DNA from: a virus
Taxonomy: Duplodnaviria > Caudoviricetes
Virus record (IMG/VR): IMGVR_UViG_3300037249_000698
Coordinates: 1-64,000 of that record
Strand: one strand, 5' to 3'
Length of the DNA stretch: 64,000 bases
Part shown: piece by piece, positions 1 to 64,000 of the stretch
Layout of the letters: each line of letters begins with the position of its first letter
How positions within the stretch are numbered: position 1 is the first letter of the stretch
The notes under the pieces: model-generated
What the model saw: the letters and a program-made list of their open reading frames with translations, nothing else
What the model was told of the DNA's origin: nothing
The model's database searches: none
Translations under genes and position numbers: made by a program

Positions 1-85
1 TAGCAACTCCTCTAACTGTATTCTGAAAACGGTTAAACCTAAATGATAACCGTTCTTAAAATCAGGAGATGCAAATCGTAGTGGA

Positions 86-292
86 TTATCCTGCATCTTT
101 TATTACCACCTCAAATGCTTTATAATTATTTACATTTCTTATTTGCTTAAAATCTACCACGCAGTTTCCGTACTTACGCATCATCCAAAAAGCAACAAAT
201 TTAACTGGCATTGAAAAACTATATTGTTTGCTTTCGGTGTAAACCACGATATAACAATCGTAATATTTGTTTATAAATTCCCAAAACGTCAT
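86..292 (-). CDS. hypothetical protein
   Basis: ORF coupled to upstream gene, operon orientation. Confidence 0.6.
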   Translation of the reverse strand: MTFWEFINKYYDCYIVVYTESKQYSFSMPVKFVAFWMMRKYGNCVVDFKQIRNVNNYKAFEVVIKDAG

Positions 293-1197
293 TATGCGTA
301 CCTCGTATCTGCTCGTTGAACTTTACAACTAACCAATTTAAATCCATTACAAGATTTCATTAGCACAGCTTTATCATTATTCCATGTATCTAACTTCTTG
401 TAAAGTCTTTTCCAAGTCTTGTTATCATTATTCCATCTGAAACCGTATTGCTTTACGGTGTCTTTTGAATCAAATGCTACGGCAATCTCAATTTCTAATG
501 TCGCATTATTCGCACTCATATCAAGTTCCTGCAAAGAACGTGTGCGAACTAAAACAGCGAGCAAGGCTAACACATCATTTACTGCTCTGTGTGCATTGTA
601 GAATAAACCGATGTTATACATAAGCATTTCAAGACTGTGTTTTGTAGCACCTTTAGATAACCAATCCACTTCTGTTAGACTGTCTGCCCACGGTTTACCT
701 TTTAATTCAGGAAATGTCTTTTCTACAAACTTTCTATCGAATGATGCGTTGTGAGCGACAATCAGATATTTATCTGTCGGTAGATAATCTTTAAAATCAT
801 CATAGGATAAAGACTTACCTCTAACCATTTCAGCAGTAATGCCTGTAATTTTTGTGATACTGTCACTTATTGCGTTATTTACAGGTTCACGGAATTTATC
901 AAACACCTTGTCGATGCTGACTATACAATTATTTTCAACATTATAAGTAATTGTAACAAAAGCAAGCTCAATAATCTCATCGCTTGTTTTAATGCCTGTT
1001 GTCTCTGTATCAAGTATAACCATGTGTTTGTTCTGCGGATTATTAGCTAAATCCTTTTTAAAAACAATCGGCTCAAATCTGACTTCATCACCTCTAATGT
1101 CGAGATAATGTTCAAGCGGATTTTGCTCGATAACTCTGTATCGTTCAGGGAATTTTCGTATCTTTTCTAACAGTTCTTCTGTAATTTCATTAGCCAT
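292..1197 (-). CDS. DEDDh 3'-5' exonuclease (DnaQ/epsilon-like)
   Basis: LDTETTG, VAHNASFD, HRAVND motifs. Confidence 0.9.
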   Translation of the reverse strand: MANEITEELLEKIRKFPERYRVIEQNPLEHYLDIRGDEVRFEPIVFKKDLANNPQNKHMVILDTETTGIKTSDEIIELAFVTITYNVENNCIVSIDKVFDKFREPVNNAISDSITKITGITAEMVRGKSLSYDDFKDYLPTDKYLIVAHNASFDRKFVEKTFPELKGKPWADSLTEVDWLSKGATKHSLEMLMYNIGLFYNAHRAVNDVLALLAVLVRTRSLQELDMSANNATLEIEIAVAFDSKDTVKQYGFRWNNDNKTWKRLYKKLDTWNNDKAVLMKSCNGFKLVSCKVQRADTRYA

Positions 1198-1702
1198 TAA
1201 ACACCTCTTTCATTTCTTTTAAATCCCATACTTTCTGATTATCAGAGCCACGATACGGCAAAGTATGTGTAGCATCCTTATCATACCGACCGTCAACCAA
1301 ATAGTCAAATGTTCTTTTTAAATCGTCTACAAACCACCTGTCTTGTTCTTCAAGCTCTTTTAACGTGTAACCAGTATAAACCCACAGCTTTATGTGAGGA
1401 TGGCTTTCTTTGAGCATTTTAGCCACTTCTAGCACCCATTCTCTATTGCCGAGAGATAAAGGATCGCCACCACTGAATGTCAGACGCTTAATAAACTTTC
1501 TGTTCAGTAATTGTCTAATATCAAATATCGTATCATGTGTAAACGGTTTGCCCGCATGAAACGACCACGTATCTTTGTTGAAACAGTTTTTGCAGTAGTG
1601 GGTACAGCCTGCAACAAACACAGTCATTCCGAAACCTAATCCGTTATGACATTCGGTATCTTCTATACCCATGTAATTACCGAAATTTATCTTATAAACC
1701 AT
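1190..1702 (-). CDS. nrdG: anaerobic ribonucleotide reductase activating protein
   Basis: GCTHYCKNCFN, FSGGDPL, VYTGY, LVDGRY, YRGSDNQ. Confidence 0.92.
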   Translation of the reverse strand: MVYKINFGNYMGIEDTECHNGLGFGMTVFVAGCTHYCKNCFNKDTWSFHAGKPFTHDTIFDIRQLLNRKFIKRLTFSGGDPLSLGNREWVLEVAKMLKESHPHIKLWVYTGYTLKELEEQDRWFVDDLKRTFDYLVDGRYDKDATHTLPYRGSDNQKVWDLKEMKEVFNG

Positions 1703-1723
1703 AATGTTACCTTAAACCTTTAC

Positions 1724-1749
1724 AAAAAAGGGTATGGCGAACCATACCC
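1724..1749 (-). terminator. intrinsic terminator
   Basis: GGGTATGG-cgaa-CCATACCC with A6 on the left. Confidence 0.85.
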
Positions 1750-1776
1750 AAAGTGAGGACAACAAATGAACGAATT

Positions 1777-2211
1777 TTAATCTAATACACTGGCTTTAAA
1801 CTCTAATTTAGGTGCAGACTCCTTAACCTCTAATGTCTTATCAACAATCTTCTTTTCATCATCGGTAAGCATGTCGTATGCTTTCTTTGATAAAGTGTGA
1901 GAGACTTTAAACAGTTCTCCTACATTTACAAAGTTTTCATCAAGTTCACGAGCGACTTCATCGAATGTGCTTTCTACGACCTTGGTTGTATAAGACTTTG
2001 TGAAAATCAGTTCGCCACCATCCACTTTAGCCTTGTTCTTACCAACGGTGCTTTCAGCAAAGTTCTTTTCTACGAGTTCTTTACGTAAAGCCATTTCCTG
2101 TGCTTTGATGTATTCTAACAGTTCTGCGGTCTGTCTCCACGCTGTTAAAGTATCGCCTGACTTAATCTTTTCTGAAATTTCTTCTTTCGCTAATTCTACT
2201 AAAGTACACAT
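1777..2211 (-). CDS. conserved phage hypothetical protein
   Basis: start reassigned to ATG 2211 behind AAAGGAAG. Confidence 0.75.
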   Translation of the reverse strand: MCTLVELAKEEISEKIKSGDTLTAWRQTAELLEYIKAQEMALRKELVEKNFAESTVGKNKAKVDGGELIFTKSYTTKVVESTFDEVARELDENFVNVGELFKVSHTLSKKAYDMLTDDEKKIVDKTLEVKESAPKLEFKASVLD

Positions 2212-2314
2212 AATTTTACTTCCTTTGTTTGTGTTAAAACCTTTATTTGTGACTGCTCTCACCTCAACATTTACCACCTAACATCAAGGCGAGAGACTTA
2301 TTCTTTAATATCCT

Positions 2315-2692
2315 TTAATATCCTCTAATATCAGGGAATTTATCATCATAGCTATATGGTTCATCATCGCTATAATAATCTTCCAAACGTTCTTTAGCTA
2401 TATCGAACAAACGTAATGACTCTTTATCACTGTTGTATAAAATATGCTCTGCAACATTTTCCATAAGTTCATCGAAATCATCACGATAGATAAACTCTAC
2501 ATCCTGTCTTGGATTGATGCCTGTAACTTCTTCAATAATGTTAGCAAGCATCTGTGCATCCTTATCTTCATTAAAAAGTTCGATAGAATCTTCTGAATCA
2601 TCAGACATAATACCGAGTTCATTTTCAAAGAGGTCTGCAAAATCTTTAATAAAAGCACGATCAAAATCATCGTTTTCATCATAGTAACTCAT
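2315..2692 (-). CDS. acidic hypothetical protein
   Basis: CAGGAG RBS before ATG 2692; D/E rich. Confidence 0.7.
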   Translation of the reverse strand: MSYYDENDDFDRAFIKDFADLFENELGIMSDDSEDSIELFNEDKDAQMLANIIEEVTGINPRQDVEFIYRDDFDELMENVAEHILYNSDKESLRLFDIAKERLEDYYSDDEPYSYDDKFPDIRGY

Positions 2693-2733
2693 AATGTTTT
2701 TCTCCTGTATCAACTGAATATGTGTTCATTATA

Positions 2734-3129
2734 TCAAGTCGCTTTTAGTCTGTCAACTAGCGTTCTCAACTTTTTTATACACAAATTAAATTTTGTGATT
2801 ATACTCAAATGTTTTTGTAAATCAAATCTCTCAACTCGTGCTTTTTTATGAACCTTTATGATACGTGAACATCGTTCTATATCCTCTGAATTTCCTATAT
2901 CTATAAGACCTATTACTTTATGAGGATATACTATCAATCCGTAGAATGTTTTAACATCTCTGTAATGCAGAGCTATGTTTAACGCCTCGGCTTGTGTTTT
3001 TCCAACTTCTAAAAACTTTTGTACGTACTTAGGACTTAGACCATACGCACAGCAGGCGTTTTGAAAGCTGTCAAATTTTTCTAGTCTATATACAACTGGT
3101 ACATTATGATTTACATGGGGCATAATCAT
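2734..3129 (-). CDS. hypothetical protein, possible HTH-like DNA-binding
   Basis: FDSFQNACCAYGL segment resembles repeats in 30440-31168. Confidence 0.55.
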   Translation of the reverse strand: MIMPHVNHNVPVVYRLEKFDSFQNACCAYGLSPKYVQKFLEVGKTQAEALNIALHYRDVKTFYGLIVYPHKVIGLIDIGNSEDIERCSRIIKVHKKARVERFDLQKHLSIITKFNLCIKKLRTLVDRLKAT

Positions 3130-3617
3130 TTACCCTCGTTTGAATAAAATTGTACCGAAATAGGGATATTACTAGAAAACACAAGACGCTGATCAACCAT
3201 AACATCACCGATGCTAGTATCTTTTATAACACTGACTTCTATTCTAGCTATTCTGTTACCTAACAGCCTGATTGCACTTTCAATAAGCATAGCACCACCG
3301 ATTATATAAACGTTCTTATTAGGGTATGTGTCACAATATTTTAATGCAGTCTCTAGCGATGTGCAGAAATATAAATCTGTATTAGTGTTATTCTCTCTTT
3401 GTGTAATGACGTAATCATCGTTCATGCTCACAACAATGTTGATTCTGTTTGGCAATGGTTTTGAGCCGATACTCTCAAAAGTCTTTCTACCCATAATAAC
3501 AATATTATCTGTTGTAGCTTGTTTAAATTCCTGTAAATCATCCTTGCACTTCCACGGTATTATATTGTCTTTGCCAATAAAACCCAATAAATTCTGTGCA
3601 AACTTGATAATAATCAT
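3126..3617 (-). CDS. folA: dihydrofolate reductase
   Basis: IGKDNIIPW, IMGRKTFESIG, PLPNRINIV, IIGGA. Confidence 0.93.
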   Translation of the reverse strand: MIIIKFAQNLLGFIGKDNIIPWKCKDDLQEFKQATTDNIVIMGRKTFESIGSKPLPNRINIVVSMNDDYVITQRENNTNTDLYFCTSLETALKYCDTYPNKNVYIIGGAMLIESAIRLLGNRIARIEVSVIKDTSIGDVMVDQRLVFSSNIPISVQFYSNEGK

Positions 3618-3633
3618 TTTTATCCCCTTTAAG

Positions 3634-4035
3634 TTACAATGGTTTTATATAAATCTCAACTTTACCGTTATTCTTTTCAACACCACGGCTGTTCCATTCC
3701 TCGTGAATAACATGTTTTGTATTATCATCCTCTAATACACCGTATTCAACGAGAGCGTCTAAAAAGAATTTACTTGTAACACTGGCTATATTCATACCAT
3801 CATGCCTGCGGTTGTCACCTAATGTAATCTCATAGTCTATATTGACAACATTCATTTTGGGTAACTGTAAAATTTCATCACGTAACAACCGTTTATATTC
3901 CACTTTTGCCTTGTTCAGCACTTGATAATGTGCATTTCTGTAATCGTTCATGTTGAGCATAAATTTCTTTTTTCCAACATAAACGAATAATGGACTATCA
4001 ATTACAAAACACTGGCTTTCCTCATCGAACCTCAT
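3634..4035 (-). CDS. RusA-like Holliday junction resolvase
   Basis: RRHDGMN...KFFLDALVEYGVLEDDN. Confidence 0.75.
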   Translation of the reverse strand: MRFDEESQCFVIDSPLFVYVGKKKFMLNMNDYRNAHYQVLNKAKVEYKRLLRDEILQLPKMNVVNIDYEITLGDNRRHDGMNIASVTSKFFLDALVEYGVLEDDNTKHVIHEEWNSRGVEKNNGKVEIYIKPL

Positions 4036-7015
4036 CCAAGCCTCGTATATCTAATAACTTGTAACAAACACTTCTAGTCTTGTATGCAGAGTATGACATA
4101 GCTTTAGAAATTGGCTCTAACGCACCCTCTAAAACAAGTTTTTCTAGTGTAGCTAAAATACCTTTAGTATAACCGTATTTATATCGAACAAATATTTTTT
4201 GTGATGATAACACGTAATTTAAATAACTAATCGGAACAACACAATCTCTCCGCATAATCTGAATAGTCTTAGCAGGTATATTGGTTGCGTTACACAACAA
4301 TACAAAATCACTTGAAACCAAAAAGCGTTTCATATAATCAAGGATTGTTGTACTCATGGTATTTTCAGCGTTACCTGTCAAGGCTGTTTCACCGTTGTTA
4401 ATCATATCATATACGTTTGCAATATCTTGAAAAACTATTCTACTTGCCCATGCCATGTGCTGAATATTGATAACAGGATCACTATATCTCTGGCATACAG
4501 CACACAAACCTGCGAGTTTTAATATCTTTAACTGGCATCTATTCCAAGCCTGTCTAAAGTGTTCTCTGTCACCTGATTGGTCTAGCATCTCCATACACCA
4601 GTTTTCTAACATCATATTAAATTCATCTGCACTATCATCTAAGCGTATCTGAATAAAACGTGATGCCGTAATTGCAGTTCCGTGACCTGATAATGAACGT
4701 TCCTGACATAATAATTCGTTCAGCTTGTCTAGCACATAATCAGGGCAAGGAATACCAAAAGTTGTTTTATTCTGCGGAACTGCACCGCCTTTATAGGTAA
4801 TTGTTGTAAAACGGCTTAAAAATCCGTCTGATGCCATATCAGGTGTTATAGCGTCTGCGATACCGCTTATTGTTGTTTCACCAACAATACTAAATGCAGG
4901 AGCGTAAGTTTCAGTAAAATTGTTTTCAGCATTACTGTATGTCATAGCTGACAGCATATCGCTTTCAGCAGAGCCAGTGTATAAACGTAAATACTGTGAC
5001 CGTAAACTTTGTGCTGAAACATTTTTTGAGTTCTCACTCATTTCAGCAAGATTTTTACCAAACTCTTTTTGGAAATTCACAAAACTTGCGTACTGCGGTA
5101 TATCAAGGTTAAAGGCGTTATTTGCTCGACCAGTCTTAGAACCTGCCTCCTGTAAACATCTTTTTACAAGTGCCTGTCCTGACGCAAAATCATCGTCTAC
5201 AACATGTCTACGGAAATCCGTTTCAGCATAACGCTTTTTAAGCTGAACTGATAAATCGTTCTTTGTAGTGTGTAAACCCTCTTTACCTATACCACTTCTA
5301 GCACATAAAATAATATAGTTATTCAATCCTGTTGCGGTAGGTAACTGCCACATCTTTCCTACAATACCGCTAATTATAGCAATCACACTTGTTAGACTTA
5401 CCTCTAAAATAGGCTTGATACGTGATTCATAACTCCACTTGGTAAGTTCGTATAACAATCCGCTTGATGTAGGAGGAATAATCATAGCGTTTAAATTTGT
5501 AATACTAAAACCTTTTGTGCAGACAAAACCCTTATCAATAAGTCTTTTATATGATATATCTTTATCGGAATTAAACAGCATAAACTGACTGCTGATAGCA
5601 ACATTTGCTCGCTTTAACTGCTGTGCGACACCTGTGGCGTATAAGGTATCACAAAACATATTCTCTACGGTGTATGACGGATCAGTCTTTTCGTTCTGCC
5701 ATTTAGAATTGACAAGTACAGTTTCAACATCACGATTTATATAATCTCTGTTGATAAATTCATCAATTAAAGCCTTACGTTCAGCCTCTTTTTCTTTTGC
5801 TTTACGGTCTGTAATACGCTCTACAATTTCTTCAGGACAAATTGTTTTAGGTTGTTCGTTAACAGTATCGGTAACTGTAGGATTATCAACGACTATATCC
5901 TCGTTACGTTCACTTTCTCTGATACGTAAAATCATTCTATCGAGATAGTCTGTTCTCGTTGCTTTTGGTCTGCGAGCCAGTTCAGATAATGAGAAAATAC
6001 CCTTAACAATTAAATCGTTTTTACAATATCTTGCAATCAGCGACATAAGTCTGAAATCAGCCTCGGACTGACTAGGGAATGTTAATGTATTGTTTTCGTT
6101 GTAAACTGTTTTGTTCACATCGTTTTCATAGGTGTAATTGCATCTACCCTCAAACAAATCGTTGATAGTTTCCCAATCCGGACAAGTTATTAGTTCGCAG
6201 AGATAGTAGTTAACCTCGCAACTAAACTCGTCTGAATTATCAAACTTAAATTCAGTGTCAATATCAACATCGGCTTTATGGTCAACAGGTGATTTTAAGA
6301 TTGCACATAACTCGTCAAGTTCAGCCTGACGGTTTTCAATCTTATTTGTCTTGCTAACCATTTCTTCTGTAACAACCACAAATCTATCTTCGGAGTACAT
6401 TTCAAAACCGACAATGCCGAGTTCTTTATGTTTTGTACCGCTACGAATACCACTTGCACCTGTACCTTTTGTATTAGGATATTTTACAGGATCTATCTTG
6501 CCCTCGATAATTACATGATAGCCGTTACCTGATACAGAGCGTTCTGTGTAGGAATTAAACTTCTGAATCCATGAGTCTTGATAAGCAATTTCAGCTTGTG
6601 TAGTATCTGCCTTGCGGTCAAAATCAATGATTGTGCAAGGACAATTCTTTGTAAAAACAAAACCCATGCACAACTGCTTTTCTCTATTAACAGGAAACAG
6701 CATTAAGGCATTACGACAAATCTTATCGACCATTTCATAGGTTAACCAACCATTTCTAAACGCTTCGGTAGACGCCGTATTAACCAAATCACCTGTATAA
6801 CGTTTTGAGTTATCATCGGCAATAGTGTAGCTGTAATAGAGCCACAAATCATCGCTAGGACTTATATAATCTTCGTTATCCTTATCAAAATAATGTGGAT
6901 AAACAGCTAATACTTTATCTATCCACTTCTTTGTGACAATAACAGGTATCTTTTCGCCAACTTTAGCAAAACATAATACCCACTGTTTTAATTCTTTTAA
7001 TTTGTCAAAATTCAT
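4022..7015 (-). CDS. primase-polymerase (NrS-1-like) fused to DUF3987-type helicase
   Basis: IIDFD, SVSGNGYHV, EMYSEDRF, SQSEADF; C-terminal ARSGIGKE P-loop and DGFLSRF. Confidence 0.8.
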   Translation of the reverse strand: MNFDKLKELKQWVLCFAKVGEKIPVIVTKKWIDKVLAVYPHYFDKDNEDYISPSDDLWLYYSYTIADDNSKRYTGDLVNTASTEAFRNGWLTYEMVDKICRNALMLFPVNREKQLCMGFVFTKNCPCTIIDFDRKADTTQAEIAYQDSWIQKFNSYTERSVSGNGYHVIIEGKIDPVKYPNTKGTGASGIRSGTKHKELGIVGFEMYSEDRFVVVTEEMVSKTNKIENRQAELDELCAILKSPVDHKADVDIDTEFKFDNSDEFSCEVNYYLCELITCPDWETINDLFEGRCNYTYENDVNKTVYNENNTLTFPSQSEADFRLMSLIARYCKNDLIVKGIFSLSELARRPKATRTDYLDRMILRIRESERNEDIVVDNPTVTDTVNEQPKTICPEEIVERITDRKAKEKEAERKALIDEFINRDYINRDVETVLVNSKWQNEKTDPSYTVENMFCDTLYATGVAQQLKRANVAISSQFMLFNSDKDISYKRLIDKGFVCTKGFSITNLNAMIIPPTSSGLLYELTKWSYESRIKPILEVSLTSVIAIISGIVGKMWQLPTATGLNNYIILCARSGIGKEGLHTTKNDLSVQLKKRYAETDFRRHVVDDDFASGQALVKRCLQEAGSKTGRANNAFNLDIPQYASFVNFQKEFGKNLAEMSENSKNVSAQSLRSQYLRLYTGSAESDMLSAMTYSNAENNFTETYAPAFSIVGETTISGIADAITPDMASDGFLSRFTTITYKGGAVPQNKTTFGIPCPDYVLDKLNELLCQERSLSGHGTAITASRFIQIRLDDSADEFNMMLENWCMEMLDQSGDREHFRQAWNRCQLKILKLAGLCAVCQRYSDPVINIQHMAWASRIVFQDIANVYDMINNGETALTGNAENTMSTTILDYMKRFLVSSDFVLLCNATNIPAKTIQIMRRDCVVPISYLNYVLSSQKIFVRYKYGYTKGILATLEKLVLEGALEPISKAMSYSAYKTRSVCYKLLDIRGLDEVR

Positions 7016-8652
7016 TATTTATCATCCTGTGTTTGAAATTCGTAACGGACTATCCTATTATATCCTCTCATAGATTTAACTGCAATCCTTTTAGGTTCTT
7101 TCATTTTGCCTTGCAGACACATAACTAATAGTTCTTGGGTATCTTTAGGCTTATAATCAGTCTTGTTACGATAATCTATCCAAACCTGTGCAGATTTAGC
7201 AGAAAAACTTTTTTCACTTTCTAGGTTCACCCAGTCTTTTGCTATTGCCTGAATACCGCTGAAATACGTAGCCAACAACTGTACTCCGTTCTTAGTGTTG
7301 ATTTTAGCGTAACTCACTCTAGTTACATCAAACTCTTTTTCATCTTCCGTCTGTTGTTTTTTCTTAATAATTTCCTTTAAACTTGCATGTGCGGTCAAGT
7401 TTGTTGTCTTAGGAAATTCGTAATCACAACTCGGACAATGTGTAGCACTCGCAGGCACATACGTATGACATTTAGGACACACCTTTACAGGTGCTTGACC
7501 TGCTTCACCGTGTTCACCCTTTTTCTTCTTTTTCATCGGAACAGGATCGTTGATACAACCTAGTCTTGCTACGTTACCTGCAAAATCCAACACCAAACAA
7601 TTTTCTTTATTCGGACTGTAACGTATTCCTCTACCGCAAGCCTGAATGTATAAAGATACGCTCTGTGTTGGTCTTAACATAACTAAGCAATCAATATCAG
7701 GGAAATTAAACCCTGTTGATAGAACGTTAACATTTGCTACTGCTCTATATTTACCGCTTTTAAACCCCTCGATACGTTCTTTTCTTGTTGTCATATCGAG
7801 TTCGCCACTAATAACCGTACTCGGAATATCATGCTCGTTTAAAAAATCGCATACGTGTTCAGCATGTTCAATACCTGTGCAGAATATCAACCAATGCTTT
7901 CGGTCTTTTGCCAATTTAATTGTCTCTGTGAGAGCAAGCCTTGTGACTTCTGCTTTGTCTACGGCGTTCTGCAATTCCTTTTCTATATACTCACCACCTC
8001 TAGTACCAACGTCTGAAACGTCAATCTGAAATTCAGGTCTACGAGGAACAGCATCGCACAAATAATGATTTTCGATTAACCACTGAAAATTATCAACCGT
8101 ACACATATTGTAAACAATATCATCGAATATGCCGTTTTCGGTGATTAAACCACAATCTAGTCTGTACGGTGTGCCTGTAAAGCCAACTACTTTGAGTTTA
8201 GGATTTATTTCTTTTAAACCTTTTATTAAACGTCTGTATGTAGTTTCCTCTCTAACAGGAACTAGGTGACATTCATCAATAACGATACAATTAACCTTAC
8301 CAAATTCTTTATAGTTCTTTGCTATACTCTGTACCCCACAGCAGATAATCTTGTTTTGCGTACATTTGGCTTTAAGACTCGCAGAGTATATGCCTATATT
8401 AGCACCCTGCCACACATCAACAATCGCTTGATAATCCTGTTCTATGAGTTCTTTTACATGTGTTACCACAAGGATTTTTGACATTCTATCGCCGTATCTC
8501 TCGTAACACGTTTTTATGAAAAAACCCATTGTCGGACTTTTGCCTGAACCTACTGGCATCACAACAACAGGATTGCCTTGATTTTGATTGTTCTTCCAAT
8601 AATCGAAAATGCTGTTTACCGCATCTACTTGATATTGTCTAGGTGTTATCAT
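7015..8652 (-). CDS. SF2 DNA helicase (RadD/YejH-like) with Zn ribbon
   Basis: PVGSGKS, IDECH, TGTPYR, QACGRGIR, CPKC..CPSC. Confidence 0.92.
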   Translation of the reverse strand: MITPRQYQVDAVNSIFDYWKNNQNQGNPVVVMPVGSGKSPTMGFFIKTCYERYGDRMSKILVVTHVKELIEQDYQAIVDVWQGANIGIYSASLKAKCTQNKIICCGVQSIAKNYKEFGKVNCIVIDECHLVPVREETTYRRLIKGLKEINPKLKVVGFTGTPYRLDCGLITENGIFDDIVYNMCTVDNFQWLIENHYLCDAVPRRPEFQIDVSDVGTRGGEYIEKELQNAVDKAEVTRLALTETIKLAKDRKHWLIFCTGIEHAEHVCDFLNEHDIPSTVISGELDMTTRKERIEGFKSGKYRAVANVNVLSTGFNFPDIDCLVMLRPTQSVSLYIQACGRGIRYSPNKENCLVLDFAGNVARLGCINDPVPMKKKKKGEHGEAGQAPVKVCPKCHTYVPASATHCPSCDYEFPKTTNLTAHASLKEIIKKKQQTEDEKEFDVTRVSYAKINTKNGVQLLATYFSGIQAIAKDWVNLESEKSFSAKSAQVWIDYRNKTDYKPKDTQELLVMCLQGKMKEPKRIAVKSMRGYNRIVRYEFQTQDDK

Positions 8653-8658
8653 TTGTTG

Positions 8659-9585
8659 TTACTTCTCCTTAATTTCCACAGGGATATAGCAATCCTCATT
8701 AAACTCTAATTCTAACTGACATTTATTTTCTTGTACGTTAAACAACTCACATGTTCTGCAATTATGTGGTAAAGGCTTTTTATCGAAACAATACTTGTTA
8801 AGGCTACACATCTTGCATGTAACAAACTTGATACTATCATGGAGTGTTGATGGAGGTGTCTGTGATAAAGCCTTTTCAATTCTATCGTTTAAATTCCTTA
8901 TAACCCATTCATCATCACGATGTATCAGAGTGGCGTGTATTTCGTCTGTATTCTTATTCACAGCCATGAACAGTGTATTCCATAAGGTAGGCTCAACCGT
9001 TCGATTCTCGCACGATTTAGCAAGGGTATTTAACGTGTCTTGTGAATACTTACACATGCAATACATATTAACCTTGCACTGATTTTCGTACCCTTTAAAG
9101 TTCAGCATATCTGTGCTAACAAACTGCTTAAATCTGCTGTCATTCATTGTCTTAAATTCGAGCATAACTAATTCATCAGGACAATCAGGGGTGCCGACCG
9201 CTAATCCGTCAATACTGCCTGCAAACACACCGTCTTTATATCCGAACTGTTTGCCGTTATCATCAAACCATGTGATACATCCGATTGCTCTTAGCATCGC
9301 ATGAAAACGTGCCTCCTCTAAGTGACCTCGATTAAATAATCTAATCATTCTAGCGTCTATTGTATTCTGATTGCACCCACGATAATTTAGCCATATCTTT
9401 CTAAGGCATGTTTCACCGATAACACTTGCACCTAAATGGTCACGTAAACCGTCTTTTTTGTCTGCTTTATAAGCATCGTGCATCTGCGGTAGGATTATCT
9501 GTTCCTGTCTTTTAAATTCAGCACCGTTGTCTGATTCTATTTGTTCTTTTATAGCATTTAATGTTTTTTCTGCTGTTACATTCAT
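8659..9585 (-). CDS. Cas4-like PD-(D/E)XK exonuclease
   Basis: HLGASVIGETC, GSIDG, LEFKT, CxxCxxxxxC C-terminus. Confidence 0.8.
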   Translation of the reverse strand: MNVTAEKTLNAIKEQIESDNGAEFKRQEQIILPQMHDAYKADKKDGLRDHLGASVIGETCLRKIWLNYRGCNQNTIDARMIRLFNRGHLEEARFHAMLRAIGCITWFDDNGKQFGYKDGVFAGSIDGLAVGTPDCPDELVMLEFKTMNDSRFKQFVSTDMLNFKGYENQCKVNMYCMCKYSQDTLNTLAKSCENRTVEPTLWNTLFMAVNKNTDEIHATLIHRDDEWVIRNLNDRIEKALSQTPPSTLHDSIKFVTCKMCSLNKYCFDKKPLPHNCRTCELFNVQENKCQLELEFNEDCYIPVEIKEK

Positions 9586-9611
9586 GTGTTTATCCTGTAT
9601 TCTGCACCTAT

Positions 9612-9638
9612 AAAAAAGGGCATTATTACATGCCCTTT
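9612..9638 (-). terminator. intrinsic terminator
   Basis: AAAGGGCAT-tattac-ATGCCCTTT. Confidence 0.75.
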
Positions 9639-9665
9639 AACGACCAAGTTAACGACTAAGTTAAG

Positions 9666-10436
9666 TTAGAATGGTAAATCATCTAATTCGTTCTTTGGTG
9701 GTGTAGGTTCTTTTGAAACGTTATTAACTGGCGTACTGTTAAAATTGTTACCACCAAAATTATTGTTGCCTAAACCACCTGTCATTGAAACGCTGTTTAC
9801 AAGTTTTGCCTGTTCAGCGAGTTCTGCCTCCTTTTCCTTAATTACTTTCTGTAAATAAGTAAAATCTTTTCCGATACTTGTAGCAGGTAAACCTTTCCAA
9901 ATTTCGATACCGCTTTGCTTATTCTTGTTATACATAAAATACAGAGCATACTTAGGGTATATCTGACCGTTAGAACCCGTGTTTTCACCAGTCTTTACGA
10001 TACCCATGTAGATACGCTTATTACACAAGGCTTTGTACTGACGGATTGGCTTACCATCATAACCAATGACTTCTGTACCATCTTTCTTAGTCATATTGGT
10101 TTCCTCGCAACCATTACGATTATCGGTGATAAGTAACAGTTGGAAGATTTTTGTTTTTGCCTTTTCGTTAGTTTCATCTAAACTAAAATTAACCTTGAAC
10201 TTGCCTAACACATCTTCTGCCTTTGAGTATGCTACGCAAGTACATTCGATAATATCATTTGTAGCACCTGTATTGCTGTTTGTGAGAGTCTTTACAATAG
10301 CAGAACTAATCTCACAAGCGTACATTCCTGAACCTACCCATTCAAGCTCTTTAGTATCAACAAAGTTTCCACCGTTAGAGCCTGTGTCTAACATTTTTGT
10401 GACCTGATCATCAGTAGCGTTTATATTAAGATTCAT
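9666..10436 (-). CDS. putative ssDNA-binding protein
   Basis: G/N-rich linker and acidic DDLPF C-terminus; next to recombinase. Confidence 0.65.
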   Translation of the reverse strand: MNLNINATDDQVTKMLDTGSNGGNFVDTKELEWVGSGMYACEISSAIVKTLTNSNTGATNDIIECTCVAYSKAEDVLGKFKVNFSLDETNEKAKTKIFQLLLITDNRNGCEETNMTKKDGTEVIGYDGKPIRQYKALCNKRIYMGIVKTGENTGSNGQIYPKYALYFMYNKNKQSGIEIWKGLPATSIGKDFTYLQKVIKEKEAELAEQAKLVNSVSMTGGLGNNNFGGNNFNSTPVNNVSKEPTPPKNELDDLPF

Positions 10437-10495
10437 AATCTTTCCTTTAAATTGTTAACAATGTGAATAAATCGTATTATATTTTACAGGATTTG

Positions 10496-11377
10496 TCAAT
10501 CCTTTTGTTCGTCTTTTGATTCCGCATTTTTCTTCAATTCTTCTAATTCGGCTCGTCTTTTCTTAAATAAGTCTACAATTATAGAACTTTCTGCCATATT
10601 CATTTTAGGTTTGATTTCTTTGAAATACGCACCTAGTTTTTGAGTATCGTTGATATTAAGCAGTTCAGTCTTAATATCCTCTAACGGCGTGTATGAAATT
10701 GCTACAACATCCTCAACAGCCTTTTCAACCTTTTTTACGGTAGGCTGTGCAATAACGTTTGTGTACTGACTTGCAGGCTCGTTGCTGATTTCTCGTGCCT
10801 CCTCGGTTGTTATTACACCTTGTAGCACATCAGGGAATATATCTCGGAACGCATAAGTCTTGGCTCTCTGACTAGCCATTCTTTCAGGATATTTCGCCCA
10901 CACGCCCTTACCTAATAAACCTGCTCTCTGTGCCTGCTGTAATGAGAATGTGCGTGTTTCAGGCTTACTCATGTCTTTACGTTTGATTGTGCAGATAGCC
11001 GTGTTAGTGGCATAGTCAAAAGATTCCTCTTTGTAATCCATTAACCCTGACTTGTAGATAATCGCACCTAAAGCATCGCCCCATACTGTCATTTTGCCGT
11101 TAACAATCATTGTGCAATCGAGAGCTAATTTTGCACCGATACCCAGTGATTCACCATAGCTTATACACGCCATAGCCTCGTCTAACTTCTGCTCGGAAAT
11201 TTTATTATTGACCTTATCATCAACATAACGAGCAGGCAACACACCGTGTTCAAAACAGAAACGCAACTTCTCACGATACGCTTTTTGTTCGTCAATACTT
11301 AAAGTCTCTAAAGGTTTTGCAGGTGGATTTTCTAAGTCTATGTCTGCTACAATCACATCATTCTTTTCTTTTACCAT
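10496..11377 (-). CDS. RecT-like ssDNA annealing recombinase
   Basis: GESLGIG...IVNGK...WGDAL, AQRAGL, WAKYPERM, FRDIFPDVLQG. Confidence 0.85.
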   Translation of the reverse strand: MVKEKNDVIVADIDLENPPAKPLETLSIDEQKAYREKLRFCFEHGVLPARYVDDKVNNKISEQKLDEAMACISYGESLGIGAKLALDCTMIVNGKMTVWGDALGAIIYKSGLMDYKEESFDYATNTAICTIKRKDMSKPETRTFSLQQAQRAGLLGKGVWAKYPERMASQRAKTYAFRDIFPDVLQGVITTEEAREISNEPASQYTNVIAQPTVKKVEKAVEDVVAISYTPLEDIKTELLNINDTQKLGAYFKEIKPKMNMAESSIIVDLFKKRRAELEELKKNAESKDEQKD

Positions 11378-11380
11378 AAA

Positions 11381-12076
11381 TTACTCCTTGTAGTCAGGTA
11401 AGTCGTTTAACGCCATGATATTCTTAATATCCATACTGGATATAACGTTTTGCAATTCCAAAATTTTATCAGCTATAGTTCTGCTATTAAAACACGATAT
11501 TGCCACAAAAAACAACTTTAATTCTCTAGGGTCGGGATAAAACTTTTTCAGTAGTTTAATCATATACACCTTTGAATTGTTTTTATGATAAGCACTTCCT
11601 AAATATCCTGCAAGAGCAAAAAGAGCGTCAGGAATTAAAAATATATTGTGCTTAATTCTCTTAACAACATCCTCGACTTCTTCCGGAACTTTATCATCAA
11701 AAGAACTGACAACTATATCAACTGCTGGCTGATTTCCGTGTTTTACCTTGTATTCAGCAAACATAATTTCGCAGAATGACGGTGTTTTAAGCAGTAAATA
11801 CTGGTCATTTTTAAACACGTATAACTGATTTGAATATCGCTTAATTGCCATATTTGAATAAATGTCGATGCTGATAATTTTTGACTCGGCATTTTGAAAA
11901 CGTATATCGTTCTTATTTAATCGTTCAATAAGTGTTTTGCTATGAATTTCGTTAAACACATCGCTATAATCTTTCATGTAATATCTACCGTTGTATTTTG
12001 CAAGAACCTTATTAACAGGAACGCCCTGTTCCATAACCTTTACAAACACAACCTTTGCTAAATCTCTAATAATCAT
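11381..12076 (-). CDS. hypothetical protein
   Basis: 231 aa ORF, TAGGAG RBS. Confidence 0.75.
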   Translation of the reverse strand: MIIRDLAKVVFVKVMEQGVPVNKVLAKYNGRYYMKDYSDVFNEIHSKTLIERLNKNDIRFQNAESKIISIDIYSNMAIKRYSNQLYVFKNDQYLLLKTPSFCEIMFAEYKVKHGNQPAVDIVVSSFDDKVPEEVEDVVKRIKHNIFLIPDALFALAGYLGSAYHKNNSKVYMIKLLKKFYPDPRELKLFFVAISCFNSRTIADKILELQNVISSMDIKNIMALNDLPDYKE

Positions 12077-12084
12077 GTGTTCTC

Positions 12085-12558
12085 CTAATCTAAAAACATA
12101 ATATCGCTGTTATCAAATTCAAAGTCCGTATCACCGTTTAAGAGGCGTAACTTAACTTCGGGTAATATCTTGCTATCCATAAAATCTGAAAACTTATCTG
12201 TATCTTTATTGCACTTGTACCAATATGTATAAATAGTGTTAACCGTGTAACCAGTTACTTTTGACAAAGTTCTAGCAGGAACTACTTTTCCGTGATACAT
12301 AATTTTGCAGTTACCGTTACTAAACATTTGCTCTTTCTGTAAATCGTTCTTAAATGGTATTTCGTTTAAACCCCATGTTTTTACAACTTTATCGTTTGGG
12401 ATTAAGACTATGTTATTAGTAAATCCACCCTCTGATAAAAAACCGTTATTCTTTGAGACTACTCCCATAACGCTTTCCCAATCGATAACCCCATCAATTA
12501 TTTGTTTTGCTAGATAGTTGTTCAAGACAGCATACGAAACATCTCTAATCTTCTTCAT
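12085..12558 (-). CDS. hypothetical protein, possible HTH
   Basis: LSKVTGYTVNTIY HTH-like. Confidence 0.65.
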   Translation of the reverse strand: MKKIRDVSYAVLNNYLAKQIIDGVIDWESVMGVVSKNNGFLSEGGFTNNIVLIPNDKVVKTWGLNEIPFKNDLQKEQMFSNGNCKIMYHGKVVPARTLSKVTGYTVNTIYTYWYKCNKDTDKFSDFMDSKILPEVKLRLLNGDTDFEFDNSDIMFLD

Positions 12559-13039
12559 TTACGACTCCATATTTTTCCATGTTCATTAGTATTTTATGCA
12601 ATTCCTCTATTGTTTGCATCATACTAATAAATAAATCTTTATTTGTATCACATATTTTATAAAATAGTTTTTGTTTTAAACACATTAATTCTGCGATTGG
12701 TTTATTGTCACTGTTATAAAATTTCATTTTTAACAACGGTACTATAAACTCTGTTTTTCTCAAATCGTTCATATACTGTTGATAATTACATGATATTAAA
12801 TCAGACAATATTTTGACAGAACGTTTTATATTATCCTGATTTTCTAGTATCACATCATGTAATTTATTAACAACTGGCTTATCCCATTCAGCAACGCCTA
12901 ATTTTATATGCTCAATTTGTTTAGGCGTGATACCTATATATTTATATAGCACTGTTGGTTTTATGTGTATCAAGTGACAAATGTTAATCAAGTCGGCATA
13001 ATTCAACAGTGTCATATCGTAGTTTGTGTAGTAAAGCAT
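12545..13039 (-). CDS. hypothetical protein
   Basis: ORF with AAGGAA RBS. Confidence 0.65.
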   Translation of the reverse strand: MLYYTNYDMTLLNYADLINICHLIHIKPTVLYKYIGITPKQIEHIKLGVAEWDKPVVNKLHDVILENQDNIKRSVKILSDLISCNYQQYMNDLRKTEFIVPLLKMKFYNSDNKPIAELMCLKQKLFYKICDTNKDLFISMMQTIEELHKILMNMEKYGVVNEED

Positions 13040-13047
13040 TTTATTCC

Positions 13048-13782
13048 TTACAGCGGTAAATCTTCATAATCCTTATCAAGTCTTAATCTCACAAGTCTAG
13101 GGAATCTGAATTTGCCGTTAACTGTAATTTCACGATAACCCACTTGAATGATTTTTCCGATATATTTATCTTTGTTATCGTAAAGTTCTTTTCTGAACTC
13201 CATATCTGACATATCAGGTTGTAACAGGAACGATGCTACTTTACCCATTTTAGTTTTGATAGAACCCGCAACGTTTTCGTATTTACCGTTGCCCTTGTTT
13301 ATATCGTCTATACGGATGTCGGCAAATTTTTCAGGAACGACTTTTATCCAGTTATTTCTAGCAACTTCACGTAAGACAATTCCCTCATATCCGAGTTCGT
13401 TAGCCTTTTTGAGTAATGCTCTTATAGTATCTGCGGTAGGGTCTACAACTCTGCCGATAAACAATCTTGTATCAACACGGTCAGGCGTAAGCTCATAAAA
13501 CATGCTTTGATTGAAAGGTATATCAGGTTCTTTACTGTTATTGAGCATAGAAGATGTCGTGTTAAAGTCCTTGTAAAAGAACTCTGCATCATCAAACTTA
13601 AAACGTTCAAGATTATGCTTTACGAGTTCTGATTTACGTGAGTAGATACGACCGTCTTTACCACGAATACATCTAATACCGTCAATTTTGTAAGTTGCGA
13701 CAAAAATTCCTTTTAGGTCTGTATCTTCCCAATAGTTAGCCTTAATCCACTTTGTACCATCATCTAATATCTTAGTTGTCAT
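13048..13782 (-). CDS. minimal ATP-dependent DNA ligase
   Basis: KIDGIRC, EGIVLR, WIKV, OB tail FRFPRLVRLR. Confidence 0.85.
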   Translation of the reverse strand: MTTKILDDGTKWIKANYWEDTDLKGIFVATYKIDGIRCIRGKDGRIYSRKSELVKHNLERFKFDDAEFFYKDFNTTSSMLNNSKEPDIPFNQSMFYELTPDRVDTRLFIGRVVDPTADTIRALLKKANELGYEGIVLREVARNNWIKVVPEKFADIRIDDINKGNGKYENVAGSIKTKMGKVASFLLQPDMSDMEFRKELYDNKDKYIGKIIQVGYREITVNGKFRFPRLVRLRLDKDYEDLPL

Positions 13783-13824
13783 AATAATTCCTTTTGATAA
13801 AACTTGTTTGTGAAAACAAGTGAT

Positions 13825-13853
13825 ATTATACGACAAGTATTATACATCGTCAA
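13825..13853 (-). promoter_or_regulatory. sigma70 promoter for replication operon
   Basis: TTGACG-N17-TATAAT. Confidence 0.8.
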
Positions 13854-13894
13854 TAGTTATTTTTAATATTTTTAATTTTGTAAATAGTTTGAGC

Positions 13895-13924
13895 AAAAAA
13901 AATGCCCACTCAAAAGAGTGGGCA
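13895..13924 (-). terminator. terminator of tRNA/ncRNA transcript
   Basis: TGCCCACTC-aaaa-GAGTGGGCA with A8. Confidence 0.9.
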
Positions 13925-14135
13925 AAATGGAGTATAACACATGATTAACGAATTTGGAAAGCACACCTAGCACTATACCAACAGGAAAGCAATTAATAAA
14001 CACAATGCCGATGTGCTTTCTAAATTCTAGGTGAGATACAGGTAGCTAAGGAGAAAACAATGAAAGAAAAAACTACCTGTATCTCCTGCCTATTTTATTT
14101 TACTTTGCATAGGCGGGCAAAGTAGGAGTATATAT
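13925..14135 (-). ncRNA. candidate multi-hairpin sRNA with anti-SD/anti-AUG loops
   Basis: 16-bp and 13-bp stems; loops/linkers complementary to RBS+ATG. Confidence 0.55.
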
Positions 14136-14258
14136 TTAAAAATACCAATCATCTTCGGGTATCTTTTCGTTTTCTTTAATTCTATCGTATATGCTCTTAT
14201 AATAACACACTCCACATATAATTGCAAGAACTATTAAAGAAATAATTGCGATACCCAT
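14136..14258 (-). CDS. small membrane protein (40 aa, not in ORF track)
   Basis: GGAGAA RBS; MGIAIISLIVLAIICGVCYYKSIYDRIKENEKIPEDDWYF. Confidence 0.65.
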   Translation of the reverse strand: MGIAIISLIVLAIICGVCYYKSIYDRIKENEKIPEDDWYF

Positions 14259-14275
14259 AAAATTCTCCAAAATTT

Positions 14276-14364
14276 TGGCGGTGAGTGCAGGGATCGAACC
14301 TGCAAAACGCTTTTCAACGTTTACGGATTAGCAATCCGCTGTAATACCATTATACGAACTCACC
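14276..14364 (-). tRNA. tRNA-Ser(GCT)
   Basis: cloverleaf, long variable arm, GTTCGA, encoded CCA. Confidence 0.9.
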
Positions 14365-14370
14365 TGTTAA

Positions 14371-14458
14371 TGGCGGTAGATAAAGGACTCGAACCTTTAA
14401 GCCGTTTCCGACAGACAGTTTTCAAGACTGTTGCATTTACCAACTCTGCCAATCTACC
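14371..14458 (-). tRNA. tRNA-Ser(TGA)
   Basis: ACAGT-CTTGAAA-ACTGT, long variable arm, CCA. Confidence 0.92.
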
Positions 14459-14465
14459 ACATCGG

Positions 14466-14608
14466 TAATGGTTAGTGTGGATTCTATCGGCTGATCGTTT
14501 CCAATCCTACCACTGTAATATCCATGTACCCTATATTACGTAATTCAAATATTTAGGATATTACATTATCTTATCCTCTGCAATTTTCTACGGAGGCTCT
14601 AACCATTA
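14466..14608. ncRNA. candidate multibranch structured RNA
   Basis: closing stem TAATGGTTAG/CTAACCATTA plus three internal stems. Confidence 0.45.
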
Positions 14609-14644
14609 GTATGCACTATCGTATTAAACAATAACGCATAGTAA

Positions 14645-14747
14645 TGGTGGGGCGTACAGGAATTGAACCTGTTATTACCTCCCTCTCTTTGTACTTAAAC
14701 AAAGAAGAGATAACGGAGATGATGATAACCATTGTCACTAACGCCCC
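14645..14747 (-). ncRNA. tRNA-like RNA with extended anticodon arm
   Basis: perfect acceptor stem+ACCA and T-arm; no canonical anticodon loop. Confidence 0.7.
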
Positions 14748-14820
14748 AAATATCCGTTGATTACACTGGCTCAACGGAAAGCCTTGATAACCACAAGCAA
14801 TAAGCAAATGGTCTAGTAAA

Positions 14821-14905
14821 TGGTGGAGAGAGGTGGAGTCGAACCAACCGAACCACGAGGGAACAGATTTACAGTCTGTCGCATTTACCGTTCTGCAATC
14901 TCTCC
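14821..14905 (-). tRNA. tRNA-Tyr(GTA)
   Basis: ACAGA-CTGTAAA-TCTGT, CCA. Confidence 0.9.
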
Positions 14906-14907
14906 TA

Positions 14908-14982
14908 TATCACAGCGATAGGAATCGAGCCAACGACCTATGGTATCTTCAGTCCATCGCTCTACCATTGAGCTACATCATC
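14908..14982 (-). pseudogene. degenerate tRNA-Phe(GAA)
   Basis: intact D-arm TAGCTCAATGGTAGAGC and CTGAAGA loop; broken T-arm/acceptor, no CCA. Confidence 0.6.
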
Positions 14983-15065
14983 AATTTATCGTGTACGGTT
15001 ATTTTTCACGATGATACCGCAAAACATCTCAATGCCTTGATTGCAAGAATCAAGTCCTCTTAAAC

Positions 15066-15141
15066 TGGCTGGGGCAGGTGGGTACGATCCACCGCATGAC
15101 GGTATCAAAAACCGTTGCCTTACCAACTTGGCTATACCCCA
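15066..15141 (-). tRNA. tRNA-Gln(TTG)
   Basis: ACGGT-TTTTGAT-ACCGT, CCA; atypical T-loop ATCGTAC. Confidence 0.88.
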
Positions 15142-15147
15142 AATTCA

Positions 15148-15431
15148 TTATAGAGTGCATTTTACCAACCATAAGGGAGTAGCATCTTTCGGATCGGATA
15201 TAAGTATTACAAGGTAAAATGCACTTTATAACAAACTTGTGTGACGTAAAAAGACTTTCTGAAAAATCGCCACTTTAAAGACATTCCGGAATATCTTTAA
15301 ATATTTTCATTTCAAAAGACCCTTTCTGCTACACTTCCATTGTGACAAGTCAATGGTCAAACGTGATGAGTGGGTTCGTTACTACTAAGCAGGAGTTAGA
15401 CTTAGTAATGGTTTGCAATCAGCTAAACCAT
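15148..15431 (-). ncRNA. structured leader/ncRNAs of tRNA operon
   Basis: 19-bp stem 15148-15231 plus several hairpins; two loops carry anti-SD. Confidence 0.45.
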
Positions 15432-15438
15432 GATTAGT

Positions 15439-15466
15439 ATTATACACGGTTTTTAAGTTTATGCAA
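15439..15466 (-). promoter_or_regulatory. promoter of tRNA/ncRNA operon
   Basis: TTGCAT-N16-TATAAT. Confidence 0.7.
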
Positions 15467-15513
15467 ATCTTTTTTAAAAAAATTTTCTAATCGTATGCAA
15501 AATAATCAGAAAA

Positions 15514-16116
15514 TTAGATCCACTTCAAAATTGTATCGCCTTTATATCCCTTTTCCCATACAAACCATGCGTAACACATCATGCTACCATTTTTAGATTT
15601 AATCCCATCTTTCTCACATTTTATTCGTTCGCTAAAAATAAAAACAAATTTAGGTGGATGTTCATAAAACAATGATTTACGAGATTTGCTTTCTAAAAAC
15701 TGTATTCTTTGTAACGAGCATAAATACTCGCCGTTCTGCAATATATTGTTTAAGCCGTGTTCTATAAACTGTTGTGAATGTTTGAAAGGTGGATTTTCAA
15801 CAATCATAATCGTTTCGTGTTTGGGAACGCAACGCTCCACAAAACGATAATCTTTTAATATTGTGTTTTGCCAACCTCTGTCAACAATGTCATATCCGAT
15901 AACTTTTCTACCAGTATCTTCAAAAACATTTGCTATTGAACCTCTGCCAACTGAACTGTCAATTATGGTCGCAGGTATAGGAATATAATTTTCAGCTAAT
16001 TTTTCAATTAGCTTTTTTACGGCAAAAGGATCAGTCTCATAAAAATCGTCTTGCTGTCGGTCTTGTCTCGCTCTAACGCCAAAACTTTTAAAGCCACTAT
16101 CACTCATTCTAATCAC
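15514..16116 (-). CDS. DNA N6-adenine methyltransferase
   Basis: DDFYET, DSSVGRG, VENPPF. Confidence 0.8.
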   Translation of the reverse strand: MIRMSDSGFKSFGVRARQDRQQDDFYETDPFAVKKLIEKLAENYIPIPATIIDSSVGRGSIANVFEDTGRKVIGYDIVDRGWQNTILKDYRFVERCVPKHETIMIVENPPFKHSQQFIEHGLNNILQNGEYLCSLQRIQFLESKSRKSLFYEHPPKFVFIFSERIKCEKDGIKSKNGSMMCYAWFVWEKGYKGDTILKWI

Positions 16117-16333
16117 CGTTTAATTTTCTTCTTATAAAATGTTTCATTAAAATTTTTTCGTGTTTTTCTTTGTCGTGCTTTTTTACAAATTTTTCTAACT
16201 CACCCATCACTTCAAGCAGACATCTGTAACGTTCAGTAGATGTTACCATGCTAGATAATAAATCGCCTGCCTGCTCTACATTTAATCTAAGTGTTATTTC
16301 TTTCACATCTGATTCGGTCTGTGTTTTTGCCAT
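16109..16333 (-). CDS. hypothetical protein
   Basis: operonic ORF. Confidence 0.6.
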   Translation of the reverse strand: MAKTQTESDVKEITLRLNVEQAGDLLSSMVTSTERYRCLLEVMGELEKFVKKHDKEKHEKILMKHFIRRKLNGD

Positions 16334-16346
16334 TACTCATCTCTCA

Positions 16347-16919
16347 TTATATAAAATCTTTAATGTTGAACTTATACTTATGGTCGGTATTATCAATTAC
16401 TATGTCAGCATCTATAACATCTGTTAGCAGTTCTGATTCGTGCTTTGATGATTTAATTGTGCTGTTATTGATAACCTTGACAACCTTAACGTTATAATCT
16501 GTAAGATTATACAAATCGTACAGCTTTATATAGTCTACAACGTCTAACTCATTTGGAAAACGATAATCGGTAATCAGATAATAATTGTAGTCAGTATTCA
16601 CGATTCTAGTTGCTACAAATTTTATCCAATAATCCTTATCAACATGTTTCCGTATTATATCTGTACCGAATCGTTGCAGGATTTCTCTCATTGTTGTGCC
16701 GTTAGCGGTAAATGGCTGTTCATTCAATTTCCATTTGTCGACTTCCTCTATCGGCATATCGAATAGAGTGCTGATAAAGGATTTCAGTTTGTATGCAAAA
16801 GACAATTCAAGAACGGTTTTATGCTCGCTTGTTAACGCCTTGTTTAACTCACGAGCAATATAATTTTTACCTGATTGTGCTTTACCAGTAAACAGATAAA
16901 TAGTCTTTATATTGCTCAT
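16347..16919 (-). CDS. deoxynucleoside monophosphate kinase
   Basis: GKAQSGKN, SFAYKLK, REILQRFGTD, ITDYRFPNE, HESE. Confidence 0.88.
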   Translation of the reverse strand: MSNIKTIYLFTGKAQSGKNYIARELNKALTSEHKTVLELSFAYKLKSFISTLFDMPIEEVDKWKLNEQPFTANGTTMREILQRFGTDIIRKHVDKDYWIKFVATRIVNTDYNYYLITDYRFPNELDVVDYIKLYDLYNLTDYNVKVVKVINNSTIKSSKHESELLTDVIDADIVIDNTDHKYKFNIKDFI

Positions 16920-17094
16920 AGATTTTATCCTAACCAAACGTGAATACAATTCAAACCATCGGTAATTTTGTGTACTTCTCTGAACGGAAAATCGCATATA
17001 AGAAAATCGTTTCTCTTACCGCTTTTAACAATGTTATTACAATGTACCTCTAACGTTAGATTAGGACTAACAACGCACAGCAAATCAAAAAATT

Positions 17095-17430
17095 TCATTC
17101 CAAATTACCCAAACCCTTTTTATCACATAACTGACGTAAGATTGTAAGCATCGCTCGTTTAAAATGAGCATCTACATTATACTCGTTTATTAAATCCATT
17201 TCATTTTTAATCAGAACTTCCTGCTCTGATGTACTCATGGCGTAGAATAACTTTCTCATTCGCTTAATTATTCTAAAACCTTTATGAGTAACTTTCTGAA
17301 TATCCTGTAAATCGTTAGCTTTAATTTTGTACCACAACTCTCTTGAAGTATCAATCATAAGTTGTGAATAGTGTTTACCTAGTCTAATCTTTTCCTCTGT
17401 CGGCAGAGAGGTTAATTTGTGAGTGTTCAT
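17095..17430 (-). CDS. hypothetical protein
   Basis: operonic ORF. Confidence 0.65.
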   Translation of the reverse strand: MNTHKLTSLPTEEKIRLGKHYSQLMIDTSRELWYKIKANDLQDIQKVTHKGFRIIKRMRKLFYAMSTSEQEVLIKNEMDLINEYNVDAHFKRAMLTILRQLCDKKGLGNLE

Positions 17431-17732
17431 GTTTCGCTATCCTTAATAATCTCTTTACAACGCTTGTATATCCATGTTTTGAGTTTGTTAAAGCTGTCTA
17501 ATTGTGAACCTGTTATAAGATAATCATCAATAATGCTTAACCATATCTTGTATCTGAACAATAGTTCATAATCGTCTAAATTTTTACCATTAACAAGTTT
17601 TAAAAGCTCAAAAATTGCAAATCTAACCTCATAAACTGTAACGTCTACGTTTATTTTATCAATATAATTCCACAGTGACATTAGAGCAAGATAACCGTGT
17701 TCTAAACCGTTTAATTCAACTGATTTATCCAT
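17427..17732 (-). CDS. hypothetical protein
   Basis: operonic ORF. Confidence 0.65.
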   Translation of the reverse strand: MDKSVELNGLEHGYLALMSLWNYIDKINVDVTVYEVRFAIFELLKLVNGKNLDDYELLFRYKIWLSIIDDYLITGSQLDSFNKLKTWIYKRCKEIIKDSET

Positions 17733-18019
17733 TCATTTAACCTCTTTTCTAATTTCTCTGATAGTTCACCAACAGTATTGTCTAAAGACATTCCTAAAGT
17801 GTCTACCACAACATAAAATTCCTGCAAATTAGTTTCGGTTCTTAATTTATTAACCTTGTCTGACAACAGTTCTAAATCGGCTGGATATAACTTTGTTTCC
17901 TCTTGTAACGATACTAGTAAACTTGCTAAAGTTCTATTTGGATTTAAACCGCTGATTTTGCAATAAAAGCTATACAGATACAAAAATATTGTCTGATTCG
18001 CCAACTTACTTATTTTCAT
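17711..18019 (-). CDS. hypothetical protein
   Basis: operonic ORF. Confidence 0.65.
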   Translation of the reverse strand: MKISKLANQTIFLYLYSFYCKISGLNPNRTLASLLVSLQEETKLYPADLELLSDKVNKLRTETNLQEFYVVVDTLGMSLDNTVGELSEKLEKRLNEWINQLN

Positions 18020-18324
18020 TGTTCATCCTTAAACATATCTTGCTGTACCACACCTTGTTGCTGAACATCGCTAAACGGTAACGATGCCTGCTGTGTAATA
18101 AATTCGTTCTCATCTACAAAAATATCATCGTGAACGGATTTGGTAATTATTGCATTATCAACAACCGTATCAGAACTTTCGATAATACCAAATTTAGACA
18201 GTTCTTCATCAACATCATGCGGATGGTTATCAGCATCGGGATCACCGACCATTCTGTTTAACATGATAGAATCTTTAATAACTGTTTTGAAATAATCTTC
18301 GGGAACAACGTAATATCTAGTCAT
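18016..18324 (-). CDS. hypothetical protein
   Basis: AAGGAG RBS; N-terminus like 18811-19155. Confidence 0.7.
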   Translation of the reverse strand: MTRYYVVPEDYFKTVIKDSIMLNRMVGDPDADNHPHDVDEELSKFGIIESSDTVVDNAIITKSVHDDIFVDENEFITQQASLPFSDVQQQGVVQQDMFKDEQ

Positions 18325-18817
18325 TTTCTTCTCCTTTGTAATTAGCCAATTCGTGAATCTTTTTCAGAAATTCCTTTCTATGAGTCAAAACCTTTTTCGT
18401 TTCAAAAAAGTCGATAATATCCCAAATCTGAATAGCTAACTTATCAGCACACATATCAACATACATACAAATATCGTGTAAACAGCTTTTCTTTTCATCA
18501 AGCGTTTGAGGTGTGGTGCAAGCACTGGCTATAACAGGTCTTGAACCGTTTAACAATCCTATCATGTGATTGTATGTGTAAAACAAGTCAAAAAGGTATT
18601 TCTGATAATCGCCTGTCGCATGATTAAGTTGTTTTCTCAAAACGTCACGCTGTTGTATCATTTGCTTTTCTTGATAATCAATTTCATCAATGATGTGATT
18701 TATTGCTCTATCATAATCAAAATCTTCCGTAGCATCCAACCACCACTCATAGATGTTATTTTCCAAATCGCCCCAAAAATTTCTATTGTTTGCAAGTATT
18801 GAAATCTGTTCTAACAT
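18317..18817 (-). CDS. hypothetical protein
   Basis: operonic ORF. Confidence 0.7.
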   Translation of the reverse strand: MLEQISILANNRNFWGDLENNIYEWWLDATEDFDYDRAINHIIDEIDYQEKQMIQQRDVLRKQLNHATGDYQKYLFDLFYTYNHMIGLLNGSRPVIASACTTPQTLDEKKSCLHDICMYVDMCADKLAIQIWDIIDFFETKKVLTHRKEFLKKIHELANYKGEEND

Positions 18818-19155
18818 TTATTTTCTCCATCATAAGAACCTGCTAAATAACCACGTAAAAACGCTCTAATATCATTATTAGAAACACTGTGTTCGTCTAA
18901 TAAACTTAACACATCATGTATTGCTTGTCGCTTCTGACATGACTTAGTAACCAAAAATATTTCGTCAGGATCATCATCCACAAGATAAACCTTTCCATCG
19001 CCTGTAAGCAAATCTGCTGGGTTAAATTCCTGCTCAAATATAGGATTGTTTGAAATATATTCGTTGTCTTTATAATAATTTTTTAACAGATTTAACCTCT
19101 GTCCGTCATTGTAGATACGCTTAAATAATTCTTCTTCAACCTTATAATATCTCAT
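18811..19155 (-). CDS. hypothetical protein
   Basis: TAGGAG RBS. Confidence 0.7.
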   Translation of the reverse strand: MRYYKVEEELFKRIYNDGQRLNLLKNYYKDNEYISNNPIFEQEFNPADLLTGDGKVYLVDDDPDEIFLVTKSCQKRQAIHDVLSLLDEHSVSNNDIRAFLRGYLAGSYDGENKC

Positions 19156-19164
19156 TTTTTACTC

Positions 19165-19521
19165 CTATTTAAAATCATCCTCTGTCGCTTTACCTGCTTT
19201 GCAATCTTCAAACAGTTTTTTCATTCGTTTTGAATTGCTGTCATTATCATACAGTTTTTCCCAAAGACTTGCAATAATATCGTCTTTTCTGTCTTTATAA
19301 TAATGAATATAGTCAGTATCAATAACTACAGTATCGCCATATTTTATTTCAATGTTATACACTAATGAATCTAACAATTTAGCATCTTTTTCAGCAATAT
19401 TATTGCAAAAATTTTCATACCCAGTCGAAGAAAACCATTGTCCGTAAGTTTTAATGTCAATGTACTTTCGTATTCTTGGCAATACACAAATCCATTCTCT
19501 CAATGTGTTAAACTTAGGCAT
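19165..19521 (-). CDS. hypothetical protein
   Basis: operonic ORF. Confidence 0.7.
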   Translation of the reverse strand: MPKFNTLREWICVLPRIRKYIDIKTYGQWFSSTGYENFCNNIAEKDAKLLDSLVYNIEIKYGDTVVIDTDYIHYYKDRKDDIIASLWEKLYDNDSNSKRMKKLFEDCKAGKATEDDFK

Positions 19522-19523
19522 AA

Positions 19524-19730
19524 TTATTTCCCTTGTTCGTAAAGTTCCTGAATATTATCACTATACATTCTTAGATTTTTTGCACTCTCGCTAAGAAGAT
19601 TAGCCTCGGCATGAACCATTTTTTCATAACGGTCTATCGTTTTATGACATATCTCAATTTCTCGGTTTGCTATTTTTAACTCATTTTCAAGCCGTTCAAC
19701 CTGCATAACTAAATCATCTATTTCAGCCAT
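19524..19730 (-). CDS. coiled-coil hypothetical protein
   Basis: operonic ORF. Confidence 0.65.
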   Translation of the reverse strand: MAEIDDLVMQVERLENELKIANREIEICHKTIDRYEKMVHAEANLLSESAKNLRMYSDNIQELYEQGK

Positions 19731-19966
19731 TAGTGTGCCTCGCTTATATCAATTTTCATGTTCAGCCACAAACGTTCGTCTTTTAAACACGCTTTATAAC
19801 CGTCTAAAAACTGTTGTGCATTATCACTACAAACAGAATTTCTGTTTAAAAGGTGTGTAACACGGTCTATTGCATTTATATCATCTGAAAGCTCTCTGTA
19901 TCTTTCTAATAAATCGTTATTCTTTTCAGTCAACGTCTGTCTTAATTTTTCTTCTAAATCACTCAT
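19730..19966 (-). CDS. hypothetical protein
   Basis: CAGGAG RBS. Confidence 0.65.
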   Translation of the reverse strand: MSDLEEKLRQTLTEKNNDLLERYRELSDDINAIDRVTHLLNRNSVCSDNAQQFLDGYKACLKDERLWLNMKIDISEAH

Positions 19967-20133
19967 TTTTTACTCCTGTAGTCTTGCAACTCTTTTAACC
20001 ATGAGATTAAGCACTCATATATCATCAGTTCTTCTGCCATATCGCCATTAGTATCACCTAAAGAATAGATTTTATAAAAATACTCTAAATGCTCGATATA
20101 CTCCTCTAAAGACATTGGTTTTTCCTCATCCAT
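19963..20133 (-). CDS. small hypothetical protein (56 aa, not in ORF track)
   Basis: fills operon gap; ends WLKELQDYRSKK. Confidence 0.6.
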   Translation of the reverse strand: MDEEKPMSLEEYIEHLEYFYKIYSLGDTNGDMAEELMIYECLISWLKELQDYRSKK

Positions 20134-20138
20134 ATAGC

Positions 20139-20558
20139 CTACCTATTAAAAAATCTAACACAATAATCTTCTCGTTCGTGCATAAGGATAAAATCAAATA
20201 TCCTACCCATTTGTTCAGCTGTAAAGTTAGTGCCATACACTAAAACCGTTTTAGGTCTACGACCTGTTAAAAAGAACTCATCAGGTCTACCGACTGCAAT
20301 ATTCATTTTAAAAATGTTTTTAGACTTTAAGTTAAAAACTTCGAACGTGTCGTGAATTACATTAGCTTTCAGACAGTCGTTGTCAACATCCTTTAGCATT
20401 TCCATTAACATATTCCATATCGGTGCTTTTAGCTGTGCCATCATTTCACCTGCACTAACGATGATAACGACTTGTTCTTCTATGAAGTTTGATTTACCAT
20501 TATCAAGTTTATTTTGAATATAATCTCGTAAAAAGTCAACAAGTTCGTATCTATCCAT
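20139..20558 (-). CDS. hypothetical protein
   Basis: operonic ORF. Confidence 0.7.
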   Translation of the reverse strand: MDRYELVDFLRDYIQNKLDNGKSNFIEEQVVIIVSAGEMMAQLKAPIWNMLMEMLKDVDNDCLKANVIHDTFEVFNLKSKNIFKMNIAVGRPDEFFLTGRRPKTVLVYGTNFTAEQMGRIFDFILMHEREDYCVRFFNR

Positions 20559-21075
20559 GTACTTTTACTCCGAACGGAATCCAACCAATGGTATCGTCAA
20601 GATATAATTCATAATCGTTAAATAATTCTGTAAAAGTATATATATCGTTAGCTATATAAGCATAACAACAACAATCAATAAATTTAACACCTGTGAGCAT
20701 CGACTTTTCGTAATTATACGTATAGCCTTTTCGTCTAAATTTTATAATATCTCCAATCGTAAAGTATTCTAAAAATTGATCAATGGTACGAAACTGTGCG
20801 TATTTTTCAGTAGGTGGCAATAAATCTTCATCAGCAATAAAATACATACCGGCTGATGGTTCGCCATAACAATTAAATTTAAAGCAATAGTCGGTTTTGC
20901 CTGATTCGTCAACGCCTGTGATTTTACCGTGGTAACACCACTTGTTTAAATCTGTTAATTCATGTAAACAATATGCAAAATATCCAGTCTTACCCACAAA
21001 ACTTTTATTAGCTTCTAAAACTGTTTTGATTACAGATCTGTCTTTAATTCTAGGGTCTAACTCTAACATAATCAC
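20551..21075 (-). CDS. paralogous family protein (LDxRI...GYF...WxPFG), copy 1
   Basis: motifs shared with four other ORFs. Confidence 0.8.
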   Translation of the reverse strand: MIMLELDPRIKDRSVIKTVLEANKSFVGKTGYFAYCLHELTDLNKWCYHGKITGVDESGKTDYCFKFNCYGEPSAGMYFIADEDLLPPTEKYAQFRTIDQFLEYFTIGDIIKFRRKGYTYNYEKSMLTGVKFIDCCCYAYIANDIYTFTELFNDYELYLDDTIGWIPFGVKVHG

Positions 21076-21080
21076 TCCTA

Positions 21081-21440
21081 CTATTTAAAATACGCTCTAG
21101 CAACATTTGTTGTGTAGTTGTAGCCTTTATTTGACCGTTTTGTTTCATCGACAGCATTGTTATAGTCTTTAACAATGTTGTATAGTGTATTCCAACCGTC
21201 TTTTGTCTCTCTGTCATTGTATTCTGATAATGATGCTTTTAACAATAATTCTTCTATCTTTTTATTGTCAGAATACCTAATATCCTTTATAGGATTTCTC
21301 TCATCAAACTCTTTTGTTTGATCAACAACGTCAAAAAACATACACAAGAAAATTTTAATCAGCATAAAAAGACCGATTATTGATATTACACATATCAATA
21401 CGGTAACACAACCAACAATGATGTTTATCATAATATCCAT
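21081..21440 (-). CDS. membrane-anchored hypothetical protein
   Basis: hydrophobic N-terminus. Confidence 0.65.
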   Translation of the reverse strand: MDIMINIIVGCVTVLICVISIIGLFMLIKIFLCMFFDVVDQTKEFDERNPIKDIRYSDNKKIEELLLKASLSEYNDRETKDGWNTLYNIVKDYNNAVDETKRSNKGYNYTTNVARAYFK

Positions 21441-21442
21441 AT

Positions 21443-22414
21443 TTAATCCTTAACGCTTAACAGTGCATTACCACATGTGATTCTATCTGCATCTTCTTCC
21501 TTTGACGGAATGAATACTATTACCTGCCAACCCTCGGCTAATAACGGCTCTTCAAACTGTTTATACACATCGTACTTATAATACCCATCAGCGGTGTTAA
21601 TGCCGTTATCAGTAGCCTCATGTGTTTCATGGATTGGTGTAATTTTAACGATGAATTTATCCTTATCAAACAGTCTTGACAGTTCTTTAGGATCTAAGAC
21701 TGTATCAGTCGTAACAGGAAAATTCAATGTGTATTTTCTACCAACAGGCATTGGCAAATCTCGGCAAATTTCAGATATTTCAGCTAATGATAAAGACTGA
21801 CCTCTGAACAAATCATTACGCTGATTTTCATCGGTAGAATTTATTGATAACTGTAAACCTGCCTCACCTGCATAAACATCGTTTTTGATAGAACAAAAAT
21901 CTTTTAAAATCTGTCTTAACTTTTCCTTGCCTAAACCTTTTGGTAACATTGTTGTGAATACTGGGTGTATCACATCTGCTTTCATGTGAGTGTTTACAAT
22001 ATCACGCAAATCATTTACTAAAAATCTGAATACACATTCTGCATTAAATGCAGGTTCACCCATACGAGCCAAGTGTAAATTAAAACGCTTTGTGTACTTA
22101 CAACCGCTGAACTTAATAGCGTTAATTACTTCCTCTGCAAGTTCTTCTCGTGAGATATTACCCTTGAATTTAACTTTAGGACAGTCGCAGAACTTACACT
22201 TCATAGGACAACCTTTTTGGGTAGAGATTGTGACAACGAATTTATCTGCTAAATCTACCTCGTGATGCGGAACGGAATTTATTTCTTTTGTAAAACCTAA
22301 AAAGTCAGCCTTGATATTATTTTCCTTACCATAATCGCCTACATACAGATATTCCATTGTCTTATCAGTATCGCAAAAGATAACACCAGTATGAGTTTTA
22401 AATTCCTTAATCAT
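21443..22414 (-). CDS. RlmN/Cfr-like radical SAM protein
   Basis: ISTQKGCPMKCKFC, MGEP, LSINS, terminal TCGN. Confidence 0.85.
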   Translation of the reverse strand: MIKEFKTHTGVIFCDTDKTMEYLYVGDYGKENNIKADFLGFTKEINSVPHHEVDLADKFVVTISTQKGCPMKCKFCDCPKVKFKGNISREELAEEVINAIKFSGCKYTKRFNLHLARMGEPAFNAECVFRFLVNDLRDIVNTHMKADVIHPVFTTMLPKGLGKEKLRQILKDFCSIKNDVYAGEAGLQLSINSTDENQRNDLFRGQSLSLAEISEICRDLPMPVGRKYTLNFPVTTDTVLDPKELSRLFDKDKFIVKITPIHETHEATDNGINTADGYYKYDVYKQFEEPLLAEGWQVIVFIPSKEEDADRITCGNALLSVKD

Positions 22415-22436
22415 AATTACTAATTACTCCTTAAAA

Positions 22437-22670
22437 CTAATTAAAATCTTGTTCACTTTTATGTTCGTCATTCTTAATATAGGTTACAACAATCTGCAAA
22501 AATCTACCATTATCAAGTGTATTGCCACCTTCACCTGACAGATATTTAATATCAGTTACCACATGTGTTTTACAAAAATCCTCAATATCACTCAAAATAA
22601 TACTTCTATCAATACTACTATACGCATTTCCAAAAGTTTTTACAGTCAATCCATTAAAACCTTTTTCCAC
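22437..22670 (-). CDS. hypothetical protein
   Basis: AAGGAG RBS. Confidence 0.6.
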   Translation of the reverse strand: MEKGFNGLTVKTFGNAYSSIDRSIILSDIEDFCKTHVVTDIKYLSGEGGNTLDNGRFLQIVVTYIKNDEHKSEQDFN

Positions 22671-22673
22671 TAC

Positions 22674-23075
22674 TTACTCCTTAATCAATTCAATATAAGC
22701 CTTTTTATTATAGCTATCGTACATAGTCGCTTTACCGAACCTGTACTTAACGCCATTTAACTGTTCAAGTATCTGTTTATCTTCTTCACATTCTTTGTGA
22801 GTTTTCTGAACGTCAACTCGATTTTCGTCTTTTTCAAAAAATCCTGTTGGAATCCAATAAACTTTACACGGAATTGTAACAGAGCCATTATTATCTGACA
22901 ATAGTTTTGCATTATTTATTTGATGTGGATCACTAGGCTTTTTATTATGAAAGATATGATAAATTGACGCTGTACTACTAGCACTAGAGATAACAGCAGA
23001 ACTAACGGCAGAACCAACTGCATGTGCGTCACTAACGCAAGCTAATGTGATAATTGCTAAAACGATTATTTTCAT
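22674..23075 (-). CDS. putative exported protein
   Basis: signal peptide MKIIVLAIITLACVSDAHA. Confidence 0.65.
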   Translation of the reverse strand: MKIIVLAIITLACVSDAHAVGSAVSSAVISSASSTASIYHIFHNKKPSDPHQINNAKLLSDNNGSVTIPCKVYWIPTGFFEKDENRVDVQKTHKECEEDKQILEQLNGVKYRFGKATMYDSYNKKAYIELIKE

Positions 23076-23308
23076 TCTTCTTCCTTGGTTTTTAGTTCGA
23101 CTTCGTATAACATACAGCCACCCATAGAGTGAAAATGAATCTGAATGACAACCTTTTTCAGTTCATAATCCAAATATTTTGCATAATCATCTACATTGAG
23201 TTTTTTGCCGTTATCTAACTTAAATGTAGCTAAACCGATATAAAAACACTCTGCATCCTCAATACGACCGCTGTCTATTTCACGTTGTATAAATTCGTCT
23301 AACGTCAT
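23072..23308 (-). CDS. hypothetical protein
   Basis: operonic ORF. Confidence 0.65.
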   Translation of the reverse strand: MTLDEFIQREIDSGRIEDAECFYIGLATFKLDNGKKLNVDDYAKYLDYELKKVVIQIHFHSMGGCMLYEVELKTKEEE

Positions 23309-23313
23309 GTTTA

Positions 23314-23568
23314 TTAGTCCTCTGCTTCGTTATCCAACCACCAAAAATCTGTTTCATTGTAGGTTGTTGGCAATTCCTCAACCTGCAACTCGCCACAATA
23401 CAGCATATCGTATGGCTCTGAATACTCGTGCGGATTCTGATATTTTTCTTTAAAAGCATTTGCTTTTTCTTCTGAATCAAAAATACAAATCAAGTCTTTT
23501 TGAGGGATAGCGTCACCGAACCCACCATCCTCATCCCAACAGTGAAAAACACCATACATCTTATTCAT
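23314..23568 (-). CDS. acidic hypothetical protein
   Basis: operonic ORF. Confidence 0.7.
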   Translation of the reverse strand: MNKMYGVFHCWDEDGGFGDAIPQKDLICIFDSEEKANAFKEKYQNPHEYSEPYDMLYCGELQVEELPTTYNETDFWWLDNEAED

Positions 23569-23572
23569 AAGT

Positions 23573-23818
23573 TTATTCCTTTAAGTATTTAATACAGTAT
23601 TCTTTATCATTTACGTTTTGCATGCAACTACCATACAAATCTTCGTCAGTTTTATATGTAACACCACTCATTATTGTGAAAAATATAAACGAAAGAACCG
23701 TTATTATAATTAAACCACCAACTATTTCCCCATCATCAATTTTTTCTTTATACCTAATAGTCAAATAAAAACCTATTACTGCGAACAAACTTAATAAACC
23801 AAAAATAAGACTCCACAT
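23573..23818 (-). CDS. two-TM membrane protein
   Basis: two hydrophobic stretches; GAGGAG RBS. Confidence 0.7.
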   Translation of the reverse strand: MWSLIFGLLSLFAVIGFYLTIRYKEKIDDGEIVGGLIIITVLSFIFFTIMSGVTYKTDEDLYGSCMQNVNDKEYCIKYLKE

Positions 23819-23821
23819 AAA

Positions 23822-24328
23822 TTACTCCTCAACCCCGAATACTCGCCAATTACCATCGCTGTCTTTCCACCGATAATAATCAAACAGTGTTTGTAAGGAA
23901 AATTCATGCGAACCAAAACAAACTGCAAACGTATCATCAGGAGCGTGAAAATATCCAACAATCTGAAAACATGATTCTTTATTATCAACAATGTTTTTCA
24001 TCGTTACCCACTGACCGAAAACCCCATTGTTAAACATCTTTATAAATTCGTCTTTTGTTAACGGTCTATACTTAACTTCTTTTAAAAGGGATTCAGGGAT
24101 AAAAAAGCGATAAAATCCATTACCAGCATCGAATAGATTATCAGTAACAGTATCATCGTCAATCGCCACTAAAACTGATTTTTTACATCTACTCAAATCT
24201 GTTAAATCGGCAAAATAATCAGTGAAATAACCTGTTTTACCAACGTATTTATCATCATACTGTCTGTATGACTGAACATCGGAAAAATCCTTAATTCTCT
24301 TATCTAACTCGTTACGTATAACTGTCAT
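23822..24328 (-). CDS. paralogous family protein, copy 2
   Basis: start reassigned to MTVIRNELDKRIK behind GGAGG. Confidence 0.8.
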   Translation of the reverse strand: MTVIRNELDKRIKDFSDVQSYRQYDDKYVGKTGYFTDYFADLTDLSRCKKSVLVAIDDDTVTDNLFDAGNGFYRFFIPESLLKEVKYRPLTKDEFIKMFNNGVFGQWVTMKNIVDNKESCFQIVGYFHAPDDTFAVCFGSHEFSLQTLFDYYRWKDSDGNWRVFGVEE

Positions 24329-24329
24329 A

Positions 24330-24515
24330 TTATTCTTCCTCCACTGTTTCAATGTCTTGCTTTGCTTTTTCTTCCAACCTGTTTGCTCTGTATAACCGAT
24401 TATCTTTTTCCCAATCATCAGAGCCGTGATTTCTACAAGTTTTGTCAACAGCTTTTGCACCTCGGTACTGTTTACGATGTTCTTTGCCGTGTTCAATGGC
24501 TTTGTCTAGTGTCAT
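24330..24515 (-). CDS. conserved small phage protein
   Basis: LDKAIEHGKEHRK...CRNHG; fills operon slot. Confidence 0.7.
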   Translation of the reverse strand: MTLDKAIEHGKEHRKQYRGAKAVDKTCRNHGSDDWEKDNRLYRANRLEEKAKQDIETVEEE

Positions 24516-24521
24516 AGTGTT

Positions 24522-24761
24522 TTATCCTAACGCTTTTCGTAACCTGTCGTATACTTCTTTGCTAAATTCATCCTCGGTTTCTAATTTAATAATATCGGAT
24601 TTTTCTTCGATTTTAATAACTTCTGCAAACCTGTATAGCAACTCACGAACATCTAAATAATATTCTTTATGAGCTACAATAACACCATTTTGAATCCATC
24701 CGTCTGTTATTTCTAAAGTGTTTTTAAGTTTCTTTTTAAATTCATCACTGGCTCTAATCAT
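24522..24761 (-). CDS. hypothetical protein
   Basis: CAGGAG RBS. Confidence 0.65.
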   Translation of the reverse strand: MIRASDEFKKKLKNTLEITDGWIQNGVIVAHKEYYLDVRELLYRFAEVIKIEEKSDIIKLETEDEFSKEVYDRLRKALG

Positions 24762-24772
24762 ATTTACTCCTG

Positions 24773-25165
24773 TTATTCCAACACTATCACATTAGTTAAA
24801 TAATCGTCTTTGTTTATATCGTTATGCCAATAGCCATTTAACTGTTTTATCGGCTTTTTACCGCCTTGTGTTAGTTCGTGGAGTGATGTTATTCTGATTT
24901 TACTACTAACTAGCTTATAATCATCACCGTCACGAACAACAATTTGCTCAATTCCTTTGAGCATACCGCAGTCTTTTGCTCTTTCTAAAAAATCTATAAT
25001 GTCATTTATAGCAGAAACATAATATGATTCAACACCTTGATCTTTCAGCTTTGATTTTAAACGCTCGATTTCTGCTTCTTGTTCTCTAACCTTTTGTTGT
25101 AATCTTGCATTTTCGATGCTACCCAAAACGCCCATGTTTTGTAAAAACTGATCGTCAAACAACAT
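24773..25165 (-). CDS. hypothetical protein
   Basis: start MLFDD behind GGAGGAG. Confidence 0.65.
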   Translation of the reverse strand: MLFDDQFLQNMGVLGSIENARLQQKVREQEAEIERLKSKLKDQGVESYYVSAINDIIDFLERAKDCGMLKGIEQIVVRDGDDYKLVSSKIRITSLHELTQGGKKPIKQLNGYWHNDINKDDYLTNVIVLE

Positions 25166-25167
25166 AA

Positions 25168-25710
25168 CTACTCCTCCATGCCAAATGGCTTCCATTCTCC
25201 GTTGGTGCAAATTTCATAATCTTTAAATAAATTTTCTAAAAAATATCCTATGTTTATTAGCATTATTCTTCCTGTTGTTCTTTTGTCTTGAATATCTTCT
25301 TCACCATTATCAATAACATATCCGGTATACATAACATGAAATTCTTGTCCTTGTCTATTTCTGAACGTGATAACTTCGCCTATTTCATGCTGGTCTACCC
25401 ATTCTGCAAGGGTATAAGGTCTGTATTTCTTTTCAACAGACTTTAATAATTTTTCAGGAATGAAAAATCTGTAATAACCAATACGTTCATTCCCATTTTT
25501 GTCTCTTGCTTTGAAACAATGGTCTTCACTCTCACCATTAATATTTACCAATGTTCCGTAATCACATTCTATTAAATCTTGTGTTTGAACGAAGTCGTCA
25601 AAAAAGAACCCTTTGCAACCGATAAAATCATGATCATTGTGTATAATTGTTTGAATATCGTCTATGCTTTTAATTCTATCGTCTAACTTAAAGTTTGATT
25701 TTACTGTCAT
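25168..25710 (-). CDS. paralogous family protein, copy 3
   Basis: LDDRIK...GFFF...YRFFIPE...WKPFG. Confidence 0.8.
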   Translation of the reverse strand: MTVKSNFKLDDRIKSIDDIQTIIHNDHDFIGCKGFFFDDFVQTQDLIECDYGTLVNINGESEDHCFKARDKNGNERIGYYRFFIPEKLLKSVEKKYRPYTLAEWVDQHEIGEVITFRNRQGQEFHVMYTGYVIDNGEEDIQDKRTTGRIMLINIGYFLENLFKDYEICTNGEWKPFGMEE

Positions 25711-25711
25711 G

Positions 25712-25978
25712 TTATTTACCCCCTAAAACCACAATCCACTCATTTGAACAACGTCTAGTCACAACAAGAAATTCATGTAAAATTTTTCTATCACCGTATT
25801 TAGCAATAGTTTCATAATCAAGTTTATAATCCCTGTGCGAAATTTTAAAACTCAATTTAAAGCCTGTTGGTTGCACTATAACAGTGTATAAAACATTGTT
25901 TTCTTTGTAATGTTTGTCATACCATTCTCTGAAAGTTATTCGATTATCGTTGTTATCTTTTTTCTTAAACCAAAACAT
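25712..25978 (-). CDS. hypothetical protein
   Basis: GGAGAG RBS. Confidence 0.65.
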   Translation of the reverse strand: MFWFKKKDNNDNRITFREWYDKHYKENNVLYTVIVQPTGFKLSFKISHRDYKLDYETIAKYGDRKILHEFLVVTRRCSNEWIVVLGGK

Positions 25979-25993
25979 TGTTTATCTCTCCAC

Positions 25994-26521
25994 TTACTTA
26001 TCCACTCTCGGATTTTCTGAATCGTCTAAACCTACAACAAATTTTTTCAAAAGATACTGTACTCGTTCTTTAGAAAACGGAAATTCAGCAGTTCCCAGTT
26101 TTTTCCAACTATGCTTAAAATCACCTCGGCTATCAAACGAACCACAAATAAAATATATTTTTAAATAATCTTCTTTATCTTGACGTTCTTCATCAGTTTC
26201 AGAATTTATGCGGTTTTGCCATTCTATATATTCTTTTAGTTCTTCTATTGTTCTCACGTTATCAGCAGGAATAAAATAACGATATGCCCAGTGATTGTCA
26301 CATACGAAACACATATCACCGCCATAATCTAAATCGGTTAAATAGAGTAATTTACCGTATTTAATGCCGTTAGAACCCTCTAAGTCTTTGAAATTCTGTA
26401 TAGAATTTGCAAAGTAACCCATCTTGCCAACGTCTTTTTCATTAGCGGTTATGACGGTTTTTATATCTTCAATATCGTAAATTCTAGCGTCAAGTTCTAT
26501 AGGTATGTTGTTCAGTTTCAT
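25994..26521 (-). CDS. paralogous family protein, copy 4 (different C-terminal half)
   Basis: LDARIY...GKMGYF...YRYFIP. Confidence 0.75.
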   Translation of the reverse strand: MKLNNIPIELDARIYDIEDIKTVITANEKDVGKMGYFANSIQNFKDLEGSNGIKYGKLLYLTDLDYGGDMCFVCDNHWAYRYFIPADNVRTIEELKEYIEWQNRINSETDEERQDKEDYLKIYFICGSFDSRGDFKHSWKKLGTAEFPFSKERVQYLLKKFVVGLDDSENPRVDK

Positions 26522-26523
26522 TG

Positions 26524-27060
26524 TTACTTCTCCCTAATTCCGAAAGGACACCATGTATCTTTCAGCTTAATTTCAAAATTTTCAAAAACGGATTTTGGTT
26601 CATACGCATAAGAACCTAACCATATCTTTTTGAGTTCTAGTGTCTCCAAATCGTAATCTATTCTCGTACAAAAACACTGTATGATATTCTTAGGGTATTT
26701 CTTTTCTCTTATGGTTAGTACCTTACCGACTAAACCACCGAACTCGCCAACATCAAGAACGTTTGCAAATTTTCTGTAACCACTGTCTAATTCAGATTTA
26801 GAATTGGATTTTAATGCGTATAATGGTAAAAAATAACGGAATTTTGCTATGCCATTGTATTCAAAACAAGCATCAGTATTATCAACAATGTTTGTTAATT
26901 TTCCTGTTTGTAGCTTGCGTAAATCACAAAATCTCTCAATATTATCACCGAAATAACCTATCTCGTTGATAAGTTTATATTCAGAACCTTTGATATTATT
27001 AAAGGCTTTTATATCCTCAATAGACCGTATTCTGCGGTCGAGCATTGTTAAACTAATCAT
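26524..27060 (-). CDS. paralogous family protein, copy 5
   Basis: LDRRIR...IGYF...FRYFLP...WCPFG. Confidence 0.8.
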   Translation of the reverse strand: MISLTMLDRRIRSIEDIKAFNNIKGSEYKLINEIGYFGDNIERFCDLRKLQTGKLTNIVDNTDACFEYNGIAKFRYFLPLYALKSNSKSELDSGYRKFANVLDVGEFGGLVGKVLTIREKKYPKNIIQCFCTRIDYDLETLELKKIWLGSYAYEPKSVFENFEIKLKDTWCPFGIREK

Positions 27061-27394
27061 GTATAACTCCTAATAGTTTTAAGTGTTTACGTGTTGTTAT
27101 TTTATCAACCTGCAAGTTTTTCAGCAAGACAAAAAATGCGAATATTCGATTGATTTCTGACTCGCTTAACATTTTTTCGTAAAACGGATTTTTTAAGTCA
27201 TGCAAAACGTTTTTCATCCAATGTTTTAAAACATAATCAGGAATTTCTTCTGTAAAACGGATTAAGCGAGTTAGAGTGTTATCTGACATATTTAGCAAAC
27301 CGAATATTGCTAGGTGCAGGTAACGATTAAATAATTCGTAATGTAATTCGTAATGGTCGAGTGGTCGCATCTGCCGTAATTTAAGTCGGTTCAT
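27053..27394 (-). CDS. hypothetical protein
   Basis: operonic ORF, ATGA overlap. Confidence 0.6.
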   Translation of the reverse strand: MNRLKLRQMRPLDHYELHYELFNRYLHLAIFGLLNMSDNTLTRLIRFTEEIPDYVLKHWMKNVLHDLKNPFYEKMLSESEINRIFAFFVLLKNLQVDKITTRKHLKLLGVIHD

Positions 27395-27852
27395 AGTTCT
27401 ATATCCGCTGTAATGGTTATTTCCCAATCAAAATCATCATCGTCTGTAACTCTATCAACATAAGAATTGCCAACACAACTATCTAACATTTGCTGATCAA
27501 ATACGTTATTGAACGTATCAAAATCAGTATCTTCATATAATCTAAAATTCATGTGTTCATAACCGTCAATATCAGAAATGCGAACTCTAACCTTTTCTAA
27601 AAGCACTTGCTCCGTATGTTTTATGCGTTCTAAAAATTCTCTTACTGTCTCTCGTGTATGAACATAAGATAAATGCTGTATAGATTTATCACCATGTTTT
27701 TGTCGCTCGTCTGTGTTCTTTGCAACAATTCGCATAAGATTGTATGCTCGATTAAAGCCTAACTCGTATGCCTGCTTAACAGAAATGTTTTCAGCGTCTT
27801 TACAATCTGTTCTAAACCAATTTTTCATCGCAATATCTTTTTTATTTACCAT
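27391..27852 (-). CDS. hypothetical protein
   Basis: GAGGT RBS. Confidence 0.7.
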   Translation of the reverse strand: MVNKKDIAMKNWFRTDCKDAENISVKQAYELGFNRAYNLMRIVAKNTDERQKHGDKSIQHLSYVHTRETVREFLERIKHTEQVLLEKVRVRISDIDGYEHMNFRLYEDTDFDTFNNVFDQQMLDSCVGNSYVDRVTDDDDFDWEITITADIEL

Positions 27853-28138
27853 AAACGTACCTCATTTTTATTATTTCCTCGTAACCTGAATGATACTTTG
27901 GAAAGCGTTTATGTAATACTTCAAACAATCTGTCCGCACGTCTTTTACGAATCTCTGTCTGAATAAAGGACTCTGTATAAAAAATCATCCGCTTGATGCC
28001 TGCTATTTTAGATAATTGATGTTTGTAATAGCCTTCATCAGAGTACCACTTACTAAGCTCTTGTGCCTCCTTTAATTCTTTTTCTAAAATGGATTTTAAG
28101 AACTTTAAATCTCTTTTTGCATCTGATAATCTACCCAT
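27842..28138 (-). CDS. basic hypothetical protein
   Basis: AAGGAG RBS before MGRL. Confidence 0.65.
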   Translation of the reverse strand: MGRLSDAKRDLKFLKSILEKELKEAQELSKWYSDEGYYKHQLSKIAGIKRMIFYTESFIQTEIRKRRADRLFEVLHKRFPKYHSGYEEIIKMRYVYGK

Positions 28139-28163
28139 TATTATCTCCTTATCCAAACGGATT

Positions 28164-28460
28164 TTACACACAACAATATTCTTCGTCAACACTTGGCTGA
28201 ATATTTATTTTGAATCTAAAATCACAAGCCATAATATCGAAACCACTAACAATCCAGTCTTTATACATCTGATAATGCGGTAATTTTGTAATGTCTGCCC
28301 ACGTTCTATCGGTAATAGTCAACACAACTTCCTCTAAAGAATCATCAAGATCACCGCCTTTAGGTATCATCTGCACATACACCTCGATAAACGGATCTTC
28401 ACGGCAGGTATCAATAAGCATCTCGACAAGTTCATGTAACGTTCTATAAGCCATATTCAA
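28164..28460 (-). CDS. hypothetical protein
   Basis: operonic ORF. Confidence 0.65.
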   Translation of the reverse strand: MNMAYRTLHELVEMLIDTCREDPFIEVYVQMIPKGGDLDDSLEEVVLTITDRTWADITKLPHYQMYKDWIVSGFDIMACDFRFKINIQPSVDEEYCCV

Positions 28461-28463
28461 CTC

Positions 28464-28844
28464 CTATAATGTAATATTCTTTAATAAACCTATTGAACAA
28501 TTTACAAGTTTTAACATTTCAGCTTGTGTTAGACAATCCTTTTCTGACAAACCGAATTTAACTCTATTTAAATTGTCTAATACACAGACTATGTTTGTCA
28601 AACGTTCATTATCAGAGTGTACTATTATTTTTAGGTTGGTCAGTTCCATTCCGTCATCACCGAATTTTAAGGAATCTGTTACTTCCTCAACGTCTGCATC
28701 CATAAACGGAATTAAATCATTTATGCGAGTTAAGTATGAATAATTTGGATTTCTGATGTAAACCCCAAAAGCAAAATCAGGTGCTTTGTTAAACTGGTCT
28801 ACAGTGAGTTTTCTGCTATCTAAATAATCTCTTAATTTAATCAT
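28464..28844 (-). CDS. hypothetical protein
   Basis: TAGGAG RBS. Confidence 0.7.
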   Translation of the reverse strand: MIKLRDYLDSRKLTVDQFNKAPDFAFGVYIRNPNYSYLTRINDLIPFMDADVEEVTDSLKFGDDGMELTNLKIIVHSDNERLTNIVCVLDNLNRVKFGLSEKDCLTQAEMLKLVNCSIGLLKNITL

Positions 28845-28865
28845 TGTTGTCTCCTAAGTAATGTT

Positions 28866-29078
28866 TTAATCAACATCTCGAACGCAAACGAATAAAGTAT
28901 CATTATGTGCGTTTAAAATAACAACTTCATCGTCTTGACAAATCTCATAGGCTTTTGATTTTAAAAGTTCCTGCCTTGAATTGCACTTGCCCATAAATAC
29001 ATGCTTTTTACCATCCCAAAAACGGATTTCTATTTTGCCTGATAAGGCGTGAACAATGTCTCTCAAACGGATAATCAT
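28866..29078 (-). CDS. hypothetical protein
   Basis: CAGGAGG RBS. Confidence 0.65.
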   Translation of the reverse strand: MIIRLRDIVHALSGKIEIRFWDGKKHVFMGKCNSRQELLKSKAYEICQDDEVVILNAHNDTLFVCVRDVD

Positions 29079-29094
29079 AAACCCTCCTGAATTG

Positions 29095-29280
29095 CTATCT
29101 ATTCTGTTCTAACTCATAGTTAGTGTAGTTATACCCAGTGTTATTGCAAGGCGTGTTAATCGCCCAAATAAAGGCTAAGAATGAGCCAATTAAAAAGTAT
29201 GTACGTCTGTAACTTGTGCTTCTCATATAACTAATTGCTAGATATACGGAAATAAACAAAAGTAATACTGACAAAAACAT
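29095..29280 (-). CDS. small membrane protein
   Basis: two hydrophobic stretches. Confidence 0.6.
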   Translation of the reverse strand: MFLSVLLLFISVYLAISYMRSTSYRRTYFLIGSFLAFIWAINTPCNNTGYNYTNYELEQNR

Positions 29281-29285
29281 TATGT

Positions 29286-29582
29286 TTACTCCTTAAAATT
29301 AGCTACAACATCTTCAAAAATGGTATATACGACTTCTACAGTCTTTGTATCGAGGTTAATCTTAGACAGATATTCACCATCACATAAAGCCTCCATACCA
29401 GCCTTACAAATATCACCAATGGTCACATCACAATCTTTGCGACATTCGTAAACATCAGTCAATACGTCAATCGCATCATCTGCATATTCAGCCAGATGCT
29501 TATTTTGACAGCAGTTTGTGATTACTTCTTCAATTTCAAACAGCATATCATTGTACTTACAAGTTCTTTCAAATTCGTTCAT
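29286..29582 (-). CDS. acidic hypothetical protein
   Basis: first gene behind promoter 29631-29659. Confidence 0.7.
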   Translation of the reverse strand: MNEFERTCKYNDMLFEIEEVITNCCQNKHLAEYADDAIDVLTDVYECRKDCDVTIGDICKAGMEALCDGEYLSKINLDTKTVEVVYTIFEDVVANFKE

Positions 29583-29630
29583 GGTTAAATCCTCTAATCA
29601 ATTACTTCTAATTCGTTAATCTATGTATTC

Positions 29631-29659
29631 ATTTTACTAAAGTTTATTTCAATAGTCAA
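29631..29659 (-). promoter_or_regulatory. sigma70 promoter
   Basis: TTGACT-N17-TAAAAT. Confidence 0.75.
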
Positions 29660-29667
29660 CAAAAATT

Positions 29668-30378
29668 TTATACCAAAATCGGATTTGTGATAGTTGTCAC
29701 TTTTTCAATTTCTGACATAGCTACATCGTAATACTTTTTGTCTATCTCATAGCCTATAAACTGCCGACCTGTGAGCATACACGCTATTGCCGTACTGCCA
29801 CACCCGACAAACGGATCTAAAACAATCTCATTTTCTTTAGTGCTATTCAGAATTAAATGTTTTAATAATTCAACAGGTTTTTCAGTAGGATGTAATTTAT
29901 TTCCTAGCTTGTTACGATATTCGAGTACAGTATTACTACCTAGCATGTTAATGTTCTTTGCACCACCTTTTCTAAGCATAAGGATAAACTCGGCTCTGTT
30001 CATGTAATACTTGTTAGGAACGGAATTTTGCTTTACCCAAACTAATAGATTTTGATAAATAAAGCCTGCTTTTAATGCTTCTGTAGTAAGTTCATTTAAT
30101 CTTCTACCCGAACAGAAAATATAAGCGTGTGATTTAGGTTTAAGCACTCTATACACATCAGACAGCCAATCGGAAAATTTAATCGAATTATGGTCAAAAA
30201 CTCTACCGTGTTTAACGTTAGATAATTCGCTATGTTTATTCCCTAGCATACCGCCTAAAGGTTTTGTGCAACCGCCTTGTACTATAAGATAAGGGGGATC
30301 GGTAACTAATAAGTCAATAGAGTTATCGGAAACGGATTTTAATTCCTGTTTCATATCAGAATTTTTAAGTGTAATCAT
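29668..30378 (-). CDS. N4-C/N6-A DNA methyltransferase (beta class)
   Basis: VTDPPY, HPTEKP, LDPFVGCGST, GYEID. Confidence 0.92.
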   Translation of the reverse strand: MITLKNSDMKQELKSVSDNSIDLLVTDPPYLIVQGGCTKPLGGMLGNKHSELSNVKHGRVFDHNSIKFSDWLSDVYRVLKPKSHAYIFCSGRRLNELTTEALKAGFIYQNLLVWVKQNSVPNKYYMNRAEFILMLRKGGAKNINMLGSNTVLEYRNKLGNKLHPTEKPVELLKHLILNSTKENEIVLDPFVGCGSTAIACMLTGRQFIGYEIDKKYYDVAMSEIEKVTTITNPILV

Positions 30379-30439
30379 AGCAACCTCTAAAGGGGGTATA
30401 TACAAAAAGTTAAACGGTCATATACCCCGAAAACGGATT

Positions 30440-31168
30440 TTAATTATTAGATTCAAAAAGGGATTCTTCATCAAGTTCAACAGTCTCAACGGTAACATTA
30501 TCTTTATTTGTAATGTCTTTCCCTAAAATTGCGAACTTTACTTTCCAACGTAAATAAGCCGGAGAGCGTAAAACCTCCTCAATTTTCTTTAATCTTTCCA
30601 CAGGATTTTTATTTTCCTTTAAAATCTTTGCGACAGTAGTTCTTGAAACACAATAATGCTTTTCAATTTCCCTAACACTGGTAAATTCTTTATTACCAAT
30701 CATATAATGATGCTTTAAATCCTTTGTTAAAGCGTCTTTTATACTAAAGTTGCGGTTTAATCGTAAAGATACCGTATTATTTTTTACACCCCAGTATTCC
30801 GCACGTTCTTTGTGAGACTTAAACTTGTTACCCAAGTGATCCTCACATTCTTTTTCTACAGACTGCACAGGTGTATTCAGAATTTTATCTAAATTCCATC
30901 CCTGTTTCAGTCTATGAAAATATGTCGGCTTATCAATTCCGTATTCCTTGCATAACTCATAGATATTTCTATAATGTTTGCCACCGTAATTTACGCCACC
31001 GCTTTTATACGTGCGAGAGTTTGTTGTTAAAGCTCGTTCTAAATCCCATTTATAACGGAGTCTCGCTCGGACAGTCACCGCATCAATACCATAGTAATCG
31101 CACATGTCGTTAAAAGATGGAAATTCATTTCCTAAATGATCGCAAACGTTCTTTTTTGCCATATTCAC
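30440..31168 (-). CDS. protein with repeated HTH-like DNA-binding modules
   Basis: repeats DHLGNxFxS...R.RL..GW.LE.AL. Confidence 0.65.
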   Translation of the reverse strand: MNMAKKNVCDHLGNEFPSFNDMCDYYGIDAVTVRARLRYKWDLERALTTNSRTYKSGGVNYGGKHYRNIYELCKEYGIDKPTYFHRLKQGWNLDKILNTPVQSVEKECEDHLGNKFKSHKERAEYWGVKNNTVSLRLNRNFSIKDALTKDLKHHYMIGNKEFTSVREIEKHYCVSRTTVAKILKENKNPVERLKKIEEVLRSPAYLRWKVKFAILGKDITNKDNVTVETVELDEESLFESNN

Positions 31169-31199
31169 CTCGATAGATATTTGTTAAATGATGTTTGAA

Positions 31200-31228
31200 A
31201 TTATAATAGAAATAAAAGTTCATGTCAA
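31200..31228 (-). promoter_or_regulatory. sigma70 promoter (leftward)
   Basis: TTGACA-N17-TATAAT. Confidence 0.85.
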
Positions 31229-31261
31229 CAAAATTTTAATAAAATTTAATTTAACCGTAAA

Positions 31262-31446
31262 GAAACCCAACTGCCTAAATGAACACGGCAACCGAAATGG
31301 ATTTTGTGCAAAAGGGGGGGGTCAAGCCAAATGAAAAGGGCAATCAGCCTAAATGGATAGTGCCGACCCACCGCCCGACCCTGCCGACCTGTGCCAAGAG
31401 CCAATGAACCGGAAACCTAGCGACCTACTGGGTGAATGTGACCTGC
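31262..31446. repeat. GC-rich repeat island at the strand switch
   Basis: 5x RCC(N)AAATGRA-like, 4x CGACC, G8 run. Confidence 0.65.
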
Positions 31447-31520
31447 ATCACTATTTTAGTCCGGCTATTTAGTAAACGGATTTTAAAAATTCATTCCTAT
31501 ATAGATGTATAAACCGCAAA

Positions 31521-31581
31521 AGTGACTTATATCACAAATTTCAAACTTACTATTGACAAATAAAAACTGTTATGCAATAAT
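31521..31581 (+). promoter_or_regulatory. early promoter with CRP-like site
   Basis: AGTGA-N6-TCACA; TTGACA-N17-AATAAT with TG extension. Confidence 0.75.
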
Positions 31582-31616
31582 GACATCATGTTGATAACAC
31601 ATAAGGAATTAAACAA

Positions 31617-32027
31617 ATGAATAAAACAGAATTAAAAAACAGATTATCTAAAATTATTGATAGTTTTGAAAGCAGTTATGATGCGGATGATTATTATGAA
31701 TTAACATCTCGATATGGGTGTGATTGTGATCCCGAATGTAAAATTTATCAGTTAGAAGAATTAAACGATCTATATTGCGGTTATACAGTCTTAAATATTT
31801 TAGATGAATTAAAAGACATAGATACTGGAGATACATATTTTTGTTACACTATTTATGGTATAGAGTCTTTTACATGCTTTAGGGATATTAAGCGTCATTT
31901 AGAATATGAAAAGATTGTCGATATTATCCTAAAAGATATTGATATTTTCTTAGATTGTGATTTTTATAGTTCAGAATTGACCGATCTTCAAAATGAATTA
32001 TATGATGATGAAATAACAGAAGATTAA
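31617..32027 (+). CDS. acidic early protein
   Basis: own promoter and RBS; D/E rich. Confidence 0.8.
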   Translation: MNKTELKNRLSKIIDSFESSYDADDYYELTSRYGCDCDPECKIYQLEELNDLYCGYTVLNILDELKDIDTGDTYFCYTIYGIESFTCFRDIKRHLEYEKIVDIILKDIDIFLDCDFYSSELTDLQNELYDDEITED

Positions 32028-32035
32028 AATTATTG

Positions 32036-32073
32036 TTGACAATTTAAAATGATAGGTATATAATGTACCTATC
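32036..32073 (+). promoter_or_regulatory. early promoter, -10 inside inverted repeat
   Basis: TTGACA-N17-TATAAT; GATAGGTA/TACCTATC. Confidence 0.85.
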
Positions 32074-32096
32074 TTTTGAAAACAGGAGTTAAAGAT

Positions 32097-32420
32097 ATGG
32101 AAAAGAATTTAATTGCAAAGTGTGTTGATATTGTTAAACAAGGGGATATTGAAGATCGTTATCCTTTTGAAATGAGTGTGTATTTAATATACGATAACGG
32201 CACTTGTGAAAACGATGAAATGTATCAAATGTCATGCGATGATATGGAATTTGTAACAGGTATGAAAATTGAAGAATTAAACGGATTATCTGATATTGAA
32301 ATTGCTAGAATTATTGCGGAAAATTCCCATCCATACGGCATCGGAGATGAACAGGATGTGTATGATTATTATTCTAGCGGATTACGTTATTATTCTAATA
32401 CTATTGCTATTAAATTATAG
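32097..32420 (+). CDS. acidic early protein
   Basis: CAGGAG RBS. Confidence 0.8.
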   Translation: MEKNLIAKCVDIVKQGDIEDRYPFEMSVYLIYDNGTCENDEMYQMSCDDMEFVTGMKIEELNGLSDIEIARIIAENSHPYGIGDEQDVYDYYSSGLRYYSNTIAIKL

Positions 32421-32428
32421 GTGACTAT

Positions 32429-32731
32429 ATGAACAAAATTACAGATGATATTGAAAAATTAGCTACTGAATGTACTAACAAATTACAAGATTTAACAGGC
32501 TATAACTATGTAATTAAACCATCCACAGGAGGCACAATACAGTTAGATATTTATGAGTCTTTAGAAGATAGTGATCTCTATTTAGCAAACATCACATATA
32601 AATCAAGACATGATTTGTATGATAGATTAGTGATATTCAAAAACAGTTTAGATATACTAAATTTGATAACTGATAATAATACTAGACAAGCTGTAGAATG
32701 TTACCTGTTTAACATTTTCAATACTTACTAA
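32429..32731 (+). CDS. early hypothetical protein
   Basis: TAGGTG RBS. Confidence 0.7.
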   Translation: MNKITDDIEKLATECTNKLQDLTGYNYVIKPSTGGTIQLDIYESLEDSDLYLANITYKSRHDLYDRLVIFKNSLDILNLITDNNTRQAVECYLFNIFNTY

Positions 32732-32740
32732 AATTTATTG

Positions 32741-32769
32741 TTGACAAATGGATTTTATTATCGTAAAAT
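32741..32769 (+). promoter_or_regulatory. early promoter
   Basis: TTGACA-N17-TAAAAT. Confidence 0.8.
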
Positions 32770-32802
32770 ATGGTTATCAATTTGGTTAAGGAGCAAACAC
32801 AA

Positions 32803-33351
32803 ATGAAATTTTTTAAAAATACTGAATGTGCATTAAAAGAAGATTTAGAAAGTCTTGTAAAAAATAGTATGAATCTAGATACTTTTATCAAATTGTATAA
32901 CTATGATAATACTAATAGCATAATACCATTTTCAGAAATAGATCGCTTTATGCAGGATATTATTTTTGATTGTTACGGCAATTATGATTTAATACTCGCA
33001 AATATTAAGAAGCTAAAAGAAATCAAACAACAATTAAAAGCGAATGATTTTGATATTTTTACAGAAGATCATGATGATCAATCGGACTTGTATTTTATTA
33101 TAAACGGAAATGATATAAAGGATTATTTCTTTGCACATGAATTTGAAAATTTATATGAAGATGAATCCACAAGTAACAAGTTATTATTAGATGCTTGTGA
33201 ACTTGTAATTAACAATATACTTGCAAGTTATAAAGCGTATTTATCACTTGTTGAAAGGATGAATAAAATTAATGATGTGAAAAATGATGTTACTATCAGA
33301 TTAGAAAACCTGTTACGCTGTTATGATGAATTATGCAAACTTGAAAAATAA
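32803..33351 (+). CDS. early hypothetical protein
   Basis: AAGGAG RBS. Confidence 0.8.
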   Translation: MKFFKNTECALKEDLESLVKNSMNLDTFIKLYNYDNTNSIIPFSEIDRFMQDIIFDCYGNYDLILANIKKLKEIKQQLKANDFDIFTEDHDDQSDLYFIINGNDIKDYFFAHEFENLYEDESTSNKLLLDACELVINNILASYKAYLSLVERMNKINDVKNDVTIRLENLLRCYDELCKLEK

Positions 33352-33363
33352 TCAAAATATTTG

Positions 33364-33406
33364 TTGACAATTAAAATAAGATATAGTAATATATACTATA
33401 TCTTAT
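33364..33406 (+). promoter_or_regulatory. early promoter, -10 inside inverted repeat
   Basis: TTGACA-N17-TAATAT; ATAAGATATAGTA/TACTATATCTTAT. Confidence 0.85.
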
Positions 33407-33425
33407 GAAACAGGGAGCAAACACA

Positions 33426-33839
33426 ATGGATAATCAGATAATTAAAAAAGTATTAAATGCTATGTTTGATAACGGATTAGAAAGTTTTATTGAAAAAATG
33501 GTTTTCAGTAAAGCTAGATATAAGGATGATTATTTTAAAAAGTATTTCAAGACTAATGATAAAATCTATTATTTAACTTATAATCAGTATTCTAATATGG
33601 TATGTAGTAATATTGAAATAGAATTACAAGAAATTGATGAAGATTTGATCGGTTATACTCCTGTAGACTCTGAAAGAATTGTGCTTTATGATACAGTGAA
33701 CGATGCTTGGGATAGTTTTAGATCTAAACATGATGATGATAATTTAACGGATTCTGAAATGGATGCTTTATATGAAGATGAATACAAAGACATTATTTTT
33801 GAAGATGTGATAGATATTCTATCAAATTATTGTTATTAA
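33426..33839 (+). CDS. acidic early protein
   Basis: AGGGAG RBS; acidic C-terminus. Confidence 0.8.
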   Translation: MDNQIIKKVLNAMFDNGLESFIEKMVFSKARYKDDYFKKYFKTNDKIYYLTYNQYSNMVCSNIEIELQEIDEDLIGYTPVDSERIVLYDTVNDAWDSFRSKHDDDNLTDSEMDALYEDEYKDIIFEDVIDILSNYCY

Positions 33840-33842
33840 CTG

Positions 33843-33871
33843 TTGACAAAAGAAAAATTATATAGTATCAT
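33843..33871 (+). promoter_or_regulatory. early promoter
   Basis: TTGACA-N17-TATCAT. Confidence 0.8.
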
Positions 33872-33904
33872 GTATAACATCAAATAACAAATGGAGTTGA
33901 ACAA

Positions 33905-34423
33905 ATGAACACATCAATTATAAAACATGCTAACGTACGTAACATTAAAGACAAAACTGTTGTTGATGTTGATTACGGATTGGAATATATAAAAGGAAAT
34001 AGGGATGCATATTTCTTTATAACCGGCACTGAATATCATGCAAATAAAAACGGTGAACGTGATGCAAGGCGTAAAGATTGTATTCAGTGCGGAGCAATAG
34101 GAGAATATATTTGTACCTTAAACAAAAATTTTGAAGATTTAAATCACTTTCATGGTAGATATGCGGATGGATCTCCATTATATCCTGTTGAAAATGGTTT
34201 GTTTTGGTTAGGTTGCACTAAATATGAAGCGTTTAATTTAAAATACGTGTGTGAACATTTTATGATAAATGAACAGGAGGCATACAGACTTAAAGATATT
34301 ATTCATTCAGAAATGGATGATAATAAAAAGCGTGAAATTTTACAAAATATTATTGATACTGAATATAAAAGTAAATGGTTAGCGGAGGCAAAACGGATTC
34401 GAGATAAGTATAACTTGTGGTAA
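33905..34423 (+). CDS. early hypothetical protein
   Basis: YFFITG...CGAI...GSPLYPVENGLFW. Confidence 0.8.
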   Translation: MNTSIIKHANVRNIKDKTVVDVDYGLEYIKGNRDAYFFITGTEYHANKNGERDARRKDCIQCGAIGEYICTLNKNFEDLNHFHGRYADGSPLYPVENGLFWLGCTKYEAFNLKYVCEHFMINEQEAYRLKDIIHSEMDDNKKREILQNIIDTEYKSKWLAEAKRIRDKYNLW

Positions 34424-34440
34424 AAAATTTAAAATAACTA

Positions 34441-34482
34441 TTGACAATACAAAAAGGATAGAATATAATGTATCTATCCTTT
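34441..34482 (+). promoter_or_regulatory. early promoter, -10 inside inverted repeat
   Basis: TTGACA-N17-TATAAT; AAAGGATAGA/TCTATCCTTT. Confidence 0.85.
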
Positions 34483-34518
34483 AGAAACAAAGCGAGTTTA
34501 ACACAAAAAGGAATTATT

Positions 34519-34836
34519 ATGGAAACTATTAAAGAAGTACGACAGGATATTAAAAACAAATTAGAAGCTATAAATCAAGATGATTACATGGTAGAAAATG
34601 ACTTAAAATTAGTATTTGCTCCATCCTGTGGTAAATATCGTATCGAATTAACAGGGAGTGTAAACAAGGTATTTTTTGCACATAATCTCCGTGAATACAA
34701 GCTATGTTTATATAATTTTCACTCTTTAACTTGGATTTTGAGTAGACATTATAAGAATCCTAACACTGATGATGTTTTATCTATACAAAGTGTTATTGAA
34801 CTTTTGGAGCATTGCGGATTTTATTATTATTGTTAA
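34519..34836 (+). CDS. early hypothetical protein
   Basis: AAGGAA RBS. Confidence 0.75.
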   Translation: METIKEVRQDIKNKLEAINQDDYMVENDLKLVFAPSCGKYRIELTGSVNKVFFAHNLREYKLCLYNFHSLTWILSRHYKNPNTDDVLSIQSVIELLEHCGFYYYC

Positions 34837-34852
34837 ATTTTAAAAATAGTTG

Positions 34853-34893
34853 TTGACAAATAAATTAAGATAGTGTATCATAACACTATCTTA
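34853..34893 (+). promoter_or_regulatory. early promoter, -10 inside inverted repeat
   Basis: TTGACA-N17-TATCAT; TAAGATAGTGT/ACACTATCTTA. Confidence 0.85.
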
Positions 34894-34922
34894 TAAAGAA
34901 AACCTAACAGGAGTACCAAAAA

Positions 34923-35621
34923 ATGGGATGGGATGGAATTTATATCAGTGAACCGCACAAAACTGTATCTGAAAAGTTATCTGTATATTTCAAGTATCAC
35001 GGATTTTGTGAAAATGAAGTTGTAAAAGCTACTATCAAAAATGGTGTTGTTTACGGAGCAATCCGGAACTTAAAAACAAATGATGTATGGGCTATGGTTA
35101 GTTTGTTAAAATTCAGAAAGGATGGATGGCAAACTGAAATGCTAGTAAAAAATATGAGTGAAGATATGATGCCGTATTATTTTGATTGCCCTAAAGCTAT
35201 ACTTGATTTATTGACAAAAACTGATAATGAACATTCTAACGAATGGAGAAAAAGATGCTATGAACAGTTAGCAAACCAAAAGGAAAAAGCAAAAGTAAAA
35301 AAGAGTCCATATATTTTTGTAAAATCCGGTATTAGATTTAGCATGGGTTGTACTTATCATGTGTTTGAAAAAGATTCTACTATGCGAACTAAATATCATA
35401 CCTTTGAAACAGGATATGGATTAAGAATCAGTCATATAAATGATTTTGATGTGCAGTACATATCAGAAGAACAATATTTAAGATGTAAGGATGCATATTA
35501 TAAGATTAGGGATGCTAAAATTTTAGTAGAGTATGAAAAGACTAACGATCCGGAAATGATTAAATTATCACAATTAGAATTATGTGATGTATATCAAAAT
35601 ATTATAAATCAGACTGAATAA
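34923..35621 (+). CDS. DUF6927-like protein
   Basis: MGW start; KNMSEDMMPYYFDCPKAILDLL...EWR. Confidence 0.65.
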   Translation: MGWDGIYISEPHKTVSEKLSVYFKYHGFCENEVVKATIKNGVVYGAIRNLKTNDVWAMVSLLKFRKDGWQTEMLVKNMSEDMMPYYFDCPKAILDLLTKTDNEHSNEWRKRCYEQLANQKEKAKVKKSPYIFVKSGIRFSMGCTYHVFEKDSTMRTKYHTFETGYGLRISHINDFDVQYISEEQYLRCKDAYYKIRDAKILVEYEKTNDPEMIKLSQLELCDVYQNIINQTE

Positions 35622-35624
35622 TTA

Positions 35625-35667
35625 TTGACAAATAAAACTAGATAGATTAAAATAAATCTATCTAGTT
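35625..35667 (+). promoter_or_regulatory. early promoter, -10 inside inverted repeat
   Basis: TTGACA-N17-TAAAAT; AACTAGATAGATT/AATCTATCTAGTT. Confidence 0.85.
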
Positions 35668-35684
35668 AGCAAGGGAGTTATATT

Positions 35685-36107
35685 ATGGGATATGAAGTAA
35701 GGGATGTGTTTGATATATTAGAAAAAGAATTAACAGATTATTTTTTGTCTTTACCTGTTGAAAAGCAAGTACCATTAATAAATGAATATTATAACACTAT
35801 TAAAATTATAAAATTAACAGATTGTCTATCAGATGATCAAATGGAAAATTTTTATAAAAAAGTTGAAAATTTATATGTAGTATTTTTTGGTAAAACTACA
35901 TTAGAACCGATTATTTATACAAAAACGGAATTGATAAAACAAGACTGGTTTATACATGCCATTAAAACATTATGTTATTGTTATGATAAATTTTCTTTTG
36001 ATGATATTGAAGATTCTCATATTCAAGATATTATTATAACTATGCAAAATGTCGCAAGGGCAATAGACAAAATTAAAAATCAAAAAGTTGAAATAATTTT
36101 AAAATAA
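35685..36107 (+). CDS. early hypothetical protein
   Basis: AGGGAG RBS. Confidence 0.8.
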   Translation: MGYEVRDVFDILEKELTDYFLSLPVEKQVPLINEYYNTIKIIKLTDCLSDDQMENFYKKVENLYVVFFGKTTLEPIIYTKTELIKQDWFIHAIKTLCYCYDKFSFDDIEDSHIQDIIITMQNVARAIDKIKNQKVEIILK

Positions 36108-36110
36108 TAG

Positions 36111-36152
36111 TTGACAACAAATAAAGATAGTATTATAATGATACTATCTTTA
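36111..36152 (+). promoter_or_regulatory. early promoter, -10 inside inverted repeat
   Basis: TTGACA-N17-TATAAT; TAAAGATAGTAT/ATACTATCTTTA. Confidence 0.85.
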
Positions 36153-36171
36153 ATACAGGGAGTAATAACAA

Positions 36172-36648
36172 ATGATGATAGATTTAGAAATTATTATTGA
36201 AGAATTAGATCGCTTTTATAACGTTCACTGTTTAGAAAATGATAGATTAAACAAGTTTTCAAAGTGCATTATTGAAGATGCAAAAAGAATGATAACAAAT
36301 GTTATTTCAGACTATGGATTTGAAATTGAGTCTAAACAGGAATTAGCAAAACGGATTTCAAAAAACAGATATGAATATTTAGATCTCACAAAATTTGCGG
36401 AATTAATATCATCCTGTAGTATTGATGCGGAAATTTGCACAGATACAATTTATAAAAGATATTTATCAGATAATCTGTATAATGCGTATAAGAATGAAGA
36501 TCCAAGTTTTGAAGATGCTAGAAAACGTATGATCGGATATAGACAAAATATGACTGATATTTATTTAGAGGCTAAAAGTTATGCTAAGGCATGGCAAAAA
36601 ATCGAACGTATTATTGATGATATAGAAGAATTTAAACTAACACATTAA
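36172..36648 (+). CDS. early hypothetical protein
   Basis: AGGGAG RBS. Confidence 0.8.
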   Translation: MMIDLEIIIEELDRFYNVHCLENDRLNKFSKCIIEDAKRMITNVISDYGFEIESKQELAKRISKNRYEYLDLTKFAELISSCSIDAEICTDTIYKRYLSDNLYNAYKNEDPSFEDARKRMIGYRQNMTDIYLEAKSYAKAWQKIERIIDDIEEFKLTH

Positions 36649-36656
36649 AATAATTG

Positions 36657-36697
36657 TTGACAAGTTTTGTGAGTAGTAGTAAAATACTACTCATAAA
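36657..36697 (+). promoter_or_regulatory. early promoter, -10 inside inverted repeat
   Basis: TTGACA-N17-TAAAAT; TGAGTAGTA/TACTACTCA. Confidence 0.85.
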
Positions 36698-36719
36698 CCA
36701 AAAACAGGGAGTTAAAATT

Positions 36720-37253
36720 ATGAATGATTGTGAATATATAAAAGACTTTTGGACTAATGATGATGTTAGAATTGTTTACAGTACAGACTTTTTGAAACAG
36801 GATAAGGAAAACGATTTTAAAAAAGCTATTGAAAACCTGTATGAATATATGGTAAACGGAGATTTTGAAACAGAATTTGATTTTGATGTAGAAAACGATT
36901 ATTGCATCTTATGTGAAGAATATCCGGAACTTGAAACATATAATATCTTGCATCGTATGGGGGATTTAGACTCATATTGTGAAGAATTTAATATAACAAT
37001 TAGTAACTTTTTGGAAAATATGGATGATAGCTTTAGTTTGTGCGATAATTATTTTTGTGATAGTAGACAATATATAAGCGGAGATAGTTTAACTAGTTTT
37101 AATATTGATTATTTAGATATTGTTAGACAAATAGCATTTTCACCGGAAAAATTACTACAATTTGAAAACGGAAAAAACATTATTTTAAAAAATTTAGATT
37201 GTGACCATTTAAAAAAGATACTTATTGATATTCTAAACTGTATTGAAAAATAA
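36720..37253 (+). CDS. acidic early protein
   Basis: AGGGAG RBS; weak similarity to 31617. Confidence 0.8.
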   Translation: MNDCEYIKDFWTNDDVRIVYSTDFLKQDKENDFKKAIENLYEYMVNGDFETEFDFDVENDYCILCEEYPELETYNILHRMGDLDSYCEEFNITISNFLENMDDSFSLCDNYFCDSRQYISGDSLTSFNIDYLDIVRQIAFSPEKLLQFENGKNIILKNLDCDHLKKILIDILNCIEK

Positions 37254-37256
37254 ATC

Positions 37257-37299
37257 TTGACAATATTTTTAAAGTAGTATAGATAATTCTATACTACTT
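37257..37299 (+). promoter_or_regulatory. early promoter-like element with inverted repeat
   Basis: TTGACA; AAGTAGTATAGA/TCTATACTACTT; -10 poorly spaced. Confidence 0.6.
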
Positions 37300-37319
37300 A
37301 ATAAAGTAAAGTTATAGAT

Positions 37320-37412
37320 ATGGAGAAAAACGGATTGTATTATTTTTGCTTAATTATTCTTTTATCATTCCTGTTTGTTATTGATAACATTCTTTTACAG
37401 ATAATGAGATGA
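37320..37412 (+). CDS. 30-aa hydrophobic peptide (not in ORF track)
   Basis: MEKNGLYYFCLIILLSFLFVIDNILLQIMR; weak RBS. Confidence 0.35.
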   Translation: MEKNGLYYFCLIILLSFLFVIDNILLQIMR

Positions 37413-37444
37413 TAAACGGAATTTAAATTTTTTTAAAATAGTTA

Positions 37445-37473
37445 TTGACAAAAGAAAAATAGTATATTATCAT
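37445..37473 (+). promoter_or_regulatory. early promoter
   Basis: TTGACA-N17-TATCAT. Confidence 0.8.
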
Positions 37474-37558
37474 ATATAGCATAGTAACGGAGCAATATCA
37501 AAAAGTTAAACCTGTTACTGATTAAAAAACGGATTATAAATAAAAGGAATATAACACT

Positions 37559-38587
37559 ATGAATACTAAAATTGAAACTCTTATTAAAAAATCACTCTGT
37601 TTAAACTCTAATACCAATAAAGTTTTAGTTAGTCAAAAAGACAATATTTTGACTCTTGAAACATCAAACTTTATGGTTAAAATTCCTGTTAATAGTAATG
37701 AAACATTTGAAGGTTTTACAAGTTCTGATATTATTAAATCTAACAGTATTGATAATATTAAATTTATCACTCGAATTGAAGATACTTCAAACGAATATAG
37801 ACACGAATTTAAAACTTATTCCAAAAAGGTAGTTATTAATCCAGTAAATTTTAAAAAGTTATTATTACAGAAAACACAGAGTAATAATGCAAATATTTGT
37901 GATGCCGTATGGTTTAATTACGATAATATGTATGAAACAAACGGACATTACATCATAGCTATAAATAACGCTTATTCAGAAAACGATTGTACTTTTGGAA
38001 TAGATAAAAAGATTGTAGAACTATTAAAAAATTGTACTGAATACTTGTTTGTAAGTTATGAAAATAATGATACAGATTATCACAAATCACAAAATACCAG
38101 TATAGAATTAAATATTGACGGAATACTATTTCATTATAATTCAGTAATTACTATTTGTGATTTTAAGTCTATGATCCATAATGCTATGAGTTTTAAATCA
38201 CAAATTTTAAAGGAATACAAGTTTGACAATTTAAAGGAATTTTCAAAACTGTTAGCGAGTGCTAAAAACGATGAAAAAAGGATTGTATTAGATTTTAAAA
38301 AGGATAAATTGACCGCATATAACATCTTTAATGCAGGTACTATAAACAATTATAAAATGAGTGAGATCGGCACATGTAACAGTAATTATCATTCAGATGA
38401 TGAATTAAATAGAATTGTAATTGATAGTAACTATGCAAAAAAGATAAAAGATGCGATTAAAAATGATGCGGAAATATTATTAAAATTAGAGGGAGATAAA
38501 AGATACGGAATAAATAAAATGACCATTAGAAATAGTAATTTGACTTTAATTATTATGGGAGTTGTGAATTGTAATTTTATTGAATAG
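37559..38587 (+). CDS. divergent beta sliding clamp (DnaN)-like protein
   Basis: ETNGHY ~ ATDGHR, IDSNY ~ FNxxY, LIIMGV ~ YVVMP; 342 aa. Confidence 0.5.
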   Translation: MNTKIETLIKKSLCLNSNTNKVLVSQKDNILTLETSNFMVKIPVNSNETFEGFTSSDIIKSNSIDNIKFITRIEDTSNEYRHEFKTYSKKVVINPVNFKKLLLQKTQSNNANICDAVWFNYDNMYETNGHYIIAINNAYSENDCTFGIDKKIVELLKNCTEYLFVSYENNDTDYHKSQNTSIELNIDGILFHYNSVITICDFKSMIHNAMSFKSQILKEYKFDNLKEFSKLLASAKNDEKRIVLDFKKDKLTAYNIFNAGTINNYKMSEIGTCNSNYHSDDELNRIVIDSNYAKKIKDAIKNDAEILLKLEGDKRYGINKMTIRNSNLTLIIMGVVNCNFIE

Positions 38588-38669
38588 TCATAAAAATTAT
38601 AGGGAGTATATATGAATACTCCCTATTAAATCAGTATGAAAAACGGATTAAAAATTTTTAAATTTTTTA

Positions 38670-38698
38670 TTGACAATAAAAAGTCATTGTAGTATCAT
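38670..38698 (+). promoter_or_regulatory. early promoter
   Basis: TTGACA-N17-TATCAT. Confidence 0.8.
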
Positions 38699-38740
38699 GT
38701 ATTCCATACGATGAACGGATAACAAATACGGAGTAACGAT

Positions 38741-39094
38741 ATGAATACTTTAAAAGATTTAATTAAAAATTCATTCCATAATTTTAATGAAAAATTTTCT
38801 TTATTAAAAAATGATGTTTTCTATACTGTAGAGATCCAGTATGATTTAAATGTGGAATATTCAGATCCGGAAATTGTTGTATGTATGGAGACAAAAAAGC
38901 ATAAAATTGAATTTAGTTTTCATTTGAATAGTTTTTTTAATGATTATTATAATGGGGATAATTTTGAAAAACAGTATAATCATTTTCAAAATTCTGTTTT
39001 AAACTCTATTAGAAACAGATATTCATTTGTTAAACATAATGATGATAGTTTTATTAAAAAGTGCTTTTTTGGAGGTCAATATATATATTACTAA
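38741..39094 (+). CDS. early hypothetical protein
   Basis: ACGGAG RBS. Confidence 0.75.
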   Translation: MNTLKDLIKNSFHNFNEKFSLLKNDVFYTVEIQYDLNVEYSDPEIVVCMETKKHKIEFSFHLNSFFNDYYNGDNFEKQYNHFQNSVLNSIRNRYSFVKHNDDSFIKKCFFGGQYIYY

Positions 39095-39139
39095 TAATGT
39101 GATACAGGTCATAAAACGGATTATTTTAAAATTGACCTG

Positions 39140-39168
39140 TTGACAATTAAAAAACAATATGCAATAAT
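39140..39168 (+). promoter_or_regulatory. early promoter
   Basis: TTGACA-N17-AATAAT with TG extension. Confidence 0.75.
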
Positions 39169-39200
39169 ATATTCATGTTTTGAGATATGGAGTAAACAAT

Positions 39201-39440
39201 ATGACTAATAAAGAATTTAGCGAATACAGATCCGGCAAAAAATGTGCTTCAGAATATATCATGGAGCTTGTCAATATACGTGTATATAATCCGGATAGTT
39301 TAACATCAAGACAATTAAAACAGATTATTAAAGATAAAATTGATTTATCAAATAAGTTAATTACTGATAATAATCAAGTATCATTTAATCAAGGTTATAA
39401 ACATACTATGGAGGATTTTTTACACTTCATCACAAAATAA
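39201..39440 (+). CDS. early hypothetical protein
   Basis: ATGGAG RBS. Confidence 0.75.
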   Translation: MTNKEFSEYRSGKKCASEYIMELVNIRVYNPDSLTSRQLKQIIKDKIDLSNKLITDNNQVSFNQGYKHTMEDFLHFITK

Positions 39441-39452
39441 ATCAAATAGTAA

Positions 39453-39494
39453 TTGACAATTAAAAAAGATAGTATTATGATAATACTATCTTTT
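39453..39494 (+). promoter_or_regulatory. early promoter, -10 inside inverted repeat
   Basis: TTGACA-N17-TATGAT; AAAAGATAGTATTAT/ATAATACTATCTTTT. Confidence 0.85.
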
Positions 39495-39513
39495 AGAAAA
39501 CAGGAGCAAAAAA

Positions 39514-39840
39514 ATGACTATTAAAAGATCTGATATTGATTTTCTTGTAAATGATATAAATGAACAGTTAAAAAATTTTTATTTATCAAATATAGATAAA
39601 ATTGTCGCTAGAAAAGATCAAAAAGGATTCTGTATTGAATATATAATTAATGGTAAACAATCAAATAGTTTTTATGCTAACCTTAGTAAAAATCAGATTT
39701 ATATTTTTCTTGAAACATTAAACAGGTTATTATATAAAAATGTGACCATAACAGGATGCACAGATACCGAAGATCAGAAAAAAGGCAATACAGATTTAAT
39801 CGTTAATTTGATTGAATTTTGGAATAAATCAAATATATAA
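39514..39840 (+). CDS. early hypothetical protein
   Basis: CAGGAG RBS. Confidence 0.8.
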   Translation: MTIKRSDIDFLVNDINEQLKNFYLSNIDKIVARKDQKGFCIEYIINGKQSNSFYANLSKNQIYIFLETLNRLLYKNVTITGCTDTEDQKKGNTDLIVNLIEFWNKSNI

Positions 39841-39868
39841 AATGTGGAAATAAATCACAAAATTTTAA

Positions 39869-39934
39869 AAATAGTGTTTGACAATAAAACAAAATTAGTT
39901 TAGAATGATACTCATAAATCGTTAAACACTATTT
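39869..39934 (+). promoter_or_regulatory. early promoter enclosed by inverted repeat
   Basis: TTGACA-N17-TAGAAT; AAATAGTGTTTGAC/GTTAAACACTATTT. Confidence 0.8.
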
Positions 39935-39947
39935 AAGGAGTACAAAA

Positions 39948-40259
39948 ATGATTATTTTAAACACTGAAAACAAATTAAAACTTGAAATTATTTACAATGT
40001 AATTAGTTCTATTATTTATGATTACAGAGTAACTTTAAATTTAAGTGCTAGATACAGAATTGAATTTTCATGCGATAAAGGTATTGTATCCGCTGTATTC
40101 TTAGATAATGATGAAGAAGTAATTAAATGCGATACTTTTAAGGATATATCCTTTTATAAAATGTTTTATGGATTCGTAAACGGCATTATTATTGAATATG
40201 CTTATAACGATATAGTAATTGAACAGGAGCACAAAATTATTGCCACAATAAAAATCTAA
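39948..40259 (+). CDS. early hypothetical protein
   Basis: TAAGGAG RBS. Confidence 0.8.
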   Translation: MIILNTENKLKLEIIYNVISSIIYDYRVTLNLSARYRIEFSCDKGIVSAVFLDNDEEVIKCDTFKDISFYKMFYGFVNGIIIEYAYNDIVIEQEHKIIATIKI

Positions 40260-40277
40260 CAGGGATCACAAAATTTA

Positions 40278-40315
40278 ATAGTGCTATTGACAACAAAATT
40301 GAATAGCACTATAAT
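40278..40315 (+). promoter_or_regulatory. early promoter with inverted repeat across -35/-10
   Basis: TTGACA-N17-TATAAT; ATAGTGCTATT/AATAGCACTAT. Confidence 0.85.
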
Positions 40316-40356
40316 AAAAACAGTTAAACGGATAAAACAATACAGGAGCTAAAGCT

Positions 40357-40614
40357 ATGAACAAATCATTATTAGTTAAAAGTGCGTATATTAAACTTGA
40401 AAACAATGATGCTTATATTGTAAGGCAGTATGAAGATCGATTAAGTTTAGAGTTTAGTCCGGCGGGGGATCGTGAATTTTACGAAGTGCGGATTTCTCCT
40501 GTATTGAATAGCTTTATTAAATTGATTCAATGGTATAAGGCAGTAGAAAATTACAAATTTATTCAGATTGCCTACCGTCATTCTAAGGAATTTTTAAAAG
40601 TAAAAACAATTTAG
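40357..40614 (+). CDS. early hypothetical protein
   Basis: CAGGAG RBS. Confidence 0.75.
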   Translation: MNKSLLVKSAYIKLENNDAYIVRQYEDRLSLEFSPAGDREFYEVRISPVLNSFIKLIQWYKAVENYKFIQIAYRHSKEFLKVKTI

Positions 40615-40635
40615 TTGTATTGTACTCCAGTGATT

Positions 40636-40664
40636 AAAGGGACTAATTTTTTAGTCCCTTTTTT
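40636..40664 (+). terminator. intrinsic terminator
   Basis: AAAGGGACTAA/TTAGTCCCTTT + T run. Confidence 0.85.
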
Positions 40665-40920
40665 GTTATTCCAGAAAAAACATAAAATTTAATACAGGGA
40701 CTATAAATTATTTGAAACAGGATAATTAAAACCAAAAACGGATTAAAAGTTATATTATAAAAATTACCATAAAGGGATTATAAATTATTCAGATAAATAT
40801 AAATAATTGTGTAAACGGATTAAATTTTAAAGGGATTTTAAAAATTAAAAGTCAAGTAAATTAAATCAAAAATTAGATAAAAGTCACAAAATATTTTGAA
40901 TGATAAACGGATTATTAAAT

Positions 40921-40983
40921 TGTGCATAAAGTCACAAAATAAATTAAAAAGTAATTGCAATTTGAATTTAATTTAATTATAAT
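40921..40983 (+). promoter_or_regulatory. promoter with CRP-like site at -61.5
   Basis: TGTGC-N6-TCACA; TTGCAA-N17-TATAAT. Confidence 0.75.
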
Positions 40984-41032
40984 AGAATACATAAAATGAT
41001 TAAGGCATAAATCAATTTTAGGAGTACACATT

Positions 41033-41359
41033 ATGAAACAATTTATTACATTTAAAAAACTGAAGAAGTGTTATGACATCGTTGTTTGTGGTGGTAATTT
41101 TTCTGAAATTGCAAAAAGTATTGAACCTGTATACTATCATCACGGCAAATATGGATGGGATTGCGACATTATAACCGGATTTGTAGAACACGGAGATCGG
41201 GTGTATAGCGTTGCGGTGTGTTTAGGTTATCGTTGCATTGGTATGGAATTAAAAGGCATGTATGAGTTTATGCACGCTAAAAATGAACTTGCCAAAATGC
41301 ACGTATTGAATGAAGAAGAATTTTGGATAGATTTACAAAATTTTGTATTTAAAAATTAA
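41033..41359 (+). CDS. conserved early phage protein
   Basis: YYHHGKYGWDCDI motif; TAGGAG RBS. Confidence 0.75.
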   Translation: MKQFITFKKLKKCYDIVVCGGNFSEIAKSIEPVYYHHGKYGWDCDIITGFVEHGDRVYSVAVCLGYRCIGMELKGMYEFMHAKNELAKMHVLNEEEFWIDLQNFVFKN

Positions 41360-41397
41360 AGCACATGGCACATCAATTACACATTAAAATCACGCTT

Positions 41398-41426
41398 AAA
41401 GACTGATAAAAATATCAGTCTTTTTT
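41398..41426 (+). terminator. intrinsic terminator
   Basis: AAAGACTGATA/TATCAGTCTTT + T run. Confidence 0.85.
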
Positions 41427-42233
41427 ATTTATCCGCCAAAATATGATAGTTAAAACAGGTAGAAAGAATTTTACTCAAATAATAGTTTGACTTATTAAGA
41501 AGATATGGCATCAATCACTAAGAATTAACGCCATAAGATCTAATAAGTGCCGTTTTTAATTCATAGTATTATATGTTAAATTCAGATTTTATAGTAAATT
41601 GTTTGACTTTTTTAAAAGTAAGTAATAAGTTTTAATTATCTCACGATATTTTATACTTATAATTCCGCTTAAAAACAAAAAGTAATACTTTATGAAAATT
41701 TAGTCTAATAAAAAAAATTACTCATAAAATGCACTTTTTTAACGTTTTTTAAGGGATAGAGCACGATATACACATATTGGTATATGTCTTGTCAACCATT
41801 CCTATAGCAAACACCTAAAAGCCCAAAAATCAAAAATATAAATAATATATATTTTTTAAAAATGAAATATAGATATATATATCTACATCATTATATATTA
41901 GAGTATAAATATCATGGTATAGAGTAGTATTCAGTATTTAGAAAAAACCGAAGTAAAAGCATATTAAACATAGTAATTTAGTATGATATACAGCGTGTAT
42001 ATTTCAGTCTGATAATGCGGAATAGTTATCTATATGATGTGGTTTATTAGTCTGTATAGATACGTGATTATAACTGTATAGATAGAGTGACCATATAAGC
42101 GTAAAATCTCATAGAATAAGGCTAAATTGCAAAATATCCGCTTGTAATAGTCCGGTAATATGGTTAATAGGGAAATACGCTACAGGGCAATAAAACACAA
42201 ATAAACCGCATTTTTGACGATGTGTAATATTAG

Positions 42234-42296
42234 TGTGATATAAGTCAAAAAATTTATTAAATAATGATTGTAAAGTGAATTATATTTTGATACAAT
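42234..42296 (+). promoter_or_regulatory. promoter with CRP-like site at -61.5
   Basis: TGTGA-N6-TCAAA; TTGTAA-N17-TACAAT with TG extension. Confidence 0.7.
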
Positions 42297-42331
42297 TTAA
42301 GTATGTAAAAACCATTTAAGGAGCGTAAACT

Positions 42332-42709
42332 ATGATAAAAAATTCAAATTTAAATGAAGTATTTTACAGTACTGTAAAAATGCTATTGGATGGAGTATGG
42401 AACGGAGCACAGGTTCTTTTTTCACAAAATTTAGACAAGGAGACTAAATTTGATATAGAGTTTAATATCAAAAAAAATGCCGGATCACAAAATTCTTACT
42501 CTGTAGAATTTAATGACATCGATTTAATCGATCCTTCCAATAATGCCGATCCCGCTAAATTTACAGTCTACACTGAAACTAGACTGTTTCAAGTGATTGA
42601 CATGTTATTAGAGCACTCTATGTTAGACGGCAATGCTAAATGCCGGATCTATGACTCAGACGGAGATAGAGTGTGTGAATTTTGTTTTGTGTGGGAAAGT
42701 GATATATAA
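42332..42709 (+). CDS. hypothetical protein
   Basis: AAGGAG RBS. Confidence 0.8.
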   Translation: MIKNSNLNEVFYSTVKMLLDGVWNGAQVLFSQNLDKETKFDIEFNIKKNAGSQNSYSVEFNDIDLIDPSNNADPAKFTVYTETRLFQVIDMLLEHSMLDGNAKCRIYDSDGDRVCEFCFVWESDI

Positions 42710-42748
42710 TCGATATTGTTTCATGTAAAACATTTAAGGAGTACAAAT

Positions 42749-43096
42749 ATGACATTATATGAAGAACTTTACAAAATCGTGAAAGAAAAAAAGGTTAAAG
42801 TCTGGAATTTTGCGGGTAATACTTATGAGTTCACCCATTTTACAGGGAATCATCATTATCAGGTTAGACTTGCTTATGTGGGTAAATATTACGATGAGTA
42901 TTTGACGACAACTCATATTGTAAAATTATCTAGACATAATTTTGATTACATTATCAAAAAACTAATGTATCAAATTATCAGAAACACTTTAAGAAATTCC
43001 GCACAAGTTCGCTTTAATGTTTATTACGCTAAACAAAAACTTGTGCAAGTTCACAGCTCTACAGGTGATTTTTACGGATGGAAAAAACCTGAGTAA
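42749..43096 (+). CDS. basic hypothetical protein
   Basis: TAAGGAG RBS. Confidence 0.75.
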   Translation: MTLYEELYKIVKEKKVKVWNFAGNTYEFTHFTGNHHYQVRLAYVGKYYDEYLTTTHIVKLSRHNFDYIIKKLMYQIIRNTLRNSAQVRFNVYYAKQKLVQVHSSTGDFYGWKKPE

Positions 43097-43151
43097 AGTC
43101 ACAAAATAATCTTTTCATAGCTTGCAAGTAATATGCGAGCTATGATAGAAT
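43088..43151 (+). promoter_or_regulatory. promoter with CRP-like site and inverted repeat
   Basis: CCTGA-N6-TCACA; TTGCAA-N18-TAGAAT; TCATAGCTTGCA/TGCGAGCTATGA. Confidence 0.7.
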
Positions 43152-43182
43152 AGTCTTACAATTTAAATATAGGAGTAACAAT

Positions 43183-43389
43183 ATGAACAGTAACAACAGT
43201 ATGCCGTATAACGCTTCAGTAGAAAAAACAGGAGTGATCTTGACTCTCATCGGTATGATAGCCGGCTTTTTTATCATGCTTTACGGCTTGGCAGTAAATA
43301 ACGCTTATATCGGCTTGATCGGGTTATTCCTTAGTTTAGGTGTATTCATGTTAATGCCATTATTCTACAAGTTGGCTAAAATATTGTAA
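43183..43389 (+). CDS. two-TM membrane protein
   Basis: hydrophobic; TAGGAG RBS. Confidence 0.75.
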   Translation: MNSNNSMPYNASVEKTGVILTLIGMIAGFFIMLYGLAVNNAYIGLIGLFLSLGVFMLMPLFYKLAKIL

Positions 43390-43410
43390 CAATTACAGGG
43401 AGGAAACATT

Positions 43411-43659
43411 ATGAATTTATCTTATTGTGGTTTAATGCTTAATATCATGTTTGCTTTAACTCTATCCAGTAACACCAGTAATGCCCTTGTTATGCGTGAT
43501 TTGCGTACACTCGAGACAATAGTCAATAACAAGAAGTCTAGTAAGGCAATCGATGTTAATGCACTTTTAAGCGAGTTTAAACAGGTTACACACCTTAAAA
43601 TCAGTCATAATGACCTGTATAATTATTTCATGTTTCATGGTGTGAAGTTTCATGTATAA
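43411..43659 (+). CDS. hypothetical protein
   Basis: GGAGG RBS. Confidence 0.7.
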   Translation: MNLSYCGLMLNIMFALTLSSNTSNALVMRDLRTLETIVNNKKSSKAIDVNALLSEFKQVTHLKISHNDLYNYFMFHGVKFHV

Positions 43660-43728
43660 AGGTATGATATGTTACTTGTAATTATTGTGGCTATTGCATG
43701 TATTTGTTATGTGTGTTAGCCTAAAATT

Positions 43729-43757
43729 TAGCCGGAGCAATATCCGGCTATTTTTTT
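43729..43757 (+). terminator. intrinsic terminator
   Basis: TAGCCGGA/TCCGGCTA + T7. Confidence 0.85.
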
Positions 43758-43903
43758 GCCTGTTAAATATCCCATATAGTTTTTATATGCTTGACAACAA
43801 AATTTAATCTAATATAATTATTAAGTTAGATTTATTTTTAGGTTGTCTATCTAACATAATATCACATATAATTATTATGCTTTATACTTGACATAATATC
43901 TAG

Positions 43904-44149
43904 TATAATTTTTATATAGTGTAATTGACCTAAATATACAGTATAATTTTTATACATATAATTTTTATACCAGACCAAACCAGCTTTTATACGTATGATA
44001 TGGCTATAATTTTTATGTGGTATGCGTCTAAAAACTAGGCGGAGGGGGCATACTTTTTATACCCATTTTTTGCCCTCGGAATATCTAAAGTTTCCCCTCT
44101 GATATAAAAAGTTTTACAACATTCCCCTCTGATTCAAAAAATGTTACAA
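43904..44149. repeat. iteron-like repeats at end of early block
   Basis: 4x TATAATTTTTAT; 2x ~30-bp TTCCCCTCTGAT..AAAAA..TTACAA. Confidence 0.65.
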
Positions 44150-44185
44150 TGTGCAAAAGCAAGATAGGTTTAATAAGGAGAGTCC

Positions 44186-45283
44186 ATGAGATATTTGATA
44201 TGGTGTGAAGTCAATCGTGCGTGGCAAGAAGCATGTTTAGTGTGGCTGTATTCACTGTGCAGGGAGTTGTGTTTTTGTGAGCATGAGGTAAAGGTTGTGA
44301 TATTTTACGATGTAGGCAAAACCTCCGCTGACAACAATGATACCAACACAATCTCATTCAGCAACCGTGTTCAGCAGATAGGGATGAGATTTAACGTAGA
44401 GATTGAGGTTGAATTATTTAGCAGTCGAGATTTTGTATCAGACCTCCCACCGACATTTGCATCAAACAGGTGTATTGACGAGGATAGTGTAGCGATAGCA
44501 ATATCTAGGGTGATGAATTACAACAAGTTATTGTCTGACAATTTAGATAGCTCTATACAACCGATGATGTTATCTGCGGATAGTCGCAACGTAATCAACT
44601 CAAATCTACGGATATGCAATCCGAACGCCCCTGACAACACCATCGACAACGGTGTGGTTTATATCCATTGTGATATTGACGGAATGTTTTTAGAGGATAG
44701 TAATTTAGAGTTATTATTTGACGGTATTGACTCTGTGATAGCTGACAATGATTCCCCATTGTTAATCGGCGTAAACGAGTATGATGATATTGAGCCTGCC
44801 TTATCCAAGACTCATTCAGAGGAGTTTATGACTAGGTTACAAGGCGTGTATTTAAATTGTGGTTTTATTTGTTTTTACAATGTACCAACATTTGACCTTG
44901 CTGAACTGAAAGACTTTTTATCTACCGAGGACTCTTACTGTTTAGAGCAAGACTATCTCAACTTATTAGGCTGTGACAATCCCTCTCTGACTCGCATTTG
45001 TTTACAACCTCAATACAATTACACTTACAGGAAGATGCTTGTCGAAACGCCAAAACAACCTTTTACGTTGCCTGTATTCGTACATTACTACGGCTCTGAC
45101 AAACCGTTTTTACCGAATCCCAAATCTACTAACGGTATAGACTCTGACGTAACGCCTGCGATAGCTCACTATTATTTTCCTGAATATGGTCAGTTAGTAT
45201 TTAAGATTCGTTGCTTATTAAGCGTAGATTTTGTGAATTTAGTACGCAAAAGATGCGTAGAAGAATATTGGACTGAGCGATAA
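44186..45283 (+). CDS. GT8-family glycosyltransferase
   Basis: CDID, LNCGF, EQDYLN, QYNY, VHYYGSDKPF. Confidence 0.75.
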   Translation: MRYLIWCEVNRAWQEACLVWLYSLCRELCFCEHEVKVVIFYDVGKTSADNNDTNTISFSNRVQQIGMRFNVEIEVELFSSRDFVSDLPPTFASNRCIDEDSVAIAISRVMNYNKLLSDNLDSSIQPMMLSADSRNVINSNLRICNPNAPDNTIDNGVVYIHCDIDGMFLEDSNLELLFDGIDSVIADNDSPLLIGVNEYDDIEPALSKTHSEEFMTRLQGVYLNCGFICFYNVPTFDLAELKDFLSTEDSYCLEQDYLNLLGCDNPSLTRICLQPQYNYTYRKMLVETPKQPFTLPVFVHYYGSDKPFLPNPKSTNGIDSDVTPAIAHYYFPEYGQLVFKIRCLLSVDFVNLVRKRCVEEYWTER

Positions 45284-45329
45284 ACTACTGGTCAGAACGA
45301 TAACCCTTACCACCAACAAGGTAATTATT

Positions 45330-45545
45330 ATGAACAAGATTAAGTTATTTTTAGCCGAAACCATCACTCACAGTCTCTTTTGCTGTTTAGGCGGAGGGTT
45401 GCTGTATCTGATTTACCCCCTGCACCCGATAATTGTTTCGGTACTTTTTCCGACAGTGTATTTTTATGTGTTGTATTTTTGTTATGACAACGTATCAAGG
45501 TTTATAAATCGTAAGTTGAGTGTGGTAAAGATTTTGGGTAGATAA
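45330..45545 (+). CDS. small membrane protein
   Basis: two hydrophobic stretches. Confidence 0.6.
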   Translation: MNKIKLFLAETITHSLFCCLGGGLLYLIYPLHPIIVSVLFPTVYFYVLYFCYDNVSRFINRKLSVVKILGR

Positions 45546-45708
45546 TTTTGGGCAGTAATTAAAAATTAAAATTTCAAAATTTTCTATTGACAAACTCATT
45601 TCAGAGGTGTAAACTAAGACTTACTTAGTCGGAGGCGGTATTATTTACTATCACTACCGCCATAACCCCGACACTACCCTCCCTTTATACTTTATTTAAG
45701 GAGAATAA

Positions 45709-46248
45709 ATGCTACAAAAAGAAAATGAAGATGTTATCTCGCATCTCAAACAGCGTGGCTACGACATTATCAGACAGCTACAAATTATCGACAAGGAATA
45801 TGACGAAAATGATTTTCCCGACCCGAAAAAAGTTATCTCAAACGATACTATTGTTAAAGACCTGCTGTTAAGAGAGCCTAGAGTTATTGATTACAAAAAC
45901 CTACGGCGGTCTGAAAAAGAATATTTATTGAAACGTGCCGACTTAGGTCAGGAAAGTATCGACTATCGGTTAAGAATTGGATGGACATTAGAGGATGCGT
46001 ATATGATTCCAAAAGCGTGTAAAAGACCTGTTACCCCTAGAGTTTACAAAAACAAACCACAAAACTCCTACAACTTAAAACAGCTTGCCAAAGTTACTGG
46101 TATTCCTGCCGAATGTATCACTGACTTTGTTGAGGAATGGCTTTTTCCTGAACCGTCTGTCGCATCTCCTATGACTTGGAATAAAGAGACTTTTCCTGAA
46201 ATAAAGAAATTTGTCAGACGTTACTTGAAAAAGGAGATAACATTATGA
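45709..46248 (+). CDS. putative DNA-binding protein
   Basis: RLRIGWTLEDA and LKQLAKVTGIP HTH-like. Confidence 0.6.
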   Translation: MLQKENEDVISHLKQRGYDIIRQLQIIDKEYDENDFPDPKKVISNDTIVKDLLLREPRVIDYKNLRRSEKEYLLKRADLGQESIDYRLRIGWTLEDAYMIPKACKRPVTPRVYKNKPQNSYNLKQLAKVTGIPAECITDFVEEWLFPEPSVASPMTWNKETFPEIKKFVRRYLKKEITL

Positions 46249-46517
46249 TGATAAAAGAACCTGTTAGCTGTGGAGAAGATGATTCCGAATCATCATCACC
46301 ATTTTGGCAATACGTATTCTTCACAGTATTTATTTTATTAGCCATTGTTTCTGTGGTAGTGTGTGCAGTCTTATACGACACTCGCACATCCGAAACAGTT
46401 GTGATTGATAGTCCTAAAACCAATCCCATCACCATCCACTCCTACACTATTCAATGTACTCATAACGATGAATATTACTGTTCAGAGTACAAAGTGTATA
46501 AAATTATTAGAGATTAG
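46245..46517 (+). CDS. membrane protein
   Basis: single TM. Confidence 0.6.
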   Translation: MMIKEPVSCGEDDSESSSPFWQYVFFTVFILLAIVSVVVCAVLYDTRTSETVVIDSPKTNPITIHSYTIQCTHNDEYYCSEYKVYKIIRD

Positions 46518-46566
46518 AGAGATATTATTATGCAGTTAGTTATCAAATATAATACAAGGAGTTAAA

Positions 46567-47040
46567 ATGCAGTTAGTTATTAAATACTTACATCACGAAG
46601 AACAGCTTAAAAACACAACTTTCACCCCTCACGGTCAATCCGCAGGTTACGACCTATGTGTTGCCGTGGATGAACCTGTTGTTCTGCAACCTAATGAGTC
46701 AAAGTTACTCCCTACAGGTATTTCTTTACGCATGTATCAATTTGACTGCGGTGGATTTATCTTTCCGAGAAGTGGTCTAGGCTCAAAAGGTATCGTTCTG
46801 CGTAATACCGTAGGCGTTATCGACCCTGACTATACAGGCGAGATTAAGTTAGCGGTGTGGAATACAACAAACGAACCTGTGACAATCGAGCCGTTTCAGC
46901 GTGTGGCACAAATTGTATTCCTGCCTGTGATACATCCATCTGTGTTTTACGCAAGCTCTACTGAATATACTTTGCCTGACCAAGAATTTAAAGGTGTAGT
47001 TACTCGTGGCGACAAAGGCTTTGGCTCGACAGGTATTTAA
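46567..47040 (+). CDS. dut: trimeric dUTPase
   Basis: AGYDL, PRSGLG, GVIDPDYTGEI, RVAQ, RGDKGFGSTG. Confidence 0.95.
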   Translation: MQLVIKYLHHEEQLKNTTFTPHGQSAGYDLCVAVDEPVVLQPNESKLLPTGISLRMYQFDCGGFIFPRSGLGSKGIVLRNTVGVIDPDYTGEIKLAVWNTTNEPVTIEPFQRVAQIVFLPVIHPSVFYASSTEYTLPDQEFKGVVTRGDKGFGSTGI

Positions 47041-47076
47041 AACATTTTGATATAAACATCTTCTAAGGAGTTTGCT

Positions 47077-47340
47077 ATGATTATGCTTATTGTAATTTTA
47101 TTGGTTGTAGTTTTACCATTTACAATCTTTTATGCTTTTGCATCTTCCGACCCAAGTGCGTGTGCTTTTACTATAACAGGCGTTATTATATGCCAGTTGC
47201 TTGACTCTGCATGTGGAACAACAGTATTTTTTCTAATTGTCGGCTCTATGTTTGCTTGGTGTTTTTACGTTATCGGTCAATTTTGTTATGACGCTTACAA
47301 AAATTACAAAAAAGGCAAAAAATGGTTCGATATTGGCTAA
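47077..47340 (+). CDS. membrane protein
   Basis: three hydrophobic stretches. Confidence 0.65.
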   Translation: MIMLIVILLVVVLPFTIFYAFASSDPSACAFTITGVIICQLLDSACGTTVFFLIVGSMFAWCFYVIGQFCYDAYKNYKKGKKWFDIG

Positions 47341-47379
47341 AAATACTTGCAAAACATTTTTAATTTGTTATAATAGCTA

Positions 47380-47461
47380 TATCAAAGTTCATATTTTGAT
47401 ACTCCTTATGTGAAGTTGTTTGTGTTATACCCACGGTCGCTTTTTGGCTGTGGGTTTTTTT
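47380..47461 (+). ncRNA. candidate sRNA with anti-SD/anti-AUG and GU-rich seed
   Basis: own promoter 47347-47374, G-U-containing terminator, no ORF. Confidence 0.65.
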
Positions 47462-47486
47462 ATATTTTGACGTTATATAATTCCAT

Positions 47487-47519
47487 TTGCTACTCTAATT
47501 GCTACTCTATTTGCTACTC
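47487..47519. repeat. 3x TTGCTACTCTA tandem repeat
   Basis: direct repeats upstream of lysis promoter. Confidence 0.8.
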
Positions 47520-47617
47520 AATTTACCCTTTAAAAGCGTTTTCTTAAACATAGTGTATAATATCCGTATAAAGATGTGTTAATAGTCGATAAATTATACG
47601 TAATAAGAGGTTGAGAG

Positions 47618-48112
47618 ATGATTTTTAGTAGCAAGATTCCTGACGATGGTAAAAAAGCATTATTGCAATTACAACAACAGTTCGGATGGTCAGAAGATCA
47701 ACTCGATTACCTTATTGCTTGTATGAAATTCGAGTCAAATCTTAATCCGCAAGCCGTAAATAAGGCTTCGGGTGCTGTGGGTTTGATTCAGTTTATGCCT
47801 AGTATCTGTAAAGCATACGGCACAACCGCAGAACTTATGAAATCTCGCTCTTTTGCCGAACAGATACCTTACGTTAAAAAGCATTTTCTCCCTTATTACA
47901 AACGTACTTGCACCCTTTCCGATATGTATATGGCTATTCTTTATCCTAGCTGTATCGGTAAGCCTGACGATTATCCTATGTTCGTCAACGGCAAAAAATA
48001 TGAACAGAACAAAGGTCTTGATAAAAACAAAGATCATATAGTCACAAAAATCGAGGCTACTCTTATGGTTTTAAAGTGCTATGAGCAAGGTTTGCAAGAT
48101 AGAGGACTATGA
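47618..48112 (+). CDS. endolysin, SLT-type lytic transglycosylase
   Basis: KFESNLNPQA, GAVGLIQFMP. Confidence 0.88.
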   Translation: MIFSSKIPDDGKKALLQLQQQFGWSEDQLDYLIACMKFESNLNPQAVNKASGAVGLIQFMPSICKAYGTTAELMKSRSFAEQIPYVKKHFLPYYKRTCTLSDMYMAILYPSCIGKPDDYPMFVNGKKYEQNKGLDKNKDHIVTKIEATLMVLKCYEQGLQDRGL

Positions 48113-48113
48113 A

Positions 48114-48443
48114 ATGTTTGATGAACAGTTTAAAGAAATCTTGAACGGCTTGTTATTTGCCGTGATAGCAGGTGTAGGAGGTTCTGTGGCATATTTATCT
48201 TCATTGTTCGGCAACCGTAAAAAGTTCGTGCTATTCGACTTTTTTGTTAAGGTTTTGTCAAGTGCGTTCGCAGGTCTGCTGATAGGTTGGCTTTTGAGCT
48301 ACTATCAGTACCCTATTTCAGTCATTTGTTCCGTTACAGGTACAGCAGGCTATATAGGGGCAGATTTTACTATCAACCTATTAAAACGCATCATTACAAG
48401 TAAGGCAGAATTAGTCGTTGTTGACAAGGAGAATGACAAATGA
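48114..48443 (+). CDS. holin (3 TM)
   Basis: three TM segments, SAFAG and AGYIG motifs, lysis context. Confidence 0.8.
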   Translation: MFDEQFKEILNGLLFAVIAGVGGSVAYLSSLFGNRKKFVLFDFFVKVLSSAFAGLLIGWLLSYYQYPISVICSVTGTAGYIGADFTINLLKRIITSKAELVVVDKENDK

Positions 48444-48976
48444 ACTGGTTAAAAATTCTCCCACAGGCTCTACTCGGTGTTACTTGGCTCATTCTGTTCG
48501 CAACCGGATATTACATGGGGTCAGACGCTACTAATCAGCGTAATGAACTTAAACAGAGCCAAATTACTAATGATTATCAGAATAAAATTAACGAACTTGT
48601 TGAACTTGTACGTTCACAGGAAATTGCAAATCAACACAAAATAAACACTATTATTTCAGAACAGCTTGAAAAAGAGGAGATGATTAAAAATGACTACGAA
48701 AACATTATTGAAGATTTGCGTAATAACACACTTGTTGTTGATGGGTTGCACGAATGTAAAGACAGTTCAAACACCAAAGCAGATATGCCCCGAAATAAGC
48801 CAGTTACCGCCGAACTTGTCTGTTTTACAAAAGCCGATTTATACGGAAAAATTGAAAAAAGTTTGGCTATCACAGCCGAATGTGACAAAGTAGTTGAGAA
48901 ATACAATGCTCTGCTAAAGGTCTATAACGAACAATTTAACACATTAAACCATAAAGAGGCTTTATATGGAAAATGA
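48440..48976 (+). CDS. i-spanin (Rz-like)
   Basis: N-terminal TM + coiled coil after holin. Confidence 0.8.
   Translation: MNWLKILPQALLGVTWLILFATGYYMGSDATNQRNELKQSQITNDYQNKINELVELVRSQEIANQHKINTIISEQLEKEEMIKNDYENIIEDLRNNTLVVDGLHECKDSSNTKADMPRNKPVTAELVCFTKADLYGKIEKSLAITAECDKVVEKYNALLKVYNEQFNTLNHKEALYGK
48690..48893 (+). CDS. o-spanin (Rz1-like lipoprotein) embedded in Rz
   Basis: AGGAG RBS, lipobox LLMGC, Pro-rich, +1 frame. Confidence 0.8.
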   Translation: MTTKTLLKICVITHLLLMGCTNVKTVQTPKQICPEISQLPPNLSVLQKPIYTEKLKKVWLSQPNVTK

Positions 48977-49439
48977 TATTGTACTAAAAAACAAGGAAGT
49001 CTCTGAACGTGAGAGATTACTGTTTGATGAGTTTTTAGAGGAATATAAAAAAGATTATGACCCCGAAAGAGCCTGTTTACGTCTCGGCGTTGAGCCTGAA
49101 AGCGTAAATAGGGCATTGTTATATTTCTTTCAATCATCGTACGTGCAACAGCAACTTGCAAAAGATGTTGTTTTGGGTAAACCTGATACACAGGAAAATG
49201 TCGATAAGGCGTTTAAATACGTTGTTAATAAACTTCGTTGTATCGCAGATTCAGGCTCAAATAAAGAACGTTTAGAGGCTTGTAAACAGCTTGCTCTTAT
49301 CTACGGTCTTAACAAGCCTATTGACATTCGTACAAATAATTCACTTACAAATGTTATTATGTCACCTGCCCCTATTACTGATGCTGAATGGGAAGAACAG
49401 GCAAGCGTGACTATGGAGGCAAATTTTGACGGACACTAA
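48966..49439 (+). CDS. terminase small subunit
   Basis: F.EEY..D.D..RAC.R.G; precedes TerL. Confidence 0.75.
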   Translation: MENDIVLKNKEVSERERLLFDEFLEEYKKDYDPERACLRLGVEPESVNRALLYFFQSSYVQQQLAKDVVLGKPDTQENVDKAFKYVVNKLRCIADSGSNKERLEACKQLALIYGLNKPIDIRTNNSLTNVIMSPAPITDAEWEEQASVTMEANFDGH

Positions 49440-49546
49440 TCTTGGTGACCTTTTGATTTTCTTTGCAATAGTTTTTATAGGAATTTTAATTATAATAAAT
49501 TTAATCGACAGCATGAAATAGTCGATAGTCACAAATAAGGTGAGAA

Positions 49547-51196
49547 ATGGCTTTTAAGTTACCCGATAATATCAACGTTGTTTGGAAACCGTTAGAGGGT
49601 CGAGTTATTAACGGTAAGTATTACATGAGTTCGCAGGAACTTGTGCTGTCCTGTAATTGTGATACTATTTTTATGTCAAGTTCTCGTGCAAGCGGTAAGA
49701 CAGAAGTCAGTCTTATCAAATTCTGCCTCCCTATCGGCATGGGTTACGGTTCATATTATCGAGGTGTTTACATTGATATGCACTACAAAGACTTGAACGA
49801 TGTTATTGCACGTTCAAAACGTCTTTTCCCGATGATTTATGGTAACAAAGCACGATATTACAGTTCAAGAGGTGATGAACATTGGACTTGGGATACAGGC
49901 GAGGAATTGTGGTTTAGACAAGGTGCAACCGATGAGGACTACAATTCTTTCCATGGTCAGGAATTTGCCGTTATATTGTATAACGAATTGTCTAAAAACC
50001 CTACTCCTGACTTTTTCGATAAAATGCGTACAACAAACCGTACATCATTTAATCCTTATGACCATCCGTATTACATTGACGCTAAATATTATAAAGAATA
50101 CGGCATCGAAAGGCGTGTAAAGCCTGAACATCCGTATGCGGTAAAGAAATTTTTACCACCACTTAGACCAAAAATAATTATAACAACCAACCCATCCGGT
50201 GCAGGCAAGCAGTGGGTCAAAGAGCGTTTTGTTGACCCCGCCCCTGCTGGCAAGATTGTGAAAACAGAGATTAAAGCCTATAATCCGCAAACTAAAAAAG
50301 ATGAGATTATGGTCAAAACACAAGTTCACATATTCAGTTCGTATAAAGAAAATACACATCTTTCACCTGAATATGTACTCGAACTTGAAAGCATTAAAGA
50401 CCCTGAACTTAGAAAGGCGTGGTTATACGGTGATTGGAACGCTAGTTACGGTGATGGTATGTTTAATGATATATTCAGAACATCAATTCACGTTGTTCCG
50501 CAATTTAAAATTCCTGATACTTGGAATATTTATACAGGATTCGACTGGGGTTGGTCAAAACCGTTTGCAACTTTGTGGCTTGCTGTTTCCGATGGCTCTG
50601 ATATAGTTCTGCCTAGCGGTGCTAAACGCCGTACAGTTCGTGGGGATATATTCATAATTAACGAATACTACGGTTGTGTTAAAGGCAAGGCTAATACAGG
50701 TGTTTGTATGCTTGCTAGAGATGTCGGTAGAGAAATATTAGAACGTGAAATCGGTCTTGGTTATAAGCCTAGAATTGTTGCTAGTATCGCTGATAATGCT
50801 ATTTTTAGCAAGGAAGATGGTCACTGTATTGCAGATGAAATGAGAAAACCTGTTAATATAGCAGGTAAAATTATGGGTGGTAAAACTTGGATTGGTGCTG
50901 ATAAACGAGCAGGTTCGAGAGCCGTTGGTTGGAACTTAATAAAGCAACGCCTTAAAAATGCTGTTCCTGAAACTGACGTTGTAACAGGCGTTACACTACC
51001 TAGAGAAGAAAAAGGCTTGTTTGTTTGCGATAATTGTAGAGATTTTTTAAGAACTTTCCCTAATCTTCCTAGAGATGAAAAGAAAGATGGCGATATTGAT
51101 ACAAGTACCGAGGATCACTTAGCGGATGCTTTACGTTATGCGGTATCATACATCGACCACGGTGAACGTTCTGTATCTACTTACGGCATGAATTAA
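49547..51196 (+). CDS. terminase large subunit
   Basis: RASGKT, TTNPSG, AWLYGDW, GFDWG, EDHLADALRY. Confidence 0.93.
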   Translation: MAFKLPDNINVVWKPLEGRVINGKYYMSSQELVLSCNCDTIFMSSSRASGKTEVSLIKFCLPIGMGYGSYYRGVYIDMHYKDLNDVIARSKRLFPMIYGNKARYYSSRGDEHWTWDTGEELWFRQGATDEDYNSFHGQEFAVILYNELSKNPTPDFFDKMRTTNRTSFNPYDHPYYIDAKYYKEYGIERRVKPEHPYAVKKFLPPLRPKIIITTNPSGAGKQWVKERFVDPAPAGKIVKTEIKAYNPQTKKDEIMVKTQVHIFSSYKENTHLSPEYVLELESIKDPELRKAWLYGDWNASYGDGMFNDIFRTSIHVVPQFKIPDTWNIYTGFDWGWSKPFATLWLAVSDGSDIVLPSGAKRRTVRGDIFIINEYYGCVKGKANTGVCMLARDVGREILEREIGLGYKPRIVASIADNAIFSKEDGHCIADEMRKPVNIAGKIMGGKTWIGADKRAGSRAVGWNLIKQRLKNAVPETDVVTGVTLPREEKGLFVCDNCRDFLRTFPNLPRDEKKDGDIDTSTEDHLADALRYAVSYIDHGERSVSTYGMN

Positions 51197-51237
51197 AAAT
51201 GGGGTATAATGAGTAAAAGTTTTGTGCGGAGATTAAA

Positions 51238-52839
51238 ATGTTAGATTCTGTAAATTATGAATATCTTAATATGCTTCCTTATTGGGAAAAACTTGACGAT
51301 TTGTACCGTGGGGAAGATTTTGTTAAAAAGGCAGGTGTTAAGTACCTGCCACCGTCAGCAGGTATGATTATTGACGATATGCGGTCAATAAATTCACTTG
51401 GCTTTAAAATCTATATGTCGTATATAGGCAGAGCTGATTACATCAATCATGTTAAAAATGCCGTGGATAGATATGTAGGGTTGTGCCATCAAAGTTCACC
51501 GACTATTCAACTGCCGAAAGAGATGGAATATTTGAGAGATAAGGCTACTAAAGACGGTCAATCCCTCGAAAGTCTTTTGCGTATGATTAACACCGAACAG
51601 GTTAAACTCGGTCGTTGCGGTCTGTTTGTCGATATTAGCACTGACGTTGCTAGAGATAATAAACCTTATCTCGCTTTTTATGATGCGTTCAGTATTACTA
51701 ATTGGAATAATAGCGATAATCCGTTCGGTTATACCGACCTTAATATGCTAGTTCTAAAAGAGACTGAACACGTTTTAAAAGACTTTTCTTGGACTGACGA
51801 AATTCGCTACAGAGTTTGTCTTTTAGGTGACGGACACGTTGTTAGAGGTAATGATTACTACCGTCAAGGTGTGTTTAAAGATACTGCATTTAACGACAAC
51901 CTGATGTTTACCCCTAGTTATCTCGGTACAAAATTACACGAGATACCGTTCGTATTTATCAATGCTTGTGATACCGTTACTCGCCCTGATTTTCCACCGC
52001 TTGATGATTTGGCTAATTGCTCGCTTAGTGCGTACAGATTGTCAGCCGACTATAAACAGGCATTACACATGCAAGGACAGGACACGCTCGTTATCAAGGG
52101 TAATCTGCTGAACGTTACTGAAAACGCTCCTACCGACAACAGCAAAAATGCACAAGAACAAGGTATCAGAACAGGTGCAGGTGCGGTATTAAACGTTGCT
52201 TGTGATGGAAATGCTGAATTTATCGGCGTTAGCGGTGACGGTATTCCCGAAATGAGACAGGCTCTTGAAAACACCTATAATCGTTGTGAGGTTAAGAGTG
52301 GTAACTTGCTGACTAATGGTGCTACATTTGAAAGCGGTGAGTCATTAAAGACTCGTCTTACTGCTCAAACAGCCAACCTTAATCAGATTGCTCTTACAGG
52401 TGCGTTTGGTCTGCAAAAAGCATTACGCTTTATCGCTCGTTGGATTGGTGCTAACGAAGATGAAGTTGTTGTTCAGCCTAATCTTGAATTTAGTGATTAC
52501 CGTATCACAGGTGATGATTTGGTTAAGGTTACAACTGCTATCAAGCTCGGTTTCCCTATGTCATTACAATCCGCATACGAATATGCACAGTCTAAGGGTT
52601 ACACTAAAGAACCGTTTGAGACACAGATTGATATGATTAAAAAGGAAAAAGAAAGCGGTTTGAGAGATTTGCTTATGCCACCTGAACAACAGTTTGCGGA
52701 AAGCAATAGCGGTCTAAATCCGCTGAACGGCAATAATGCAGGAGGTAGCGTTTCGGCTACAAGTGTGCAAAAGAAAACTACATCGGCTAACAAAGACTTA
52801 ACCGATGTGTCTAAAATTACAAACAATTCAAATTCGTGA
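51238..52839 (+). CDS. portal protein (DUF4055-like)
   Basis: GVKYLP, GRCGLFVD, IPFVF, ESGESL; synteny. Confidence 0.88.
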   Translation: MLDSVNYEYLNMLPYWEKLDDLYRGEDFVKKAGVKYLPPSAGMIIDDMRSINSLGFKIYMSYIGRADYINHVKNAVDRYVGLCHQSSPTIQLPKEMEYLRDKATKDGQSLESLLRMINTEQVKLGRCGLFVDISTDVARDNKPYLAFYDAFSITNWNNSDNPFGYTDLNMLVLKETEHVLKDFSWTDEIRYRVCLLGDGHVVRGNDYYRQGVFKDTAFNDNLMFTPSYLGTKLHEIPFVFINACDTVTRPDFPPLDDLANCSLSAYRLSADYKQALHMQGQDTLVIKGNLLNVTENAPTDNSKNAQEQGIRTGAGAVLNVACDGNAEFIGVSGDGIPEMRQALENTYNRCEVKSGNLLTNGATFESGESLKTRLTAQTANLNQIALTGAFGLQKALRFIARWIGANEDEVVVQPNLEFSDYRITGDDLVKVTTAIKLGFPMSLQSAYEYAQSKGYTKEPFETQIDMIKKEKESGLRDLLMPPEQQFAESNSGLNPLNGNNAGGSVSATSVQKKTTSANKDLTDVSKITNNSNS

Positions 52840-52876
52840 TAAAATTAAAGAGTTCACAAATTAGAGGTACATAATT

Positions 52877-53731
52877 ATGGCATTTAAAGATCCTAACACA
52901 AAAACTTTTCAACCTATCGTAGATTCTCTCGATGGTGTTGATGAAAACATTAAGTCGCTTTATGCAGAGACTACTGACGGTAAGTATCAAATTCGAGCTG
53001 ATATAGCATTTCAGAGCGACTTTGAACGTGTGCGTGATACTCTCACAAAAGAACGTACAAGTAATAAAGAGTTAAACGCAAAACTGAAAGAATTACAGTC
53101 TAAACTCGATGCTTACGGCGGTATCGACCCGACAGGCGTAAAGGGTATGCAGACTGAACTCGCTAACCTTAAATCTACCGAAACTGATTTGAGCAAGATT
53201 AAGTCTAGTAAGGCAGATTTAGAGTTGCAGTTTAAAAACTTAAAAGAACAGTTTGATGAACTCTCTAAAATCAATCAGCGTTACGAAAAAGAACGTACTG
53301 AACAGCGTCTAAAAGACAGTGCTAGAAAGGCGTTTGGTGATAACGGCATTTTAGACAGTGCTATGGAAGATGGTCTGTTATGGGCAACACAGGTACTTGA
53401 AAGTGCCGAAGATGGCTCTGTAAGAGTTAAAGACGGTACTAAATATCCTGCCGGGGTAAGCGTTGACAGTTGGGTTCAGCTTTTCAAGAAAGACAAGCCA
53501 CATCTTTTCGGTGGTTCTGTCGGTGGCGGTGCAGGCGGTAGCGTAAGCAATTCAATAGAAATTGAAAACTGGACTAACACAGGTCTTGATGGTGGCATCA
53601 ACATTACTAAGTTAGCACAGGCAATTAAGGAAGATCCAAAGGCTGTAGTTGCCGTTGCAAAGGCTAAAGGACTTGAAAAGGTGTTAAGAGAACGTTACGG
53701 TTATCTCTATAATCAAATCGCTGATAAGTAA
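52877..53731 (+). CDS. capsid scaffolding protein
   Basis: coiled coil, PHLF..GGGAGG. Confidence 0.8.
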   Translation: MAFKDPNTKTFQPIVDSLDGVDENIKSLYAETTDGKYQIRADIAFQSDFERVRDTLTKERTSNKELNAKLKELQSKLDAYGGIDPTGVKGMQTELANLKSTETDLSKIKSSKADLELQFKNLKEQFDELSKINQRYEKERTEQRLKDSARKAFGDNGILDSAMEDGLLWATQVLESAEDGSVRVKDGTKYPAGVSVDSWVQLFKKDKPHLFGGSVGGGAGGSVSNSIEIENWTNTGLDGGINITKLAQAIKEDPKAVVAVAKAKGLEKVLRERYGYLYNQIADK

Positions 53732-53750
53732 TTTATAATCTAATGTTTTT

Positions 53751-53778
53751 AAGCCGATACTTAGTTATCGGCTTTTTT
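53751..53778 (+). terminator. intrinsic terminator
   Basis: AAGCCGATA/TATCGGCTT + T run. Confidence 0.85.
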
Positions 53779-53808
53779 GTTTATACTATTTATCGTGTAT
53801 AATAAAAA

Positions 53809-53856
53809 TACTCCTTTATTTGTGACTTTTGGGGTTGAGAAATCAACCCCTTTTTT
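53809..53856 (+). ncRNA. candidate ~48-nt anti-SD sRNA
   Basis: TATAAT 53798, TACTCCTTT, terminator GGGGTTGA-gaaa-TCAACCCC-T6. Confidence 0.55.
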
Positions 53857-54016
53857 AACAAAAATACCGCTTTTTTCAGAAAATTTAAAAGTGTGATATT
53901 ATAGTATCTGTTACGAATACGTGATGTTGAGTAGCAATCTTCGGTGCGTGATGCTAAGAATGATTTAATAAAGTTATTTTTTGTTTTAATGTTATTTTTA
54001 TAGGAGATGGCTACTC

Positions 54017-55042
54017 ATGGCTACAACTCGTTTACAAGACCTTATCGTACCCGAAGTGTACGAGGGTTATCAAACCGATGAAATTACTCGTAAGTTAAAT
54101 CTTATTCAGAGTGGAACTGTTGCTCGTTCTGAAAAATTGGACTCTCTGCTTAACGGCGGTGGTGCTACCTTTAATTTCCCATTCTATAACAACCTTTCTG
54201 ATAGCGGTGAAACTATTGCTACCGATAATCCTGCTGACGTTATCGTTCCTGAAAAGGCAAGTGCTAGTAACTTAGTAGTTGCTCGTTGCGTTCGTACAGC
54301 ATCTTGGGAAGTAGCCGACATTGACGAAATGCTGACCGCAGACGATCCAATGGCATTTATCAGCTCTCGTACCTTAGATTTCCGTCTTGGTTGCTTGCAA
54401 AAGCAGTTCATGTCTGTTGTAAAGGGTATTTTCGCTAACAACGCCACTGCAAGCGATGATTATCATACTCAAAATGACCAACGTTGGGTTGTTTCAGGTA
54501 CTACCTATTCCGCAGGTGTTACCGATTTCAACGTAAATCATCTTATTGACGCAATCTCTCTCATGGGTGATGCACAAGATGGTTTCGGTATGATTATGGT
54601 TCACCCAACTGTATTTGCTAACATGCAGAAGCAGGATATTATCGACACTCGTATTCCTAGCGGTGCATCTGCTCCTGTTCGTTACTACAACGGCTATCAG
54701 ATTATTCTGAATCAGGATCTTCCTAATACTGGCGGTGTTTACTCAACCTACATCTTTGGTCGTGATCAGTTCAAGCTCGGTTTCGGTTCAGTTAAAGAAC
54801 CAATCGCCTTTGAAAAACATCAGGCACAGGGTAATGGTTACGGTGTTACTACTATGTATAACCGTTGGTGTAACGCTATTGCTCCAAAGGGTTACAGCTA
54901 TATTGGTAGTGGTTTCGCTGTGGGCGGTCCTGCAAACGATACTACTAACGGTGCTTTGTCTACCGCAAGTTCATGGCGTAGAGTATGCGGAGATAAGCGT
55001 TCAGTCAAGATGGTTGAACTCGTAACTCGTGAAACTGCATAA
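54017..55042 (+). CDS. major capsid protein
   Basis: MATTRLQDLIVPEV, FPFY, MVHP; synteny. Confidence 0.9.
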   Translation: MATTRLQDLIVPEVYEGYQTDEITRKLNLIQSGTVARSEKLDSLLNGGGATFNFPFYNNLSDSGETIATDNPADVIVPEKASASNLVVARCVRTASWEVADIDEMLTADDPMAFISSRTLDFRLGCLQKQFMSVVKGIFANNATASDDYHTQNDQRWVVSGTTYSAGVTDFNVNHLIDAISLMGDAQDGFGMIMVHPTVFANMQKQDIIDTRIPSGASAPVRYYNGYQIILNQDLPNTGGVYSTYIFGRDQFKLGFGSVKEPIAFEKHQAQGNGYGVTTMYNRWCNAIAPKGYSYIGSGFAVGGPANDTTNGALSTASSWRRVCGDKRSVKMVELVTRETA

Positions 55043-55070
55043 TCTCACGATAATGTGAGTTGAGAATGAT

Positions 55071-55107
55071 AAGGGCGGTTTGAGATTAATTTCTACCGCC
55101 CTTTTTT
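55071..55107 (+). terminator. intrinsic terminator
   Basis: AAGGGCGGT/ACCGCCCTT + T run. Confidence 0.85.
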
Positions 55108-55134
55108 GAGAAGTCATAGATAAGAGAGGCTAAA

Positions 55135-55641
55135 ATGCTGTCAATAGAAAGAGCGTATAACTGGGTTAAGACTCGCCCTGCCGAAGAATACAATGCGATG
55201 AAGAATGATTTAGATAGTGCTACCGCAACTATCAGACGAATTTTTAGGGATAATAACATTCGTAAAGAATCAGTCGAAATCATGTTCACCGCTGACGATG
55301 AGCTTGTTACCACTAAAAAGCTGATTGAAGAAGAATTAGTTAATGTTAATGAAAAGCTGTTAGCTATTGAAAACGAACGTGAAAAGCTGACTAATAAGCT
55401 GACAATGTTAAACTGCATTATCAAGGTTAATAACGTTGTGGTTAATGACGAACGTGAACGTAGAGAACGCACTCGCATTTTACAGGCACAGGCTAAAGAG
55501 GCTCAAAAGGCATTTTTGTTAAAACAGCAGGAACTTATTGCTAAAGAATTAGGCATAGCAAAGACCGAGGTTGAATTACCTCAAACTGAACAGAAAACAA
55601 AAAGAAAGAAGTCAATGGTAAAAGAAAATGGCTCTGATTAG
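55135..55641 (+). CDS. coiled-coil hypothetical protein
   Basis: ORF with GAGG RBS. Confidence 0.7.
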   Translation: MLSIERAYNWVKTRPAEEYNAMKNDLDSATATIRRIFRDNNIRKESVEIMFTADDELVTTKKLIEEELVNVNEKLLAIENEREKLTNKLTMLNCIIKVNNVVVNDERERRERTRILQAQAKEAQKAFLLKQQELIAKELGIAKTEVELPQTEQKTKRKKSMVKENGSD

Positions 55642-56023
55642 TTTTGGTCAAAGATTTTTCACTCATTGGCGTAAGTACAAAGCTAGACTGTTTAAGGTAT
55701 CGGGTTGGATAAGCAATCCGTTACCGTCAGGCTCTACCGTTTTAATGCCATCGAGAGTACGCATTAAAATGACCGCTAGAGATGCGGATAGTTCTTTTAC
55801 TATTCGTAGCGGTAATACTAGCATTACGTACAATTTACATCAAGGCGAAGAATTTATTACGGTTGTAAATGCCAACAATTTCCTTGTTACGGATAATGCT
55901 GGCATGGTTGAGGTTGACTTAGGGCATCTTAGGTCAGATTGGGCAATTATCATAGGCGTAGGACACCCTATAACAGACGGTTACGGTTTATCTGCATACG
56001 GTGTAGACCCTTACGGAGAATAG
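55628..56023 (+). CDS. putative virion protein
   Basis: C-terminal GYGLSAYGVDPYG. Confidence 0.6.
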   Translation: MALISFGQRFFTHWRKYKARLFKVSGWISNPLPSGSTVLMPSRVRIKMTARDADSSFTIRSGNTSITYNLHQGEEFITVVNANNFLVTDNAGMVEVDLGHLRSDWAIIIGVGHPITDGYGLSAYGVDPYGE

Positions 56024-56025
56024 AA

Positions 56026-57816
56026 ATGGGAACAACATTAGAAAACGGCGTTTATTTGCCAAGTGAGGGCGAGCGTAACTGTTATGCTGGCTTAAAGACA
56101 AATTGGGAGATTTTAGACCAAAAAGTTGCTGATGTAACAGCATTACAACAAGCTGTCGCAGGTGCGTTACACAGAGAAATTGTCGAAAGTTTGCCGACTA
56201 CTGACATTGATCCTAATACTATTTACATGGTTTTAAGTGGCACAAGTGCTACTGAAAACGTGTATAACGAGTACATGTACGTCAACAACGCATGGGAGTT
56301 AATTGGTACAAGTGCGACTGATTTAACAAACTATTATACAAAGGGTGAGATTGATGGCAAGTTACTGTTAAAAGCTAATGATAGTGATGTTGTTCATAAG
56401 AGTGGGAATGAGACTATTAGTGGTGTTAAGAGTTTTATCAATTATTTTTTGGGAAAAGATTTATCTGGACAAACAGTAGACTTAAACGACTGTGTTGATG
56501 CTTATAGTGGTGCGATGCACTATTACTATGCTGTATCAAATTATACAAACATTTCAAACAAGCCAGAAAACAAGCCTTTTATTCTAGAAAGTAAAACAGT
56601 AAGGTATGTGTCTTCAGCAGATTACACCTATTATCAGAAAATTTATACTGCTGATTATAATGCTACTCCGTCTATCTATACTCGGTATTATCGTTCTGGG
56701 TCTGCATCATGGTCAAATTGGATAAAAGATACTGATAAATTTGTAACAACTGATACTAATCAGACTATATCAGGAAATAAGACATTTCTTGATATACCTA
56801 TTTCTTTTAAGAGCTCAACTGCTGAATTAGGTGTGACAGGTGGAAATGCAAAGGTAATTTTCACTGATAAAAATCTGTTAAATTTAGCTGGTATAACTTT
56901 TGGAAATTATGAAAGTTCAAAATTATCATATTGTAGATTCCATATCTATGACAAAGATTCAAATAATCAGGAAGTTGAAAATTTTATTGAATTTTCTTAT
57001 GTGAACAATAATCAGGTTGCCTACCTTAGACCAAATAAATCAAATTTTGCTACTTTGGGTACAGTTAATAATAGGTGGTCTAAAGTATATGCAAATGAAT
57101 ATTATTATGGTTCAAACAATGTAGAATTTAGCACTAAATTTGTCACTACTGATACTGATCAAACAATAAACGGTGTTAAGAGTTTTAGTGATAATATCAG
57201 TACAAAGAAAATAATATCTAATGTTGCACAATTACAGATAAATGCAAAGTCTAGTGCTGATAGTGTTGCTATAATAGCAGGGGCTGATGCTTCTGAGGGT
57301 GGTGGTTTTTGGTGTTATGGTAAGAACTCTGGAAATGGCTCTGATTGTCGTATGCAGATATACAACACATCCAAATCACGCTATGAGAGTATTGATTTAG
57401 TAGGTTCTCAATTTTTGCCTAACCCATCAGGTGAATTAGACTGTGGTGGAACATCAAACAAATGGAAAACATTTAACGGCTTAAATCCAGGTTGTTTATC
57501 TTTACCCGATTTTTCTAATGCAATAGATATAAGCTCATATATTACCGTTACAGGCGGGTCAATAATTAGTAATTCATACACACCTCCAACTGATGGTTAT
57601 ATTTCTGTAAACTTAGGTCGTTCAAGTGGTGCTATAGGATTGGTTTTAAGTAATGGCAAAATTGAAGTGTGTGTAAGAGAAAATACTTTTCCTGATAATC
57701 ATAGGGAATGCGGAGGATTTATACCAGTTCAAAAGAATGATACTGTTGTAATCATAAGCTGTTTAGCTGATTCTACTATTTGGGCGTACTTTATACCATG
57801 CTTAGGAAATGTTTAA
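56026..57816 (+). CDS. fibre / receptor-binding protein
   Basis: three xxTxxxQTISGxKxF repeats; start reassigned to MGTT. Confidence 0.8.
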   Translation: MGTTLENGVYLPSEGERNCYAGLKTNWEILDQKVADVTALQQAVAGALHREIVESLPTTDIDPNTIYMVLSGTSATENVYNEYMYVNNAWELIGTSATDLTNYYTKGEIDGKLLLKANDSDVVHKSGNETISGVKSFINYFLGKDLSGQTVDLNDCVDAYSGAMHYYYAVSNYTNISNKPENKPFILESKTVRYVSSADYTYYQKIYTADYNATPSIYTRYYRSGSASWSNWIKDTDKFVTTDTNQTISGNKTFLDIPISFKSSTAELGVTGGNAKVIFTDKNLLNLAGITFGNYESSKLSYCRFHIYDKDSNNQEVENFIEFSYVNNNQVAYLRPNKSNFATLGTVNNRWSKVYANEYYYGSNNVEFSTKFVTTDTDQTINGVKSFSDNISTKKIISNVAQLQINAKSSADSVAIIAGADASEGGGFWCYGKNSGNGSDCRMQIYNTSKSRYESIDLVGSQFLPNPSGELDCGGTSNKWKTFNGLNPGCLSLPDFSNAIDISSYITVTGGSIISNSYTPPTDGYISVNLGRSSGAIGLVLSNGKIEVCVRENTFPDNHRECGGFIPVQKNDTVVIISCLADSTIWAYFIPCLGNV

Positions 57817-57825
57817 GAGGTTTAT

Positions 57826-58011
57826 ATGTCAGAATTAGAAGAAGATATAAAACACTGTGAAGAAGTCCTTGCTGATTGGCATGGATGCGATGAATGTAAG
57901 GCAGACCACGAAAGGCTTTTATCGTATATGAAAGAATTACTAGAGTATAGAAAAGCAAAGGACAGCATTATGACAGATAATACAGATATTGAATTTTCTT
58001 CCCATGCTTAG
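57826..58011 (+). CDS. small phage protein
   Basis: IKHCEE...CDECKADHERLL..MKELLEYR. Confidence 0.6.
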   Translation: MSELEEDIKHCEEVLADWHGCDECKADHERLLSYMKELLEYRKAKDSIMTDNTDIEFSSHA

Positions 58012-58031
58012 AAAACGTATAAGGAATTATT

Positions 58032-58151
58032 ATGAGTGATGAATTAGAAAATATTGAAAATGTAGAGCAATCTACAGGTGAAGTAAGTGGTGAAGTAAGT
58101 GGTGAAGTACCTGAAGATAATTCTAATTCTGATAAAAGTTTATTTAACTGA
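58032..58151 (+). pseudogene. truncated fibre-chaperone-like ORF (39 aa)
   Basis: AAGGAA RBS; MSDELENIENVE resembles 58452; 12-bp tandem repeat. Confidence 0.5.
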
Positions 58152-58451
58152 TGAAATCGCATACAATGCGAAAATTTTAACGATAGTGCTAATCTATTGA
58201 TTTTCTCGATAGATTACACTATCAAATAACTACAATCGAATATAACGCAATCTAGCGAGGTTTTACGAGGTTTATGAAGTGGTTTAATGATTGGCAGTTT
58301 GTCGAGCTTGTCTTTATGGTCATTGTCCTTTCAATGTTGCTTTCTTGCAGATTGCTCGGCTTTATGTAATAAAACCTAAAAATTCATACTTTTTATTTTT
58401 ATGCTATAATTATTTTTGCCGTTCCGAGTAATCAGAACGTAAGGATTTAAA

Positions 58452-59126
58452 ATGTCAGATGAAAATAACGAAAATGTAGAGTTAGAGGTAGAAAAACCTA
58501 CTGACGAATTACCACCTACTACCGATGAAAACAAGGTCGTTGAGGATTTTGAAGAACCTGTAGAATCTGAACCTATCGAACAGGCTTTCGGTGTCTATTA
58601 TTACGACAAAATCTTCGATGATGGTCGCTTAGGTCAGTTCACCGAAAGCACTCAACTTGCATATCAACTCGGTTGGCAGGATAACGTTATTCAGCAAGCA
58701 GATACCGAAAAAGATTGGCGTGGCTATACCTACGTTAAAGGATATGCACAGGCTAAATCCCTTGAAGTCGCTAAACAGCAAAAACTCTCTCAACTCAAAC
58801 AAGAGTCTGAAAAGTATTCTGCTTATGAGTGCGAAACTATGTTCGTTGTTTCTTCTCTCGGTTTTAAAATTAACGCAGACCATAAATCACAGGATAATAT
58901 CCGAGGTCTTATCGCTCTCAATGCCCCGACAGCGTTTAAAGACTTTGATAATCAGTTCCACCAAGTCTCGGTTGATGATTTGAATACTTTGCTTGACGAA
59001 TGTTACGCAAACGGTGCAAATCTTTATCAGCAGAAATTCAAAATGGAACTCGAAATATCACAACTACAAAATGTAGAGGAAATAGATAACTATCCTATTG
59101 TATTTACTATGGCTGATTTTTCTTAA
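58452..59126 (+). CDS. fibre assembly protein (DUF4376-like)
   Basis: AKQQKLSQL...SQDNI...FKDFDNQF. Confidence 0.75.
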   Translation: MSDENNENVELEVEKPTDELPPTTDENKVVEDFEEPVESEPIEQAFGVYYYDKIFDDGRLGQFTESTQLAYQLGWQDNVIQQADTEKDWRGYTYVKGYAQAKSLEVAKQQKLSQLKQESEKYSAYECETMFVVSSLGFKINADHKSQDNIRGLIALNAPTAFKDFDNQFHQVSVDDLNTLLDECYANGANLYQQKFKMELEISQLQNVEEIDNYPIVFTMADFS

Positions 59127-59181
59127 TCACCTATACCCTCTTTTCTATAAAGAGGGTTTATTTTTATAAGGCAGACAACTT

Positions 59182-59448
59182 ATGTCTAATAACTATAACG
59201 CTCTTGTGGTGGCTCTCGCACAATTCGGTTATGTCACCGTTTCAGATAACTATAACATTGAACTAACTATCGACTATGCCCATTTCAATTCAGACGAACA
59301 ATCTATTATCAATACTATTAAATCTGTTTTCGAGGAAAATAATTTTGAGCCTATTATAGAAAATCTGCCTTATTACTCTAGTTACGACCTCGCTATTACC
59401 TCTACTGATTTTAGCAAGCCGTTTGTCGTTTCAGTAATATACGCATAG
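59182..59448 (+). CDS. hypothetical protein
   Basis: 88 aa ORF. Confidence 0.6.
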   Translation: MSNNYNALVVALAQFGYVTVSDNYNIELTIDYAHFNSDEQSIINTIKSVFEENNFEPIIENLPYYSSYDLAITSTDFSKPFVVSVIYA

Positions 59449-59615
59449 CAGTTCCGAACTTATTGACCAAAAGGGTATGCAAATCTACATGGGTAATACG
59501 TCTACTCAAAACATTGTCGATGTTTGTTCAGCGTTAATTACTTATAAGGTATTGCATAATAAATCTTAATCTGCTATAATCGTCTCAACATGTTTGACAA
59601 TTCATTGGAGTTATT

Positions 59616-60077
59616 ATGAAACTTGATATAAATTTAGACTTGCTTGACGAGTTAAAAGAACCATTACCTAAAGGTACTTACGTTCTTGAATATGTTAGAG
59701 ACGATTTTAGTAATTCAAACACTATTATTGACATTTATTGCAAAGTTCTTTCTAGTCCTGACCATCCTGAAAAAGTCGGAACCAAATGTAAGATACAGAC
59801 TTGTTATAGTTCTAACAATAAGCAAATTGTTGCAGTCGGCAACTCAATTCGTAATCAAATATTTAAGGCTTGTATCGGTAAAGATTTGTTTGACGCTGAA
59901 AGTAAAAAAGGCGGACTGAATACGTCTAAGCTCTATGGTCTTAAATTTCAGTGTTTTGTCGATATTAAGGAAACCACCTACGGTTTTAATACTAGCAAAA
60001 ACACTTTCAAAACTTTTAAATGTGTTTATAACGATGAAGATTTATTGCAGATTGCAAAAGAAAGATTTTTAGACTAA
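59616..60077 (+). CDS. DUF669-like putative ssDNA-binding protein
   Basis: EPLPKGTY N-terminus; own TTGCAT-N17-TATAAT promoter. Confidence 0.5.
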   Translation: MKLDINLDLLDELKEPLPKGTYVLEYVRDDFSNSNTIIDIYCKVLSSPDHPEKVGTKCKIQTCYSSNNKQIVAVGNSIRNQIFKACIGKDLFDAESKKGGLNTSKLYGLKFQCFVDIKETTYGFNTSKNTFKTFKCVYNDEDLLQIAKERFLD

Positions 60078-60157
60078 TTTATACTTTCCCACTCTTTTAA
60101 AGCCATTTCAAAATTAAGGTATAATATCATGTGTGTGATATTATATGAGGTTTTGTC

Positions 60158-60718
60158 ATGGCTTTTATTGTTGAAAATGGTACTAATGTTCCTAATGCCA
60201 ATGCTTACGTTACCGTAGAATTTGCCGATAGCTATTTCGAGGACAAAGGCAATTCTTTTTGGGAAACTCTTACTACCGAACAAAAACAACAACGCATTGT
60301 CGTTGCTACTCAATACATTGATTCTCGATGGTACGGTCAATTCAAGGGTAATATGTTTTATGAAAAACAATCCCTTGAATTTCCTAGAACTGTTTGGGTT
60401 GAGGAAGAACCCGATCCACTAGACCCTGAACAGACTGTCGAAGTTCCGTTTATGCCTCTCGCATTGTTAAGAGCGTGTTCTGAATACGCTATCAATGTTG
60501 ACGAGGAATCAATGTCTCTTGCCGTTAATTTTGAAACGTCTGAAACAGGCAGTGCTATTAAGCGTAAGAAAGAACAGGTCGGTACTCTGCAAACTGATAC
60601 CGAATACTTTTCTAATGGCACTGAACTCGGCTCATTATGGGAAAAGTACACCCTCGCAGATAGCCTTATGGCATCTCTGTTAAAGCAGAATTTAGTATGG
60701 AGATGTTATAGAGCATGA
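60158..60718 (+). CDS. head-tail adaptor (DnaT-like)
   Basis: IVENGT.VPNANAY, QSLEFPR, KEQVGTL. Confidence 0.8.
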   Translation: MAFIVENGTNVPNANAYVTVEFADSYFEDKGNSFWETLTTEQKQQRIVVATQYIDSRWYGQFKGNMFYEKQSLEFPRTVWVEEEPDPLDPEQTVEVPFMPLALLRACSEYAINVDEESMSLAVNFETSETGSAIKRKKEQVGTLQTDTEYFSNGTELGSLWEKYTLADSLMASLLKQNLVWRCYRA

Positions 60719-61152
60719 GTAAGAAAGAATCATACATCAAGTATAAAAAACTTGCTGAAAAACTTTTAAATAAATATGGTACTGAAAAGGTTAACATTAC
60801 ACTTGCTATGAATATCGGTGATGATGATGTTCCTTTTCAAGTTAATCCACAAAAAGTTGTTGAATATAATACGGTAGGCGTTATTATGCCTCCTGTTCGT
60901 GGTTTGTACTTTCAGGGTACACGTTTCGGTTTTCATACAGAATACGATAAAGGCGATTATGAGGATAAAATGTCCTGCATGGTTCTCCCTATCTATGACG
61001 ATGAGGGCAAGGTTATTGATTTAACAAAAGCTACTCACATCACTATTAAAAATGTCGATGGCTCTGCCGATGAACGCTATCGAGTGTTTTTCTGCGATGT
61101 CATGAAACCTGCCGATGTTGTTATCCTGTTTTCATTCGGTCTTGGTAGATAA
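60715..61152 (+). CDS. head closure protein
   Basis: AEKLLNKYG; synteny. Confidence 0.65.
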   Translation: MSKKESYIKYKKLAEKLLNKYGTEKVNITLAMNIGDDDVPFQVNPQKVVEYNTVGVIMPPVRGLYFQGTRFGFHTEYDKGDYEDKMSCMVLPIYDDEGKVIDLTKATHITIKNVDGSADERYRVFFCDVMKPADVVILFSFGLGR

Positions 61153-61161
61153 GGTGAAATT

Positions 61162-61578
61162 ATGCAAGTTAAAGATGCCGTTTTTTACATGAAAAAACTA
61201 TTCACCGATTATTGGTGCAAAGAACTTAAATACAAGTGTATCTTTCAGAACATCCTCGGTGATACTCCTATTGACAACGTTCCGTTCGCTAAAATGGACT
61301 TGGTTCACTCTTATGCGGATAGGGCAACTTTAATGGGTATGAATAAAACCAAATATCGCAATCGTGGTCTGATTTATATTCAGTTATTCGTACCTAGTAA
61401 CACAGGCATGGATAATGCGTATGAATTAGCACAGTCTATTATGAATATTTATCGTAGACCACCACATGATTGTCAGATAAATTTTCACGGTTTTAGATTT
61501 GAAGAAAGCACACTCCGATACAAAGACTTTTTTAAAGTCACAGTTATCGTTGGCTTTGATTATGACTATCATTTCTAG
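61162..61578 (+). CDS. tail terminator
   Basis: RNRGLIYIQLFVP..G. Confidence 0.75.
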   Translation: MQVKDAVFYMKKLFTDYWCKELKYKCIFQNILGDTPIDNVPFAKMDLVHSYADRATLMGMNKTKYRNRGLIYIQLFVPSNTGMDNAYELAQSIMNIYRRPPHDCQINFHGFRFEESTLRYKDFFKVTVIVGFDYDYHF

Positions 61579-61648
61579 GTTTTATGATTTTAGTGTATAA
61601 TATCACTACCTATTTGTTTTCTTTCTTTTAGCTAAAGGATTAAATAAT

Positions 61649-63187
61649 ATGACTAAAGCGTTAAAAATTGACTCATCTGCCGTAGGGTTGTATATGGCTA
61701 AGGAACAGTCTATCAATGTTCTGCCTACTACACCTGTTTGGCAACAACTTGAACCATCTGAAATTGGCGATATTGGTGGCGAAACCACTCAAACCTCTCG
61801 TACAATTATCAGACCTGATAGACAGAACAACCGTGGTGCTATTACCGATTTGAGTGCTAGTGCTGACTTTACACAGGAACTTTCTCAAAACAATTCAAAC
61901 GAGTTGTTTCAAGGTTTCTGCTTTGCAAAGGCTCACGAACAGTTTACTACTAAGCCTCTGAATGTCGGTGATCCTACTACCACCGTTTCGTGTTCTACTG
62001 ACACCTACACTCTTACCGATACTACTTTTGATACTTCCTCTATCAAGGCTGGTACTCTTATTAAGGCTAGTGGTTTTACAGTTGCATCTAATAACGGTTT
62101 AAAGGTTGTTGATAGCGTTGCCGATAACGTAATCACCATTACAAGTGCAGGCGGTGTTACTACCGAAGATGCCGGTGACGGTGTTCTCGAAGTCGTTGGT
62201 AAGACTGTTTCAGCTACTATTACCGTAACAGGTAAGGTTAAACTCGGCTTTACTGATGCTGACGATTTAGGACTTGAAATCGGTCAGTGGGTATTCGTTG
62301 GCGGTGATACTAACAAGTTCGCTAATAACGACCCATTCTACGCTCGTATCGGTGCTATTGAAAGCGATGGTTTAGTTCTTGACTTTACCACTAATGCTAC
62401 CGAACTTACCGCTGAATCAGAAACCACTATCGACCTGTTCTATGGCATGACAATCCATAACGAAAAGGATATTGATAAGATTAAGAGAACCACATATACA
62501 ATCGAGGAACGTCTTGGCTTTGCGGATCAGGAAAACACTATCCCACAAGCATCTTACGTTTCAGGTTGTGTTCCTAGTGAAATTACAATCAATATCGAAA
62601 ACTCTGCTCTGTCTGCTATTCAGTACACCTTTACAGGTTGCCGTTTCTACACTAAGAAAGGTACTCTCGCTACTGGTACTCGTTTAGATCCGTGGGATGA
62701 AAAGGGTTATAACAATGCAAACGAAGTTTACCTCGCTTGTCTCTCTACCGTTTCAAACGACCCTACCAAGACAGCACCTAACGAACTCTTTGCATTTATG
62801 AGTTCAGGTAATATCAGTATCAACAACAATACCTCTGAAAACAAGGCTGTTGGTTGTCTCGGAGCTTTCGATATTTCTGTCGGAAAGTTCGATGTTACAG
62901 CAAATCCTAGTGTATATTTTGTCGATGTTGACGTTATCAAGTCTCTGAAAGAGAACGTTGACGTAGGTATGCAGGTGATTTTAGCACGTAACAACGAGGG
63001 TATTATCTTTGATATTCCTATGATGGGTATGGGTGCTAGTATTCCGTCTGTAAGTGATGGTGAACCGCTGACTATGGACTTGACTGCAAACGGTGCTAAG
63101 TCTAAGTATGGTTATACTTTCGCATATCAGAACTTTAAGTATCTGCCTGACGTAGCTATGGCTAGTGATATGACTGGTTTTGATTAA
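61649..63187 (+). CDS. major tail tube protein
   Basis: YTIEE, ISINNN, GKFDVT...YF; synteny. Confidence 0.85.
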   Translation: MTKALKIDSSAVGLYMAKEQSINVLPTTPVWQQLEPSEIGDIGGETTQTSRTIIRPDRQNNRGAITDLSASADFTQELSQNNSNELFQGFCFAKAHEQFTTKPLNVGDPTTTVSCSTDTYTLTDTTFDTSSIKAGTLIKASGFTVASNNGLKVVDSVADNVITITSAGGVTTEDAGDGVLEVVGKTVSATITVTGKVKLGFTDADDLGLEIGQWVFVGGDTNKFANNDPFYARIGAIESDGLVLDFTTNATELTAESETTIDLFYGMTIHNEKDIDKIKRTTYTIEERLGFADQENTIPQASYVSGCVPSEITINIENSALSAIQYTFTGCRFYTKKGTLATGTRLDPWDEKGYNNANEVYLACLSTVSNDPTKTAPNELFAFMSSGNISINNNTSENKAVGCLGAFDISVGKFDVTANPSVYFVDVDVIKSLKENVDVGMQVILARNNEGIIFDIPMMGMGASIPSVSDGEPLTMDLTANGAKSKYGYTFAYQNFKYLPDVAMASDMTGFD

Positions 63188-63203
63188 CAGTAGATAACTA
63201 AGT

Positions 63204-63233
63204 AAAAGGCTAGGGTAAAACCTAGCCTTTTTT
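63204..63233 (+). terminator. intrinsic terminator
   Basis: AAAAGGCTAGG/CCTAGCCTTTT. Confidence 0.85.
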
Positions 63234-63291
63234 ATTTTGTGTTATAATCTTAATACTATAATTTTTTATTCACAAATTTACGGAGATTGTT

Positions 63292-63786
63292 ATGGGTGGT
63301 TTATTAGGAAAGTTTTTAACCGATAAGCAGGCTGAAAATCAGGGCGTTTGGGTGGCTTATGAAGATGCTGTAAACGATGATGGTACTTACCCTGAATTTT
63401 GTATCAAGCGTATCAGCACAAACAATACCTCTTATCAGGCTAAAGTAAATCCTTTGTTACGCCAGTTAGACGCTTTATCAAGAAAAGAAAACGCTAACTA
63501 CAACGAATACAAGAAAGTCAATGAAAAACTTGCTTATCTGTATATTGACGAAATTCTTGTCGATTGGCGTAACGTAAAGCATGAGGCGGTCATTGACCAA
63601 GAGGGTAATGTTGTCGTTGATGAAAACGGCGTTGCTATCTGCGAGGAAATCCCATTCTCAAAGGAAAAGGCTAGAGAAATTTTGGGTGATCCTGATTTTA
63701 TCGAAGTCCTTAACTGGTTAATGAAACAGAGTACCGATGTTAGTAATTTCCTCGTTTCAAACCGTAATAAAGATTTAAAATTCTAA
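63292..63786 (+). CDS. tail assembly chaperone (G)
   Basis: E..GVWV, ILVDWRNV, IPFSKEKA. Confidence 0.85.
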   Translation: MGGLLGKFLTDKQAENQGVWVAYEDAVNDDGTYPEFCIKRISTNNTSYQAKVNPLLRQLDALSRKENANYNEYKKVNEKLAYLYIDEILVDWRNVKHEAVIDQEGNVVVDENGVAICEEIPFSKEKAREILGDPDFIEVLNWLMKQSTDVSNFLVSNRNKDLKF

Positions 63787-64000
63787 TCGAGTTTTTTGAC
63801 TATTGTTATAAAAACAGTTCTCAAAAACATAAAAACCTCGAACGTGCTGTTGAAATGGCAAAAAGGTTCGGTCGTAAAGTTAGTAATACTGTTGAGGAAA
63901 AGCTAAATACTGCCGAACCTGTTTTACCCGATTATTTAGTCCTGTTCTTTCAGGCTTTTAAAAATCTCGACAGACAACGCTCATCAGGATTTGGCGTTGG
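63774..64000 (+). CDS. tail assembly chaperone -1 frameshift extension (GT), partial
   Basis: slippery T-TTA-AAA; -1 frame open to window end with AFKNLDRQRSSGFG. Confidence 0.8.

Follow-up and report, generated by a model that had tools for sequence, protein, structure and literature searches.

What purpose is served by a perfect inverted repeat centred on the -10 box of one early promoter after another, when the repeat arms differ from copy to copy? This question is raised by the early-gene array of an uncultured rumen phage with a complete, lytic-looking genome of 95,133 bp, of which the first 64,000 nucleotides form the window analyzed here. The portal and head proteins of this phage resemble those of Seurat-like siphoviruses (portal identity ~45%), and 13 related rumen-phage contigs (e.g., L117, L118, L120, L131, and L134) were available for comparison. 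Nine hairpin promoters are located on the plus strand at positions 32036-39494, within a hyperplastic region. Each belongs to an intergenic module of 63-95 nt between two small genes, mostly without known function. The modules consist of the upstream stop codon, which lies 3-17 nt 5' of the -35 box, a consensus host sigma70-type promoter, the hairpin, and a ribosome-binding site for the gene that follows.

For all nine elements, the -35 positions, the sequences of the arms, and the location of the repeat centre at the -10 box were verified as given in a preliminary description. Eight of the nine elements, all but element 8, have TTGACA and a TAnnnT hexamer separated by a 17-nt spacer. The perfect arms of elements 1-9 comprise 8, 13, 10, 11, 13, 12, 9, 12, and 15 bp, and the loops 7, 5, 10, 6, 6, 7, 6, 4, and 1 nt, respectively. 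The left arm is formed by the spacer, the loop by the -10 hexamer, and the right arm by positions of approximately -6 to +8. The predicted +1 is found at right-arm position 4-9 in all nine elements, and since this start site is inside the right arm, a transcript from the module's own promoter cannot fold the hairpin. Of the 18 consensus promoters located from 31.5 to 43.8 kb, nine have an inverted repeat of 8 bp or more spanning the -10 box, as compared to a chance expectation of 0.22 (maximum 3) when the spacer and downstream bases were randomized 5000 times. The whole genome (95,133 bp) contains 15 perfect inverted repeats of 10 bp or more, seven of which belong to the nine elements. Nine unrelated phage loci contained 15 TTGACA-17-TAnnnT sites, and none of these sites had an inverted repeat of 7 bp or more at this place.

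Element 1 (32036..32073; TTGACA-17-TATAAT) has the arms GATAGGTA / TACCTATC (32051-32058 and 32066-32073) around the loop TATAATG, follows a stop codon at 32027, and would drive gene 32097-32420. Its stem is lengthened to AAAAGATAGGTA / TACCTATCTTTT in L131 and L134, and G.U-type changes are found in L118, L120, and L122. The arms of element 2 (33364..33406; TTGACA-17-TAATAT; ATAAGATATAGTA / TACTATATCTTAT; predicted to drive gene 33426-33839) are unchanged in every relative possessing it, as are those of element 3 among the relatives (34441..34482; TTGACA-17-TATAAT; AAAGGATAGA / TCTATCCTTT; gene 34519-34836). Element 4 (34853..34893; TTGACA-17-TATCAT; TAAGATAGTGT / ACACTATCTTA), upstream of the DUF6927 gene 34923-35621 as its putative target, is identical from the -35 box through the right arm in all relatives, with a downstream protein identity of down to 48%. 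Element 5 (35625..35667; TTGACA-17-TAAAAT; AACTAGATAGATT / AATCTATCTAGTT; gene 35685-36107) has an orthologue, L117:10709, with the arms AAACTGATGT / ACATCAGTTT and no GATAG, the downstream protein being 79% identical. Element 6 (36111..36152; TTGACA-17-TATAAT; TAAAGATAGTAT / ATACTATCTTTA; gene 36172-36648) shows G.U-type variants in L118 and L131 and one A.C variant in L124. Element 7 (36657..36693; TTGACA-17-TAAAAT; TGAGTAGTA / TACTACTCA; gene 36720-37253) has no GATAG core, and its RNA stem extends to 13 pairs via one G.U pair (TTTGTGAG.../...CTCATAAA). Element 8 (37257..37299; AAGTAGTATAGA / TCTATACTACTT) combines TTGACA with a poor -10 box, TAGATA (TAGTAT in the relatives), and is not followed by a conserved ORF. 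Its arms read AAGTAGTGTAG / CTACACTACTT in all relatives, a compensatory A:T to G:C change, and are kept in L118, L119, L131, and L132 around a loop of 20-21 nt. Element 9 (39453..39494; TTGACA-17-TATGAT; AAAAGATAGTATTAT / ATAATACTATCTTTT; gene 39514-39840) is retained in L118, L119, and L125 with differences confined to the loop and the outermost pair. Over the sampled divergence, the majority of arms do not vary at all, a finding with which sequence-specific recognition would also agree.

The two arms differ from those of the relatives at 17/680 and 22/680 positions (2.5-3.2%), as compared to 16-20% for spacer and leader sequence (57/361 for spacer positions not covered by the arm, 94/522 for the leader, and 64/319 for the matching spacer zone of repeat-free promoters). 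Arm pairing across 12 distinct elements is Watson-Crick in all 96 cells (eight pairs each), whereas 41% (maximum 74%) were paired when the right arms were dealt among the elements. The earlier proposal that selection acts on pairing rather than on one operator sequence is supported by compensatory changes at two orthologous sites, by the new arms of an extra 80-aa cassette in L134 (L134:4761), which carries its own 13-bp palindrome (ATTAAGCTATGAT / ATCATAGCTTAAT), and by the growth of the element 8 loop with the arms kept.

An (A)AGATAG / CTATCT(T) core is nevertheless common to six or seven of the nine elements, at a constant spacing of 12-13 bp and in a fixed position with respect to the -10 box. 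A dimeric phage or host repressor could thus recognize AGATAG-N12/13-CTATCT over the -10 box and later shut the early promoters together, the hairpin potential being a by-product of dyad symmetry. The near invariance of the arms among relatives would agree with such an operator, and so would the 242-aa product of gene 30440-31168 (minus strand), which comes first in the divergent operon, is kept in all relatives, and has sub-threshold helix-turn-helix matches (HTH_36, E 8e-5; PVL_ORF50); an operator would also be compatible with a role in RNA. However, every element is complementary also at its inner positions, on which a protein reading half-sites would place no constraint, and perfect palindromes without the core exist in elements 7 and 8, L117:10709, and L134:4761. 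The element 5 orthologue in L117 lost GATAG but retained pairing, and the 16-17 additional loop nucleotides of element 8 in four relatives would destroy the half-site spacing. Furthermore, no array protein contains a supra-threshold DNA-binding domain. We therefore regard an operator as an unlikely explanation of the repeats.

Changes on one side of an arm are also asymmetric between the strands. Among 13 such events, hand-counted from alignments of non-independent relatives, eight form G.U pairs in the sense strand, one forms A.C, and four are transversions. The expected G.U-forming share is 25% according to the 4707 background differences in the region (P = 0.006), and the ratio of G.U to A.C is 8:1 (P = 0.03), although a purine-transition bias of the sense strand (1243 A<->G versus 950 C<->T) accounts for part of the G.U excess. 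Sense RNA of the wobble-pair variants folds 2-7 kcal/mol better than antisense RNA, and for element 7 the difference is 4.6 kcal/mol. A bias of this kind would be meaningless for duplex recognition. It favours a hairpin in read-through RNA, which is the best fit among the explanations proposed in the preliminary description, over an operator in duplex DNA or a cruciform formed by both strands.

Cruciforms could be extruded from these AT-rich palindromes by negative supercoiling and hide or expose the -10 box, so that the promoters track the topology of the injected genome, or they could absorb transcription-driven supercoils between adjacent strong promoters. The palindromes are perfect, strictly centred on the -10 box, and similar in size to the classical cruciform of ColE1 (13-bp arms, 5-nt loop); in 1988, Horwitz and Loeb reportedly found that cruciform extrusion represses a selected E. 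coli promoter whose -10 region is palindromic. A cruciform, however, requires folding of both strands, and each tolerated G.T on the plus strand is an A.C on the minus strand, at an antisense cost of 2-7 kcal/mol. The 20-21-nt loop around which the element 8 arms are kept would be very unfavourable for extrusion, and the same array contains promoter hairpins without a -10 box inside. The centring itself is explained more simply by a hairpin placed in the only freely variable positions of a compact consensus promoter, namely the spacer and the bases after the -10 box. Gating by DNA structure thus appears very unlikely.

Taken together, we propose, with a probability of roughly 0.6, that the nine elements are composite early-promoter/stem-loop modules of the PeSL (promoter-early stem-loop) type, whose hairpins act in RNA. 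Polymerase arriving from an upstream promoter would transcribe both arms, and the resulting stem of 10-17 pairs could terminate or attenuate the incoming transcript, or protect its 3' end. Polymerase starting at the module's own promoter would begin within the right arm and produce a transcript lacking the hairpin. With incoming transcripts stopped or trimmed and own transcripts hairpin-free, each cassette would be expressed mainly from its own promoter. We infer both the early promoter activity and the termination or stabilization of transcripts from sequence features. The predicted RNA stems (-10 to -16 kcal/mol) are comparable to the classical terminators of the phage (-11.7 to -16.9 kcal/mol). 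The U-tract after the stem comprises only 2-4 U in eight elements and is missing in element 7, and a simple terminator scan flagged none of the nine on the plus strand and three on the minus strand, which renders efficient intrinsic termination doubtful. The real effect may be attenuation or 3'-end protection. As had been noted before, classical terminators are few between the units: a stem plus T-run on the plus strand was found only at 40636, 41398, 43250, and 43729.

The evidence for sense-strand RNA and the short U-tracts would apply equally to RNA processing, in which RNase III or another structure-specific nuclease cuts read-through RNA into monocistronic messages as in the T7 early region. 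Typical RNase III substrates span about two helical turns and are longer than stems of 8-17 pairs. Moreover, every gene has its own consensus promoter, so that monocistronic RNA needs no cutting, and no Rfam family matched the region. Processing sites are accordingly as improbable, in our estimate, as the topological readings, or a little more so.

The array contains further hairpins of other geometries, all on the plus strand. The 11-bp arms ATAGTGCTATT / AATAGCACTAT at 40278..40315, kept in L117, L118, and L125, hold the -35 box of promoter 40287 in their loop, and the right arm reaches into the -10 box. At 39869..39934, 11-bp arms (AAATAGTGTTT / AAACACTATTT; kept in L118 and L125) surround the entire promoter 39878, and at 39104..39168, 8-bp arms (ACAGGTCA / TGACCTGT; kept in L118, L119, and L125) stop at the first base of the -35 box of promoter 39140. 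A free-standing 11-bp hairpin (38599-38626; feature 38599..38698) lies 3' of a 342-aa gene and precedes promoter 38670, which is free of an overlaid repeat. The hairpin is entirely absent at four array promoters (32741, 33843, 37445, and 31553), and insulation of the cassettes is consequently not universal. The last of these, the first promoter of the rightward array (31553..31581, plus strand), has neither an inverted repeat across the -10 box nor a same-strand gene upstream, a point in favour of the read-through RNA reading.

Whole cassettes have been gained, lost, and swapped between the relatives. Both ends of six out of eight indels or replacements are in intergenic modules or at gene ends, and the mapped junctions are located in the AT-rich stretch preceding the -35 box, the Shine-Dalgarno leader, microhomologies, gene ends, or inside genes. 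For instance, the element 3 cassette (promoter and gene) is absent from L120 with a junction in the AT-rich stretch 5' of the -35 box, and one leader junction has a 12-nt homology (GGAGCAAACACA). The repeated conserved flanks, i.e., the AT-rich stretch with the -35 box and the Shine-Dalgarno leader, may serve as short homologies for cassette exchange. This turnover could also suggest integron-like site-specific recombination sites, as the preliminary description had considered, and attC sites likewise conserve structure rather than sequence. That idea was not supported: the complete 95-kb genome encodes no integrase and no tyrosine or serine recombinase, and none of the junctions mapped in the relatives falls in an arm or loop. 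Function-free palindromes kept perfect by template-switch (quasipalindrome) correction are opposed by the strong purifying selection on the arms and the strand-biased substitutions. Both possibilities seem extremely remote.

PeSLs, in which an early promoter is combined with a terminator stem-loop, have been described in the T4-type myoviruses RB49/phi1, T4/PST, and KVP40/nt-1 (Arbiol et al. 2010, PMC2839356; Comeau et al. 2014, PMC4122927). According to the former study, their stem-loop is most often situated between the two promoter boxes or extends over the -10 box, and the claim of a geometry different from PeSLs was therefore mistaken. G-T pairs are drawn in the stems of RB49/phi1 PeSLs, and one of these stem-loops reduced lacZ expression to about the same extent as rrnB T1 (PMC2839356). 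The elements of the rumen phage share with PeSLs a strong consensus sigma70-type early promoter combined with a stem-loop where only a short gap separates small genes without known function, the position over the -10 box, the tolerance of G-T pairs, and a hyperplastic region in which relatives differ by whole cassettes with junctions in the modules. The conserved hairpins around, abutting, enclosing, or upstream of the -35 box or promoter recall the several positional subclasses of PeSLs per genome. In contrast to PeSLs, they occur in a 95-kb phage of another lineage with Seurat-like siphovirus portal and head proteins, their stems are AT-rich with an AGATAG core instead of GGGG...CCCC, nine of them follow one strict geometry, and crossovers are found beside and never within the stem-loop. 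Terminator activity and mini-circles were demonstrated for RB49, whereas the elements described here are known from sequence.

Intrinsic terminators resemble the elements in hairpin energy, as compared with those of this phage, and in the frequent A-run/T-run flanks (AAAG...CTTT) but differ from them in U-tract length, G-C pairs, of which the stems here contain few, and detection by the plus-strand scan. Lambda or P22-type repressor and Cro sites are palindromic operators over the -10 box; they share the dyad centred there and the half-site-like core of most copies, whereas the non-core positions here co-vary perfectly, some copies lack the core, and the spacing of element 8 is not conserved. 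Promoter-associated hairpins are also known from Frpo and other single-strand promoters, the hairpin of Frpo creating a duplex -35 and -10, and from the virion-RNAP promoters of phage N4, which have short GC stems with 3-nt loops and are read by the phage polymerase. Here, by contrast, the duplex promoter already has a perfect host consensus, and folding would take the -10 box out of the duplex. The rumen phage thus probably provides a good new example of an already known kind of element, the PeSL, rather than a new kind.

The virus record is 95,133 bp long, carries direct terminal repeats and is rated complete; the window covers its first 64 kb. The phage DNA has a GC content of 34.6%. Replication genes occupy the minus strand up to ~31.2 kb and are followed by a rightward array of small genes from 31.5 to ~44 kb, with lysis and structural genes beyond. 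The phage's portal, head and tail proteins, like its terminase, find their matches among siphovirus-type PHROGs and in Seurat-like or PaMx25-like phages. Nearly all genes of the array have a consensus TTGACA-17-TAnnnT promoter and a GGAG-type ribosome site in front of them. Among 20 array proteins, Pfam names one (DUF6927), and PHROGs yielded unknown-function families only.

A megablast search of the region against GenBank phages gave no matches, a scan of IMG/VR for TTGACA...AGATAG...CTATCT returned single chance matches only, neither the 342-aa nor the 242-aa protein led to relatives in IMG/VR, and two scans of JGI metagenomes with invariant promoter strings were also without matches. Homologues of the DUF6927 protein (34923–35621) gave access to relatives: 13 contigs from rumen metagenomes in which the array is syntenic (L117–L125 and L131–L134; DUF6927 protein 48–97% identical). 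The gene content of the array differs among these contigs. The leftward operon, which diverges from the early array, begins with a gene (30440–31168, minus strand) for a 242-aa protein. All relatives have this protein, the sole candidate DNA binder adjoining the array. It has a PVL_ORF50-like match, several helix-turn-helix matches that stay below threshold (HTH_36, E 8e-5), and PHROG matches to the DNA-binding parts of homing endonucleases. Distant homologues of this protein led to five further phage contigs (L126–L130), in which the syntenic early array is absent. One of these, L127, encodes two ~1,050-aa proteins with LRR and dockerin domains (3581–6883 and 9734–12853), a possible sign that this phage's rumen host bears cellulosomes.

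The nine promoters reported in the preliminary description to carry an inverted repeat centred on the -10 box (elements 1–9; -35 at 32036, 33364, 34441, 34853, 35625, 36111, 36657, 37257 and 39453) are present exactly as described, and all repeats are perfect. Their arms measure 8–15 bp and their loops 1–10 nt. The layout is uniform: the left arm lies in the spacer, the -10 hexamer approximately forms the loop, and the right arm spans about -6 to +8. The promoters match the consensus at 10–12 of 12 positions, with an AT-rich stretch 5' of the promoter and a GGAG-type ribosome site 17–36 nt 3' of the hairpin. Half of the consensus promoters in the array (9/18) carry, across the -10, an inverted repeat of 8 bp or more; in 5000 trials with shuffled spacer and downstream bases, the number of such promoters averaged 0.22 and never exceeded 3. 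As a negative control, promoter-like sites were inspected in nine phage loci (L136–L144), which share the DNA methylase and belong to unrelated phages without such promoters; none of 15 sites had a repeat of at least 7 bp across the -10. Perfect repeats of at least 10 bp occur 15 times genome-wide; seven of them are elements and most others are AAAGG...CCTTT terminators. Across the 95-kb genome, no -10-centred element was found outside 32.0–39.5 kb. A search of Rfam matched no family.

In the relatives, the promoter modules are much more conserved than the genes, and within the modules the arms stand out. Differences from the window amount to 17/680 positions (2.5%) in the left arm and 22/680 (3.2%) in the right arm, compared with 57/361 (16%) in the spacer outside the arm, 94/522 (18%) in the leader, and 64/319 (20%) in the same spacer zone of promoters without a repeat. 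This low divergence indicates that selection constrains the arms about as strongly as the -10 itself.

The selection appears to act on pairing. When the eight loop-proximal pairs of 12 distinct elements were compared, all 96 cells were Watson-Crick, and each position used three or four kinds of pair; when the right arms were reassigned among the elements, pairing fell to 41%. G-C pairs filled 27 of these cells and C-G pairs two, so that the left arm nearly always supplies the G and the right arm the C, giving purine-rich left arms and a pyrimidine-rich initial transcribed region. Element 8 has the arms AAGTAGTATAGA / TCTATACTACTT in the window and AAGTAGTGTAG / CTACACTACTT in all relatives, a compensatory change from A:T to G:C, and its loop is 20–21 nt long in four relatives versus 4 nt in the window, with unchanged arms. 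The L117 orthologue of element 5, which follows the same upstream gene end and precedes a protein 79% identical to that in the window, has the arms AAACTGATGT / ACATCAGTTT instead of AACTAGATAGATT / AATCTATCTAGTT; the GATAG core is gone and pairing is kept. In L134, an extra cassette for an 80-aa protein brings its own consensus promoter with a new 13-bp palindrome across the -10 (ATTAAGCTATGAT / ATCATAGCTTAAT). Together with the coreless elements 7 and 8, these observations favour pairing over sequence as the conserved property. The earlier proposal that selection acts on structure rather than on one operator sequence is thus borne out by a compensatory change, by new arms on a new cassette, and by coreless palindromes.

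The same data bear on the possibility that a repressor recognizes an AGATAG operator over the -10 of these promoters. The core is common to six or seven of the nine elements at a spacing of 12–13 bp, and the neighbouring 242-aa protein leaves room for an added repressor layer. The core is missing, however, from elements 7 and 8, L117:10709 and L134:4761, and a single AGATAG-reading repressor, while possible for the six or seven core-bearing elements, cannot explain element 8, the L117 and L134 arms, or the coreless cases. We regard an operator as an unlikely basis for the palindromes. To our knowledge, and as judged by eye, the elements match neither a Fur box nor any other known host operator.

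Changes affecting only one arm offer a view on whether the palindromes act as RNA or as DNA. Among 13 distinct one-sided variants of the -10-centred elements, a small, hand-counted sample from non-independent relatives, eight make or remove a G.T pair on the plus strand (G.U in the sense RNA), one an A.C pair, and the remaining four are transversions. In the same region, 4707 differences separate the window from seven relatives; this background comprises 47% transitions with a mild purine bias, from which ~25% G.U-forming changes would be expected (observed 8/13, P = 0.006; G.U versus A.C, 8 versus 1, P = 0.03). For the wobble-pair variants, the sense RNA folds 2–7 kcal/mol better than the antisense RNA, and the stem of element 7 reaches 13 pairs only via a G.U pair. 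One further A.C change was found in L117, in a hairpin of other geometry at 40278–40312. The bias suggests that selection acts on the sense-strand transcript, or at most on the plus DNA strand, and argues against duplex recognition. It also bears on the proposed gating of promoters by supercoiling. If the palindromes acted in DNA, alongside or in place of RNA, AT-rich hairpins extruding at the -10 would make the promoters sense genome topology; they could be active on relaxed DNA just after injection and silenced once it is supercoiled, or the reverse, which would amount to an early-to-middle timer needing no protein. Since a cruciform requires both strands and the arm changes favour one, we consider such gating, and a DNA-level role generally, improbable. 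RNA processing sites, a role in RNA that had likewise been proposed, appear quite improbable to us. A terminator scan flags three elements on the minus strand; antisense terminators were rejected, as the region lacks a minus-strand promoter reading into it and the wobble pairs are biased towards the plus strand.

The leading explanation, to which we assign a probability of roughly 60%, is a hairpin in read-through RNA of the type known from the promoter-early stem-loops (PeSLs) of T4-type phages. Since the stop codon of the upstream gene lies 3–17 nt before the -35, polymerase arriving from upstream would copy both arms. The predicted transcription start, 7 nt past the -10, falls at position 4–9 of the right arm in all nine elements; the module's own transcript would thus lack the left arm and could not fold, so that the hairpin would be seen by read-through RNA only. 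The strict centring would have an economical account: in a gap of 63–95 nt whose two hexamers must stay 17 nt apart, two arms of 10–15 nt would fit only into the spacer and the sequence following the -10, and the invariant -10 hexamer would be left over as the loop. The predicted folds of the hairpin RNAs (-10 to -16 kcal/mol) are as stable as those of the phage's classical terminators (-11.7 to -16.9 kcal/mol). The U-tract after the stem is short and a simple terminator scan flags none of the nine elements on the plus strand, from which we infer that the hairpin may serve as an attenuator, a partial terminator or a 3'-end protector rather than as a strong terminator. Two further features fit the read-through reading: the array's first promoter, which has no gene upstream on its strand, is without a repeat, and other hairpins of the array occupy other positions.

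These other hairpins, all conserved, surround the -35 (40278–40312), abut it (39104–39140), enclose the whole promoter (39869–39934), or stand free upstream of the promoter (38599–38626). The leader of the first rightward promoter (31553–31616) has a 6-bp stem TTATGC...GCATAA extending into the ribosome site in the relatives and a different pairing, TGTTAT...ATAACA, in the window. Promoters 33843, 37445 and 38670, which lack a palindrome, have a common TAG-TATCAT-(G/A)TAT at the -10 and leaders conserved across relatives, which points to a class with regulation of its own. Direct AACGGA(T/A)T repeats at the ends of an 88-nt segment (~37340–37427) that is precisely missing in L118 and L125 recur before or after promoters without a -10 palindrome (37445, 38670, 39140, 40287) and may mark a second promoter class. 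The unit of element 8 (37257–37445) contains no conserved open reading frame, a 30-codon frame at 37321–37413 losing its ATG in L124 and L131, and may yield a non-coding RNA or nothing.

Cassette turnover was mapped by blastn against seven relatives and by inspection of junctions. In six of the eight events, both endpoints fall within intergenic modules or where a gene ends. L120 lacks promoter 3 and its gene, with the junction in the AT-rich stretch between stop codon and -35; L122 lacks a 182-aa gene, with the junction in a common leader, GGAGCAAACACA; and L117 lacks both a 136-aa gene with element 1, through a leader-to-leader junction at a short AAACA match, and 37252–40264, with a junction that joins a gene end to the point shortly before the following module. 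Gene bodies were replaced between conserved modules in L117 (36186–36644) and L125 (38755–39098). The other two events, deletions of 32482–33725 in L118 and 32162–32784 in L120, lie inside genes. None of the junctions inspected fell in an arm or loop, those of the modules lying beside the stem-loop, and neither a tyrosine (PF00589) nor a serine (PF00239) recombinase was found in the complete genome. Of the roles initially suggested for the elements, the read-through RNA hairpin gains from the sense-strand G.U bias, and integron-like site-specific recombination is rejected; breakpoints do map to the modules, as anticipated, and not to the palindromes within them. Sites of the attC type need a cognate tyrosine recombinase and a crossover inside the folded site, neither of which was found. 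Recombination sites, like neutral palindrome correction, are in our view very improbable origins of the repeats. The sequence comparisons fit modules that would act as seams of shuffling, through homologous or microhomology recombination between repeated regulatory flanks.

PeSLs were defined in phages RB49 and phi1 as strong sigma70-type early promoters combined with terminator or attenuator stem-loops (Arbiol et al. 2010, PMC2839356). PeSLs cluster in hyperplastic regions with genes of unknown function and fall into five subclasses by position, most commonly between the two hexamers or across the -10; their stems are drawn with G-T pairs, and recombination between PeSLs shuffles cassettes (PMC2839356). 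Excised cassettes in the form of mini-circles have also been shown for RB49. They were extended to further T4-type phages by Comeau et al. 2014 (PMC4122927), and in the literature searched the term is used mainly in papers on T4-type phages. At the level of sequence, the elements described here agree with PeSLs in every defining feature and are not a new kind of element. Both combine a strong sigma70-consensus promoter in an intergenic gap, AT-rich upstream and followed by a Shine-Dalgarno sequence and start codon, with a stable stem-loop in or next to the promoter (here nine on the -10 and four at other positions). All nine -10-centred elements lie in the hyperplastic region at 32.0–39.5 kb among small genes of unknown function, and most indel and replacement junctions of relatives are located at the modules, here beside the stem-loop. 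In contrast to the known PeSL phages, however, this phage is siphovirus-type by its structural genes and not a T4-type myovirus, its stems are AT-rich with an AGATAG core rather than GGGG...CCCC, and one uniform geometry is used nine times. Given this lineage, the elements are to be seen as analogues of PeSLs. Their uniform geometry, the predicted start inside the right arm, and the compensatory and strand-biased changes make them well suited for testing what such hairpins do to read-through RNA (termination, attenuation or stabilisation) and how they affect cassette shuffling. The PeSL design would thus reach beyond T4-type myoviruses to unrelated, uncultured rumen phages with AT-rich stems, and this wider spread supports its interpretation as a convergent, general packing solution for independent accessory-gene cassettes.

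Follow-up and report, generated by a model that had tools for sequence, protein, structure and literature searches.

The uncultured, rumen-type phage analyzed here carries, directly before its lysis genes, a compact stretch (unit A, positions 47347-47461) in which a strong promoter, a short sequence bearing a CUCCU motif and an intrinsic terminator follow one another. Comparison with metagenomic relatives indicates that unit A is a real unit. We lean, at about even confidence, toward reading its predicted product as a trans-acting anti-Shine-Dalgarno (anti-SD) RNA that is biased toward the start regions of early genes. The complete virus record measures 95,133 bp and has direct terminal repeats; its first 64 kb form the window examined, in which positions are counted from the first letter.

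Genomic position of unit A

Unit A lies where the early/middle genes end and the late genes begin, in a 277-nt gap free of open reading frames; the dUTPase gene and an 87-aa membrane ORF flank it on the left and the endolysin operon on the right (Table 1). The endolysin gene is followed by genes for a LydA-type holin, a spanin and the small and large terminase subunits. All genes around unit A lie on the plus strand, as does the terminator of the unit. With the terminator ending at 47461 and the endolysin gene starting at 47618, this short unit is directly upstream of the late and lysis genes, just where the original prediction had placed it.

No GenBank phage matched the DNA of 46500-48500. 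The nearest genome-binned relatives of the endolysin (L097, which is the contig of L004, and L096) belong to the rumen 'uncultured proteobacterium RUG065' bin and a fecal Eubacteriales MAG, and more distant binned relatives are mostly from Proteobacteria. A Gram-negative rumen host is only a lead, drawn from the bins that hold related endolysins.

The space between the dUTPase gene and unit A is a variable cargo slot (47077-47340 in the window, L009:2608-2877, L012:1926-2873). It holds the 87-aa membrane ORF, an unrelated 89-aa membrane ORF, a Dam-type methylase gene or nothing. The 87-aa ORF has about three hydrophobic segments and a basic C-terminus, a holin-like shape.

Table 1. Features in and around unit A, with unit B (positions in the window)
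Feature	Position	Strand	Remarks
dUTPase gene	46567-47040	+	left of unit A
87-aa membrane ORF	47077-47340	+	last gene before unit A
-35 hexamer TTGCAA	47347-47352	+	identical in L002; TTGAAA in L012
Extended -10, TGT then TATAAT	47366-47374	+	T47366 G47367 n; TATAAT at 47369-47374, identical in L002
5' hairpin	47380-47401	+	arms 47380-47387 / 47394-47401 in the MFE structure; anti-SD single-stranded directly 3'
Predicted ncRNA, about 81 nt	47381-47461	+	start A47381 inferred from -10 spacing; 3' end is the U tail
Anti-SD core UACUCCUUAUGUGA	47400-47413	+	contains ACTCCTTA at 47401-47408; one substitution relative to L002
GU/U-rich tract GTTGTTTGTGTT	47415-47426	+	before the terminator; retained in L002 only
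Intrinsic terminator	47429-47461	+	stem-loop 47429-47455, then U7
Three tandem TTGCTACTC, 12-bp spacing	47487-47519 (within 47482-47524)	+	between unit A terminator and late-class promoter
Late-class promoter TAGTGTATAATAT	47551-47563	+	serves the endolysin-terminase operon; identical 13-mer at 61591-61603
SLT-type endolysin gene	47618-48112	+	first gene right of unit A
Unit B	53796-53856	+	late-class promoter, core ACUCCUUUAUUUGUGA, terminator

Architecture of the predicted RNA gene

The promoter of unit A has the form TTGCAA-N16-TATAAT with a TG extension (47347-47374), as originally described. It is a near-consensus sigma-70 promoter (score 10/12) and ranks among the top three of 26 promoter-like sites between 44 and 51 kb. 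Its promoter is thus of the full sigma-70 kind also seen at 40955, an early promoter.

The antisense ribosome-binding region that had been noted in this unit is present as a 22-mer. The minus strand carries TAAGGAGTATCAAAATATGAAC at 47387-47408, and the plus-strand RNA therefore reads GUUCAUAUUUUGAUACUCCUUA. In the lowest-energy fold the single-stranded stretch after the 5' hairpin opens with ACUCCUUAU / CUCCUUAUGUGA; the core of the unit may also be given as ACUCCUUA. Judged by its letters, ACUCCUUAU is a putative mimic of the anti-SD tail of 16S rRNA. Within the RNA, the 12-mer TTCATATTTTGA (47388-47399) recurs as TTTATATTTTGA directly after the terminator (47459-47470).

The terminator stem has 11 pairs, six of them G-C and three G-U, and is the strongest terminator between 44 and 51 kb. 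Because three of its pairs are G-U, the minus strand folds much worse than the plus strand (-13.6 vs -22 kcal/mol), and the T run after the hairpin occurs on the plus side only. These pairs fix the orientation of the unit, as had been claimed. Since no other terminator was found after 43729, that of unit A also ends the upstream operon (43.8-47.3 kb). Promoter and terminator are 55 nt apart. Folding of an 84-nt RNA gave z = -4.25, with none of 200 shuffled sequences folding as well, and another fold run gave z = -3.65.

Promoter-like and terminator-like sites as such are no commoner locally than in shuffled sequence. Since these matches are not locally enriched, comparative evidence decides. 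The case for unit A rests on the strength of its elements, their juxtaposition in an ORF-free gap and their conservation in relatives.

Unit A has the layout of an Hfq-dependent sRNA, namely its own promoter, a U-rich stretch ahead of the hairpin and a Rho-independent terminator with a U tail of at least six residues. This tail has seven U residues in the window and six in each of L002, L009 and L012. The GU tract reported earlier is present, and we presume that it may be a U-rich module of the Hfq type. Its proposed role as a GcvB-like seed is unsupported. Among the relatives only the closest, L002, retains the tract, which L009 and L012 lack, and the one perfect 12-nt complement beside a start site is no more than chance would give. 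The RNA was also compared with Rfam covariance models, including Spot 42 (RF00021), Ref84 (RF02846), Hrs13 (RF02631) and GcvB, with the gathering threshold as the criterion. The best scores were 28.1 bits (threshold 52), 21.1 bits (80) and 15.7 bits (52), all with E above 2, and GcvB was absent from the matches even at E up to 10.

Conservation of unit A in relatives

A small clade of metagenomic relatives was gathered by endolysin and large terminase searches. Exact-pattern scans of IMG/VR with the cores of units A and B found no contigs beyond the relatives already gathered. Three of these relatives (L002, L009 and L012) have a promoter, a short CUCCU-bearing RNA and a terminator at the equivalent spot.

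In L002, whose endolysin is 99% identical, the promoter hexamers are identical at 12/12 positions whereas the 16-nt spacer between them matches at only about 3/16. The RNA core differs by one substitution, and one G-U pair of the terminator has become A-U. L002 folds into an equivalent architecture with a longer 5' stem, and the core is single-stranded in both MFE folds. In L023 the differences are confined to the terminator loop and tail. L012 has a recognizably homologous promoter, TTGAAA-17-TAATAT with TGn, and a terminator of the form CCCAC...GUGGG-U6 whose inner pairs differ on both sides. The 16-nt loop of this terminator bears ACCUCCUU, and a second anti-SD motif, GUCCUC, is found in the 5' part of the L012 RNA. 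In L009, TGCTATAAT is followed by an RNA with GACUCCUCCUAAG and then by a terminator; the promoter has no recognizable -35 hexamer and was not called by the promoter scanner.

The CUCCU motif is thus found in all four lineages with differing flanks. Only three sequences were alignable, and no compensatory base changes were seen in the 5' hairpin among them. The gene preceding the unit is the 87-aa membrane ORF in the window, the dUTPase gene in L002, the unrelated 89-aa membrane ORF in L009 and the Dam methylase gene in L012. With four different upstream genes, the unit is tied to its position before the late operon and not to a neighboring gene. The retained position, the CUCCU-type anti-SD motif and the identical hexamers around a diverged spacer all support the original prediction of a stand-alone plus-strand unit.

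Other relatives lack the full unit. L003/L027 have only the terminator, L010, L017 and L019-21 have only a promoter, and L004, L022 and L024-26 have no intergenic space. Since only four lineages carry the unit and close relatives do without it, unit A is dispensable.

A second unit with the same core

Unit A was originally taken as a member of a proposed system, and a second member of this small system can be recognized. Unit B shares the core AUACUCCUU with unit A, reading AUACUCCUUUAUUUGUGA where unit A reads AUACUCCUUAUGUGA. It is driven by GTGTATAATA, a motif found again at 47554, ahead of the endolysin gene, and at 61594, ahead of another late gene. Copies of unit B were found in L007 (9240-9320), L008 (9235-9310) and L009 (9215-9295). 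Its core ACTCCTTTATTTGTGA is invariant in these three relatives and the terminator hairpins differ. The TCACAAAT complement of unit B recurs in the start regions of the genes at 52877 and 63292.

Genome-wide, TAAGGAG is nearly always the SD sequence of a correctly oriented gene. In the rightward block from 31.5 to 81 kb, sense ACTCCTT has two copies only, one in unit A (47401) and one in unit B (53810). Among about 22 strong terminators, only those of units A and B have CTCCT within 70 nt upstream. Two tiny units with a common core and different promoters suggest, therefore, that the phage has a pair of related anti-SD RNAs, each served by a promoter of a different class. Two features are unusual, namely the conservation of position despite turnover of sequence and an early/late pair with one common core.

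TAAGGAG also occurs with an ATG on the plus strand at 14030-14090, where a 21-codon frame lies in a 13-bp inverted repeat (GAGATACAGGTAG ... CTACCTGTATCTC). This frame sits in an otherwise minus-strand tRNA region, and the hairpin would sequester its SD sequence.

Pairing with start regions

Scans of the whole genome for duplexes and contiguous complements, which were noisy, found no outstanding target; a few perfect 12-mers occurred, about as many as expected by chance. Across 179 candidate start regions the duplex energies of the core form a continuum (mean -9.0, SD 2.7 kcal/mol) with no outlier. The best-pairing starts are 25165(-), 42749, 45709, 93266(-), 31617, 91648(-) and 39948. The original prediction had noted a closeness of the antisense region to the starts at 39934, 42735 and 43170. 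These do share TAAGGAGTA, an A-rich spacer and the ATG with it, but the likeness is loose and needs gaps, and no other site in the window is within 3 mismatches of the 22-mer. As targets the three starts rank high but are not outliers.

A class difference was found where single targets did not stand out. Core pairing averages -9.7 kcal/mol for 28 starts of the early rightward block vs -7.2 kcal/mol for 30 late starts (Mann-Whitney p = 1e-4, nested ORFs removed), and none of 200 shuffled cores matched this gap. The RNA is thus matched to ribosome-binding sites of the early type, a bias that may simply mirror stronger SD sequences in early genes. Complementarity beyond the generic SD reaches 8-10 nt at most.

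The main rival holds that the anti-SD sequence is tuned to the flanking ribosome-binding sites, those of the last gene of the upstream operon, of the endolysin gene or of both. The RNA would then act against premature or excess expression, either in cis on read-through transcripts or in trans. As a regulator of the lysis gene it would recall the T4 gene e hairpin, and more generally the action of c4 RNA on ant. The upstream operon's mRNA carries unit A as its 3' UTR. Lengths of match lend this idea some weight. The longest SD-centered complement to the unit's own upstream gene is 8 nt in the window, 8 nt in L009 and 7 nt in L012, cross-genome matches are mostly 5-6 nt, and the longest complement to the unit's own endolysin start is 9 nt in L009 and 7 nt in L012. 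L009 has only two AGGAGG-type SD sequences in 10 kb, and these belong to the two genes that flank the unit, each reading TTAGGAGG. Against it, the endolysin match is only 5 perfect nt in the window and in L002, and L002 matches its own upstream gene (6 nt) less well than the upstream gene of the window (7 nt). Duplex energies gave no backing to a match between individual unit A variants and the endolysin start of their own genome, as they have no own-vs-cross pattern; the window RNA has its best duplex energy against the endolysin start of L003, even though L003 lacks the unit. The matrix of match lengths, own against cross, is only suggestive, and the statistics are weak because only four lineages are available.

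Predicted read-through transcripts bear on the same question. For L009 the fold joins the endolysin SD to unit A by 9 bp, and a hairpin of the T4 gene e type involving the unit was found there only. In the window and in L002 the endolysin SD (47606-47615) pairs instead with 47517-47531. Cis action on the endolysin gene would also need read-through of a very strong terminator. Relatives that lack the unit carry an anti-SD arm ahead of their late promoter, and shielding of the endolysin SD thus appears to be a recurring need. Taken with the evidence on both sides, regulation specific to the neighboring genes seems to us a rather doubtful, if the strongest, competitor of a trans-acting RNA directed at early genes.

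The arm at 47517-47531 lies just upstream of the late-class promoter, and transcripts from that promoter would lack it. In L010, L017, L020 and L021 an equivalent shielding design has the promoter inside the hairpin loop.

Termination, the late promoter and the repeats

The next alternative sees the terminator as an insulator that shields the lysis genes from early transcription. The promoter would be real or fortuitous, and the RNA would be functionless or would bind a protein. L003/L027, with a terminator alone at this spot, fit such a role, as do the closing of the 43.8-47.3 kb operon by the unit A terminator and the failure to find a specific target. However, the two promoter hexamers have stayed conserved although the spacer between them diverged, and units A and B each show conservation of the anti-SD core. 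To set a strong promoter 55 nt ahead of the terminator protecting the lysis genes would presumably do harm if the RNA had no use. A sponge of the CsrA type can be discounted because GGA motifs are missing from the RNA. We consider an insulator with an RNA by-product unlikely.

Unit A could also be a late leader of the lambda PR'-tR' kind. Its promoter would then be the true late promoter, a phage factor would allow read-through of the terminator and the short RNA would be a by-product. Its place directly before the endolysin-holin-spanin-terminase operon and the combination of a constitutive-looking promoter with a strong terminator speak for this, since lambda 6S RNA and StxS arise in that way. 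With a separate late-class promoter, TAGTGTATAATAT, between terminator and endolysin gene, the role of late promoter does not fall to unit A. The motif of this promoter recurs at 53796 and 61594, and relatives with an equivalent late operon lack unit A and retain the late-class promoter. The complete 95-kb record has no match to the Q antiterminator families PF06530, PF03589 and PF06323, although a divergent antiterminator is possible. A late leader is therefore a weak alternative, and we think it very unlikely.

The recurring word (T/C)(A/C)GTGTATAATA was found at 47551-47563, 53796-53805, 61591-61603 and 15446(-), where it fronts the lysis operon, unit B, another late gene and the tRNA region, respectively. 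It probably represents a late (or middle) promoter class of the phage.

Besides the tandem array downstream of the unit A terminator, exact copies of TTGCTACTC occur at 53929(-) and 60303(+). L030, L031 and L003/L027 have different short direct repeats at the equivalent place. The repeats may be binding sites for an activator of late genes. The sRNA word TTGATACTC resembles the tandem TTGCTACTC, but its one-mismatch matches are near chance (16 found, 12.5 expected).

Coding potential

No conserved ORF was found on either strand of unit A. The original prediction gave the antisense ATG only 10 codons, and the frame indeed reads MNFDIAIITN before a stop. It is not conserved, because the corresponding frame of L002 encodes an unrelated 40 aa with only Met-Asn in common. 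A minus-strand mini-gene in which TAAGGAG-N8-ATG drives this 10-codon peptide deserves almost no credence, since L009 has no start codon behind the antisense SD, no minus-strand promoter was found upstream and the surrounding genes and the terminator are all on the plus strand, even though the SD, spacing and ATG are perfect and L002 retains both SD and ATG. On the plus strand, a 45-codon GTG frame (47410-47547) was rejected. It crosses the terminator and has no SD, and L002 has indels and a different ORF pattern there (a 47-aa TTG frame).

A type I toxin-antitoxin pair was considered as well and rejected, because the RNA has no constant partner gene. No conserved small hydrophobic toxin gene adjoins it. 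Only in the window and L009 is the unit preceded by a small membrane ORF, and these two ORFs are unrelated, while the dUTPase gene precedes it in L002 and the methylase gene in L012. A non-coding plus-strand RNA is, on these comparisons, the economical reading of unit A.

Comparison with known systems

In position, the closest analogues of unit A are StxS of the Stx phages and lambda 6S RNA. Both are PR'-tR' transcripts that bind Hfq and act in trans (PMC7547250; bioRxiv 10.1101/2024.10.31.621285). Like them, unit A would produce a short RNA from a strong promoter, with an intrinsic terminator immediately upstream of lysis and late genes. In those systems the promoter is the late promoter and Q antitermination is needed, whereas unit A has a separate late-class promoter downstream and no Q homologue was found in the record. 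There is also no sequence similarity, the present phage has no sign of lysogeny and its close relatives lack the unit.

In mode of action, the closest analogues are the c4 antisense RNA of P1/P7 and the sar RNA of P22, phage RNAs of about 80 nt in which exposed short stretches block a ribosome-binding region (PMC12197685). Unit A would likewise give an RNA of about 80 nt with an exposed stretch complementary to ribosome-binding sites, the pairing being predicted here. In contrast to c4, which is processed from the operon transcript that it regulates and has one target, ant, unit A is equipped with a promoter of its own and an anti-SD core of generic type, for which the scans gave no single target.

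In purpose, the nearest parallels come from T4. The RegB endoribonuclease inactivates early mRNAs at the GGAG of their SD sites, and a hairpin of gene e hides the lysozyme SD in early read-through transcripts (PMC3014915). Both are functional analogies only, since T4 relies on a protein nuclease in the case of RegB and on a cis-acting element in that of gene e, whereas unit A is predicted to be a separate RNA gene. A cis arm like that of gene e appears to be used in this phage group (47517-47531 with 47606-47615), and unit A of the window is not its predicted partner.

The layout of the unit is in the style of enterobacterial sRNAs such as GcvB and Spot 42, and the GU stretch recalls region R1 of GcvB. 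Yet there is no Rfam match to GcvB, Spot 42 scored 21.1 bits against a threshold of 80, and the GU tract is not conserved past the closest relative. From its sequence, unit A would belong among the phage-encoded regulatory sRNAs with an anti-SD seed, and it falls in no curated RNA family.

Proposed role of unit A

As a trans-acting anti-SD RNA, the product of unit A would work as follows. Host RNA polymerase would transcribe the unit from its near-consensus sigma-70 promoter from the start of infection. The RNA of about 80 nt would end at the strong terminator that also closes the upstream early/middle operon, and Hfq may assist it. It would then base-pair in trans with ribosome-binding sites of the UAAGGAGU type and block binding of the 30S subunit. 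Such sites mark early genes, and probably the gene just upstream, far more than late genes. With these early sites occluded, the RNA would help to turn down early translation as infection proceeds. Unit B, with its late-class promoter, would supply an equivalent core late in infection and so reinforce the damping of early genes.

A bolder form of this proposal, which we regard as improbable, is a translational clock made of RNA only. Two paralogous mimics of the 16S tail, one under a host-type early promoter (A) and the other under a late-class promoter (B), would titrate the UAAGGAGU-type early sites and hand ribosomes over to late messages, whose SD sequences are weaker and different. The motif would be re-tuned in each lineage to the local SD flavor. 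Such a clock, if true, would do with RNA what RegB does in T4, and virulent phages in general could use it to order their gene expression.

To our knowledge, the small RNAs of virulent phages have hardly been explored, and the known cases come mostly from temperate coliphages. The 277-nt "intergenic" gap before the lysis genes of this phage holds a predicted RNA gene, which is of value for annotation. If the preferred role is correct, a conserved copy of the ribosome's docking sequence, matched to early messages, would give the phage a protein-free translational shut-off of early genes that is both simple and testable.

Follow-up and report, generated by a model that had tools for sequence, protein, structure and literature searches.

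Between the scaffold gene and the capsid (major head protein) gene of this phage lies an intergenic gap of 285 bp which holds, after the scaffold terminator, a compact unit on the plus strand (53796-53856), called unit B below. Positions are those of the window, meaning the whole 64,000-nucleotide stretch of DNA that was analysed, unless given as genome positions. Head genes assigned with PHROGs are listed in Table 1 together with the other features. The left arm carries primase, helicase and Cas4-like exonuclease genes on the minus strand, and five tRNA genes are clustered at 14279-15141 on the same strand. The window is the first part of a 95,133-bp source contig (34.6% G+C) whose ends repeat each other: window positions 1-127 correspond to genome positions 95007-95133 (offset 95,006), and a count of 12-mers over the genome found those of 11-112 again at 95017-95118. 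This repeat indicates an assembly overlap of a circular or terminally redundant complete genome; given the overlap of about 127 bp, the genome is probably complete, circularly assembled and about 95,006 bp long.

GenBank phages gave no nucleotide match to this phage and a top capsid protein identity of 40%, and no relatives were found in GTDB genomes. Its relatives are contigs of rumen type from IMG/VR and JGI metagenomes; among them, L001 represents the same phage, and the capsid proteins of L002/L044 and L008 are 76-80% identical to that of this phage. The host is clearly Shine-Dalgarno (SD)-dependent and has sigma-70-type promoters.

Table 1. Genes, predicted signals and candidate pairing sites, in window coordinates.
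Feature	Position	Strand	Remarks
Small terminase	48966-49439		PHROGs
TerL	49547-51196		PHROGs
Portal	51238-52839		PHROGs
Scaffold	52877-53731		PHROGs
Major head protein (capsid)	54017-55042		PHROGs
Scaffold intrinsic terminator, upstream boundary of unit B	53751-53780	+	Hairpin 53751-53774 and T run; relatives keep the position, with different sequence
Putative promoter -10 region TGTATAAT	53796-53803	+	No recognisable -35
Predicted RNA 5′ end and single-stranded seed ACUCCUUUAUUUGUGACUUUU	53810-53830	+	Unpaired in MFE fold
Terminator hairpin GGGGUUGA-GAAA-UCAACCCC and U6, predicted 3′ end of RNA	53831-53856	+	8-bp stem, z -2.8
Separate promoter of capsid gene, extended -10 TGTGATATTAT	53873-53902	+	3′ of unit B; conserved throughout the relatives, also where the unit is lacking
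TerL leader AGUCACAAAUAAGGUGAGAA	49527-49546	+	Directly 5′ of AUG 49547; best predicted target in this phage
Scaffold leader UUCACAAAUUAGAGG	52853-52867	+	Only predicted target in the top three of all three lineages
Leader AGUCAUAGAUAAGAGAGG of gene 55135-55641, next after capsid gene	55112-55129	+	Predicted pairing site
15-nt exact complement AGUCACAAAUAAAGG	2240-2254	-	5′ leader of minus-strand gene 1777-2211 (phrog_2480), ~30 nt before start codon
Cassette A	47347-47461	+	TTGCAA-16-TGTTATAAT, 5′ hairpin, single-stranded GAUACUCCUUAUGUGAAG, terminator with G·U pair; ~80 nt

The putative promoter of unit B consists of TATAAT (53798-53803) with TG immediately 5′ of it. Six bases separate this TGTATAAT box from ACTCCTTTATTTGTGACTTTT (53810-53830), and the same form, TGTATAAT followed by six bases and an A, stands before late genes at 47554 and 61594. 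RNA beginning at 53810 would be 47 nt long, with its first 21 nt unpaired and the terminator hairpin folding at -14.3 kcal/mol. Nucleotides 1-7 of the seed (ACUCCUU) are the exact complement of the phage consensus SD, AAGGAGU, which is the commonest SD in the genome. As DNA, the hairpin (53831-53850) reads GGGGTTGA-GAAA-TCAACCCC followed by T6; stem, GAAA loop and U6 are those of an intrinsic (Rho-independent) terminator, and the same architecture is found with other sequences in L002, L008, L049 and L191. The hairpins at 53751-53774 and 53831-53850 each have a T run on the plus strand only, which bears out the description, in the initial annotation, of a -10 box between two terminators of which the second has a GAAA loop.

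Reading the sequences directly revealed no conserved ORF in the unit on either strand. Two candidates were rejected: a plus-strand ORF from GTG 53822, whose 24-aa product is not conserved in L002, and a minus-strand mini-ORF behind AAGGAG, which has no ATG in this genome, is not conserved and, in its ATT-ATA reading, is the reversed -10 box. With a predicted promoter and terminator of its own and no conserved ORF, unit B would have the make-up of a small-RNA gene. Rfam 15, applied to the whole window at gathering thresholds, returned five tRNAs only and no match to the unit; permissive scans of 53600-54100 and 47300-47620 gave best scores of 24.6 bits against 50 and 28.1 bits against 52.

Extended -10 boxes (TG(n)TAnAAT) with no recognisable -35, each 13-114 nt 5′ of a late gene, lie at 47554, 52837, 53894, 58402, 59572, 60136, 61594 and 63240 in the window and at genome position 70648. 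Early genes use TTGACA-17-TATAAT. SD usage also differs by class: the share of genes with GGAGU is 55% in the early plus-strand group (31-44 kb), 24% in the left arm and only 3% in the late group, where GGAGA or GAGG prevails. The capsid mRNA has a strongly conserved element in its 5′ UTR (53908-53972, plus strand; ..CGUGAUG..CAAUCUUCGGUGCGUGAUGCUAAGAAUGAUU), which every relative shares, even at 60% capsid identity. It has 31 invariant columns in three lineages and forms two hairpins (RNAalifold) with compensatory changes in 8 of 17 pairs, and it has no Rfam match.

At the same scaffold-capsid junction, L002/L044 and L008 have TATAAT, a spacer of 6-8 nt, an identical 16 nt (ACTCCTTTATTTGTGA), a hairpin and a T run. 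The spacing from -10 to ACTCC is 6-8 nt in all three close lineages (this phage, L002/L044 and L008); the box of L002/L044 is a canonical extended -10, TGTTATAAT/TGATATAAT, and L008 keeps TATAAT. Terminator stems are unrelated in sequence among these lineages, the relatives having stems of 8-13 bp at the same place (GGGGAGAA/TTCTCCCC and GGGAGGTG/CACCTCCC). A three-way alignment of the whole gap left four invariant islands, namely the 16-mer, the capsid promoter, the capsid 5′-UTR element and the SD/ATG; terminator stems and all else had drifted. The extension that follows CUCCUU, UAUUUGUGA(C/A)U, is likewise invariant in the three close lineages.

Two more distant relatives keep only the CUCCUU core. 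L191 (64% capsid identity) has one diverged unit, TTGATT-17-TGTACAAT followed by AAAUCUCCUUGAAAUC and a terminator (L191:2570-2685, plus strand), and L049 (60% capsid identity) has two in tandem, AACUCCUUUAUGAAAG and AACUCUCCUUGUUGUC, each with its own terminator (L049:120-292, plus strand). The reverse complement of the L191 unit is a full SD-AUG start region. A clade with 70-72% capsid identity (L003-L007 and L046-L048) is without a unit at this junction. When IMG/VR was searched for the 16-mer seed and for TATAAT-N5-9-ACTCCTTTAT, the unit was found only in contigs already known, and chance hits were antisense of ordinary gene starts (...CAT-N-ACTCCTT).

Cassettes of a second, longer type share the anti-SD sequence. 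Cassette A (Table 1) has both a -35 and a -10 element, and a syntenic counterpart with GACUCCUCCUAAG is present on L008's contig (L052, minus strand, ~1656-1753). On a 77-kb contig of the clade without unit B (L180, IMGVR_UViG_3300032007_000067), an A-type cassette at 18400-18520 (minus strand) lies between two small ORFs and consists of a textbook promoter (TTGACA-17-TAGTAT), a 5′ hairpin (AUAAUC/GAUUAU), UAACUCCUUGUUUAG and a terminator. (A)CUCCUU is the one core that the eight family members have in common. In the 95-kb genome, sense-strand non-coding ACTCCT or TCTCCT that is not antisense to a gene start is confined to unit B and cassette A, each followed by a terminator. G·U pairs in two stems (the wobble in L049 and that in the cassette A terminator) and the one-sided T runs fit the plus strand only. 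Cassette A has no Rfam match. Its reverse complement is a full SD-spacer-ATG region with a 10-codon frame, and the strongest pairing predicted for the cassette, at -25.9 kcal/mol, is with the region around the start of the small gene 43183-43389. Three direct repeats, (A/T)TTGCTACTC(T/A)A, follow the terminator of cassette A at 47487-47522 (plus strand), ahead of the promoter (TGTATAAT) that serves the lysozyme-like gene 47618, and look like a regulator binding array.

Taken together, the constant distance from box to seed, the invariance of the seed beside freely drifting stems, the tandem duplication and the paralogues at other loci are what marks a small-RNA gene family. On this comparative evidence a distinct small-RNA gene quite probably exists at the junction, and the family is likely to be one that was previously undescribed. 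Unit B would then belong to a small set of anti-SD cassettes of this phage group, comprising short B-type and longer A-type members.

In the 95-kb genome there are three exact copies of the 12-mer AGTCACAAATAA, at 49527 (plus strand), at 2243 (minus strand) and, in the unit itself, at 53816 (minus strand). The copy at 49527 lies 8 nt 5′ of the TerL ATG and runs into GGTGAG, and the copy at 2243 extends to 15 nt, AGTCACAAATAAAGG. Since the reverse complement of the seed is thus sense at both loci, a plus-strand RNA from unit B would be antisense to both messages. The initial annotation had reported these pairings, 12 nt just 5′ of the TerL RBS (49527-38) and 15 nt with the leader at 2240-2254, and both were recovered as exact matches. 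A 12-mer present three times was nevertheless discarded as evidence on its own, such 12-mers being common in this A+T-rich genome (106, against ~55 in order-3 Markov simulations).

Stricter comparisons were made with the 21-nt seed. With the unit masked, the genome has 3 loci with an exact complement of at least 12 nt, where simulations averaged 0.41 (P ~0.01), and a 15-nt complement arose in 0 of 300 simulations. Four of the 136 called translation-initiation regions pair with the seed at -18 kcal/mol or lower: TerL (-21.9), 8659 on the minus strand (-20.6), 55135 (-20.5) and 85535 (-18.7). Control seeds, in which ACUCCUU was kept and the other 14 nt were shuffled, had a mean of 0.4 such regions, and none of 300 reached four. 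On the 19-kb contig of L002's phage (G001), three complements of at least 12 nt were found against 0.075 expected, one of them in an intergenic stretch without an evident gene. L008's contig has no seed complement of at least 12 nt, and G002 shows no excess. The seed is accessible in the predicted fold, more conserved than the rest of the unit, and complemented beyond chance in this genome and in G001, not in G002; the invariant extension UAUUUGUGA(C/A)U accounts for the excess of long complements. A fuzzy 17-mer search allowing up to 4 errors gave 5 sites, not above mononucleotide shuffles, and therefore speaks against a large degenerate regulon.

Two further sets of related sequences were recorded. 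In L002's phage, a 13-nt same-sense copy, ATTTGTGACTGTT, lies within a 72-aa ORF (L176:822-834, contig IMGVR_UViG_3300031853_000434) and may be chance or a trace of the origin of the motif. In this phage, AAAGTCACAAAATA occurs three times in early intergenic regions (40880-40893, 40928-40941 and 43095-43108, plus strand), in part inside TGTG..N..TCACA-like palindromes; GTCACAAA is common to it and the predicted target motif, and the first of the three copies is a 12-nt complement of the seed.

Variants of the leader motif were found in the leaders of TerL, scaffold, 55135, 63292 and 85535. Those of the form TTCACAAAT..GAGG/GGAG precede the scaffold gene and, at 63270, the tail assembly chaperone gene, where related leaders had been pointed out before. 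Pairing with the TerL leader is predicted to span -20 to -3 relative to the AUG. This site is missing in L002's phage and partial in L008's, where it is cut to ACAAAUAAA, and TerL as the true target is a doubtful proposition. The scaffold leader is the best conserved candidate, with predicted pairing of -16.2, -16.9 and -14.7 kcal/mol in the three phages when orthologues are compared one by one. Its pairing would consist of 8 bp, a bulge and 5 bp including GAGG, and the segment involved, (U/G)(C/G)ACAAA(A)U..GAGG, is conserved although the scaffold leaders diverge elsewhere. In the clade without unit B, no CACAAAU is present in these leaders; as presence and absence of the unit divide the phages into about two clades only, this co-occurrence counts as about a single evolutionary event and lends weak support.

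Other predicted sites vary more between phages. The G001 orthologue of the 55135 leader pairs less strongly (-14.3 kcal/mol). In L002's phage the best site is a 14-nt ACAGUCACAAAUAA, which includes the lineage-specific CAG, in the leader of a late lysozyme-like gene orthologous to 47618, so that the strongest site shifts from TerL here to the lysozyme-like gene in G001. Top-ranked sites are functionally mixed (TerL, the Cas4-like exonuclease, the sliding clamp and genes of unknown function), and mean unit-B pairing energy did not differ among early, middle and late gene classes. No convincing target was found in the 7 kb of L191 that were examined. The capsid gene's own RBS was considered as a conserved target and rejected, as its pairing is inconsistent across lineages.

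Our preferred explanation is that a late-type extended -10 promoter would drive synthesis of a non-coding RNA of ~47 nt, with an intrinsic terminator belonging to the unit at its end. The leading ~20 nt would be unstructured, starting with ACUCCUU and continuing with a lineage-specific extension, UAUUUGUGACU, and would pair in trans with phage leaders and RBSs that carry (A)GUCACAAAUAA 5′ of the SD. By nucleating on the SD-proximal leader, the free 5′ end would occlude the RBS, block 30S binding and lower translation. As candidate targets we propose, for this phage, the TerL leader and, across lineages, the leader of the scaffold gene, and output would fall for proteins needed in fewer copies than the capsid protein. 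Because the 5′ end mirrors phage RBS leaders and is kept in related phages, it probably damps translation of some late proteins. What the sequences show is how the unit is built, which of its parts are conserved, and that complementary sites exceed chance; synthesis of the RNA, its pairing and repression through that pairing are inferred. As a whole, this account of a late trans-acting small RNA that blocks ribosome-binding sites is about evenly poised between right and wrong, and occlusion of RBSs on phage messages may equally well prove correct or incorrect. Against it stand the poor -35, the lack of conservation of the TerL site and the mixed functions of the predicted targets. The suggestion with which the work began, an sRNA acting on late genes, thus holds as far as a self-contained gene is concerned, with promoter, spacing and seed kept and with paralogues; the part that concerns TerL control is weak, for the reasons of conservation given above.

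Several other explanations were weighed. The RNA could be real and its working part simply a generic anti-SD, CUCCUU, producing a broad late shut-off of AAGGAGU-type sites on early genes or host messages with no specificity for TerL or scaffold. CUCCUU as the sole core shared by the eight family members, the early bias of GGAGU leaders and the abundance of AAGGAGU would all suit this, but a 7-nt pairing is weak, the mean energies of unit B do not separate gene classes, and a generic anti-SD has no need of the 9 nt after CUCCUU that are invariant in three lineages and have excess complements; we regard it as unlikely, though worth keeping in mind. Alternatively, no small RNA is made, and the conserved block is another copy of a protein-binding site, in DNA or RNA, that is present in several leaders, with the -10 box and hairpin incidental. 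The motif does recur at non-orthologous places in two phages, and related GTCACAAAATA copies at 40880, 40928 and 43095 lie beside TGTG..TCACA-like palindromes in early promoter regions. The other copies in this genome, however, are sense to local transcription and that of the unit is inverted (the 13-nt same-sense ORF copy in G001 being the exception); it is this inverted copy that has a conserved -10 at fixed spacing on one side and a co-varying terminator on the other, and distant members keep the anti-SD and not TCACAAAT. This makes a protein site improbable. A T7-like phage RNA polymerase promoter, considered for its TCAC..AAAGGAG likeness, was rejected: the large ORFs are primase and helicase, and there is no room for a promoter at 55112.

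Tandem terminators are common after highly expressed genes, and unit B might be a backup terminator for the scaffold gene with a fortuitous -10 match; the -35 is poor, and a consensus scan listed no plus-strand promoter at the unit. Such a terminator would not need 16 invariant nt, a TATAAT at fixed spacing, the tandem duplication in L049 or paralogues with full -35 and -10 elements. The conserved seed and spacing, the variable terminators and the paralogues contradict the idea, raised earlier as the result that would undo the small RNA, of a backup terminator only, and it appears very unlikely. Hardly any more credible is a promoter-proximal terminated leader of the lambda PR′-6S RNA-tR′ type, at which an antiterminator would load for read-through into the capsid gene. 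It would explain a promoter, a short transcript and a terminator just 5′ of a major late gene, in a conserved position, but the capsid gene has a promoter of its own that is retained even in relatives without the unit, as is not expected of a Q-type leader; like units lie at other loci and in tandem, and the conserved part is an anti-SD, not a pause or loading signal. Least probable of all is a minus-strand promoter, (G/T)TCACA, 16-18 nt and TATTAT/CATTAT, from which an antisense RNA would run into the 3′ end of the scaffold gene. A scan lists GTCACA-16-TATTAT, and L002 and L008 read likewise, yet the supposed spacer, AATAAAGGAGT, is invariant, which a promoter does not require; L049 and L191 keep the anti-SD without a minus-strand -35, the transcript would have no terminator, and hairpins and T runs are directional for the plus strand.

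It also counts against the trans-acting RNA that leaders with a common motif could have arisen from one another as paralogues, and that the seed could simply be one of them in inverted form. Taking the preferred explanation further, the phage may possess a private translational control network, in which a leader motif, AGUCACAAAUAA, with an SD stands in sense orientation in chosen messages, and one inverted copy, expressed late as the 47-nt RNA, would set terminase and scaffold output against that of capsid together with paralogous anti-SD RNAs. This is a speculative extension that we hold with considerable reserve. If true, it would be an RNA counterpart of T4 RegA/RegB, and virion protein ratios could be set by RNA pairing in addition to promoter, terminator and SD strength. 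As the unit is very small, consisting of a seed and a terminator, and anti-SD cassettes recur in several lineages, it would make a compact, testable model.

To our knowledge, few phage-encoded small RNAs have been characterised, and those known are mostly concerned with immunity or directed at the host. The c4 RNA of P1/P7 and the sar RNA of P22 are small phage RNAs that block translation of a phage message by pairing across its RBS region. Processing of a longer transcript yields c4; sar is a cis-antisense RNA, its gene overlapping that of the target; and both act in immunity through control of ant. In function, unit B, predicted like them to encode a phage anti-RBS RNA, comes closest to these two and to the streptococcal csRNAs described below. 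It differs in having a putative promoter and terminator of its own, in lying in the head-assembly module, in being predicted to act late and in overlapping no gene on the opposite strand: no minus-strand gene or start overlaps the intergenic gap, as one would for a cis-antisense RNA of the P22 sar or lambda OOP type. The Rfam C4 family, included in our scans, gave no match even at permissive thresholds.

In plan, unit B resembles RybB, OmrA/B and the 53-nt prophage sRNA DicF, which consist of an unstructured conserved seed, a terminator hairpin and a U tail, with stems that vary. It shares this minimal plan, with the seed as the most conserved part, but those RNAs are Hfq-dependent, proteobacterial and unrelated to it in sequence. 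Lambda PR′-6S RNA-tR′ likewise yields a short constitutive transcript that ends at a terminator just 5′ of late genes; in the present phages the gene that follows has retained a promoter of its own, and copies of the unit occur in tandem and at other loci.

Streptococcal csRNAs (cia-dependent small RNAs) carry unpaired anti-SD and anti-AUG sequences; they are chromosomal, CiaR-dependent and ~90-150 nt long, with two stem-loops (PMC3091779). Cassette A is the member most like them, with its 5′ hairpin, unpaired anti-SD and terminator and with an anti-AUG, GUUCAUAU, upstream. Unit B has its anti-SD at the very 5′ end and is without a 5′ stem-loop: it has one stem-loop, no anti-AUG, no upstream TTTAAG direct repeat and no Rfam hit. 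With no processing context, target overlap, second stem-loop or anti-AUG, unit B is a member of neither the c4, the sar nor the csRNA group.

The predicted target motif finds its parallel in the start-associated sequences (SAS) of Cluster K mycobacteriophages, a private 13-nt motif with AGGAG that lies just 5′ of the start codons of a subset of genes of different families, nearly always in one orientation (PMC3203893). It was described at 93 sites, at non-structural genes; some genomes have a single copy on the opposite strand, and whether its reader is RNA or protein was left open by the authors (PMC3203893). In the present phage the copies are few, the sequence is another, and the one that is inverted has the surroundings of a transcription unit. 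Should the proposed network exist, RNAs of the unit B kind would be candidate readers for start-associated leader motifs (PMC3203893), possibly also for those found elsewhere.
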